A DNA stretch of 64,000 bases from Eledone cirrhosa (taxonomy: Eukaryota): the NCBI GenBank assembly GCA_964016885.1, contig OZ024742.1:260276001-260340000 (forward strand), read 5' to 3'. Below the pieces are notes generated by a model. The model made no database searches, was not told where the DNA came from, and saw only the letters and a list, made by a program, of their open reading frames with translations. The position numbers and the translations under genes were made by a program. Of the stretch, positions 1 through 64,000 are shown piece by piece. Within the stretch, counting starts at the first letter, position 1; each line of letters begins with the position of its first letter.

Positions 1-1117
1 TGAGAAAAGCAGGAATGAGATTGATGGAGCAAAAATTTTGGAGAATTCCAAAAAATAAAAGAATAATGGAGAAAGGATAAATAATGTTGATCTCATTCCC
101 ACTTTTCTCTTCTCTTTTCTTCCCTTCTCTCTTTCTATACTCCTCTCATTTCTCATCTCATGCTTTAGACTCTCTGTCTTCCATTCTCTCCCTCTCTCCA
201 TTCCTCTGCTCAATATGTGGTTATATTTTACCTGACTTTTTGCTATACATATAGTAATCAGCTATTTACAGCTACCAACTAAGCTAAGATTCCTACAATT
301 TTATGAAAATTAATAATAATAATTTCTAATTTAGGCACAAGGCCAGCATTTTTGTGGGGGAGGAGTTGATTAAATCAGCACCAGTATTTAACTGGTACTC
401 TATTTTATCAAGCCTGGAAGGATGAAAGATAATGTTGACTTCAACAGGATTTGATCTTCAAATGTAAAAAAACAAAAAATATTACAATTCATTTATATAC
501 TAGTATCATTTCAGTTAACTATAAATCTTTGTTAACTCTTTCATTACCGTATTTCTAATGAAAGACACTACCTATATCTTTAACCCTTTCATTACCATAT
601 TTCTAATGAAAGATACTGCCTGTGATTCTCAAATCATTTTGAAAATATTTTTTTTTAAATTGGTGGGATTTAGTATTAGTATAACTAACTCTACCATTAT
701 TAAACTGATGTTTGGGGCATAACCTAGCAATCGGTTTTAGTTAAATATAAACACTTTAATGTAACTGATTTGTATGATACACCCATGCTAGCGTGGAAGA
801 TAGACGTTAAACGATGATGATGATGATGATGATGATGAACCAGAGGCAGGTTCAGAAGAGTTCTAGGTGATATGATTGCCAGGAGAGGGAAGAAGAAAAA
901 AATGACAACTTTTTGAAGACTACACCCAGATCCTGGAAGGCTCTCAGGAAATAGTTGATAGCTTTTACTAGCATGAAACAAACCAATTTCATTGGCATAC
1001 TTCAAAAATACATTGAATAAAAAAAACTGTATTGGAAATACAAATGATGGTGGTGTATTGAAACATCTGGTATGGCTGTTTCCATTGTTCAATTGGAAGA
1101 TAAGATGAAATATTTAC

Positions 1118-1540
1118 ATCATCATCATTTTATGTCCATTTCCCACACTTACATGGGTTGTCACATTCTTAGATTAGACAGGTCAGGTAGCCATATCTTG
1201 CTCATACATTTCATTTTGGTATGGTTTCTATGGTTGGATACCCTTCCTAACACCAACTACTTTACAGCATTTGCTAAGTGCATTTTATCATGGAACCATC
1301 ATACACATTTTCCAGAATGTACTGGATGTATTTTATTGTGGCACTAGTACTATTACTTTACAGTGTGTACTGGGTGTATTATATTGGGACACTAGCACTA
1401 CTACTTTACAGAGTGTACTGAGTGTATTTTATTGTGACACTAGTACTACCACTTTACAGTGTGGATTGGGTACATTTTATAATAGCATTAACACTTCCAC
1501 TTTACCAAATGAACCGGAGGCATCTTATTGTGGCACCAAC
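1118..1540 (-). mobile_element. SINE (RTE-tail type) with internal 48-bp tandem amplification
   Basis: catcatcat tail, ggatacccttcctaacaccaac core, then about 5 copies of actttacagagtgtactgggtgtattttattgtggcactagtact. Confidence 0.7.
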
Positions 1541-3227
1541 TCTCAAATGATTGTATGTATTAATTGCAAATTAAAAAAGTAGATTTCTATGCATTACATT
1601 GGCTACTCATCTGAAAGAATAACTAAAGCAAGTCTGTCTGTTAAGTATCTGAGGCTAGTTAGTGTTTGACATTTCTGGTGTAATAAACCTGTCTTTAGAC
1701 TGTACTTTACTATATTTCAATCTAACTGTAGTGTAGATAGAAATATTGTAAACTACTGGAGTCAACAATTTTATCAATTATATATCTTCTCCAAATTTGA
1801 GGCCTGGTGAGCTGTGTTAGAAACACTCATTATTGTTACTAGGTTAAAGGATTAGCAGAATTGGTAGAGCATCACACAAATTCCTTTGTGGTATTTGTCT
1901 TGGTTCTTTACATTCTGAGTTGAAATCCTGCCGAGGTCAGCCTTGCTGTTTATCTTTCTGGGGTCAATAAAGAACCAGTTAAGCACTGGAATCAATGTAA
2001 TCAGCTTTCCCCTTCCCTCAAATTGCTGGTCTTGTGCCAATGCTAGAAAGAATTATCATCATTATTATGGTATTGGAGGTTACTATATTGGCACGGGCAT
2101 TGAAGCGCTGGACAAGTATATAGCAGTATTTGCTCAGGATTGATAAAATAAAGTACCAGTCAATTACTGGGTTCAATATAATCAATGTCCATCTTCCTCC
2201 AGATTGTTGGCTTTGAGCCAGTGTTAGAAAGAATTATTATGGTATTGACTAAAACTTGTGCTAGACTCAAATGAAAGTTCTTTAGAATGCTATCTAGGAC
2301 TAGCTTCCTACTATAATGTTACAACTAATGATTCAGAAAGCATTATGCTAAAGCTCACATGGAATGGATCTGCATTAATTTCAATGATGACTGCTCTAAC
2401 TTTTTAATGAATAGAACAACCAGCTCCTGAAATGTATGTGCAAGGGTCTGAGCATTCCATGAATATACTGCTCACGTAATTCTCTGAGGAATTCAGCATG
2501 TGTGAATCAATGAGCTTCCAAGCAATTTCTGTTCACTCTATTTCACTTACAAGGCCTGTGTCAACTTGAGATTATGGCAAATGGCTCTTGCTCAAGATTC
2601 CATGCAGTGGGATCAAATGCAGGATCTTATGATTGCATAGTAAATTTCTTAACCATCTGGCCATACTGTGTCAGTATGTCCAATAAAGTTTATATGTTTG
2701 TGTGTGTGTGTGTTTTCCGCACATCAGTTACGTTTTCCAGTTATTCAAACTACAAATCAGTTTACTAGTAAAATTAAAATGCAAGTGTCAGCATTCCACA
2801 GAAGTGTAAATATAACATAGTTTTCAGAGATTCAACATGGCACATATGACAAGGCTAGCCATTTGCACTACAGGTACAACTAGTTTTTCCAGCTGAGTGG
2901 TCTAGAACAACTTGAAATAAAGTGTCTTGGTCAAGGACACAGTACACTGCCAGAAATTGAACTCACAGTGGTATGATTGCAAGTGAAACATTCTAACCAT
3001 CATGAAGTTCATATACTTACACACACATTGTAATGTAAACCATCATATATAGCTTAGAAGTTACGTTATAAATTTATCAAGATTTTAATTTTTTCCTCTC
3101 TTGTTTAAATATTATTTTCATCATATTTTATACATATTTAAATAGTACTATTTTTTCTTTTATTCATTTACAAAATATAATTTCTTTTTTATTTTGATTT
3201 CAATTATTTTTTAATTCTTTATTGGTC

Positions 3228-3242
3228 AGCGCCCTCTAGTGC
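3228..3242 (-). promoter_or_regulatory. Candidate CTCF binding site
   Basis: Minus strand GCACTAGAGGGCGC matches 13/14 of CCRSYAGRKGGCRS; isolated GC island in extremely AT-rich DNA. Confidence 0.5.
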
Positions 3243-3252
3243 TGGTTAATTT

Positions 3253-3318
3253 CATATATATATATATATACGTATATACATATATACATATGTATATATA
3301 CACACACATATATATATG

Positions 3319-3359
<41 letters not shown>

Positions 3360-3371
3360 GTATGTGTGTGT

Positions 3372-3415
<44 letters not shown>

Positions 3416-3717
3416 TTATATATATATCTCTATATACCTTCCTTGTGAATGTTGTGGTTGGTTAGTTGAGCACTGTATGTCGTTGTCATTGTTGTTGTTG
3501 TTGTTGTTGTTGGTGGTGTTTTTATTTTGTTTTTTGTTACGTTTGTATATTATTATTATTATTATTTTCTGTTATATACATATATATATATATTTTGTTT
3601 TTGTTTTTCTGTTGTGTCATTTGTCTCCGTTTCTGCAGTTAACTGTTTTTCGTTATATTTTTACCTTTGTTTTTTGTTTTGTTATTTTTTTTTAAATGAT
3701 GATGACAAAATCCAGTA

Positions 3718-3768
<51 letters not shown>

Positions 3769-3929
3769 AATATGTATGTGTATATATATATATATAATAT
3801 ATATATGTATATATATACATAATATCTATATATGTATATATATATATATCATATATATATGTATATATATATATATATATTATGTGCATATGTATATATA
3901 TATATATCATATATATAATGTATATATAT

Positions 3930-3972
<43 letters not shown>

Positions 3973-3974
3973 AG

Positions 3975-4007
<33 letters not shown>

Positions 4008-4024
4008 AGTATATATATATATAT

Positions 4025-4055
<31 letters not shown>

Positions 4056-4198
4056 TATATATATATACATATATATTATATATATATTCATATATAAATA
4101 TATATATATCATATATATATATATCATATATACATATATATATAAATATATGTATATCTATATTATATATATATTATATATGTATATTATATATATAA
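3253..4198. repeat. (TA)n-rich low-complexity block; similar blocks at 39400-40390, 53930-54005, 54330-54925, 58200-58352 and 59965-60392
   Basis: Directly visible; source of the YIYIYI ORFs. Confidence 0.95.
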
Positions 4199-4844
4199 GC
4201 ATTTGGCACGATTACAGTTTTTTTAATGCCAGAGTAAGGGCAAGGAATGCCACTGTGGCTTAGTCACACCATGCATGTCGATCCTCCGCGCCCCTTTCCC
4301 CCGTTATAACCTGCCCCCTTTTAACCCCCACCCATCCAGAACCTTTTTTTTATTTTATTCTTTTAATTTTTTTTTATTATTATTTGGTAGCACTAAATTT
4401 TTTAACCCTTGCATGTGAAAAACAAGCTGCACATAATTATTTTATTCTGCATGTTTGCAAATATTTTCTTATTATATATTATAAATATTAAAATTTTTTT
4501 TTACTCTCATTATTTACAAAAAAAAATATACAGTAAAAAAATTAAATAATTAAAAAAACATACGAAAATATTTAAATGCGCTCAGTTTGAAGCATATATC
4601 ATGATTATGGTTATTATTATCATTATTATTGATTATTTTCTTTTTTCTTGAACAGATATTTGAAATTTTTTTTCTTCTTCCAAATTAAATCAAAGTTTTT
4701 GAAGCAATTTTGCTTCCTAATCTGAGCAGTGTTATTGTGATTAAATTTTATCACTGTTGTTATCGTTATTATTATTTATATCATTAATATATCATTACTA
4801 TTATTATAATTATTATTATTATCATCATCATCAATATACCATTT

Positions 4845-4896
<52 letters not shown>

Positions 4897-5067
4897 AAGA
4901 TATCATTATTATTATCATCAATATCCTCATTCTCATCTCCAAACTTTCTGCACAATTCAATCAATCCATTTAGTATTATTATTATCATTATTATTATTAT
5001 TACTATTAGTATTATTATTGTTATTTTATTATTATTATTTTATTTTTATTATTATTACTACTACTAG

Positions 5068-5123
<56 letters not shown>

Positions 5124-5421
5124 TTACTACTACTACCTCACTGTTGTTATTTCATTATATTATTTTTTTTTTAGAGATTAAATGTTATTTTTTAAATTAT
5201 TAAAATTTGTGTCTTTTGAAGATAATTTACAAAAAAAACATAAATAAGAATAGTAAAAAAAAAAGAAAGAGAAAAGATGAACAAAAACAACAATAGCAAT
5301 ACGAACAACTATAATTATCATGATTCAATTTATTTGTCTCAGTGGCACCTGGTGAATTGGACATTTACAAGGGCAAGTTGTACAGTGTAGGGGTGTACAA
5401 GGATCAGATGATGATAAGGAA

Positions 5422-5521
<100 letters not shown>

Positions 5522-6029
5522 GTCGTCAAGTATGAAATTTATAGAAATTTGTAGAAAAAAACTAATTTCTACAAATTTCATACTTGCCGACCCAATATAT
5601 ATTATAACACCTGTAATAATAATAATATGTATTGGGATAAAAATGTATTTATTAAGTTAAACTACATAATAAGACACCCCAGTGTATGGTTTTCAAGTTT
5701 AGTGGATATATTTCAATATTTTATTCCAGAAATGTGAAAGAGGAGATATAATATGCTTTGAAATACTGAAGGAATGACTAAATCCCCACTCCCTGGTCTG
5801 ATTAAAATGTAGTGAGGGCTTAAGCTATTTACAGCTTGGAGGCCTCTTATTAGAAGATCTCACAAAAACAAAAGATATGCATTTTGGTTATATTCAGGCC
5901 CCAAGCATGTGTTTGTTTCACTTAATGTTTAATCTGCAGATGACTACCCATAATGAATGTTTTTGAAAACTTAAAATATAATATCTGTTATATATATATA
6001 TATATATATATACATACATCATATATATA

Positions 6030-6362
6030 AAGGGTAAAAACCCACTTTGGTCACAAATGATCATGGGATTTGCACCTGGAAAGTTCCTCTCTAAGGCGCA
6101 AGTTTGAGCAAGATTGTTGAAAACCAGCAGTCGCCCATGTATACCAGTCTCCTCTCTCCATGACACCAATGTTGTCCAAGGGAAAGGCAGTGGACAAAAC
6201 AGCTTGGCACCAGTGATGTCGCAACTCATTTCTCCAGCTGAGTAAACTGGAGCAACAGGAAATAAAATGTCTTGCTCAATGGCACAACACATCACCCAGC
6301 TCAACAATCAAACTCACAATCACACGATTCCAAGCCCATGCTCTAATCACAAAGCTACTAAG
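6030..6362 (-). mobile_element. tRNA-head SINE; related copy at about 56060-56365 (+)
   Basis: Shares cagctgagtaaactggagcaa..aaataaa.tgtcttgctcaa with the other SINE heads. Confidence 0.65.
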
Positions 6363-6379
6363 CACGTTAGAAAGTAGAA

Positions 6380-7113
6380 AAGAGGACAAACTCTGATTCC
6401 ATCAGGGATAGGGAAAACTATGTATGCAGTAGATGTACAGGGAAAGTTGACAGCAGTAATCGCAGTGATAGACACATCTTTTAAATGCAGGCAGGTTCTA
6501 TAGAAGTGGTTGATAGCTTCCGGTACCTAAGTGATCAGATTTGCATGGGAGGGGGGGGGGGGTCCGAGGCCATAGTATCTAGAATAAGGACGGGTTGGAA
6601 GAAGTTTAGGGAGCTGCTTCTTCTGTTGACAAAGAAGGGTTTCTCCCTGCATATGAAAGGCCAGTTATATGATGCCTGTGTGAGATGCGTGATGCTGCAT
6701 GGTAGTGAGACATGGGCAGCAACTACAGAGGATATGTGACAGCTGGAGAGAAATGAAGCAAGCATATTCCGTTGGATGTGCAATGTCAATGTGCGTGAAC
6801 AACCAAGTATAGATGAGTTGAGAGAGAAATTGTGTATAAGAGGGATAAGTTGTGGTGTGCGGGAGAGAAGACTGAGATGGTATGGACATGTGATGCGCAT
6901 GGAGGATGATCGCTGGGTAAAGAAGTGCCAAGAAATCCCAGTAGAAGGAAGACCATGATAAACATGGGCAGAGGTGGTTTGAGCAGACCTCAGATCACTG
7001 AAGCTCACGGAGGAGATGATGAAGGACCGTGACAAGTGCAGAAATGCCTTGCTAAATAGGACCCGTCCCACCCTTGCAAGCAGGGAAAAGTGGACGTAAA
7101 ATGATGATGATGA
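6380..7113 (+). mobile_element. RTE-clade LINE, 5'-truncated 3' fragment (RT C-terminus, 3' UTR, (TGA)n tail)
   Basis: Broken ORFs with EVVDSFRYL, RIRTGWKKFREL, LYDACVRCVMLHGSETW, RWMCNV, RLRWYGHVMRME; in-frame stop at about 6737; ends ggacgtaaaatgatgatgatgat. Confidence 0.9.
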
Positions 7114-7644
7114 TATATATACTGTATACTTGTGTAAATTTTTTGTTAAATTCATAAGTTCAACTATTACACATATACTACTTTCAAAGGACTAAAATTT
7201 ACATTGTAATCCAAAATAACCAGTAGCCCAAACAAATTCTAAACAAAAGCGAAACAATGAATTACTATAATAATTCTCATGTTTCTCCTCATCAAACCAC
7301 ATTTCCCACCATAGAAAGACATGAATAAGGCCACATATCTCTTATAAATATTTCCATTTGCATACATGAAGACATGATAGTGTAGTACAATTTCCTCATC
7401 ATACCATATATGTTCAGGATAATACCTATATACACAAATACTGGTATGTTGTCCCTGAAGAACTAGGATTTACATGAAATACATAGAAATATCCAAATGT
7501 ATGGTCAAACGATAGGGAATTTATTTTTACACTAGTATATATAGCAATAACTGTAATTTCCATAGAACCAGTTTGGGTACTATTTACATTGGTAACATCC
7601 CCACAAATCCAGGCAGATGTAGGCATTTTCATGATATGTTGTGA

Positions 7645-7782
7645 CCAGTTTTCTCCATTTGTTGTGGTCACATGCCATATCTTAGGCTTCTACCAGTTTT
7701 CTCCATTTGATGTGGTCACATGCCAGATCTTAGGCTTCTACCAGTTTTCTCCATTTGTTGTGGTCACATGACAGATCTTAGA
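7645..7782. repeat. 48-bp tandem repeat x3
   Basis: ccagttttctccatttgttgtggtcacatgccagatcttaggcttcta starting at 7645, 7693 and 7741. Confidence 0.9.
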
Positions 7783-7869
7783 TATCTCTTCTTTGATGTT
7801 TTCTGTCTATCTTTTCCTCTGCCCTTTTCTTTTTTTTCTTTCCCTCCCCATTCTCTTTCCTCCTTTCTT

Positions 7870-8001
7870 CTCTTTCTCTCTGCCTCTCCACAGTTCATTG
7901 TATGGTGGTTTTTGCAAGTACACTGGTTCTTGTTACATGGCCATACCACCTCAGCTTGTTGTATGTCCATCTCTCATTCTCCACCTCTCTATTTCTTTCT
8001 T

Positions 8002-8062
<61 letters not shown>

Positions 8063-9030
8063 TTCTCTCTCCCTCCCTCCCCCACAGCACTTTCTCCACA
8101 GTTCATTGTACAGTGTTCTTTGCAAGTCCACTGGTTCTTGTTCCACTTTCTCAGTTTTCTTTCTACACTGCTGTGAGAAGGCCTTCATAGGAGATGATGT
8201 GATAGATGGTTTTTTGGAGTTGCTCATTTTTTATATGGTTTATGTATGAGATGCCTAAAATGTTGCTGTAGCCTCTTATTTCTAGTTCCTCTATCTTCTT
8301 TTGTATCTCTGCATTGAGAGACCATTTTAGAGAGTGTCAATATATACAGGAGCCTGATCTGTATCTTTATCTTTATGATATTCATATCTCTCCATACTGG
8401 CTACCATTTGGTTAATTCTATCATTGTGTGGTTCTTGATCCTTTTTCATTAATTATTGCTCTTAGCTATTTAACCCTTTCTTTGCCATATTTCTACTGAA
8501 AGACACTGTCGATAATTTCCAAATACTTTTGAAAATAATAAAGAATTTAGAGGGATTTAGTAATATAACTAACTTTTTCATTATTAACTCTTAATGATAT
8601 AGTAGAACATATTTAAAAACAAGTTTGTTAATTTAAATGATTATAGTATCGTTCCTAGTACACAGACTTTTGTGAACATTCGCAGTGATAAAGATTTTTC
8701 TTTTTAATGTTATGCAGTCTTGGTGTTGTTTTCTACTTTTCAAGAATGTCTTGTTAATGTGGATTCATGTGGTACAGGACATTAGGAGTTAAACGAGTGT
8801 TTGGAACATAGATAAATATAAACATCTTAAAACAAATTGTACTATATCATAAATGAAGGGGTGGTTTGGTAACAGAAGAATTAAATTTGATGCACTATCT
8901 CCAGTTTTTGTCTTTGTACAGAGATGTCCGTGGTGATGACACCATTGGTGTTCCTTATGTGTTTGATTTTTTCAACATTAATTTTCATTTCAAACTTGGA
9001 GAAGGCTTCATCAAAGTAATTAATTCTGTA
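7870..9030 (-). mobile_element. Degenerate RTE-clade LINE fragments interrupted by (CT)n and a MITE
   Basis: Minus-strand peptides KLRWYGHVTRTSVLAKTTIQ (about 7895-7960) and FSKFEMKINVEKIKHI..DISVQRQKLEIVHQ (about 8880-9010) match RTE RT motifs. Confidence 0.65.
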
Positions 9031-9569
9031 AAAAGAAATCATCCATTTGTAGAAGCACTGCAACATTAAAAGTAAACATGATGAGAGACAGGTGTTGGCA
9101 ATAGACTGAAGATAATATAGGTTCTGATAGGACTTTTCAGTCTGGTCTAGCATGTGACAACTTCATTAGTGCTGATGCCATGATAAAATGCACCCAGTCC
9201 ACTCTGTAAAGTAGTAATGCTGGTGTCTGAAAAACACTCCCAGTATACTCTGTAAGGGGGTTGGCATTAGGAAGGGTATCCAGCTGTAGAATTCATTCCA
9301 AATATGGAGCATAATAAACAAGATGAGTCATTCCGACCTGTCTGGTCACAGACCCTAACATCTCATCCAACCTATGCCAGCATAAAAAGATTTAAAATGA
9401 TGATGATGATAATTGGTACTATATTTCATTTATTTCAACGGACTACAGATTGTAGCTCTTTTACTGCTGCTGCTAACCAACACTGCAAAACTGGTGCATA
9501 GCACGTGTTACACCGGCAGAAATCCCACTGCATTTTCACCTACTCATTTTTATATCATCTCTCTCTCTC

Positions 9570-9606
<37 letters not shown>

Positions 9607-10568
9607 AAGAAAAACTTGCCAACTAAAGGTTGAAATGACTCTTCAGTTGTGTCAGGGACATGACAATCTCCCTAGTGCCGATGCCACAACAATGCACTTA
9701 GAGTACTCAATAGAGGGATTGTGGGAATGCATATATGGTAAATGTAGTCCCTCCAGCTCATCTGAGAGGTCAGTAGCTCCATACAGACTTGGTCTGTGAT
9801 AACCTATCCAACCCTTGCTAGCAAGGAGATGGATATTAAATGATGGTGATGATATATAATAATCATCATAATCATTTAACGTCCACTAGCAATGGTTGGA
9901 TGAGAAATCACAGCCGTCACTTCTAAATCACAGCCACATCTCATTCAGGTATGTTCCTACTTTACACAGTGTACTGGCTGCATTTTATTATGGCAATAAA
10001 ACTAGGGTATTTGTTGTGCCCTTAACATAAACTGTAGAGTCTTCTCAATCCTATATTTGGTATATTTTATTTGGCCTTTCCTAACATCAACCACTTTACA
10101 GAGTGTACTTAGTGTATTTTATTTATACATGAGTATGTGTGTAATGTGGTAGAATAGTAGAATCATTAGATCATCAGACAAATCCTTTGCAGTATTGTCC
10201 TGGTTCTTACTGTTCTGATTCCCATCATCCTCTGCAATTCATTGTTTGTTTCTCTTTCCTGGCGATAATCCACTCATCCTCTGAACCATTCCTATTTCTG
10301 TTCTTTCCCACCTGTATTGTATTCAAAATAAGGACTATATGCCTTCATTGTTTTTTATTTAAAAATAGTGCTCCCCTTAATAAAACTGGGATGGCCATTG
10401 TCAAACTAATTCACAAAGGCATCTTATATTTGCATATTTAGTAACTTATAGCCTGCTCTTAAACATTTTGTTCAGTTACCATTGTGTTATAAATTGGCTC
10501 AATCTGGCAAAATTGGTACCTCTGTAACAGCAACAATGACATAGCAAGCTTACCAAAACCCCTTCTCA

Positions 10569-10607
<39 letters not shown>

Positions 10608-11121
10608 ACGAAGGAATTGTGGTAAGGAACCAGATGGACCATAACGCACCAGAGTACTCAATACTTAGGGTAGTAGAGTGGGTAATAGGAACTCTGCCGT
10701 CAGGTCATACTTTTTCCTATATATATATATTTATATATTCATCCAGCCATCTCTTCCTCCATCCATCTGTCCACCCAGTCATCTATTTAGCCATCAATCT
10801 ATTTATCTAGCATCCATGTTTATTTAGCCCCCAATATATCTATCTATCCATCCACCTATCCCACCATCTGTCCATTCATCCAAATAAATACTCTTGGTCT
10901 ATACATTTCTCCCTTGCTATGTGTCTCAATTCCCTTATTTCTCTATCTCTTCATTTACATCAAGATGTTCTATCAGCTTGTGTGGATATTTTTTCCTATC
11001 TTGAAAAGGAAGACAGATAATATTTTCTCATATACAGTACTTTTCTAATTCATATTTCGCTTTCAGTTTATTGCAAAGCATATGTTGCCTCTTGTATCCA
11101 TATTAATCTTGTTGTTGCTTC

Positions 11122-11169
<48 letters not shown>

Positions 11170-11172
<3 letters not shown>

Positions 11173-11834
11173 GGATTGGCAGTACCAGTAGAACGTCGGA
11201 TGCCAGGCTTTTCAGTATAGAGTTGCGGCCCTTTACGCTCTGGGTTCAAATCCTGCTGAGGTTAACTTTGCCTTTCATCCTTACGGGGTTGATAAAATAA
11301 AGCACCAGTAATCACTGGGGTCGATTTAATCGACTTTCCCCTCCCCCAAAATTGCTGTCCTTGTGCCTATATAAGAAACCGTTATTATTATTATTATTAG
11401 GCCAGTGGATTAGCAGAATCATTAAAGCATCAACAGAATCATTTGTAACATTCAGTTACATCTCTTTAGCTTCTGGTTTCAGATCCTACCAAGGTCAACT
11501 TTATCTTACATCCTCCCATGGTCAATAATATAAAGTACCTGTAAAGTATTGGGGTCAATTTAATCAACTATCCCCTCCCCCAAAATTGCTGGCCTTGTGC
11601 CAAAAGTAGAAACTATTATTATAAGGCAGCAGATTGGCAGTATCGGTAAAGCATTGGACAGCATGCCTTGTGGCATGTTCTCATTCAAACCTTTCCGAGG
11701 TTAGCTTTGCTTTTCATCCTTATGGGATCAATAAAATAAAGTACCAGTAAGATGCTGGGGTAGATTTAATCGATTTTCCCCTCCCCAAAAATTATTGAAC
11801 TTGTGCCTAATTCAGAAACCAATATTATTATTAT
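11170..11834 (+). mobile_element. Three head-to-tail SINE copies (Meta-like family) inside an (ATT)n tract
   Basis: Heads at about 11170, 11399 and 11623, each ending in attattatt. Confidence 0.9.
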
Positions 11835-13629
11835 TTTGTTGTAATATATTTCTGATAATTTATTCTTACCATCAACTTCCTACATACTGCCCACCAATAA
11901 AGTGGAGAATAACTCTCTTGTGGTAATATTTCTAATGAAATTGCTAAATGTTAAAAATAAAAATAAATTAAATGACCTAGTCACTTGAAATTGTATATTT
12001 TAACTCCAAACCTTGCCAACCCCAATAATTTATGCCTAGGCCATACCAGATTTACATAGAGTTTAATTAAGCTTCATAGTCCAGGTGGACCCCTTCCCAT
12101 GAAAAATTTATACTATAATAAGAGCGCTCTCTGCCTGTCCATTCATCCATCTGTCCTTGTCACACACACTTTATATAGAGAGGAGTGCTAAGTGAAAAAT
12201 ATATTTATATAGAGATAGAAAAGAGAATGCCATGTGTTTTCAAGGTGACAGAAAGAGGTAGTTAGACAGAAAGTATGACGTCACCCTCATCTATATACAG
12301 AGGGCGAAAGAGATGTACGTAGATAGAGAGAGAAAAGGAAACTCCATTTGTTTAGAGAATGATAATGTGTGTATTTGACAGAAAGAGGGAGAAGACGATA
12401 TCACCCTCATATATAAAGAGAGGGAGAGTGCCAAGAAAAAGAGATGTACATAGATAGAGAGAGAAAAGGAAACTCCATTTGTTTAGAGAAAAAGTATGTG
12501 TGTGTGTGTGTGTGACAGAAAGAGAGAGAGGACAACAACGCCCTTATCTCATGTATATTAAAATATAGCTATGAAATGCATTTTGTCAAAATTTCAAATA
12601 TAATTGTTATTAAATATATTTTGCTTTCTTTGGGTGTCACCTTTGTCATAGATTAATGATGGAATTTCAGCATTGTTCTATGTGTAGGCCTACATTTATG
12701 TGTTTTAGCTTTTATTTTCTTGTGAGCAGTTACTGGGAATCCCAAATATTCTTTAATCTACAGCACCTATAGCCTTAAATATTTCCTCTCCTACAAACCC
12801 TAGTTGCTATATTCCAGTCTTTGTTTTAGGATTACATGGGGTGAACTCCATAGTTGAATTTTATTTCACAGTTGAAACCAAATATCTTTAATTACATCAT
12901 TAATACTATTGAGAAAAGCATGAATGCCATAATAATCACATTTCTTCCACTAGAAATAAATTTTTAAACATCATGAAATTTACAGCTCCCACTAATGCAG
13001 GTTTATCTGGCCCTCTACAAGGTTGCATCTCATAAGAGGTTTCTTGGGTGTTTTTATGAAAGCAATGTTAAATGAAGTGTTTTGCTCAAGAAAACAATGC
13101 ACTTCCTTGACAGGAATTGAACTCATGAGCTTATGCTCATGAGCCCAACACCCTAACTATTAGGTCATGTACCTTTACACTAGAAATATGGGGACATGTT
13201 TAAACCCTTTCATTACCACATATCAAATGAAAATCACTGCCTATTATTTTCAAATAATTTTGAAGAAATCTGAGGAATTTAGTAATATTTCTCATTATTA
13301 AGCTGAAGTCTGTGTAGTGGATTGGCAGAATCGTTAGTTTCAAAAAAAAATGTTTTGAGGTATTTGTTCTGTGTCTTTACATTCTGAGATTAAATCCTGT
13401 AAAGATTAACTTTGCCTTTCATCTTTTCGAAGTTGATAAAATAAAGTAATAGTCAAATACTGACGTTGATATATTCAACTTTCTTCCTAATCTTGTGCTT
13501 AATCTCAAACTATTATTAAATTGATGTTTGGAACATAACTTAATAAAAGTTCTTACATAAAATTATGATGAAAATATTTTAGATAAATATAAATATGTGT
13601 GTTTATAAACATTTGTGAAGAGTCATGTT

Positions 13630-15280
13630 ATTGTGGTGTAGTTCCCACCAGATTGCAGAGTGGGGGATCTTGTCGAAGGTCTTCTCTAGATCTACAAATG
13701 TCAGGTACAGTAGCTTACTTATAATGAAGTACCTCACCAAATAAAAGGCATCAGTAGTATTCCTACCTAGTATAAAGTCAAACTGCAGCTCATTTAATTT
13801 AATTCCATCCATAATTAGTTGTGCTATAACTCTTTTAGCAACTTTCATGACTTTATCCATAAAATTGATGTCGCTATAGTTACTTCTCTCTAATGCATCT
13901 CTTTGCCTTTGTAGCAGTTTACAATGAGACAGCTGTGCTAGTCATTGGGTATGATACCATCCTCTACTACTTGATTAACTATGCATCTGACTAGTTCAAA
14001 GCCTACCAACCAGATGTTTTTAGCATCTTAGCTTCTATACCTTCCCTACTTCCATGTCCTTAGTTGCTTTATCTATCACACTGCTGTCCAGTTTTATAGT
14101 TGGTCCCTCAGTTGGGTCTACGTGGGGTAAGCCCTCACTGTCCCATTTATTCTCTTTGTTTAGTAGTCTCTTGTAATAAGTCTTCCATGCCTCTTTCAGT
14201 ATTGGGTCAGTACTGCACTATCATTTTGAACACACTTTTCTCCAATATGATTTTCTCTAGCACACTGACCTTCACATCATAGGATATGTGCACACCTCTG
14301 CTTCGCCCTATGCTAGGTATACCTGGCACCTCTTCTAGATATCTGGTATTACTCCCTGTTTCCCCCTTTCTCCAGTCTCTCCAGGCTTGTCTTTTTGTTT
14401 TTACGTCTCTATCTGCCTTATAATTCCACTACCATATCGGCCCCTGTCTTGCTGGGACCTTGCTCCAACTGTGGACTTGGTCTTTGGCTTCCAGCAGGTT
14501 GTTTCCTCAGAAATCCCAATTTTTCTTTATGTTATATGTCTCTAGCTCATCTCCCTTACTGTCAAAGGCATCAAGTAGGGTTTCTCTGATTTTGTTTTCC
14601 TTCTCCAGTTTGGCTTTTGTCTCTTAATCCATCTAGCCATTACTTTAAGGTCATTGACATCTAGTCTATGTTGGGATGTACATTCTTCCTCAGGAAAGGA
14701 CTTAGCATTTACAACCATTCACCGATTTCATTTCCTGGTGAAGGCAAAAACTATTTGGCATGTATACCTCACTGAGTGGTTGGCTGGTTTCCTGAAGTTT
14801 GTATTACAGAGAGTTAGGTCGAGAGTATCGCAGAACCCCAGAAGTCTAAACTCTTCTTCATTTCTTGTTTCATACCTGTAGCCTCCATGCACACCAGGAA
14901 ATCCATCATGGTGTTTCCCAACGTGTCCATTGAAGTAGCCAGTTGCAATAATGATATCGCTGTCATCTGTCATTGAGGTAGTCAGTAAGAGAATCATAGA
15001 AATAGTCCTTTTGCTTATCTGCAAGTTCATCTTGTGGAGCATATACAGAGAGTATAGTGGCTGTTCTATTGTCTAAGGCTGGTCTAAGTTTAATTATTCT
15101 ATTACGCACACTGACTGTCAGAATTACCTCAACTAGGAGCATTCCTACCCCACCCACCTCATCACTGCTACCCACACAGATGTATCTGGTTGAAGCACAC
15201 CTCCACCTTACTCTCTTGCACACAGCATACATCTACTTATTTCTGCTCTAGCATCTCCTCCATCTCACCACGCTTACCTT
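13630..15280 (-). mobile_element. RTE-clade LINE relic (APE endonuclease and N-terminal RT, many frameshifts)
   Basis: GGVGMLL, TILSVYAPQ, KDYFYDSL, GYFNGHVG, GVHGG, NTNFRK (APE); QFDFILGRNTTDAFYLVR, FVDLEKTFDKIPHSAIWW (RT). Confidence 0.9.
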
Positions 15281-15900
15281 TCATTCTTCCAACAATTATA
15301 GTGGTAATTATGAAGATCCACCCTTAGTGGGAAGGGTGATGCATGGGTGCCTTGCTCTTTTCCTAGGCTTGAGGTGTAGAGTAATTGTGTGACCACTTGA
15401 TAGTCAGTGGGTTCACATGCATGTTATATATATATTAAGAAAGAAATCGAAGTTTCAGTTTAACATAGTTCATTCGTAATCATGTGTAACGTGTTTCACA
15501 AGTAACCTTTAATTAGTTACAGTCAGCTCTAGGATTGATTTACTCATTAGATGCGATGCAGATTAGAATCAGAATATGTTCCTCTCTATTAAGAAAATCA
15601 ATTAAACATTCTGCATATTACACCAATAACAAACTGATGTCGATGTTAATCCACACTTTTTAACACTGAATATCCAATTCATAGAAAAGCATTGAGTGCT
15701 GAAACAGGTACTAGCTGTAGTAATTAGTATTATTCACCAACATATAATGTGTGTGGGAGGGTGTATACATATGTATGTACATGTACATATATATCATCAT
15801 CATTATCATCACCGTTTAACATCTATCTTCCACGCTAGCATGGGTTTAGACAGGAATTGTCCCACTTGAGGCAAGATTGGTCGTCTCGCTCGTATAGGAC

Positions 15901-16071
15901 TGTCTGGCAGGTTTTCTACAGCTGGATGCCCTTCCTAACACCAACCATGTTTACAGTGTGGACTGTATATATATATGGCCGTGTAGGTAACACGGTAAAA
16001 ACCTCCCAGTCCACACTGTAAACGTGATTGGTGTTAGGAAGGGCATCCAGCCATAGAAAACCTGCCAGACA
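15901..16071. repeat. Inverted repeat of SINE core, 65-bp arms
   Basis: 15901-15965 versus 16007-16071 are reverse complements with a few mismatches. Confidence 0.9.
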
Positions 16072-16179
16072 TATAGTGTGACCACTTGATAGTCAAGTGG
16101 TCACACAATATATAGTTGTACTTAGAAATATTCAAAATTTTAGAGCAACTCAAGTGTGTAGATGAGATATAATATATAT

Positions 16180-16500
16180 AATCAATTTACACTAGAAAGA
16201 ATTTATTATTAATAGGACATGCATTTCAATGGCGATATTAGTCATCCCATCAGCTTTTAATTATCTGGCTTTATCTAGTAGGGTGTTGAAAATTGAAGGA
16301 TAAAAGCCAATAATATCGAACTGAGTTAATCTAGTTTTTTTGGTGTCATTGAAAGGATTGAACCAGTTGATTATGACATAGCTATTTTCCCCAGATTAAG
16401 GTTAGATAATTAAAAGTCGATGAGATGGCTAAATATTGCCATTGAAACATATGTCCTATTAATCATGAATTCTTTGTATTCTTTGTAATGTAAATTAATT
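16180..16500. mobile_element. PLE-like fold-back relic with degenerate hammerhead in both arms
   Basis: 16180-16266 is an imperfect inverted copy of 16404-16500. Right arm: aaagTCGATGAgatggctaaatattgccattGAAAcatatgtc; left arm (-) has CTGATGG..GAAAtgcatgtc. Confidence 0.65.
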
Positions 16501-18922
16501 GTGTGTATATATATAGATAGATAGATAGATAGATGAAAAGAGTCAGGACCCTGACAGCCTAGCTCCGGCCATTTCAACAACTAGATCTGAACTAGCAGTC
16601 GAAACAGCCAGAGCTCAGCCGTCGGGGTCCTGACTCTTTTCAGATTACCCACTCTACTACCCTAAGTATCAAGTACTCTGGTGCATTATGGTCCACCTGG
16701 TTTCTTACCACACTTTCTTTGTTGTTTATATATAGATATATATGTATACCATATAGGCCTTATAAAAACCTTTTTTAGCCTGCTTATACAAAATATTAGA
16801 TATGTGGTTTCCTATGGTATTGCCAATGGGCAAGCGCTTTGAGGTCTTGGATTTTTAGATTCTATTCTCTCATTGAGTAATCATAGAGCTGCATGATTGT
16901 TATATTATATATCGATCTCTTTTTTGATATATGTATATGTGTGTGTATATATATATATATGATATATATACTTATGTATATTTATGTATGTATATATGTA
17001 TACATACTTATGTGTGTATATATATGTATACATATATGTGTGTACATATATCTCTGTGTGTGTGTGTTTCTATATATGTGTATGTATGTGTGTGTTTGTG
17101 TGTATATTTGTATATTTATACATATAGGTGCTATTAGGAACAATTTCATTTCCTTGTGTTTTATAGCATTTCTCCAGTCATTCCTTCATTCAAAGCAAAA
17201 GATTGTGTGAGTGGCTGCTAGGTGTGTAACATCCTGTGACAGTGAAAACTTTGTGTAGTAACATTGTAATCACCCTCATGATTATTTAACATTTGTTCTC
17301 CCTGATGTCAAGGGTTGGATGAGCCATCACTACTAACCCTCTAAGATGGGCTGAGGTGCTGCATCTCACTTTCATACATCTCCACCCACTATGTAGTGCC
17401 GCCACACTAGAAAAGTTATCATGACTTCAACACAACTGAAATGTCCTCTCACCCTTTATTTAGCAAGTCTTCTAAGCTGGATGCTCTACATTTTACCAAC
17501 CACCTTACAGAGTGTATTCAATGCTTTTATCATTGCACCAATACTTGAGAGGTTATCATGGCCTTGACGCAATGGAAGAATCCTCTTGACCCAAAGGTAG
17601 TCGGGGGAAAATATAGAATTTCTTTAACTTTCCATATGAATTAAATCCACTAAACTTGATCTATTGTACAAAGTATATCCATACATTATTTATCATCAGT
17701 TTAGGTTATAGAAGTCAAGAAAATGTTTTCTTATTCTCTTCCTTAAAATCTTAGAGCAGGACTTCCTCTTCATGATTGAGTTTCTTATCATTAGAGAAGG
17801 GCTCCTCCTCACAGAATTGGTTCCTCTTGACAGGAAATGAACTGCTCCTCATCGGAGAAACTATTTTGCTTCCCAGGAAATGGGTTCCACTCCCACCTTC
17901 TAATTGCCTTTTGATTGTTATTGGTTTTTTTTCCACTTCAAAAATCCCTCTGAACAACTGTGAAACCACTTCATCCACATCTCCGGAAGTCAAGGAAACC
18001 ACATAACTCACTACAAGTACTTCCCTAGAACATTAGAATTATCTGCTCAACACTAATCTATTCCATTTTGTGAACTCTATTGGGCTTACTATTAATGACA
18101 TAACCTTTCCCTAAAATTAATCTGCACACAGATCTGTAAAACATTGACAATTCTCAAGTGCAATATGTTACTATTTCATATATTAAAAAAAAAATTTTTT
18201 TATTTTAAAATGTTTTGACACATCTTCACCAATTTTCTTTCTTCTAATTCACACCTTTTGAAATGAATACTTCTAATTGGAGATGACCTTGCAAACTGTG
18301 TGATTAAGAAACTGAATTGATCAAATTCCTAAAATACCAAATAAAATAGAGAAAAAGTAATGGATTTAAAGCACTAAAAGAAATATTAAATAATAGATAC
18401 CATAGTAAATAGACTTGTTATTTATGACATGGTGTGGTGCAGTGTAGCAGGGAAAAACAATTGTTAAAATGACATTTTAACAACCTAGTTTGTTTCAATA
18501 ATCTCAAAATAAAACTGACCACAAAAAAATCCCCTAAAACAAAGCAGTTATAAAAAAATATTAAAAAAACATTTGTCTATTAAATGTCTGTAATCTTCCT
18601 TACTCTCTTCCTTTCTTTACTGTTCTTATTGTTGTTCATGTTGCTGTTGTTGTTATTGTTGTTGTTGTTGTTGTTGTTGTTATTTAAGCATTGTTTAAAA
18701 AGTCAGTATTAATGCATATTAAGGAGGTTTCCATTGATGACTGCATCACCTTCTATGTTTTTGATACATGTTTGTTATTTACACATGCAAAAAAAAATGC
18801 ATTTGATGTCAACATTTTAATTTTTAATTATTTATTGGCTATATAATTTTGCTCATATTTTTTGTGTCCATCCAACTATTATATATTTTTTATTTGACTT
18901 TTATTTTGATTTATCTCCCTTC

Positions 18923-18997
<75 letters not shown>

Positions 18998-19117
18998 ATT
19001 CTTTCACCTATCTATATTTAAGTTTTCTGTTATATATAAATATTTTTATCAATTATTTTGCATGTTGATAATAATAAAACAAATAATAGTATAAAACAAA
19101 ATAAGGTGTGTAGAAGT

Positions 19118-19170
<53 letters not shown>

Positions 19171-20320
19171 TTAGTAGTTCCATGAGTTGCATAATTTAGT
19201 AATAACGTTTGTTAGATACAATAATGTACAATTTTCCGGATACTATGTAGGGATGGGATATAAAATTAAGGTCTAGAAAATATTTAGTAATTTCTATACG
19301 CATATACACACACACACACACATGCATATATATATATATGGCCTAGTGGTTGTAGCTTGATTTATATATATATGTGTGAGTGTGTGTGATGTGGTGGTCA
19401 TCAATTCAATTTCAAGCAAACCCTCGTTCTTACTTCAGTTATCAGCCATGTAGATAACTACCAAGATCAAATGTTATGGCATGGAATTTATACAATTTTC
19501 CAAAATATTTTAACCCCTTTGTTATGATGTTTCTAACGAAAGACTATCTGTGATTTTGAAATAATTTTTTAAATAATCAAGAATTTGGAGGGATTTAGTA
19601 ATATAAATGCTTTAACCCTTTCATTTACCATATTTCAAAGAACTTTAGAAATAAGAATTTGGAGGGATTTAATAATATAACTGATTTTCTCATTGTTAGA
19701 TCTCAGTGTTAAGAAGATAACTTAACAAAGGTTTTTATATTTAATTATGATGGAAGATTTTTAGGTATATATAAACACTTTAAAACAAACAGTTGTGTAT
19801 TATAGAAGCAGAGGCTGAAAGCCAAGAAGAATATTGGTACCAATATTGTTGTGGGACTATAGGATTAAGAAAATCCATCCAATGGAATGTTTAGGAATAG
19901 CTGACCAATTTAACCTTTCCATTACCACATAATGAATTAACTAATGAAGATTTTTTGAAAGATTTACTAAAATTATTAACTATTTCATTATTTACTGGTA
20001 TTTGTAACATCACTTAATAAAAGGTTCTTTATATAAAATTATGCTGGAAGATTTTAATTCAAATAGGAACCCTTTAAACTGGGTGGTTTTACCTCATAAA
20101 ATCAGAAGCAATTTTTGGTGGATTGTAGTGTGGTGTGGACATTATTACTTCAATTTCTGAGAAATATAATACTAAATAAGCCTATAGAATAACACAGCAA
20201 CTAATTCTACTCAAAGGTTTTTTTTTAAGTTAAGCATCTCTTGTTACTGCTATTACTATTACTACTACTACTACTAATAATAATAATAATTATTATTATT
20301 ATTATTATAATGATTATAAT

Positions 20321-20910
20321 AAATGGAAACATGATGAAAAAGTCAAGATTATGCATCAGAAACTCTACCAGAAGTGGGGATTTGAGTGTGAAAATAACCA
20401 TAAGTCAGAGAAAGTAATTGAATCAGAAAATTGTAAAGTCTTATGAGACTTCACAATACAAACAGACAAGTTATTAGAGCACAATAAATCAGACATAACT
20501 ATTGTAAAAAAACACAGAAATGTGGATATATAATACATACCTTATGCCCATTTGACTTCAGAGAGAGAAAAAAAAGAGGAGTTAAAGGAGAAAAATTACA
20601 CCCCATTAAATCATGAGATTGCTTTGTTGTGGAAATTGAAAAAAATTAGTTATACCAATAGTGATAGGTGCCTTGGGAACTGTAACCTATAAATTTGATT
20701 ATTGGATAAAGGAAATAGAAATTGAGTGCCATATAGCATTACTACAGAAAGCATACTTTGGGGAACAGCACGAATCATCAGGAAAGTTATGAATAGTTGA
20801 TGGAGACAAATTTAGTGATACCTAAGACCACTAGTTGTGGTCTACTATCGCCCAATACCTGAATTTTCAACATGTCATCTGAGAATACAATCCTATAATA
20901 ATAATAATAT
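20321..20910 (+). mobile_element. R4/Dong-clade LINE 3' fragment (restriction-like endonuclease domain) inserted in (TAA)n
   Basis: Manual translation: KHDEKVKIMH..KVL*DFTIQTDKLLEHNKSDITIV..VIPIVIGALGTV..LLQKA..GTARIIRKV. Flanked by TAA/ATT repeats on both sides. Confidence 0.85.
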
Positions 20911-21439
20911 ATTAACAATAGTTTGTTTTTTTATGCACTAGACCTGCAAATTAAGGAAAAAGGAAAGTTGATTATATTGACCCCAGTAATTGACTGGTAC
21001 TTTACTTTGTCCCTTGCAACTGGAGCAAATATTGCAAGGCATTTTGTCTAATGTTCTCATGACTCTGCCAGTCTAACACCTTAGTAATAAACAATAATAA
21101 AATTATGGTAATATATTTTAGACAAAAGGGAAATTTTTGTAAGAGTTGGTATAGCTATTTGAATTGACGTTGGTATGAGCAACATGTGGTCTCTCCAACC
21201 TGTCCAATCTTGGACTGAGGTAACCTGTCCAACCCATGCTAGCATGAAAGGTGGACATAAAAGAGTAATGATGATGTTACTGGTACTTATAGAAACAGGT
21301 AGCAAAAGTGAAAGAGTCTTGAATATAACCAATTAAACAAAAGTAAGTTAGTTAGCTCAGCACTTGACTGTTTCTGCCAACATATTAATGATAATGATAC
21401 TGATACTTATAGAATCACAGAGGGAGAGGGTAGCCAAAG

Positions 21440-21473
<34 letters not shown>

Positions 21474-22623
21474 CTAGAATACAAAATGACTTTTAACGTT
21501 TAATTTTTTATTTAATCTGAGAAGAAACCATTGTTATTTTTTTTCACTGTCCTATTACTGTATTTTACAAAGAAGTGTTGTTCTGTTCTAGGTGTCCCAG
21601 TGTATATATATGTATATGCATGTATGTGTATGTATATGCATATTTATGTATATGTATATGCATGTATGTGTATGTATATGCATATTTATGTATATGTATA
21701 TCCATGTATGTATATGCATATTTATGTATATTTGTTTCAGAGATAAATATCTCTGATGACCTTTGAATGACTGTGTCCTATTAAACACCAAATCAGCACA
21801 TCTTGCATACCAGGCATGAGCACATACTTACACAGTTATCAAAAGTAAAGTTAATACATTCATGTGTGTACGTACACACACAAGTACACAAACATGCATA
21901 AACATGACTCATAACTAACTGCTTCTTTGCATAATGTTTACTTATATCAGTTAATAAGGGGAATGAGCAGGTCATCTTGTTAAAATTATTTGAAATGACC
22001 TAAGAATTATCAGGATACTGACCTAACCTTTTTCTTAATCCCTTCTTTACCATACTTCTAATGAAAGACACTGACTTTGATTTTCAAATCATTTTTAAAA
22101 TAATCAAGAATTTGGAAGGATTTAGTATTATATCTAACTTTCTCGTTGATTAGTTTGTGTTTCGAACATAATTTAACAAAGGTTGTTACCTAAGATTGAG
22201 ATGGAAGATTTTTAGATAAATATAAATACTTTGAGATGTGAAGACATGAGGCCTAGTGTGTTAGACTCATGATCATAAGGTTGGCATGTTTTCTTGAGAA
22301 AAATGCTTCATTTCATGTTGCCTTCCATGATAGGACTGGGTGCCCTGTCATTAAAACACCCAAGAAATCTCCTGAGATTCAATCTAATAGGAATTTAATT
22401 AAACCTATATAGTTATAATTATACACTTTTGTGTCACAGAACCAGGTGTGGTTTCAACCCATAGCTATTATTGTTCTGAGGTGATAGTAACCAAATATCT
22501 CTAATATCAAGAGAAGATACTCACTTATCTATACTACATTGAGTATCAATCAGAACTAAAACGTTTAAGACTTAATGACACAGCTTCTTATAAATGATAG
22601 CATAGTTCGCTTTTGCAGCTAGT

Positions 22624-22886
22624 TTAACCGTTTCATTACTATATTTCTAATAAAATAAAATGCCTATGATATTTAAATACCTTTGAAAATAATTAAGAAT
22701 TTGGTAAGATTTAGAAATATAATTAACTTCCTCATGAATTATTTGGTTTTTGAAATATAACTTAACAAAGATTCTTACTTAAAATTATAATGGAATGGTT
22801 TTAGGTGAATATAAACACTCTAAAATAAACAGGTTTGTATCACAGAATCAGGATTGTTTCAGGTAGTTTGGTGTCAAAAGAGTTAA
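22624..22886. mobile_element. piggyBac-type MITE (TTAA-CCCTTTC...GAAAGGG-TTAA), about 260 bp; at least 10 copies or fragments in the window
   Basis: Termini ttaaccgtttcatt...aaaagagttaa. Other copies start at about 534, 580, 8470, 13200, 19510, 19612, 22036, 23476 (ends gaaagggttaa at 23911), 36100 and 51612, and at about 53477-53680 in reverse. Confidence 0.75.
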
Positions 22887-24860
22887 TGAAAAATTTTGCT
22901 AATTATTTTGTTAGTAAGATAGTAACTTATAGTTTTTATATAAAATTATGTCTAAATGAAATACATTCTATTTGAATTAGTTAGTGATGAAATTTTAGGA
23001 ATTTACTAAAATTATTAATTATTTCATTACTAAGTTACAATAGTAACTTAACATGTTTTCTTATGAAAATTAAATTATGATTTTAATTGAAATAGGAACC
23101 CTTTAAAATGGGCGGTTTTGTTACATAGAGTCAGGGATGTTTAGCCATGTTGGTACAAAAACAGTTAAACTGTGTCAAAGTTTGACACTGTTTAATTAGA
23201 AGTTAATTTGCAACATTAAAGTGTTTTAAGACCATCTAAAGGAGTTGGCTTGTGGACCCATGCTTCATATGCATCATAGGGTCCTTTACCCTTCCTGCTG
23301 CCAACCTTTTTAGTCATCGCTTATCACAAGCATTGTCTAATGGCAGTTTGGGTATCAATCTTCCCAGAGATTTGGTGGGGATATCAGAACACTTTTCTAG
23401 TGCCTTCTTGCCAAATAAACTTATGCTTTAATAAGATGACACCAGCAGTTAGCTTTGTACCAATAGTCTAAATGTAATCCTTTCAATGCCATATTTCCTA
23501 TAAAAGACACTGCCTATGATTTTCAAATAATTTTGAAAATTTTAGTAACAACTAACATTTTCATTATTAAGCTGGTGTTTGGAACATAACTTAATGAGTC
23601 TTACATTAATTATGTTGGAAAGGTTTTAGATAAACAAAGTGTTGAGAAGATCCTTCAGTTGTATCTAGAGCATGGTGACCTCTCTAGTATTGGTACCACA
23701 ATAAAATACACCCAGTACCCTCTGTAAAGTGTAGTAACATACGTAAGCAAGATACCACCCCCAGGCCATCTATGAGGATTGAATACTGATTTGGTTTGTG
23801 ATGACCCATCAACCTATGTGAGCATGTTAAATGATGATAAACAATTTAAAATAAAGTTTTGTATCATAGAATCAGAGGTGTTTTCAGGTGGTTTGGTATT
23901 GAAAGGGTTAATAGTTATTTGTTAACATCTTTACTGATATCCTATATATCAACCTGAGGTGAACAGGTACTTTTAAAGATTTGAATTGTCACTATAGAAA
24001 TAAAAGTTATTTTTTCTTTGTTCTTGTGGATAAACACAGAAATTCATATAAATGTGTATTTTTCAGTGTCAACATTTCTTACAAAATAAACTTATTTTTT
24101 GTCTATTCAAAGTAGTAATAATATTTCAAATACAAAGTTAATTAATAGTATTTGAGTGATGGCAGTTATAATGAAATTATGATAATAAATAATTATTTCT
24201 ACTTTTGGCACAAGGCCGGCAATTATCCCAGTGTATTACTGGTACTTTATTTTATCGACCCCGTAAGGATGAAAGGCAAAGTTAACCTCAGCGGGATTTG
24301 AACTCAGACCATAAAGGGCTGTAACTCTTTGCTGTAAAGCATGGCAGCCGACCCTCTACCAATACTGCCAATCAACCGCCCTATTTATGATAATAAATAA
24401 TAATAATAGTTTCTTACATAGGCATAACACAACAATTTGGTGGGGGAAATGTAACTGAATTAATCAATGCTGGTATTTGACTGGGACTTTTAAAATAATT
24501 GTAATGATAATAATAAGATGAATCATAATAATAATTGTTTCTACTTTAGGCACAAGGCCAGCAATTACCCAGTTCATTACTGGTACTTTATTTTATAATA
24601 ATAATAATATACAAGATGTTGAGTATGAAGGTAAAAACCGCCAATTATAATCTGAGTACTGGATATGGTAATAATATATGAACAAAAATGTAGAGGTCAT
24701 ACTAAGTTTCATAACATTACACACTAGCCAAAAATAGATCTGCCCACAACTTGCATTACATATTATGTATTCAAGATCACAGTACAAATAGGACAATCTC
24801 CACACACAACACATACCATATAGAATAAACACATAATGAAATAAAATAACATAACTTACA

Positions 24861-27800
24861 TACATCATACAACAGAACAAACACTAAAATAACACAACTC
24901 ACATTACACATATCATACACAACAGAACAAACACTAAAATAACACAACTCACATTACACATATCATACACAACAGAACAAACACTAAAATAACACAACTC
25001 ACATTACACATACCATACACAACAGAACAAACACTAAAATAACACAACTCACATTACACATACCATACACAACAGAACAAACACTAAAATAACACAACTC
25101 ACATTACACATACCATACACAACAGAACAAACACTAAAATAACACAACTCACATTACACATATCATACATAACAGAACAAATACTAAAATAACACAACTC
25201 ACATTACACATATCATACACAACAGAACAAACACTAAAACAACACAACTCACATTACCCATACCGTACACAGCAGAACAAACACTAAAACAACACAACTG
25301 ACATTACACATACCATACACAACAGAACAAATACTAAAACAACACAACTCACATTACACATACCATACACAGCAGAACAAACACTAAAATAACACAACTC
25401 ACATTACACATACCATACACAACAGAACAAATACTAAAACAACACAACTCACATTACACATACCATACACAACAGAACAAATACTAAAACAACACAACTC
25501 ACATTACACATACCATACACAACAGAACAAACACTAAAATAACACAACTCACATTACACATACCATACACAACAGAACAAACACTAAAACAACACAACTC
25601 ACATTACACATACCATACACAACAGAACAAACACTAAAATAACACAACTCACATTACACATACCATACACAACAGAGCAAACACTAAAACAACACAACTC
25701 ACATTACACATACCATACACAGCAGAACAAACACTAAAATAACACAATTCACATTACACATACCATACACAACAGAACAAACACTAAAATAACACAACTC
25801 ACATTACACATACCATACACAGCAGAACAAACACTAAAACAACACAACTCACATTACACATACCATACACAACAGAACAAACACTAAAATAACACAACTC
25901 ACATTACACATACCATACACAACAGAACAAATACTAAAACAACACAACTCACATTACACATACCATACACAACAGAACAAACACTAAAATAACACAACTG
26001 ACATTACACATACCATACACAACACAACTCACATTACACATACCATACACAACAGAACAAACACTAAAATAACACAACTCACATTACACATACCATACAC
26101 AACAGAACAAACACTAAAATAACACAACTCACATTACACATATCATACACAACAGAACAAACACTAAAATAACACAACTCACATTACACATATCATACAC
26201 AACAGAACAAACACTAAAACAACACAACTCACATTACCCATACCGTACACAACAGAACAAATACTAAAACAACACAACTCACATTACACATACCATACAC
26301 AACAGAACAAACACTAAAATAACACAACTCACATTACACATACCATACACAACAGAACAAATACTAAAACAACACAACTCACATTACACATACCATACAC
26401 AACAACAAATACTAAAACAACACAACTCACATTACACATACCATACACAACAGAACAAACACTAAAATAACACAACTCACATTACACATACCATACACAA
26501 CAGAACAAACACTAAAACAACACAACTCACATTACACATACCATACACAACAGAACAAACACTAAAATAACACAACTGACATTACACATACCATACACAA
26601 CACAACTCACAGTACACATACCATACACAACAGAACAAATACTAAAACAACACAACTCACATTACACATACCATACACAACAGAACAAACACTAAAACAA
26701 CACAACTCACATTACACATACCATACACAACAGAACAAACACTAAAATAACACAACTCACATTACACATACCATACACAACAGAGCAAACACTAAAACAA
26801 CACAACTCACATTACACATACCATACACAGCAGAACAAACACTAAAATAACACAAGTCACATTACACATACCATACACAACAGAACAAACACTAAAATAA
26901 CACAACTCACATTACACATACCATACACAGCAGAACAAACACTAAAACAACACAACTCACATTACACATACCATACACAACAGAACAAACACTAAAATAA
27001 CACAACTCACATTACACATACCATACACAACAGAACAAACACTAAAACAACACAACTCACATTACACATACCATACACAACAGAACAAACACTAAAATAA
27101 CACAACTGACATTACACATACCATACACAACAGAACAAACACTAAAATAACACAACTCACGTTACACATACCATACACAACAGAACAAACACTAAAATAA
27201 CACAACTGACATTACACATACCATACACAACAGAACAAACACTAAAACAACACAACTCACATTACACATACCATACACAACAGAACAAACACTAAAATAA
27301 CACAACTGACATTACACATACCATACACAACAGAACAAACACTAAAACAACACAACTCACATTACACATACCATACACAACAGAACAAACACTAAAATAA
27401 CACAACTCACATTACACATACCATACACAACAGAACAAACACTAAAATAACACAACTCACGTTACACATATCATACACAACAGAACAAACACTAAAATAA
27501 CACAACTCACATTACACATATCATACACAACAGAACAAACACTAAAACAACACAACTCACATTACCCATACCGTACACAACAGAACAAATACTAAAACAA
27601 CACAACTCACATTACACATACCATACACAACAGAACAAACACTAAAACAACACAACTCACATTACACATACCATACACAACAGAACAAACACTAAAATAA
27701 CACAACTCACATTACACATACCATACACAACAGAGCAAACACTAAAACAACACAACTCACATTACACATACCATACACAGCAGAACAAACACTAAAATAA

Positions 27801-30800
27801 CACAATTCACATTACACATACCATACACAACAGAACAAACACTAAAATAACACAACTCACATTACACATACCATACACAGCAGAACAAACACTAAAACAA
27901 CACAACTCACATTACACATACCATACACAACAGAACAAACACTAAAATAACACAACTCACATTACACATACCATACACAACAGAACAAACACTAAAACAA
28001 CACAACTCACATTACACATACCATACACAACAGAACAAACACTAAAATAACACAACTGACATTACACATACCATACACAACACAACTCACATTACACATA
28101 CCATACACAACAGAACAAACACTAAAATAACACAACTCACATTACACATACCATACACAACAGAACAAACACTAAAATAACACAACTCACATTACACATA
28201 TCATACACAACAGAACAAACACTAAAATAACACAACTCACATTACACATATCATACACAACAGAACAAACACTAAAACAACACAACTCACATTACCCATA
28301 CCGTACACAACAGAACAAATACTAAAACAACACAACTCACATTACACATACCATACACAACAGAACAAACACTAAAATAACACAACTCACATTACACATA
28401 CCATACACAACAGAACAAATACTAAAACAACACAACTCACATTACACATACCATACACAACAGAACAAATACTAAAACAACACAACTCACATTACACATA
28501 CCATACACAACAGAACAAACACTAAAATAACACAACTCACATTACACATACCATACACAACAGAACAAACACTAAAACAACACAACTCACATTACACATA
28601 CCATACACAACAGAACAAACACTAAAATAACACAACTGACATTACACATACCATACACAACACAACTCACAGTACACATACCATACACAACAGAACAAAT
28701 ACTAAAACAACACAACTCACATTACACATACCATACACAACAGAACAAACACTAAAACAACACAACTCACATTACACATACCATACACAACAGAACAAAC
28801 ACTAAAATAACACAACTCACATTACACATACCATACACAACAGAGCAAACACTAAAACAACACAACTCACATTACACATACCATACACAGCAGAACAAAC
28901 ACTAAAATAACACAAGTCACATTACACATACCATACACAACAGAACAAACACTAAAATAACACAACTCACATTACACATACCATACACAGCAGAACAAAC
29001 ACTAAAACAACACAACTCACATTACACATACCATACACAACAGAACAAACACTAAAATAACACAACTCACATTACACATACCATACACAACAGAACAAAC
29101 ACTAAAACAACACAACTCACATTACACATACCATACACAACAGAACAAACACTAAAATAACACAACTGACATTACACATACCATACACAACACAACTCAC
29201 ATTACACATACCATACACAACAGAACAAACACTAAAATAACACAACTCACATTACACATACCATACACAACAGAACAAACACTAAAATAACACAACTCAC
29301 ATTACACATATCATACACAACAGAACAAACACTAAAACAACACAACTCACATTACCCATACCGTACACAACAGAACAAATACTAAAACAACACAACTCAC
29401 ATTACACATACCATACACAACAGAACAAACACTAAAACAACACAACTCACATTACACATACCATACACAACAGAACAAACACTAAAATAACACAACTCAC
29501 ATTACACATACCATACACAACAGAGCAAACACTAAAACAACACAACTCACATTACACATACCATACACAGCAGAACAAACACTAAAATAACACAATTCAC
29601 ATTACACATACCATACACAACAGAACAAACACTAAAATAACACAACTCACATTACACATACCATACACAGCAGAACAAACACTAAAACAACACAACTCAC
29701 ATTACACATACCATACACAACAGAACAAACACTAAAATAACACAACTCACATTACACATACCATACACAACAGAACAAACACTAAAACAACACAACTCAC
29801 ATTACACATACCATACACAACAGAACAAACACTAAAATAACACAACTGACATTACACATACCATACACAACACAACTCACATTACACATACCATACACAA
29901 CAGAACAAACACTAAAATAACACAACTCACATTACACATACCATACACAACAGAACAAACACTAAAATAACACAACTCACATTACACATATCATACACAA
30001 CAGAACAAACACTAAAATAACACAACTCACATTACACATATCATACACAACAGAACAAACACTAAAACAACACAACTCACATTACCCATACCGTACACAA
30101 CAGAACAAATACTAAAACAACACAACTCACATTACACATACCATACACAACAGAACAAACACTAAAATAACACAACTCACATTACACATACCATACACAA
30201 CAGAACAAATACTAAAACAACACAACTCACATTACACATACCATACACAACAGAACAAATACTAAAACAACACAACTCACATTACACATACCATACACAA
30301 CAGAACAAACACTAAAATAACACAACTCACATTACACATACCATACACAACAGAACAAACACTAAAACAACACAACTCACATTACACATACCATACACAA
30401 CAGAACAAACACTAAAATAACACAACTGACATTACACATACCATACACAACACAACTCACAGTACACATACCATACACAACAGAACAAATACTAAAACAA
30501 CACAACTCACATTACACATACCATACACAACAGAACAAACACTAAAACAACACAACTCACATTACACATACCATACACAACAGAACAAACACTAAAATAA
30601 CACAACTCACATTACACATACCATACACAACAGAGCAAACACTAAAACAACACAACTCACATTACACATACCATACACAGCAGAACAAACACTAAAATAA
30701 CACAAGTCACATTACACATACCATACACAACAGAACAAACACTAAAATAACACAACTCACATTACACATACCATACACAGCAGAACAAACACTAAAACAA

Positions 30801-33790
30801 CACAACTCACATTACACATACCATACACAACAGAACAAACACTAAAATAACACAACTCACATTACACATACCATACACAACAGAACAAACACTAAAACAA
30901 CACAACTCACATTACACATACCATACACAACAGAACAAACACTAAAATAACACAACTGACATTACACATACCATACACAACACAACTCACATTACACATA
31001 CCATACACAACAGAACAAACACTAAAATAACACAACTCACATTACACATACCATACACAACAGAACAAACACTAAAATAACACAACTCACCTTACACATA
31101 TCATACACAACAGAACAAACACTAAAATAACACAACTCACATTACACATATCATACACAACAGAACAAACACTAAAACAACACAACTCACATTACCCATA
31201 CCGTACACAACAGAACAAATACTAAAACAACACAACTCACATTACACATACCATACACAACAGAACAAACAATAAAACAACACAACTCACATTACCCATA
31301 CCGTACACAACAGAACAAATACTAAAACAACACAACTCACATTACACATACCATACACAACAGAACAAATACTAAAACAACACAACTCACATTACACATA
31401 CCATACACAACAGAACAAACACTAAAATAACACAACTCACATTACACATACCATACACAACAGAACAAACACTAAAATAACACAACTGACATTACACATA
31501 CCATACACAACACAACTCACATTACACATACCATACACAACAGAACAAACACTAAAATAACACAACTCACATTACACATACCATACACAGCCGAACAAAC
31601 ACTAAAACAACACAACTCACATTACACATACCATACACAACAGAACAAACACTAAAATAACACAACTCACATTACACATACCATACACAACAGAACAAAC
31701 ACTAAAACAACACAACTCACATTACACATACCATACACAACAGAACAAACACTAAAATAACACAACTGACATTACACATACCATACACAACACAACTCAC
31801 AGTACACATACCATACACAACAGAACAAATACTAAAACAACACAACTCACATTACACATACCATACACAACAGAACAAACACTAAAACAACACAACTCAC
31901 ATTACACATACCATACACAGCAGAACAAACACTAAAACAACACAACTGACATTACACATACCATACACAACAGAACAAACACTAAAATAACACAACTGAC
32001 ATTACACATACCATACACAACACAACTCACAGTACACATACCATACACAACAGAACAAATACTAAAACAACACAACTCACATTACACATACCATACACAA
32101 CAGAACAAACACTAAAATAACACAACTCACATTACACATACCATACACAACAGAGCAAACACTAAAACGACACAACTCACATTACACATACCATACACAG
32201 CAGAACAAACACTAAAACAACACAACTCACATTACACATATCATACACAACAGAACAAACACTAAAATAACACAACTCACATTACACATATCATACACAA
32301 CAGAACAAACACTAAAACAACACAACTCACATTACCCATACCGTACACAACAGAACAAATACTAAAACAACACAACTCACATTACACATACCATACACAA
32401 CAGAACAAACACTAAAACAACACAACTCACATTACACATACCATACACAACAGAACAAACACTAAAATAACACAAGTCACATTACACATACCATACACAG
32501 CAGAACAAACACTAAAACAACACAACTCACATTACACATACCATACACAACAGAACAAACACTAAAATAACACAAGTCACATTACACATACCATACACAA
32601 CAGAACAAACACTAAAATAACACAACTCACATTACACATACCATACACAACAGAACAAACACTAAAACAACACAACTCACATTACACATACCATACACAG
32701 CAGAACAAACACTAAAACAACACAACTGACATTACACATACCATACACAACAGAACAAACACTAAAACAACACAACTGACATTACACATATCATACACAA
32801 CAGAACAAACACTAAAATAACACAACTCACGTTACACATACCATACACAACAGAACAAACACTAAAACAACACAACTCACATTACCCATATCATACACAA
32901 CAGAACAAATACTAAAACAACACAACTGACATTACACATACCATACACAACAGAACAAACACTAAAACAACACAACTCACATTACCCATATCATACACAA
33001 CAGAACAAATACTAAAATAACACAACTCACATTGCACATATCATACACAACAGAACAAATACTAAAATAACACAACTCACATTGCACATATACACAACAG
33101 AACAAACACTAAAATAACACAACTCACATTGCACATATCATACACAACAGAACAAACACTAAAATAACACAACTCACATTGCACATATACACAACAGAAC
33201 AAATACTAAAACAACACAACTGACATTGCACATATCATACACAACAGAACAAATACTAAAATAACACAACTCACATTGCACATATCATACACAACAGAAC
33301 AAACACTAAAATAACACAACTCACATTGCACATATCATACACAACAGAACAAATACTAAAATAACACAACTCACATTGCACATATCATACACAACAGAAC
33401 AAATACTAAAATAACACAACTCACATTGCACATATACACAACAGAACAAACACTAAAATAACACAACTCACATTGCACATATCATACACAACAGAACAAA
33501 TACTAAAATAACACAACTCACATTGCACATATCATACACAACAGAACAAACACTAAAATAACACAACTCACATTGCACATATCATACACAACAGAACAAA
33601 TACTAAAATAACACAACTCACATTGCACATATCATACACAACAGAACAAACACTAAAATAACACAACTCACATTGCACATATCATACACAACAGAACAAA
33701 TACTAAAATAACACAACTCACATTGCACATATGATACACAACAGAACAAATACTAAAATAACACAACTCACATACCACATACAATAGAAC
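24861..33790. repeat. 50-bp tandem satellite, about 8.9 kb (roughly 180 units), with higher-order structure
   Basis: Unit aacagaacaaacactaaaataacacaactcacattacacataccatacac, highly homogeneous, with recurring variants and 30-bp truncated units. Confidence 0.98.
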
Positions 33791-34164
33791 AAACACTGAA
33801 ACAACAAACTAAACCTCATAATAAAGGGAGACTGATCCAGTACACTAACAGGAGGAATCTATTCTCCTCTAATTCCTCACAAAAATATGAACACACAATG
33901 CTGCACACACCTCAGGAACACAGAGGTGCAGTAGAAACTTGCATGAAACTATCAAAGGGAATAATGATTATAATGATAGGTGACATACTTTTGGAATGAT
34001 AAAAAAAAGTGCATACACATACATGCATACATAGATAAAACCCCAGGAGTTACATATATATATATATACCATATATATCGACAATAACACTACACATACC
34101 CAATGTGTACAGAGCTGTACTTGGTTATGCAGTGACAGCACACAATGAAAATAGCACTAATGAT

Positions 34165-35700
34165 GATAATAATAATAATTGTTTCTAATTTAGGCACAAG
34201 GCCAGCAGTTTGAAGGGGAGGGGGAAAGTCGATTAAATCAGCCTCAGTGCATTACTGGTGCTTTATTTTATCGAAGAAACATTAACCCATTAGCCTTTAA
34301 ACCGGCCATAGCAGCCAGAATTCTCTCACCTCTTCCTATTCTAACTGGTTGTAACAGGCCACTCATACTGACATTAAGGTATTGTTCTCAAAATAAATAA
34401 CATCAAAATCTCGTAGATTTGATATTATGTGAAATAGATAAAGTCTTTACCACAAAATTACAATAGTATATATATATAGAGAGTAATGTAAATGCTAAAG
34501 AGTTAAGGGTAGCACAGGGTGATCAGTGTTGGGTTTTGTGTGTAAACAATTTTAACAAAAACAAATTTCCCAATAGGGATAAATTTCTAAAGGTCACAAT
34601 AATAATAATTAATAATTGTTTCTACATTTGGCACAAGGCCAGCAATTACCCAATACATTACTGGTACTTTATTTTATCGACCCCATAAGGATGAAAGGCA
34701 AAGTTAACCTCGGTGGGATTAGAACTCAGAATGGCAAGGGCCATAACTCAATGTGTCAAAGCATGGTGTCTGAATCTCTACCGATACAGCCATGGTCTCT
34801 AATTTAGTCGCACGGTCAGCAATATTGGGAGAAGAGAAAGTCAATTAAATCACCCCTGTATTTCACTGCTACATTATTTATCTCATAATAACTGTTTCTA
34901 CTTTTGGCACAAAGCCAGCAATTACCTCAGTGCATTACTGATGCATTATTTTATCAACCCCGTAAGGATAAAAAGCAAAGCGGGATTTTAACTCGGACCG
35001 TAAAGGGCTCTATGCTGAAAAGTATGGTGTCTGACACTGTACTAATACTGCCAATCCACTACCATTTATCTCATAATAATAATGGTGATTAATGTGATGG
35101 TGATTTATTTTGTTTGTCACAGGGACATTGGATGAAGGGCCATTACAAAGACAAACTACATAAAGTGTAGGGGTTTACATAGAAATTGAATGCGCTATAA
35201 TAATTGTTTCTACTTTTGACACAAGACTAATAATTGGAAGGGACGGGGGAAGTCGATTAAATGGACACCAGTGTATTACTGACACCAGTGTATTACTGGT
35301 AATTTATCGACCTCAAGGATGAAAGGCAAAGCTAACCGTGGCAGGATTTGAACTCAGGACATAAAGGGCCATAAATATATGCTGCAAAGTATGTTATCCA
35401 ATTTTCTACCAATACTCAATGAGTTATAATAATAATAATAATTGTTTCTACTTTTGGCACAAGGCCAGCAATTACACAGTGCATTACTGGTACTTTATTT
35501 TATAAAGTTAACCTCGGCGGGATTTGAACTCAGAATGGCAAGGGCCGTAATAACAATAATAATGGTTTCTTATATAGGCACAAGTCCATCAATTTTGGGG
35601 GAGGAGAAAGTCGATTAAATCGACCCCAGTGCAGGACTGGTACTTTATTTTATCGACTCCATAAGGGTGAAAGGCAAAGAATAATAATAATGATCATTCC
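34165..35700 (-). mobile_element. Cluster of at least 7 full or partial SINE copies, all on the minus strand
   Basis: Repeated aataattgtttctacttttggcacaaggccagcaatt..gcattactggtactttattttatcga starts at about 34175, 34612, 34888, 35200, 35435 and 35560, plus partial copies. Confidence 0.85.
34283..34506. mobile_element. Second piggyBac-type MITE
   Basis: ttaacccattagcctttaaa ... gtaaatgctaaagagttaa inverted termini bounded by TTAA. Confidence 0.6.
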
Positions 35701-37447
35701 TAACCTAAGGACATTTTGTGGGAGAAAATAACCAATTAAATCAGCCAAACCTCTAATACTTGGCAGGTAACACTTATATTCATGCAGTGGTTAGGGTGTT
35801 GGAGTTACGATTATAATGTCATGGGTTCACATTGCCCCAGTTAACTCAACTGAAAAGGAGTACAAGCTAAAGCTGAGGGTTAACCCTGTGGTGTCTTGGT
35901 ATCCTCTCCAGGGAAAGAAATCTTGTATTTCCAATGAAATAGATAAATTTTGGCCCATTGAGTCTCAGGCCTTCGGAGACTTTAACATTTTTTTTTAATC
36001 CTTATATTGACTGAAGAAAATTATTTTAATTCAAAGTCAATTCTGGTAGGATTTGAACTTAGAATTTTGTGGAACAAAAAAAAGTACACTAAGGGATTTT
36101 AAGCCTTCTATTGCCATATTTCTAATGAAAGATACTGCCTATGGTTTTCAAAGTATTTTGAAAATAATCAAGAATTGGGAGCTAACTAAATTCTTTGCTA
36201 ATGAACTGGTGTTTGGAACAAAACTTAACATAGTTTCTTACATAAAATTATGATAGAAAGTTTTTTATTAATATAAACCTTTTAAAGCAAACATACTTGT
36301 ATCATAGAACCAGGAGCACTTTCAGTTTGTTTGGTATTGAAAGGGTTCAGCTAAATAATGTCCGGCATCCAGTTTAGTGCTAAAATATTTCACAATTTCT
36401 TCAATAATAATACCCATAATAATAATGATAATCACTAATAACTATCAACTCAGAAATGATTCTCAATTGTATTTTTATTTTTCTGTCCTAACTTTCACCT
36501 CTCTCCCCAAATTTCTCTATCTTCTTCAGTTATTTGCTACTATTATTGACCATAGTTTTTATTTAATTTCACTGCATTTTTCACATATAGTTATTAGTTT
36601 AACATGCTAAACTACTGATCACTTGACCAAAAGTTCAAACATTGTTACAGCCACTCTATTTGGCATCTCTCAACAACTCATATATATAATACTCTATCCC
36701 AAGTTACCTGGTTATACTTCTATCTTATTCAGTAGTTCTTCCTCTAGTTGTTTCTTTATAGCAAGCACAGTGGTTATATAACAGCTTTCCCAATTTCCAC
36801 ACAGCTCTTTGCATTTCATCAAAGCCTGCAAGATCTTTTCAGCTGTCTGGTTTTTCAGTTAGATGTATTTAAAAAATGCTTTAACAATATGCAAATGCTC
36901 AAATTTGCATGGCCCTTCTTGGTCACCTTACAACAAAAACAAATGGTTTAAGGCCATTTTCCCTGCCAAAGCATTGCAATTGTTGGATCGCAGGTTTGAT
37001 CCCACTGAATGGCATCTTGGGCAAGTCTCATTTACCATAACCACAACTCAAGCCTTATGAGTGAAATTGGGTAGGGAGAAATTATTTTGATGCCTGCCAA
37101 CAAAGGGTCAGCATTGGTACACACTGTGTGACAGTGAATCTCCATGAGAATTACAGTAAAGATATACATTTCTTTAAAACAGTCTAATATAATAGACTGC
37201 ACTTGCAATTGAAATGACCAGGCTTGTCACACACTGTCATGCTGAATATGAGAATTATATTAAGGTTGCATGTGTCTTTGGAATACCCAGACACTTACAG
37301 CAACGCTCATCATTATAACCAATGAAGAACCATTCTATGGGTGCAGATACTAGGAATTTTCATATTGGTATATGTATTGATCTTTATTCTCCTCCTCCCC
37401 ACAAATCAAACAGAAGTAGAGATTAATCTAATTTACAGAGCAAGCAT

Positions 37448-38400
37448 CTGGGTATTTAGTATCCTAGGCTAGTTCTACAATGTGTGGCTGGGTATTTAGT
37501 ACCCTAGGCTAGCTCTACAATGTGGAGCTAGGTATTTAGTGTGGATATTTAGTACCCTAGGCAAGTTCTGCAGTGTGCACCAGGGTATATACAACACTAG
37601 GTTAGTTCTATGATGTGTACATGGGTATCTAGTGACCTAGGCTAGCTTTTCAATGTTTACCTGGGTATTTACCACCCTAGGTTAGCTCTACATTGTGTAC
37701 CTGAGTAATTAGCACTCTAGGCTAGCTCTACATCATATACCTAGGTATTTAGCACCCTAGGCTAGCTCTGCAATATGTGACTGGGTATTTAGTACTCTAA
37801 ACTCGCCATACAAAGGGCACCTGGATCTTTAGTGTCTTAGGCTAGCTCTACAGTGAATGTCTGGGTATTTAACACCTTAGGCTAGCCCTACAATGTGTGC
37901 CTGGATATTAATCACTCCAAGCTAACTACAATGTGTACCTGAGTATTTAGAACCCTGGGCTAGCTCTTCAATATGTACCTGGGTATTTAGTACCCTAGTC
38001 TAGATCTACAATGTGTGTCTGAGTATTTAGCACTCTAGGCTAGTTCTGTAATGTGTTCCTGAGTATTTCTACAATGTGTATATGGGTATTTATCACTCAA
38101 GGCTAGCTCTACAATATGTTGCTGGATATTTAGTGTTCTAGGCTAACTCTACAATGTGTAGCTTCACATTTAGCACCCTAGGCTATCTCTACAATATGTA
38201 CCTGGGTATTTAGTGTTCTAGGCTAGCTCTACAATGTGTGCCTGAAAATTTAGCACTGTAGCTAGCTATATAATGTGTGTGTCTGGGTATTTAATACCTT
38301 TGGCTAGATCTATAATGTGTAACCGCACATTTAGCACCACTGGCTAGCTCTACAATGTGTACCCGGGTATTTAGCACCCTAGACTAGTTCTACAATGTGT
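37448..38400. repeat. 40-bp diverged minisatellite (about 24 copies)
   Basis: Consensus ctgggtatttagcaccctaggctagctctacaatgtgtac; starts at 37448 and 37488 show the 40-bp period. Confidence 0.95.
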
Positions 38401-40164
38401 GCTCCCTTCTCCCAATTTCAACTTACAGTTTGGTAAACTGACAAACCCAGTTTTTGACACTTCTTGCTCTAACCACGCTAAGGAAATTACTAAGCCTGTA
38501 TTTTCCACTACACAGTTCACACTCATCCACAATAAATCAAGTTTCAGTAATGCGCTGCTTCTCTGTTGTCTACATCCTATGTGGTTGTCTAGTTGATCTT
38601 AATGGTAGCATAGACTCTGACCATTTGTCAACCAGGCAATATTGTGTTCATTTTCTTCCTTTCCCTACCCTAGGAAGAAAGATCACAATAGTTGTATTGG
38701 CAAGATTTGAACTCAGAACTCAGAATCAGTTCAGCACATTAAACTAAATAGTATTGGTAAAACACAGCAAAATCATTATGTTCAGAAAATGGTTGACTTA
38801 CGAAGCATTGGGGGAAATTTGAATTGTGTGCATCACAAAATAAATTACCACAATAAAAGTTAATCACTGCAAATGATAGTTGAAAAAATAATACTTGGTC
38901 ACTGGAAATAATAGTTGAGAATATAAGTTATAATACACCTGGAGACAGAACAAAATGGAACAGAGGTGCCTCAGTCCACTTTGTTCCATCTCCAGTGATA
39001 CTTTACTCAATTTTCTCAACTATTATTTACAGTGATCAACTATTATTTTGGTCATTTGAGTTGGGATGCACACGTTTCAAGTATCACAAGCATAATGATT
39101 TTGTGGAAATCTTTTTGCTTAACTTCAGCTTATTTTTTCCATTATTTATAAAGATATATATATATATTTTTTGTTTCTCCCTATTTTGTTCTGACCCATT
39201 GCCTGCTGTTTCTCCTTATTCAGTTCAAGCCCATTGCCTGCCATTTTCATTCTTCATTTTTGTTGTTTTTTCTTTGCTCTGAATTTTTTGTTTTGTTGTT
39301 TTTGGGGGGTTTTTTTAATATATTTCCGTCTGCTTCTTTCTTGGGAGAAAAAAAAGAGAATTAATTGCTTTGTAAAAATTGATAAAATTTGATTTCCAAG
39401 ACATCATGTGTGTTTATATATATATATACTTATATATATATACATATATATATGTGTACATATATATATGTGTACATATATATATGTATGTGCGTGTGTG
39501 TGTTCATATATCTTTGTTTATTATTTAACAACTGGCATTCATAGTTATCGTCTTTGTTTTCTCCTTCTTATTATTAATATTATTATTGTTGTTGTTTTTG
39601 TTTATTGTCATCAAATGCATTTTATATGTATGTATTATGTAAATGTTTACATATCTGCATATGTTTATATGTATATGTTTATATAGGTATGTGCATATGT
39701 GTGAGTGTGTTGCATATATATATATATATATATATGTGTGTATGTATATATATATAACAGTATATGTGTATGCATGCATATTTTTGTGTGCGTGTGTGTC
39801 TATATATATATTATATATGAATGTATGTATGCATGCATATATTTATGTATGTGTGTGTATATATATAAATGTATATATATATATATATATATATACATAT
39901 GTATATATGTATATAAATGTATATATATATAAATGTATATATATAAATGTATATATATATATATATATACATATGTATATATGTATATATATATATGTAT
40001 ATATATATGTGTGTATATATATGTGTGTGTGTATATATGTATAGAGATATATGTATAGAGATATGTGTATATATATGTGTGTGTGTATATATATATTTAT
40101 ATATATATATGGATATGTTTATGTATATATATATATATATATATAAATATATGTATATATATTA

Positions 40165-40273
<109 letters not shown>

Positions 40274-40496
40274 AAATGTATGAATGAATGAGTAGATTTG
40301 ATTTGTTTTAAAATGCCTAAACTGTGTGTCTGTATTTGTTTATATATATGCATTTATATATGTGTGTGTATGTATGTATATATAATATACATAGGTGGTG
40401 AGAGAAAAAAAAGATGTATGCTCTTCAACCATAACACATTGTCTCTAATTTGCCACTTCCTTTCTTTCTCCTTCTATTCATCTTATTTCTATACAG

Positions 40497-40577
40497 GTTA
40501 TCATAATGATCTGCCAACTAGTTTACCAACAAAACCTAATGGAGCAACATATATTCCACCAGTAGTAAGGCCGATTG
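40497..40577 (+). CDS. Internal coding exon (81 nt, phase 1-1): Pro-rich inter-FN3 linker of an Ig/FN3 adhesion protein (Turtle/Borderless, IgSF9-like)
   Basis: Long pyrimidine tract and acceptor (tcttatttctatacag|GT), strong donor (ATTG|gtaagt). Reads (G)YHNDLPTSLPTKPNGATYIPPVVRPI(G) and splices in frame to 42778. Confidence 0.85.
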
Positions 40578-41456
40578 GTAAGTGACCAACTAGTACATAT
40601 AGGTTCTGTAGGTTATGACATGGTAGAATACAGCTGGTACACTTTTTAATGTTAGTGGTAATCAAACAGAGACAATATAAGAGAGAGCACTCTTCAGAAT
40701 GGCCGAGAATATGACAACCTCTCTAGTGCCAGTGCCTCAATAAAATTCACCTGGTTCACTCTGTAAGGTGGTTGGTATTAGGAATGGCATCCAGCCATAA
40801 AAACCATACCAAATATAGAACATATGAGTAAGATGAACTCTCTCTGAACTGTCTAGTTTTAAAACATAACAATCTGTCCAACCCATGCCAGCATGGAATG
40901 CATTCATAAAATAATAATGAGGATGATGTACTTTTCTATGAGCTGAATACTGTGTTTTGGAGTTGTACTTATCTAGCAAGTGACGGTGTGTTAAAACAAT
41001 TACACATTGGAAGAGTCATTTTAACCATATGTAAGCATATAAAGCTTCTCAATTCATCACAGTTTGGAGACAGATTGCCTCATGTAGGAGTAGGAAATCA
41101 AATGGTAGACTATTATGTAATATATTTGTATGTTCTACAGACTCTGCCAATTCACATATATATATAATTTAGAAAGTGATATGTTTAAGAAAGCTAAGAC
41201 AATACAAGATGGATGGTATAATAATGGCAAAGCAAAAGTTTGTTACCTGCTATTTATTATTGAAGGGCGGGAAATTGGCAGCAGCGGTTGAGGGTTGGAT
41301 GCCATGCTTTCTAGCATAGTTACGTCCCTTTACGGCATGAGTTCAAATCCCGTTGAGGTTAACTTAGCCTTTCATCCTTACGGGGTCGATAAAATAAAGT
41401 ACCAGTAATGTACTGGGTAATTTCTGGCCTTGTGCCAAAAGTAGAAACAATTATTA

Positions 41457-41895
41457 TTGAAATTTGACTTAAATTTAAAATTTAGAGACTGCTTTCATAC
41501 ATTGTGTTTTGACAGTATCCATGAGATGGTGGAGGAGGATTATGTCAATTGCCATATGTAATTGAAGCAAATTTATTGTGTAAACTATTGTGTTTAGACT
41601 ACATGTGTGTGTGTCCATTTATGACATAAAAAGACACACACATGTAGCCTAAACTCAACAATTCACACAAGAAATTTGCTTCAATTTGATTTTATGTATG
41701 GCAATTACATCATTCTTCTGTTTCTCAGATACTACAACAAACATCAAAAGACAATGCTTGAAAGCAGTTTCTAAATTTTAAAAATAAATCAAATTTCAAA
41801 GCGATAAGACTGGAACGTTTTGCTCTGAGAGTTCCCCAAACTCTGAGGAAGGAAATTTTAAGTCCCAAAATATTAGGATGAAAGAAAAAATAAAG
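41457..41895 (+). mobile_element. PLE-like fold-back relic (arms about 41457-41615 and 41630-41800) with degenerate hammerhead at about 41843-41877
   Basis: Imperfect inverted repeat. Shares tgacataaaaagacacac with the PLE at about 62902, and ggaac..gttcc..CTGAGGAagg..gtccc(a)AAAtatt with the motif at 63095-63162. Confidence 0.65.
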
Positions 41896-42343
41896 ATAAT
41901 AATAATAATTGTTTCTACTTTTGGCACAAGGCCAGCAATTACCCAGTGCATTATTGGTATTTTATTTTATCAACCCCGTAAGGAGGAAAGGCAAAGTTAA
42001 CCTCGGCAGGATTTGAACTCAAAATGGAAAGGGCCGTAACTCTATGTGTCAAAGCATGGCATCCGACTCTCTACTGCCAATACCAGGTAACTAACTTTTT
42101 CGCTGCCTTCATTTTACCGGCCATTTCACATTGTCTTAGCCTTCTTAAACATATTATTTTCTACATTATACACTCTACACTATACTTCAATCAAACTACA
42201 ACATTCTATTATATATATATATATATATATAATTGTTTCTACTTTAGGCACAAGGCCAGCAATTATCCAGTGCATTACTGGTACTTTATTTTATCGACCC
42301 CGTAAGGATGAAAGGCAAAGTCAACCTCGGCCGAATTTGAACT

Positions 42344-42427
42344 CAGCGTGGAAAAGTGGACATTAAACAGTAATGATTATATATATATATATAATCATTA
42401 CTGTTTAGTGTCCACTTTTCCACGCTG
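42344..42427. repeat. 84-bp spacerless palindrome centred on (TA)n
   Basis: cagcgtggaaaagtggacattaaacagtaatgattatatatatatatataatcattactgtttagtgtccacttttccacgctg, one mismatch. Confidence 0.95.
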
Positions 42428-42777
42428 GCATGGGTTAAGTAAATTGACAGAGTCAGTAGAACATGAGATAAAATACTTAGTGGTATTCATTGTGGCTCTC
42501 TGAATTCAAATCGAACTTGATGAAAACTGTACCAGTCCAGTACAGGGGTTGATTCTCACTCTGCCTCTTCTTCTCTGGAATAAATTCTTTAGACTTGGGC
42601 CAGGATGGGCTCCATCAGGTTTAAATTGCCCAAGATATATGTCATTGCAGCACCTCTGCAACTTGCAAACACAAGGAAAAGTACACAAAACCTAAGAGAA
42701 TATTATGAGATTACTCTCTGTTCCTACTCTGAGTTTCACAGTTTCACACAGATCATGTATATATTTTATTTTTGCAG

Positions 42778-43062
42778 GTCCCAGACCAAAGGCCCCTTTG
42801 AATGTAACTCTGAATGTACTGCGTGGGGCCATCAATGTTACTTGGTTTGCCCCCCAAAAATCCAACGTTTCTATTTTCTACTATGTTGTTGAATACTGTA
42901 ACGACACAATGTGGCATCGAGTTAAAGAGGTGGTTCTCACACCACAAACCTGGTACCTGATGGAGGATTTGAAACCGGGAACCTACAAATTCCGGGTGTT
43001 TTCCTTCAGTCTTCTATCATACAGTCAACCTCAGGAATCAGAAAAGGTTGTCGTACCTGAAG
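42778..43062 (+). CDS. Internal coding exon (285 nt, phase 1-1): one fibronectin type III domain of a Turtle/Borderless (IgSF9)-like protein
   Basis: Acceptor ttttatttttgcag|GT, donor GAAG|gtatgt. Translation GPRPKAPLNVT..INVTWFAP..YYVVEY..W..YLMEDLKPGTYKFRVFSFS has the FN3 hallmarks (P..P.N, W..P, Y.V.Y, L.PG.Y.FRV). Family assignment is from recalled similarity to the GPKPGPPRNLTV-type FN3 of Borderless, not from a search. Confidence 0.9.
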
Positions 43063-43103
43063 GTATGTAAACAAATCACACAAAACCACATTCTATATCT
43101 ATA

Positions 43104-43145
<42 letters not shown>

Positions 43146-43339
43146 TACATCTATACTTTTCTAGATCTATTTATTGTATTTTTTCATGTATAATATGAGA
43201 ACTTTTAAATTAAAATTAAGAGTAAAAATCCAGTTGTTTTACATTCTTTAACAGTACAAATTTACAAAATCATTTACATAGACATGGCTGTACTCTAGGG
43301 TAATATTATACACAAGAATGTAATTTATTTTTGTTTTTG

Positions 43340-43492
43340 TTTAGCTTTACAGGGACTGTATTATACTCAAGTCATATTATACACAAGGATGTTTAGTTTT
43401 ATAGGGATTGTATTTTATTCAAGTCATATTATACACAAGGATGTTTAGCTTTATTGGGATTGTATTATACTCAAGTCATATTATACACAAAG
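43340..43492. repeat. About 52-bp tandem repeat x3
   Basis: gtttagctttatagggattgtattatactcaagtcatattatacacaaggat repeated. Confidence 0.85.
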
Positions 43493-43959
43493 TGGTAGTT
43501 ACCTTTGTGTTTTTACCATCATACCTATATAAGGTGGCATACAGACAGAATCATTAGTGCCAGATAAAATACTTTGTCTTAGTGATAAGAGCATTATATT
43601 ACTAAATTGATTATGTTAGTTAATTAGTTAGGCCAGGCTCCAGCCTAGGTCGAGATAAAAAGTCCCTATTCTACACTTTTCTGTCCATTACACTTTTCCG
43701 TCCATCATTGCCATCTTCAGTTCCTGGATAGATTCCAGGCCAGTATCCTTCTTCAGGTTGTCAATGTCTGTTACATGACATCTCCCATGCTTTTTTATTC
43801 CAAGCCATGAAATCCTCACACATTATAACAAGAGAGATGTCTATTTAACTCCAGAAGATTTTCATCTAACTTCTTAATCCCCATCTGTCATGACGGTTAT
43901 TGCAACATCCTTTTTGGGGTGTGCAACCATGCAGTTGCTGTATTGGTGCTGCACAAATC

Positions 43960-44058
43960 AAAATGTTGTTGGTCAATAGCTTTAAAATGCTGTTGATCAA
44001 TAGCTTTAAAATGTTGTTGGTCAATAACTTTAAAATGTTGTTGGTCAGTAGCTTTAAA
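43960..44058. repeat. 24-bp tandem repeat x4
   Basis: aaaatgttgttggtcaatagcttt repeated. Confidence 0.9.
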
Positions 44059-44494
44059 TTTAAAATATATTTGCCCAAAGCGTCAAACATTCCAGTTGGT
44101 GGATGGGAATGATTACAACAATGTTGACCTATAGGTATATCATAGAAGTTTTAACCCTCACACTATGATAAAGAACCCCATGTATGTTTTATAAGTCATA
44201 TATAAATACTTGAAAATGATTCCATACCAACTAATGAGACTTCTACTTGTTATGTTTCATAAAAATTTATTTCAACACTTCAACATCTTTTCACAGACTT
44301 TTAAATTGTTGCTTTTCTATTTTTTACTCATTATCGATTTTATTGCATTTAGTACCAATAATTTCATTATCTATTTTATTGCTTTTAGTACAATAATTTC
44401 ATTATCAATTTTATTATATTTAGTACAATAATACCGTCTATGTATTTGTTTTGTAAGATTCTTGATGTGAAATCATGTGTTGAAACAGACATTG

Positions 44495-45445
44495 GAGGAG
44501 AGTCATGTTGCAATAAAAACACATGCACTACTTAACTTTCACTTTAGTTTTATTATTATTAGTTTGTTATCTCATGTAATTGTCAAAGCTCTTTCATCAT
44601 CCATTCTGTGACCTCATCATTGACTATCTGTGTTCCTCTTTGCCTCCTCTTCCTTCTGGTCTTATTTTGTCAACTCCATCTTCTCTTTCTGTCAAGCATT
44701 TCCCTGCCTGTGTATATGTTTGTGTCTGCACCAGTGTATATGTGTTTATGTCTTGTCTGCATGTCTATGGAGAGTGGGGAGGGGTTGCATTGGTTTGTAT
44801 TTCTATTTCTATAAATGTGTCCTCCTATGTTTTTTTTCTGTTTCCTATGTGTCCCATTGTGTCCAGTCATTTGGTTGAGGGGTAGAGGTGTACTATTCCA
44901 TTTGTGCTTTCTGTTGAGGCTCGGTTTACTCTCTAATGTGTAACCTCCTTAATTTGTCTGAGTGGTGTGTCAGTTCTATGTGTGAATAGGATCTTTACTA
45001 CTATGTTATCTGTTGGGCCCCCATGTTCTAATTTGGCATGTTGGTATAGGACTGATGAACTTTTCTCCTCTTTAAGTTCTCACCAGTGTCCCTTCATCCT
45101 CTCTGCTATGTGCTGTCTCTCATATAAATGTTGTTGTCTTGTTTCTGCACCGTCACTCTGTACACCTTATCCTATAGACTGCATTCATAATTTTTCAGTT
45201 TATCTGCGGGCTTATTTTACTATACAACTTCTATCAGTGCAGGGGGGTTCTTAAAAGAGTAGGTCCTACTGATCAAGGATTTAACGGGAGTTTCTGTCTT
45301 TTCTACCACTGGTAGTCATTGATGAGCTCGTAGAATGTGTGATGAGAGAGATTTGACAATTACATAATATAACAAACTAATAAGAATAAAAATGAAGTGA
45401 AAATCAACTAGTGCACATGTTTTTATTGGCAACATGACCCTCCCT
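44495..45445 (-). mobile_element. Degenerate Penelope-like element with inverted terminal repeats
   Basis: Minus about 45190-44890 translates (with stops and frameshifts) NAVYRIRCTE*..FI*ETAHS..ERMKGH..SVLYQHAKLEH..LRQIKE..KPSLNRK..W. 44495-44626 is an imperfect inverted copy of 45313-45445. Confidence 0.8.
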
Positions 45446-46482
45446 AAATATAACAATGCAATAATATCATTATCTATTTTATTGCAAATAGTACAATAAT
45501 ATTGTTCTTACATTTTAGTTGAAGGCTGGAATTTTATCATCAAAACATTATTTCTGAAGTTAAATTATGTACATTTTATTCTTTATTGCAGAATATTTTG
45601 TTAAATTAATTTTATATTTGAGTTATATATATATATATAAGAGTAAAAAAAAAAACAGTGGATGGGTGTGTGGATAGGAGAGAAAGCACACACACTCACA
45701 CACTCACACACACTTATATATATATGTATACATATATATATATATTTATGTGTGAGCTTTTTCTTTTATCTACCCTTTTCTCTCGTATTTTTTTTCACTC
45801 TCCTCTATCTTTCTTTTTCTTCTGCTTTTCTCTCTCCCTCTTCTAATGAAGTTCTAGCCCCCAAAACGTCAAGACTCTGTTCTAACTATATCAAGCATTA
45901 AACTAATATATCACCGTTACATTATATTGCTCTCCTGTGTTGATTTTCCATGTTGACTTTTGTTATTTATGAGTGTTTGTGTGTGTGTATTTGCACACGG
46001 ATACATATACATTTGTGTGTGTGTGTGATGATGATGATGATATATATATATATGTATATATATAGCCTTTGACCAATATTGGTCCTGGCTATATCTAACT
46101 TAATACCATCACTTAGATACTTATCCATATATGTGTGTATGTGTATATATATGTATATATATGTACATATAGACACACACATCCACATATATAATATATA
46201 TGTATGTACATATATTTAACTTCTTGTTTATACAGCTTTCTGGTTGTTTTTCTTAGAACGTAAGTATAACGCTGTTGTTAACATGACACAATGCTTGACT
46301 TATATAGTCAATCAGTATAATCACACACATAACAACCATACCTATATTTTGAATCACACCAAATATTTATTTGGCTTATCACATACCTAAAATTAATTAA
46401 TCAAGACTCATTATCACTTTTCACTTGATGACTTCAAAAAATATATTTACTGTATTTTTTTTTTTCCATATATTTTTGTATT

Positions 46483-47050
46483 TTGGAGTTGTTCATGTCT
46501 GGCAAGTGACTTGATCTGAGACTATGTTGAAACTAAAGCAATTACATAATGGAAGATTCACATTAGCCACAGTTGTATTTATCTGGCAACTAACTTGATA
46601 TAAATCCATATCTTAAAACTATCATGGAATATTTATTTTAGCCACATTTGTAGATGTCTGACAAGTGACATGATCTGAGACTGTTTTGAAACTAAAGCTA
46701 TTATATTGTGGAAGAGTCATTCTAGTTACAGTGATACTTGCCTGGCAAGTGACTTGATCTGAGACTGTAAGTTGAAACTAAAGCTGCTGTGGAAGAGTCA
46801 TTCCACAATACTACTGTTGTACATGTCTAACAAGTGACTTGATCTGTGACTATGAGTTACAATTAAAACAATTACAGTGTGTAAAAGTCACGTTAGTTAC
46901 AATTGTTCATGTGATTTCATCTGTGACTGTGTTGAAACTAAAGCTATTATATTGTGGAGGAGTCATTTTAACTATAGTTGTTCATGAGACATAATCTGAG
47001 AGTGTGAGTTGAAACTAAAACAATTAGTGTGGAAGAGTTGCATTGGCCAT
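46483..47050. repeat. About 80-85-bp diverged tandem repeat (6-7 copies)
   Basis: Recurring caagtgacttgatctgagact..gttgaaactaaagc.atta...gtggaagagtca at about 46501, 46660, 46744, 46830, 46910 and 46985; a solo copy at about 40955-41030. Confidence 0.85.
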
Positions 47051-47422
47051 CTAAAGACACCCAAGAACTGATAAATTCAATTTATATTAATCATTTATTT
47101 CTTGGTATCAAAATTTTCATCAAATTGACTGTGACCTAATTAATAGAACTGTTAGTGGAATTCTGTTAAGTGACCAAGTTACCGAGACTAATGAGGGAAA
47201 ACGCTGACACCAAGAAATAAATGAAAAAAAGGTTTTTGTGTTTTAAATGGCTAAAATGACTCTTCCACACAGTAGTTGTATATATTTTATTTTTATATAT
47301 TCATTTTTTCATGCTTCACAGATGTATTCACTTAAATGTAGCTTTTAGCAGCCATGTGTTTATTGTTGCACTCACTGCACACACACACACACTACTCTCT
47401 CTCTCTCACACACATACACATA

Positions 47423-47456
<34 letters not shown>

Positions 47457-48396
47457 TGGTGGTACCTACAAATGATGCATTCAGCTGATTTGCCATATTT
47501 TCTATTTCAATTTAAGCAATTATTTAATTTTCAGTATTCTTCTCACCACAGCTGTCATATTGATATTCTTTCTGGGAATTTGGAAATTATACTTTGATTT
47601 TGCAAGAGACTGGATTGGTTAATGATTGAAAAAAACTTCTAGTATCAGTGTATATAGACTTGTGTCCTATATGTGTGTGTGTGTGTGGAAAGAAAGATAT
47701 GCTTCTATATATGTATAGCATATATATGTGTGTGTGTGTCATCATTATTAGCAGCATCAGGATTTAATGTCCACTTTCCCTGTTAGCAAGGATTGAACGA
47801 TTCCTGAAAGGACCAGGCTGGTACTAAATGTGAAGGTACTGACTCCACAGTGAGCTAGAAGCTTGCATCTAGCTTACATACATTGCTGAACCCTACTAAG
47901 TTCTCAGAAGACAGTCTGCAACATGCTTATAGTCCCGACCCTTTGTTTGACAGGTTTTCTATGGCTGGATGTCCTCCCCATCACTAACCACTATACAGAG
48001 TGTACTGAGTGTGTTTATCTTGTACTTCACCACCAACACTGGAGATGTTGTCATGTATGTATATATATATGTATATACATTATATACATGTGTGTGTGTT
48101 TGGATCTTTCAGGGGTTTCAATAAGTATTCATTGAAATATAGGGTGGACACTACATGACAATCTCTCTAGTATTAATGCAATGATAAAATACATCCAATA
48201 GACTCTATAAAGTGGTAGTGCCAGTGCCATGATAAAATGCACTCAGTACACTCTGTAAAGTAAGTGATATGATCAAGACGTTGTTCTCTAACCAGTCAGT
48301 TTAGAACTGGAACAATCTTTCCAGCCCATACCAGTATGGGAAATGGATATAAAATGAGGATGATGATGATATTATGTATACAAGCACACACACACA

Positions 48397-48448
<52 letters not shown>

Positions 48449-51400
48449 GAGAGACAGATGGGGGGAGATCCACACCCATGCAGATAATTATAGGTTATCT
48501 CTTGATTCTTTTTTTTTTTTCACAAATTCTATAAAATAATGACTTATGTGTGAGAAACAAGATTTATTTTCAATTTAGCCTGAAAAAATGTAAATTGAAT
48601 TTATTGTTATTACGACCATTACTTATACTAGCAGAAAACCCTTCGGTGGTTTTCTGCTAGCATGTGTAGTGTGTATATTGATATTATACGCAAGTATATA
48701 TATACATGTTGATATGATACATCAAATAAAATCCTAATTGACAATATACACAAATTGAATGAAGACGTTGTTACACTGTCTTATGTAATCAGTAACGTAA
48801 TCCATGATACATTAAAAAAAGACGATATTATATATAAATTGCATTAGGAGAATATTAGTATGTTTATTTAAGTGATCGCCACCGGAAGTGTTGACATCAC
48901 ACACTCTCTCTTTCTATATATATGGTAGTTGAAGTGGTGGTGGTGGCAATGATATACTGGAAGTGCAACTTTGAAAAGAAGTCAATTTTAAATTATTTAT
49001 TTTTACGAAATTTAGTAGATAAATTATGTAATATTCATTCATTATTTTATTCAAAGTAATCCAACTTATTTTACTAACGGGATAAAAAAAAAAACCATAC
49101 ACAGTCCCGCAGACCTTCCTTTATTATAATTTAGATTATTAATGTTATTTTTATTATTATTATCATTATTAATGTTTTTATTATATTTGCTTCTCTGTAG
49201 ATGTTTCAGTGAATGTTATCATTGTTGGCAGTGTTTTTCTATTTGACAGATATATAACTGCAGTACCGCTCTCAGTGTATTGGCGTTTTTATACATTTAT
49301 TTTATTATCTTGTCCAATTCCTCCTTATATGCTTTATTTCAGCAAAGAACCTTCCAATGTTCTGTAGTTTCTCCTCCTCAAAACTTAAACTTGAGACACA
49401 AAGCATGCCAAAAACAAACCCCCACATTATTTCTGTATGTACAATGTTTTGGGATAATTTTCACATATAATTTCTCTATCATTTTATTATTAAATATATA
49501 TTTCTAATTAGTATTTATGCTATATTTTGTAATTTTATGACATAATCTGTGTTGTTATTGCTGTTCTTTGACATATATTCTATTTTATTTTATTTTTTTA
49601 CTTGTTTCAATCATCCAACTATGGCCATGTTGGGGCAGTGCAATCATTTTATTGACCCCGGTCTTTATTTACATTTTGTTTTGTTTTTTAAGTTGAGTAC
49701 TTATTTTATCAATCTCTCCTTTTTTTTTGCTAACCACTAAATTACTGAACATAAACACAGCCACAAACGTAAACATAGACATGGACACATACACACATAT
49801 AAACACATTTGCTTGTACATGTGCATGCGCATATACGTACGATGGGCTTCTGCAGTTCCCATCTACCAAATTACACTTATAAAACATTGACCAACTCAAG
49901 GCTATAGTAGAAGACACATGACCAAGGTCCCACACATTGAGACTGAAGCCAGAATCACATGGTTGGACAGCAACTCATTAACCACACCACCATGCTTGCA
50001 TTTCTGCTTTTATTTTATGAAATTATTGCTGTTGTTGATCTTAACAGCTTTTATTTCTCATCATATCTGATTGATAACATTAATAACATTGAGAATGTCT
50101 TGTAGATTTTTCAGCTAGAATTTATTACACTATATCATACACTACCTGTGAATTCATAGGATGGTGGCTGATTGTTAGAACATCAGATAATTGGCAGAGT
50201 CATCAGAACACCAGATAATTGGCAGGGATGTTAGAATGTCTGTTAATTAACAGAGTTGTTAGAATGTCTGTTAATTGGCAGAGTTGTTAGAATCTTTGAT
50301 AAAAAAAACTTTGTGGTATTTTTTCTGGTTATCAGTGCTCTGAGTTCAAATCCTTTCAAGGTCAACAAATAAAGTACTAGTTCAGTACTTTCTCATTTTC
50401 TTTCTCTCACTCTTCTCATTCTCTGGAAGAAATTTGCTATGTTCAGACATGGGAGTAGATGTGCTCCACCAAATTTAAGATGCCATATATCACTATGGTA
50501 CCCCTACAACTCTTTCAGAAGTTAAGGTTCCATGTATGCATGCATACCTGTGAAATTATGAATAAACATGAAGGATTCTCCATTGATTTTGATGATCAGC
50601 ATTCTAATTATGCTATGATCATTACTAATCTGTCTCTTATGGGCAGGAGCAAAAACTACAACCATCTCCAAACTGCTTGCTTTGACTGGAATAAAGCAGC
50701 CTAGAATTCTTACTACACGTTCAAACTGGCTTGAATTTTACAACTCCGGAGATGTAAATACTATACTTCAGAACATCCTGAATTCTATATGGACAGCATG
50801 TGCAGCACCAGTACCATGTAAGCACAAAAAACATTCCATAGTGCAAATTAGGAGAGTTGTTAGGGCATCAGATTAAGTACTTTGGTATTTGTTCTGGCTC
50901 ACTACACTCTGAATTCAAATCCAGCCATGGTCAACTTTTCCATTTATCCTTTCAAGGTCAATGAATAAGATATCAGTCCAATACTGGGGTTGATTCTTCC
51001 TCTATCTTTCTTTTTCTCTCACACTCTCTTCTCTGGAAGAAAACTGCTATGTTCAGACGTAGAGAGGGGTGGGCTCTGTCACGTTTAAATGCCACAACGG
51101 TGCCCCTAAGGTTCTACCAAAGTTAAGAGCTGTTTCTCTTCTCTCTATATTAGGTAGATGATAGATTGCCAGATTCATTAGAGTATCAGATTTAAATGTC
51201 TCGATATTTATGATAAGAAGGGCATAAAAACCATGCATAAAATACAACAGATATATGTGAGATGTCCCTTTGTCTCCTGCCTGTCTAGGAGGACAGTAAC
51301 ACCAATTAAGTACTTACATGGTCTTTAAACACCTGTCCAACCCATCCTAACATGGAAACAGACATTAGATGATGATGATGGTGATGATGATTTTATTGCT

Positions 51401-51934
51401 AACAAATAATCTGTTGTTTGTTTTTGTTTTACTCTTTTAAAATGTTTTTCCTTGCAGTTTTTTTTGCTCTTATTTTATTTTAACATAAATTTTTTTTCTC
51501 TTAAAGATGATTATCTCTTGTACTTCTTTATATTTTACCATACAATATCTGTCAGCTAGCACTATGTGATATATCATCATAACATATACCTATATACGGT
51601 CAGAATATTTCTTAACCCTTTCATTAGCATATTTCTAATTAAAGACACTATCTATGATTTTTCAAATCATTTTGAAAATATCAAGTTTTTGCTAGCATTT
51701 AGTAATGTAACCAACTATTTCATGCATTTGATGATTTCATACAAATAAAATGGTTAAAATCATGAAGAAGTTATTTCTATTTGAAATAAATCATATACCT
51801 TCTTTACATAATGTGTTGGGTGTGGTCCCTTTCTGTTTCACTTCAGTAAACCATCCATATTCATATATTTGTGCTAGCAGGGAAAACGGTCATGAAATGA
51901 TGATATATATATATATATATCATCAGTATATATA

Positions 51935-52135
51935 TAGGAAAATGTTCGAACCCCGATGGCAGAACTCAAGCCGTTTCACCGGTTATTTCAGTCCAGAAAT
52001 AGCCGTCGAAACAGCTTGAGCTCTGCCGCCGGGGTCTTGAACATTTTCCTATTATCCACTCTACTACCCAAAGTATTGAGTACTCTGGTGCATTATGGTC
52101 CACCTGGTTTCTTACCACACTTCCCTCGTTATATA
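51935..52135 (+). mobile_element. Non-coding fold-back element family (hairpin head plus conserved about 80-bp tail); other copies at 16535-16725 (+) and 10606-10720 (-)
   Basis: Shared tail ccactctactaccc.aagtattgagtactctggtgc.ttatggtcca.ctggtt.cttaccaca; hairpin of about 110 bp with gtttc/gtcgaaacagc near its apex; all copies abut (TA)n. Confidence 0.75.
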
Positions 52136-52454
52136 TATATATATATATATATATCATCATCATCATCATTTTACGTCCACTTTTCCCTGCTTGCAAGGGT
52201 GGGACGGGAACTGATTCTGGCTTGATTTCTACAGCTGGATGCCCTTCCTAACACCAACCTCATTTACAGTGAGTGTTGGGTGCTTTTTTCCATGGCGCCT
52301 ACTCGTCCACTTTATAGTGTGGGCTGGGTGAATTTTTGCCATGGCACCTCCACGACCACTTTGCAGTGGAATGATAGGGACCCCAGTCCCTATCATCTCA
52401 TTTCTACAGCTGAGTAAACAGGAGCAATGTGAAATAAAGTATCTTGCTCAAGGA

Positions 52455-52485
<31 letters not shown>

Positions 52486-52555
52486 AAATAAAGTAGGTGC
52501 CCCAGTATGGCCTCAGCCGGATGGCTGGAGCAGGTAAAAGAGTAATATATACTGA

Positions 52556-52598
<43 letters not shown>

Positions 52599-53931
52599 CA
52601 TCATTAATTACCGTTTTTCTCTGCTAGCACATTTATATGATTATGAATGGTTTTCTGGTTTAGAAGAGATACACTGTGACACTGCATGTCATAAGAAGCA
52701 AGTAAAGGGATTGATCTCAGGAAGGGCATCCGGCTGTAAACCATTGCCTCAAAAGTTTTGTCCAGCCCATGCCAAACTAGAAGTGTCAACATAAAAATTA
52801 TGAGATGACAACAATGTTATTTAATATGTGCTCGTATATCTCACTGGCCAACATAGTTATATGTATATATATGTGTGTGTGTGTATATATATATATATGA
52901 ATAAAAAATATGGGTGAAGACAAGAAAATGTACAAATACAGTCGATCCCATCTCATCAGTCGACTGTTAAAAATATGTTGTTTCAGTGCTTGAAGATCGA
53001 TATATATATATAACTGTTTTGTTATCATATGACAAAAGAGTTAATTTATGTGACACTAATTAATACAATTCTATTTTTTCATTGTTTTGGTTTTTGCTTT
53101 CAGAAGATTTCTGCTCCTCAACTTTCTAAAATAGAAAGAAATTAATTTATTCATAAAAAGCCAACACACCACAAGTTAACTATAAAATGATAGAATAAGT
53201 CAGGTAGATAACACTTGGAGATGGAAAAAAAAATAGACCACCTGCAAGAATCAACCCACACGTGTGTCATATGCTGGATGGCTGTGATACCAATACAATG
53301 TATGTGTGTGTATTTACATATGTATGAGATGTATATATGTTTACATATATGTTATCAAAGGGTTTATTTACCCAATTTATCCAACTATTTTTATAGTTAA
53401 CAAGCAGTGTGGTGGCTTTTCAAAAAGCAAGCATACTTTCAAATTTACCTGATGCTTTGTAAATAAATCAAGGTTGCTTAACTCTTTTGATGCTAAACCA
53501 CATGAAACTGCCCATGATTTTATGGTGCAGGACTACTTGTTATATAGTGTTTATATTTCATATCTTTATTTTGGAACTTTGTTAAGTTATGTTCCAAACA
53601 CCAGTTTAATAATGAGGATGTCAGTTATATTACTAAATCTATTCAAATTGTTGAATTTTCAAAACAATTTGAAAATAATAGGTTACTGCTACTGCTACTA
53701 CTACTACTACTACTACTGTCTTTCCTTTTATTGTCTTTTTAATGCATTTTTATCTACAGCACCTGTATTCTATTCTTCCTCCTACAGACAAACACAGACA
53801 TGTATGTCTCTATTTGTATGTGTGTGTATGTGTATATATATATATGTGTGTGTGTAGATTTTTCATTTCAGTAATTGAACCTACATTATTACTTCGTTTC
53901 TAATCTATACTTGTACTGATTTCTTCTTCTG

Positions 53932-54007
<76 letters not shown>

Positions 54008-54332
54008 TCATTATCATCCTCATCATCCATCAATATCATCAATGCTGTTTCTGTATTTGTTGTTGTTGTTGTTGTCATTCATTGCAGTTATTTCTTCACA
54101 AGATTCTGTTCTATTGTATACATTTTATTTCATCTCTCTTCGATATGTTTTAGTTGTTAGTTATGGAGAGTTATACCCGAAAATGTGCTATGTTCTTATC
54201 CAGTGAACAGTTGTAGGTGCCATTGAGCATACATAACAGGAAATTCCATTATATTGTAGCTGCATAGTACAGGGGCTTCTAACCCCAACTCACTAATATC
54301 AATTCTCTTTAGTGTATCTATGTCCGTGTGAG

Positions 54333-54426
<94 letters not shown>

Positions 54427-54444
54427 GTATATATATGTATATAC

Positions 54445-54527
<83 letters not shown>

Positions 54528-54834
54528 GCATCATGATCTTCTGTATGTGAGTGTATGTATATGTATGTATCTAAGTATATAAACGCAAACATATATATTT
54601 ATATGTTTGCGTGTGTATATATACATTCATAGACATATATATTTACATATGTAAATATATATGTATATGTGTGTGTGTGTGTGTGCGTGCATGTATATAT
54701 ATATATACATATATAAATTATGTATTAAGAGTATATTTGCTAGCATGTCTGTATATTTATATATACATGTAGAAATATATTTCTATGCATGTCTATATAT
54801 GTAGGTGTGTGTATGTATATAGATATACATGTTC

Positions 54835-54923
<89 letters not shown>

Positions 54924-55516
54924 ATGGAGAAACACACTTACATACAATCATACATACATACAAACTTATATAAACACGTGCAGATATTCACTCTTACTGT
55001 AAATATTCTTTTGTTCTTGTATTTTTTCCTAATTACTTTCACCAAATATACCCTTATTGGCTAGCCCTGTGTATATTTCTCTCTCTTCTACAACTTTTAA
55101 AGTAACATTGATTTTTTTTCCCTATTTTTCTATATTTATTTATAATCGTCACAAGCGCCCTCTCTGGCCCCGTTAAATGTTTTCCAACTAACATTTCTTC
55201 TATAAGATGATCATCAGAAATAGTTGAACGTTTTGCTAAAGTTCTTCATGTTTTTGTTTTGTTATCCTTGAAATATCTGATGAACCCAAGAATTAATTAA
55301 TAATTAATTTGCTTGTCACATGGGATGCCAAATAGGAAGTTAACAAAAGTACAAACACCAAATATCAGAGGAACATTTTGGTAGCATTTTAGTCAATAAA
55401 TCATAAAGACAGGTATTTCAGTTTGATATAGTATAATATAGTTGAGAGAGCACTCAATTCATGGAAAGTCTAAAGCATATAGACATTTATTACACAAAGT
55501 ATTATTATTGTTACTA

Positions 55517-55741
55517 GAGCGGTGGATTGGCAGTATCGGTAGAGAGTCAGACACCATGCTTTGCAGCATAGAGTTACAGTCCTTTACGGTCTGAGTTCAA
55601 ATCCCGCCGAGGTTAACTTTACCTTTCATCCTCATGGGGTCGATAAAATAAAGTACCAGTCATGCACTGGGGTCGATTTAATCGACTTTCCCCTCCTCCA
55701 AAATTGCTGGCCTTGTGCCTATATAAGAAACCATTATTATT
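55517..55741 (+). mobile_element. Full-length tRNA-derived SINE with Meta-like central domain and (TTA)n tail (most abundant family in the window)
   Basis: A-box TGGCAGTATCGG, B-box GTTCAAATCC, core cctttcatcctcatggggtcgataaaataaagtaccag, tail gctggccttgtgcc..attattatt. Further copies near 316-470(-), 1843-2066(+), 13315-13520(+), 24185-24385(-), 41264-41455(+), 41900-42085(-), 42230-42345(-) and 50850-51000(+). Confidence 0.9.
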
Positions 55742-55865
55742 AGCCGTATTTTTATTGTGCATCATCACCAAGTGCAGCTCCCTGCAGTATGGTTTTTGGT
55801 GGTGTTGTTTCTATTGTATTGAGAGTACTCTTCATAATATGTGTGCAGTACCTGGTGAGGCTATA
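55742..55865 (-). mobile_element. Short R4/Dong-like LINE 3' end relic
   Basis: Minus strand reads GTAHIL*RVLSIQ*, the same terminal motif type as GTARIIRKV at about 20760-20790. Confidence 0.55.
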
Positions 55866-56368
55866 TATATATAGTGAACTCAATTGTTGATTGAGTCTGT
55901 ACAATCATTTTTGACCTGAAACCAGATTCCTTAATCTTTGAGTTCATATAAGATTTTCTCTGCTTTTTATACAAAATTCTTCATATTTGTATAACTATTT
56001 CTTCCCATACATACATATATATAAAGTTCTATCAAATGGATGATGCATATTGATTATGGTTGTGGGCTGATGGTTTTAAGGTCATGAGTTCTATTCTTAG
56101 ACTCAGTTATGTAGTGTGTCCTTCAGCAAGACACATTATTTCATGTTGCTCCAGCAAACTGAATTGGAATAAATGAATTGCAAGAACACTGGTTCTAAGC
56201 CATGTCAGCGTTTCCCTTTCCCTTGGACAACATCAATAACGTGGAGAGGGGACTGGCATGTATGGCTAACTGCTGGTCTTCTACAAAATATCCTGATGAT
56301 GGCTTTTGCCTCAGTAAACGATTGGTACAAAATCCATTGTCAATCGTGACTGAAGAGGCCCTTTCCTA

Positions 56369-56710
56369 TCATCATCATCATCATCATCATCATCATTTTA
56401 CGTCCGCTTTTCCCTGCTTGCAAGGGTGGGACAGGAACTGATTCTGGCTTAATTTCTACAGCTGGATGCCCTTCCTAACACCAACCTCATTTACAGTGCT
56501 GGGTGATTTTTTTCCGTGGCGCCTACACGACCACTTTACAGTGGAATGATAGGGACCCCAGTCCTATCATCTCATTTCTACAGCTTAGTAAACTGGAGCA
56601 ATGTGAAATAAAGTGTCTTGCTCAAGGAAATAACACATCACCCGGTAGAGAATTGAACTCACTACCTTTTGATTGCAAGACCAATTCTCATACCACTAAG
56701 CCATGTGCCT

Positions 56711-56712
<2 letters not shown>
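56369..56712 (-). mobile_element. Young tRNA-head SINE with RTE-derived 3' tail; sister copy at 52154-52460
   Basis: Near-identical to 52154-52460; the tail matches the RTE 3' end at 7062-7113. Confidence 0.85.
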
Positions 56713-56774
<62 letters not shown>

Positions 56775-57124
56775 GTGTGTTAGATTATATAATTACAAAT
56801 GGTTTTGAACCATACTGAGAGTGAAAGATGTGTCATGTGAATAAACCTTTGTAAACTGTAAATTCACTTTCCAAATTCTGGTACATATACTCTGTGAATC
56901 CTCTCAATACCAAGTAGATGTTACTGTACACTCCTACAGATGTTACTACAACACATATATATATAGCTGGTTCATATTGACAGTTATCTTCCTCACTTTG
57001 TTTTTCTAACTATACACTTCAAAGTATACATCCATTCAAGTTTTTGGAGAATTGTTCCATGGGATGACATCATATAAGAATGACACCCATGTGCTTATTG
57101 AGCAATACCAGTTATAAATTGTAG

Positions 57125-57425
57125 TGGCACGCCATCAATTACAACAATGAGTATTCCTGTTGATGCAATCAACGGAATAGCCTGCTCGTGAAATTAAAGT
57201 GCAAGTGTCTGAGCATTCCACAAACATGTGTACCTTTAACGTAGTTCTCAGGGAGATTCAGCGTGACACAGAATGTGATAAGGCTAGCCTTTTGAATTAC
57301 AGATACAACTCATTTTTGCCACCTGAGTGGACTGGAGCAGCATAAAATAAAGTGTCTTGCTAAATGATACAGCGCACTGCTGGGATTCAAACTCACAACC
57401 TTACAATCATGAGCCATGCCCCTTC
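57125..57425 (-). mobile_element. tRNA-head SINE of a third family; related fragments at about 2410-2520, 2775-3000 and 37110-37300
   Basis: Core gcctgctcgtgaaattaa.gtgcaagtg.ctgagcattccaca..gtagttctcagggagattcagcgtgacacag, followed by tgagtggactggagca..aaataaagtgtcttgc and a B-box complement. Confidence 0.75.
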
Positions 57426-58233
57426 AACCTTGGCCTTGATATGTATGAATTTACTGTTGAACAGGCGTATACAACAATGAAAGTTTTAAAGTAAAAAGGG
57501 ATTAATTAGGGTTAGAAACAAGGAAAAAAATTACACAATGTAAAAATGAGAAGGTTAAGGGAAGAGCAGACTGTACACCCCTTGCTAGAAACTATATACC
57601 TCCAGTGGTTATTGAGCAAGGCATCCCATAGTAGATGCAGCATGGTCATGTGATTAAGATCACTTCGCAATTATTTGGTTCCAACGAATATCATTTACTA
57701 TAGCCTCTGGTCAATCCAAACCTTGTGAGTGGAATTGGGTAGACGGAAATTGTTTAGAAGCCTAAATTCAAAGGGCCAGCCTTGTCGCACACTGTGTCAC
57801 TGAATCCCCTTGAGAATCATGCTATGGGTGTATGTGTGTGGAATGCCTCTCAGTTAAATGTTTTGAGTCCATATGTCTGATGAGCAGATTAATGCTGATG
57901 CCAGCTCTATCACATTGAAGAGGATCTTGAGCCAATGATCAATGAAATATTTATAATGGTCAATATACAATAAAAACAATTTAACCTTAGGGACGCTGAA
58001 TTTTTTTTATGAATTGCTTCCCTTGATACTGCATTATGTATTAAGGGGAAATTACTCTATCAGTGACTTAATGTGCCTGGAGCCTCCAGAAGGTTAAAGT
58101 AAAACTTCATTACATCATACTTTATATATTCACTCTATTATAACATTGAATGCTCACACTGGTGCCATTTAGAGTAATCAACAACATTACTGAAAACCTT
58201 ACATATATATATATATATATGCATGCATGTATG

Positions 58234-58277
<44 letters not shown>

Positions 58278-58283
58278 TGCATG

Positions 58284-58353
<70 letters not shown>

Positions 58354-58602
58354 GGCCAAATTAGGAAGTGAGAAAACACTTCAGAGGTTTCAAGGACATC
58401 TCTAGTGTTGATATCACAATAAAATGCACCCAGTACACTCTGTAAAGTGATCAACATTAGGATCATATAACCTCCAGCTAGTCTATGAAAGCAGTGACTC
58501 TGATCAGGTCTTGTTTTAGACCTCATATCTTATCTCTGATAACAGGGAAAACCTGGTAAAATTATGCATGATATTGACAGATATAGACAGACAGATAGAT
58601 AG

Positions 58603-58633
<31 letters not shown>

Positions 58634-59389
58634 CATGATGGCTACCCCCTCGTTATCGAGTATGGCCATTGCACGATATACCATTATTAATAATTATTAA
58701 TTAATTCTACCGTGCAATGCCTGTGCGTGAAGATATTTTTTAAAGTGAGGACAGACTATGCACTGAGCCAATCCCACTCGCTGAGCGACAGTAGCTATAA
58801 CCCGAAAAGAAGAAAAGAACAACATCATCGGTAACTACTGAGCCGCAGGTTTTATATCGGAGTTATCCCAGTTTCCTGAGTTGCCTTCTCCTACATACAT
58901 ACATACATACATGCATATATACATACATGTATATATACATACATGCATATATACATACATAATGAGATAGATAGACAAACAGTTAGATAGAAAGATAGAT
59001 AAATAGTTATGGGTTCACATTTGTGGAAATTACAATTACTCAGTGGAGAAATTAAACTAGTCATGTAATAGTTATATTTCAATAAAATAAAGTTGCCTCT
59101 CTGGTTAGTGTGTTGAGTATCTTACTGTCTCTGGTTCCATTGCATTTATATACTCTTATACATACATACAAAGTATATATATGTATATATACATACATAC
59201 ATATACATACATGCACATATATATACATGCATAATATAATTTCTATGTGTGTCTATATATATATATATATATATTCTGAGTATATGTTGGTTGTTTACCA
59301 ACACCTCAGTATGCAGATTGGAGCACTCAACGAAGTACGCAGGTCGGTTTGGTTACTCCGGAGTAATGTAAAATAAAGTAATTAAGTCA

Positions 59390-59754
59390 AATATTTAAAA
59401 TTTGGCTTCGTTTATTAAAGATGTACTGCTATATATATTTTGATGACAGTCATCATTGGCTGTGACCTCTTCAGGCAGTCCGAATTGGTGTGGTAGAGAC
59501 AGGTACACATGTTGTTAAAGTGTTTTACTCCATCAATACTCCGATATGTCCAGCTCCTGGTTGGGTTGTTATTTCTCTGAGGAACAGGAGCTGGACATAT
59601 CGGAGTATTGACGGAGTAAAACACTTTAACAACATGTGTACCTGTCTCTACCACACCAATTCGGACTGCCTGAAGAGGTCACAGCCAATGATGACTGTCA
59701 CCGAAATATATATAGCAGTACATCTTTAATAAACGAAGCCAAATTTTAAATATT
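59390..59754. repeat. Near-perfect palindrome: 170-bp arms, 25-nt loop, 3 mismatches, no indels; probably PLE-derived fold-back
   Basis: 59390-59559 is the reverse complement of 59585-59754 except at 59441/59703, 59443/59701 and 59532/59612. Confidence 0.97.
59665..59719 (+). ncRNA. Minimal type I hammerhead ribozyme motif with intact core
   Basis: Stem I ACUGC/GCAGU; core CUGAAGA (59670-59676); stem II GGUcACAG/CUGUcACC; GAAA (59703-59706); palindromic stem III UAUAUAUA with predicted AUA cleavage after 59714; AATAAA just downstream. Confidence 0.85.
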
Positions 59755-59984
59755 ATACTTATACCACTACCTAAGCTTTATTGTTAGATTCATAGCAAGC
59801 TTCAGGTTGACTTTAGATCAGATGGTCCTCTGGTCAATAGGGTGAGAAAATATTGTTTGTTACGTAACTGTGGACTGCCCAGCCACTTCCTGTTAGCTTC
59901 CCACATGTGTTATATCTCATCCTCCATCTATGATAGAATATTTCATCTTTACATGAACTCATGTACATATGTATATATTATTTG

Positions 59985-60046
<62 letters not shown>

Positions 60047-60224
60047 ATATATATGTTTGTGTATTTGAGGTCATGTATGCATGTATGTGTGTGTATATGT
60101 ATGTAAATACACACACACATGTAAATATGTGCATGTGAGTGTATGTATGTATATATATGTGTGTGTGTACGTGTATGTATACACATGGGTATATATGTGC
60201 ATATATATATATATATATATACAC

Positions 60225-60259
<35 letters not shown>

Positions 60260-60305
60260 CATTTATATGTATATGTATATATATACACATACATTTATAT
60301 GTATA

Positions 60306-60358
<53 letters not shown>

Positions 60359-60834
60359 GTATATACACATATTTTATATATATATATATAGACACATACA
60401 TTCTCTTAAACACATTTTCTTTATGGTAGCTAAAAGGATGTGACTTTTATAATCACCATACAAAAACAGATCAGAAAACAAGTTTTTAAAAAAAAAAAAA
60501 CTCTGTTGTACGGTAAGACAACAAAATGTATAATAATTATTATTTGTTAATGATAATTATAAAATCTGGTGTCACTGTTGATAAACTCTTGAAGGGCAGC
60601 ATCCTGTTAGCCATATTTGGCATCCCATGCAGTCTCGTTGGTATATATATAATAAATTTACTGGTATTTTTGACATGGTCCTATTTACTTACTAGCTGGC
60701 AGCCTCTGCCACTAGTTTCTATACTCACCACCGCTCAATCCATTATTTCTCCACCCCCAGGGATAGCGGTTTCTACTACTGCCACTAGTATCCCTGACAC
60801 TAAGAGTGAGTAAATATAAATCATATGCTCTCAG

Positions 60835-61145
<311 letters not shown>

Positions 61146-61659
61146 TATTTTCTTCCTCTAATTTTCCTCCCATTCTCTCTATCCTTCCCTCGCTCTTATT
61201 TTCTCTCATCATCCTCAGTACCCACCCCCCTTTTTTTTTACAGATTCTTTCTTTCTTTCTCTCTCTTTTTCTCCTCTATTAGTTTTCTATCTATTTTTAC
61301 TTCCGTCTCTCTGTCTTCTTTCTCCCCTCTCTCCCACCTCTCTCTATCCCTCTCTTTTCCCCACTTTCTCACACTTAGTTTATATGTGTAATTCTTAAAT
61401 TTGTTTCATTGTTTTTGTTATTGTGTTTGTCCTGTGGTTTGCATTTTTGTTTCGTTATATATATATATATACATATAATGGTAGAACACTGGGTGGTTAT
61501 ATCCACAGTAGTAAAGCACTCAGTCCACGGGACGAGTTCTGTTGAAGTTAGTTCCACAACAGTTAATTAATCATTTCCGTGGACATGTGTTTCACCTTCC
61601 TTCCACAAGGTGAAACATGTGTCCTCAAAAATGGTTTATTAACTGTTATGGAACTAACT

Positions 61660-61690
<31 letters not shown>

Positions 61691-62107
61691 GTGTGTGTAT
61701 GTATGTATGTATGTATGTATGTATGTATAATGAAACAAAATTGTTATCAATCTTGTATTTATGTGTTGTTTTGATAATTAAATTGTTTCATTACTGATAT
61801 ATTAATTTCTCCTTCGTTTTTCTCCTTCCTTTTTCTCCTTCCTTTTTCTTTGGCGTTATGTTTCACCCCACATTCATTTTTACATTTCTTTAGAAATCAT
61901 TTTGTCAGAATACCAACTAAAAAGTAAAATACTGAAAAGAAGAATCTATTTTAATGTGGTTAAGATAGTTTTAAGAAAGTGAGTAAAATAAGAAAAACAA
62001 AACAAAACAAAATGACGCTTTGCATTTTTATCTTATATTTCATGAGAATTCAATATTATCACACCTCTTTCAACATATATGTATAGATAGATAGATAGGT
62101 AGATAGA

Positions 62108-62161
<54 letters not shown>

Positions 62162-62209
62162 TATCAGCATCATCACTTTTACATCCGTTCTTCCATGCTT
62201 TCATGGGTT

Positions 62210-62259
<50 letters not shown>

Positions 62260-62352
62260 GGTAAAAGCACTCAATTCATAGGACGAGTTAAGTATAATTA
62301 GTCATTGTTTTAACTAAATATATATATATATATAATAAAAGCATTGTATATA

Positions 62353-63285
62353 ATATATAACGTTGAAAGAGATTGAAGGCTAAACAATGCAAAATGGACT
62401 GTAAGATGAGGTAACGAAAAGTAAAAGTTACCTGGTAATCTTTGATTTGTTTTGTTGTTGTCCTTGTTCTTTTATCTGTCCAATATTTCGGGACCTAAAA
62501 GTCCCTTCATCGGGGTTTAAGGAACCTTAAGAGGATAACGTTCCAATTTCCTCTCTTTGGGATAAAATTTTGATTTTGATTTAAATTTCTATCACTGGCT
62601 TTAATGGTAATAATTTCTACATTTGTCAATGTGTTTTTTGAATGTTGATGCACGTCTGTTGAGGTATTCTTTAATGCGAGCATGGAGTGTTCGAGTCATG
62701 CTACCAATGTAGAACTCCTTACATTTGTTGCATTCAATCCGGTATACCACATGTGTCCGCTGGCACATACCTTTATCGCGGATAGGGCAGTTAGTCAGCA
62801 AGCATTGATTGTTGTTGGCAACTTAGGAATTAAGGAAGCTTTGCTCATACGTCGACTCAACCCATAAATAAATAATAGATTAGAACTCAGCACACAGTAC
62901 TTGACATAAAAAGACACACCCACAGGCACACAAACTAAACATCTCATCCAAAAAAGAAAATTGATTTTGCGAAATACTATATTGACAATTGACATCATTC
63001 ATGTGGAAAGCGAAGTAACCATCAAAAAACTCTTGAAAACGACTTAGAAAAAATTTAAATCAAAATCGAAATTTTATCCCAAAGAGAGGAAATTGGAACA
63101 TTATCCACTGAAGGTTCCTGAAACCCTGATGAAGGGATGACTTTTAGATCCTGAAATGTTGGACAGATAAAATAACAAGAACAAAACAAAACAAAGATTA
63201 CCAAGTAATTTTTACTTTTCGTTACCTCATCTTACAGTCCATCTTGCATTGTTTTGCCTTCTATCTCTTTCAATGTTATATATAT
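62353..63285. mobile_element. Penelope-like element (GIY-YIG) with inverted terminal copies of its 3' region
   Basis: Minus 62601-62801 encodes C..C..VVYRIECNKCKEFYIGSMTRTLHARIKEY (GIY-YIG). Plus 62800-62905 encodes NLGIKEALLIRRLNP*INNRLEL (endonuclease C-terminus). 62355-62590 and 63048-63283 are reverse complements. Flanked by (TA)n. Confidence 0.9.
63124..63162 (+). ncRNA. Minimal hammerhead-like motif in the PLE 3' region
   Basis: ccCTGATGAagggatgacttttagatcctGAAAtgttgg. The inverted copy at 62480-62515 (-) reads ccCCGATGAagggacttttaggtcccGAAAtattgg, with a perfect stem II but a U4C core change. Confidence 0.65.
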
Positions 63286-64000
63286 ATATGAAGCTTGCGA
63301 TATATATGATTGTTTGGGGAAAGTCGATACATTGCAAATTGGAAATGCATGAGTGAAAACTAAAGTGGATTAAAGTAAGAACAACTAAACAAAAAATAAT
63401 TTAAACTTTTACTTTACATTTCCTGATATATTGAGGCTAGGACCTCTTTTTCAAAAGAAAAGAATCAGAGTATGTTGTCGGGAGCTGTCCTCTGCTGTAG
63501 TGGAATTATTTATTTAGTAGCCACTTCAAGATAACTGTAAAAGTTGTTTCCCTGTTTTATATTTAGCAGTTTAATTATGAAATCAGCTTCTATGGTTTTC
63601 AGTTACTTACCTAAGTGTTTTAAATGGGATTATAACTGAAATTTTGCAATGTCAGTTGGCATAATTGGCATACTATCTCTTGTATGTTTAGGTTGACATA
63701 TATGTTGACATATAGTCACTGTTGACAGTGTCAGTTGACATACAATCTGATATGTTTCAACTGACATAAACGACTTGTTCATTTAAAGTTATCTATCAAT
63801 ATGCTCATTTCTTCCACACTAATCAAAAAGCAAGGAAGATTTGTACATGGTTGTATTAAATCTTGACAATTATATTTGACCAAGCTATGTGACATTAATA
63901 TTTAATACTATGTTAAACCTTTGATAACAACCTTGCTGAAACTGTTGTGGTTTAATTATGTAAAACTGACCATACTTATATTAAAACCTGCCATCATAAT

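Follow-up and report, generated by a model that had tools for sequence, protein, structure and literature searches.

The palindrome described here lies in a 64-kb window of the Eledone cirrhosa genome (the window being the whole stretch of DNA that was analysed, 64,000 nucleotides). It is in all probability a dead, doubly 5'-truncated Penelope-like insertion, in which two hammerhead-bearing terminal repeats (pLTRs) stand head-to-head at a (TA)n site within an intron, and the G12A substitution found in one of the two hammerheads likely arose later by CpG deamination. Hammerhead pairs on opposite strands and 5' pLTRs in inverted orientation have been published before, and the locus is an ordinary one.

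Two truncated terminal repeats make up the palindrome

The original prediction described 170-bp arms with three mismatches, and this is borne out by comparison of the arms. They occupy 59390-59559 and 59585-59754 (170 bp each), with a 25-nt spacer between them, and mismatch at exactly three position pairs, 59441/59703, 59443/59701 and 59532/59612; two extra mismatches are incurred if they are stretched to 59383/59761. The insertion itself extends outside the 59390-59754 interval first described and reaches about 59275 on the left, where it ends in a tail. Its parts are as follows.

59254..59274, no strand: (TA)n run bordering the insertion on its left, the probable target site, from sequence
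59275..59370, minus strand: 3' extension of about 100 bp (the tail), matching the extension in family copies; boundaries approximate
59371..59584, minus strand: left copy, a 5'-truncated pLTR that includes the spacer
59585..59754, plus strand: right copy, an inverted 5'-truncated pLTR without tail

The left copy matches the pLTR that closes the RT and GIY-YIG element of locus L127 at 98.1% identity over 213 bases. The spacer (59560-59584) is also element sequence, being identical to the family's upstream sequence in the family copies compared. The right copy stops about 20 bases before the family's usual end, and at this palindrome the tail is confined to the left arm and the TA run to the left end. 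Both arms share A59694, a position at which most family copies have G, and 87-aa reading frames run across each arm.

The parent is a Penelope-like element with Hydra-clade motifs

The parent was sought in 12 stretches fetched around long copies, and all copies seen were broken. On one strand of locus L127 an RT region (with DKT, DIAGYY and LYRDD) is followed by a CxCX5C linker, a GIY-YIG region and then the pLTR, with about 4.1 kb from the RT region to the pLTR end, simple repeats included; L123 has the end of the RT, the endonuclease and the pLTR, plus an inverted pLTR at its 5' end. The motif had been described as a minimal hammerhead of the Penelope type, and the colinear RT, GIY-YIG and pLTR of L127 support that description. 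DKT stands in place of DKG (HADKTNN in L121 and L127), L121 carries MRWRAF (RWR, a conservative change from RWK), the linker of the parent copies reads CNCRNPESC or CNCRNPALC, and CxxC and CxH are found around a conserved E and N (CKLCLSE...N...CRH), CCHH being absent by eye. A Pfam search of the parent gave GIY-YIG at E=0.0023, below the cut-off, and no RT family match, the RT being recognised by its motifs.

Judged by motif description, the parent family is a Penelope-like element (PLE) with Hydra-clade motifs. As set out in PMC8557442, the Hydra clade comprises C-terminal EN+ PLEs, from Mollusca too, with RW[K/R], DKT, a CxCX5C linker and a hammerhead, and its members insert into (TA)n. The present family shares RW[K/R], DKT, CxCX5C, CxxC/CxH around E and N, the hammerhead and (TA)n insertion; unlike the clade as reported there it has RWR rather than RWK, and it may be longer, its parent spanning over 4 kb with simple repeats inside where less than 3 kb is given.

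Two of the fetched loci show how this family and its relatives are arranged. L121 (C1:40902900-40912000) is a nested 8-kb cluster of the family with several inversions, an RT, two endonuclease fragments and tails at its internal junctions. L124 (C6:56039300-56049200) holds fragments of a related yet distinct element (RT with IQFDINNYYS and LYRDD, DKT, CxCX5C linker, YIG), and these Penelope families are diverse in this genome.

Head-to-head pairs are the default layout of a large family

Used as a genome query, the right arm returned 1,745 candidates, of which the best of 40 scored were 97-98% identical. Exact matches to a 22-nt pattern comprising stem II, GAAA and helix III were then counted genome-wide, giving 9,174 G12-intact and 198 G12A arms. 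The samples are drawn from the first listed contigs, the first 100 intact matches lying on contig C1 between 1.8 and 53 Mb. Forty of these 100 arms form 20 head-to-head pairs less than 1 kb apart with both arms intact, and the other pairs within that distance are two tail-to-tail and two direct. Extrapolated from this one region, about 1,800 family palindromes with both arms intact would be present genome-wide.

Among 120 loci examined there are 35 distinct head-to-head fold-backs, including the one described here. Their junctions differ (18 overlapping, 2 blunt and 15 with inserted bases), 34 of the 35 (the present locus and 33 of the 34 others) carry the tail on one arm only, and in 30 both outer ends are flanked by TA runs. 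Arms diverge by a median of 3.2% within a locus against 11.1% between loci, and the closest arm is the arm's own partner in just 14 of the 35. Across 22 loci the tail arm shows no bias in damage, with 56 derived changes against 72 in the other arm.

Variation within the family was also apparent. U occupies position 11.1 in 5,385 of the 9,174 G12-intact matches (59%), where a G·U closing pair replaces the conserved G10.1-C11.1; since paired arms usually both carry it, it looks like a successful source-lineage variant. At least three further minimal hammerhead families were seen near fetched copies (loci L007, L012, L028, L041, L054, L058, L059, L063, L065 and L070), their stem I sequences differing yet complementary, their helix III mostly a palindromic 6-nt one and their cut site UA throughout. 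Among the listed papers on octopus Penelope hammerheads we saw none that describes the family; the supplements of PMC8557442 may list it.

A model for the origin of the insertion

According to the model that we favour, the endonuclease of the element would cut both strands of AT-rich DNA, and reverse transcription would be primed from each DNA end at one of two neighbouring start sites, the template being a single RNA or two sibling RNAs; one start site would yield the tail and the other none. Both cDNAs would end early and would be joined at their 5'-truncated ends, often via microhomology. Two primings followed by cDNA joining would account for the outward 3' ends, the TA on both sides, the one-armed tail and the variable junctions. 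Purified PLE protein is reported to cut and extend both strands of AT-rich DNA, and two neighbouring start sites of reverse transcription are reported to define the tail (PMC11167929). Fold-back copying of a single cDNA explains less well the usual common stop of the short arm. Snap-back at a long microhomology was also considered for the junction but not adopted, the exact overlap being about 1 base (the BLAST overlap of 5 includes mismatches).

Among EN+ PLEs, insertion units have been described in which a 5'-truncated copy stands inverted and only one end bears a tail (PMC8557442; Craig et al., 2021). The present locus shares with them the head-to-head inverted 5'-truncated copy, the tail at one end, the pLTR hammerhead and the microsatellite target, and differs from those described in its tail of about 100 bp, against 30-40 bp, and in that both halves are cut down to pLTR stumps. 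A non-LTR retrozyme was rejected as the source: it requires head-to-tail tandem units, whereas the layout here is head-to-head, with 2 same-strand pairs less than 1 kb apart among the first 100 arms.

The right arm carries a complete but weakened hammerhead

The two arms contain the following motifs.

59665..59719, plus strand: minimal type I hammerhead with intact core; cleavage predicted after A59714; A59694 weakens stem II
59425..59479, minus strand: left-copy hammerhead motif with G12A (59441) and a stem II C>U change (59443); antisense in the host transcript

The plus-strand motif consists of stem I (59665-69/59715-19), CUGAAGA (59670-76), a 26-nt stem II (59677-59702), GAAA (59703-06), UAUAUA, U16.1 (59713) and A17 (59714), and its helix III is palindromic: AUAUAUAU. 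The original prediction of a complete minimal type I hammerhead on this arm holds, since the core CUGANGA/GAAA/UH is present together with the helices expected of minimal hammerhead ribozymes (min-HHRs), namely a helix I of 4-5 bp, a long helix II closed by G10.1-C11.1 and a palindromic helix III. The descriptor search suggested at that stage found this motif as the sole strict match in the 64-kb window, and 100 shuffles of the window yielded 1 match in total. Rfam gave no hammerhead among 145 matches at E<=10 in the 55-64 kb part of the window, and nowhere in the 64-kb window did any match reach the gathering score; weak matches of miRNA models to the hairpin were discarded, lying far under their gathering scores. 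The left arm bears the mirror motif on the minus strand with G12A and the stem II change (C>U), as had also been described, and its core departs from that of min-HHRs through G12A. G12 is the general base of the hammerhead ribozyme.

A59694, present in both arms, forms a C·A mismatch in stem II, whose predicted energy is -6.3 kcal/mol here against -13.5 for the commonest family variant, and the 'intact' hammerhead of the right arm is therefore a weakened variant. Min-HHRs in opposite-strand pairs 100-700 bp apart have been reported (PMC4209133). The present motif resembles min-HHRs in being of type I with a 5-bp helix I, a long helix II and a palindromic helix III/loop 3, and in its thousands of dispersed copies and opposite-strand pairs at the same spacing. 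It is unlike those described in that the insert of its helix III consists of 6 nt, all A or U, and in that 59% of family matches have U11.1 and the right-arm copy has the helix II C·A mismatch. Between A9 and G10.1, where min-HHRs have an unpaired nucleotide, no extra nucleotide is clearly apparent, the best fold pairing G59677 with C59702 directly.

Predicted masking of the motif by the hairpin

With both arms together a single hairpin of about -310 kcal/mol is predicted, and the hammerhead stem probability falls to 0.0 at four decimals. The proposal that the hairpin sequesters the hammerhead is thus supported by the predicted fold, in which stem I has probability 0.0 when both arms are present. 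In that fold G12 pairs with U59441 as a wobble (probability 0.998), so that in the host transcript G12A merely turns a G-C pair into G·U. It had further been pointed out that the antisense arm is transcribed first; this is true, but it is nothing special, for it applies to any head-to-head pair on either strand, and masking therefore needs no special explanation.

The isolated 59-mer is predicted to form stems I and II, with a monomer helix III probability of 0.007, and the predicted intermolecular (dimer) helix III is worth -3.2 kcal/mol. If the left arm is removed, the natural upstream sequence drops the predicted stem I probability to 0.009. There is no second strict hammerhead motif in the 64-kb window and no family copy in the 16 kb of intron past it.

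The palindrome lies deep within an intron

The original prediction placed the palindrome, conditionally, in an intron of a plus-strand IgSF gene, and this was confirmed by flanking exons identified through protein homology and bounded by canonical splice sites.

42774..43062, plus strand: upstream host exon, second FN3 domain, with AG|GTATG donor; start approximate
43063..64000 and on past the window to C3:260356369, plus strand: host intron, 37.3 kb, by protein homology

The FN3 exon (about 42774-43062) matches octopod proteins with 5 Ig domains, 2 FN3 domains and a transmembrane segment, and is 86% identical to protein P0001; from this domain layout we take the host receptor to be Turtle/IgSF9-like. 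The downstream exon (GPDNDNDG..., locus L132) lies 16 kb past the window end and has a TTTTCAG acceptor. With both neighbouring exons and their splice sites placed, the palindrome falls near the middle of the 37.3-kb intron, the donor being about 16.5 kb and the acceptor about 20.8 kb away. Thirteen of 14 P0001 exon matches are on the plus strand, over about 557 kb of contig C3.

The gene for this Ig/FN3 receptor is at least 557 kb long (C3:259812803-260370617). Its transmembrane exon is preceded by a short acidic exon that one homologue, P0002, lacks and that is possibly alternatively spliced. Nine inverted repeats of at least 80 bp with arms within 3 kb occur in the 64-kb window, all within the host gene, so hairpins would be common in the host pre-mRNA. 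At 62328-63307 the host intron contains an older Penelope-like fold-back (arms 62328-62588 and 63051-63307, 87% alike) that encloses an inverted GIY-YIG fragment (Pfam E=0.0003, below the cut-off) and gave no match to the strict hammerhead descriptor. An 8.9-kb tandem array at 24869-33786 is built of about 180 copies of an AC-rich unit of about 50 bp, with 82-86% matches and extreme strand skew.

The G12 substitution follows CpG context

G12 is the G of the C11.1-G12 CpG. In the genome-wide pattern counts, A12 follows C in 168 of 3,957 arms (4.2%) and T in 30 of 5,415 (0.55%), making G12A 7.7-fold commoner in the CpG than in the TpG context (OR 8.0, p=7e-36). A CpG beyond the motif served as a control: the first 100 of its 459 matches include 2 G>A and 5 C>T changes. 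The mismatch at 59532 is also a CpG transition, so that two of the three arm differences are of this kind; the remaining one, the stem II C>U at 59443, lies outside CpG context.

The view that the G12 change is special is not upheld by these counts, since it is CpG-driven and is not enriched in fold-backs, in which 13 of 30 G12A arms and 16 of 30 intact arms lie (p=0.61). Among the fold-back loci, 22 were picked without regard to G12A, and in these the arms showed 0 differences at G12. Core arm mismatches in these 22 loci number 4/240 against 134/3,465 elsewhere, a contrast to be read with the way the loci were retrieved: one arm had to match the pattern or be similar, and core mismatches are under-represented as a result. 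The arm mismatch rate is 13.9% at CpG and 3.3% at non-CpG positions, a comparison inflated by the CpG definition and given no weight here. The chance that two of three mismatches land in the 55-nt motif is 0.25, and that at least one of three strikes one of 11 invariant positions 0.18.

Compared with other copies, all three arm differences are derived in the left (antisense) arm and none in the right. Three against zero is the direction expected of selection on the sense motif, but it is not significant (chance 0.25, two-sided). We consider it likely that G12A is a later CpG deamination without functional consequence.

Discussion

The reading that the locus is a dead, doubly truncated insertion has to be weighed against several others. 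At the level of the family, solo sense intronic copies might be mildly harmful and self-masking fold-backs over-retained in introns, the present locus being one survivor of such passive neutralisation. The head-to-head geometry masks the motif on either strand, as this would require, and tandem retrozymes are reported to be depleted from introns (bioRxiv 10.64898/2026.07.22.740005). Against it, single min-HHRs gave no cleavage in vitro and dimers low cleavage in the experiments of PMC4209133, while the anole PLE hammerhead, as reported in PMC11167929, required protein in order to cleave and was not needed for insertion in vitro, and RNA-seq showed no ends at its cut site. With cleavage reported as weak or protein-dependent there is little activity to select against, and we regard this history as improbable. 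The same holds for a wider version, in which head-to-head integration acts as a safety catch that masks the hammerhead on either strand, intronic fold-backs persist, solo sense copies are purged, and at least about 1,800 hairpins feed the dsRNA of octopus hyper-editing and perhaps unmask ribozymes in neural pre-mRNAs; this too we think improbable.

It is very unlikely that the locus represents a MITE-like or retrozyme-like unit, mobile in its own right, that spreads as a palindrome. Many of the palindromes are similar in size, and one arm often begins near a common point (the CATATG region), as would be expected of such a unit. However, the 35 junctions differ, the ends are asymmetric, the arms are anything from about 80 to over 700 bases long, RT/EN fragments lie between the arms of some pairs (L122, L123 and L126), and same-strand tandem pairs are rare, with 2 among the first 100 arms.

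A further alternative makes the fold-back a gate, kept or tuned to silence an active hammerhead in a neural pre-mRNA and to release it conditionally (for example through ADAR unwinding), with G12A disarming the antisense copy. The motif is indeed intronic and sense-oriented, the hairpin is predicted to mask it fully, the three derived changes are all antisense, and octopus hyper-editing is reported to be very high (PMC5625713). The gate is nonetheless not borne out, as about 40% of family arms sit in such palindromes and head-to-head is the family's default. G12A is explained by its CpG context and lacks fold-back enrichment, and the antisense arm is no ribozyme in the host transcript. The motif itself needs a same-strand partner, and none is present in the window or, as a family copy, in the 16 kb beyond; its helix III is predicted to be feeble both in the monomer and between molecules, stem II is weakened in both arms, and the palindrome is more than 16 kb from either splice site. 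We therefore hold regulation of this kind to be highly improbable. An assembly or chimeric-read artefact is just as hard to credit: no contig or read was seen across the locus (contigs of three runs and one RAD-seq run recruited other family copies at depth up to 1e5, the unique right flank having zero depth), which is uninformative for a high-copy repeat, whereas the arms differ at three sites with a mutation-like spectrum, are asymmetric in tail and spacer, and show a biologically specific layout that recurs at 34 other loci.

If the locus is a dead insertion, as we favour, the host pre-mRNA is likely to undergo no cleavage there, the motif being lost with the intron, and the hairpin may possibly be A-to-I edited incidentally. 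If transcribed, its near-perfect, short-looped form of about 170 bp would resemble the palindromic ADAR substrates described for frog Harbinger and lizard Penelope elements (Porath et al., 2017; PMC5625713), and it is alike in form to the Penelope inverted repeats described as siRNA sources (PMC3681739).

The single locus matters little, being one of thousands of stumps left by a young retroelement family. Were head-to-head integration to act as a safety catch after all, the hairpins of the family would make up a sizeable share of the dsRNA behind octopus hyper-editing. The family itself represents a large and recent expansion of Hydra-type Penelope elements, whose thousands of paired arms offer material for the study of two-site priming and of the joining of inverted copies, and it provides, through the intronic strand and fold-back bias of its copies, a natural test of minimal hammerhead activity in vivo.
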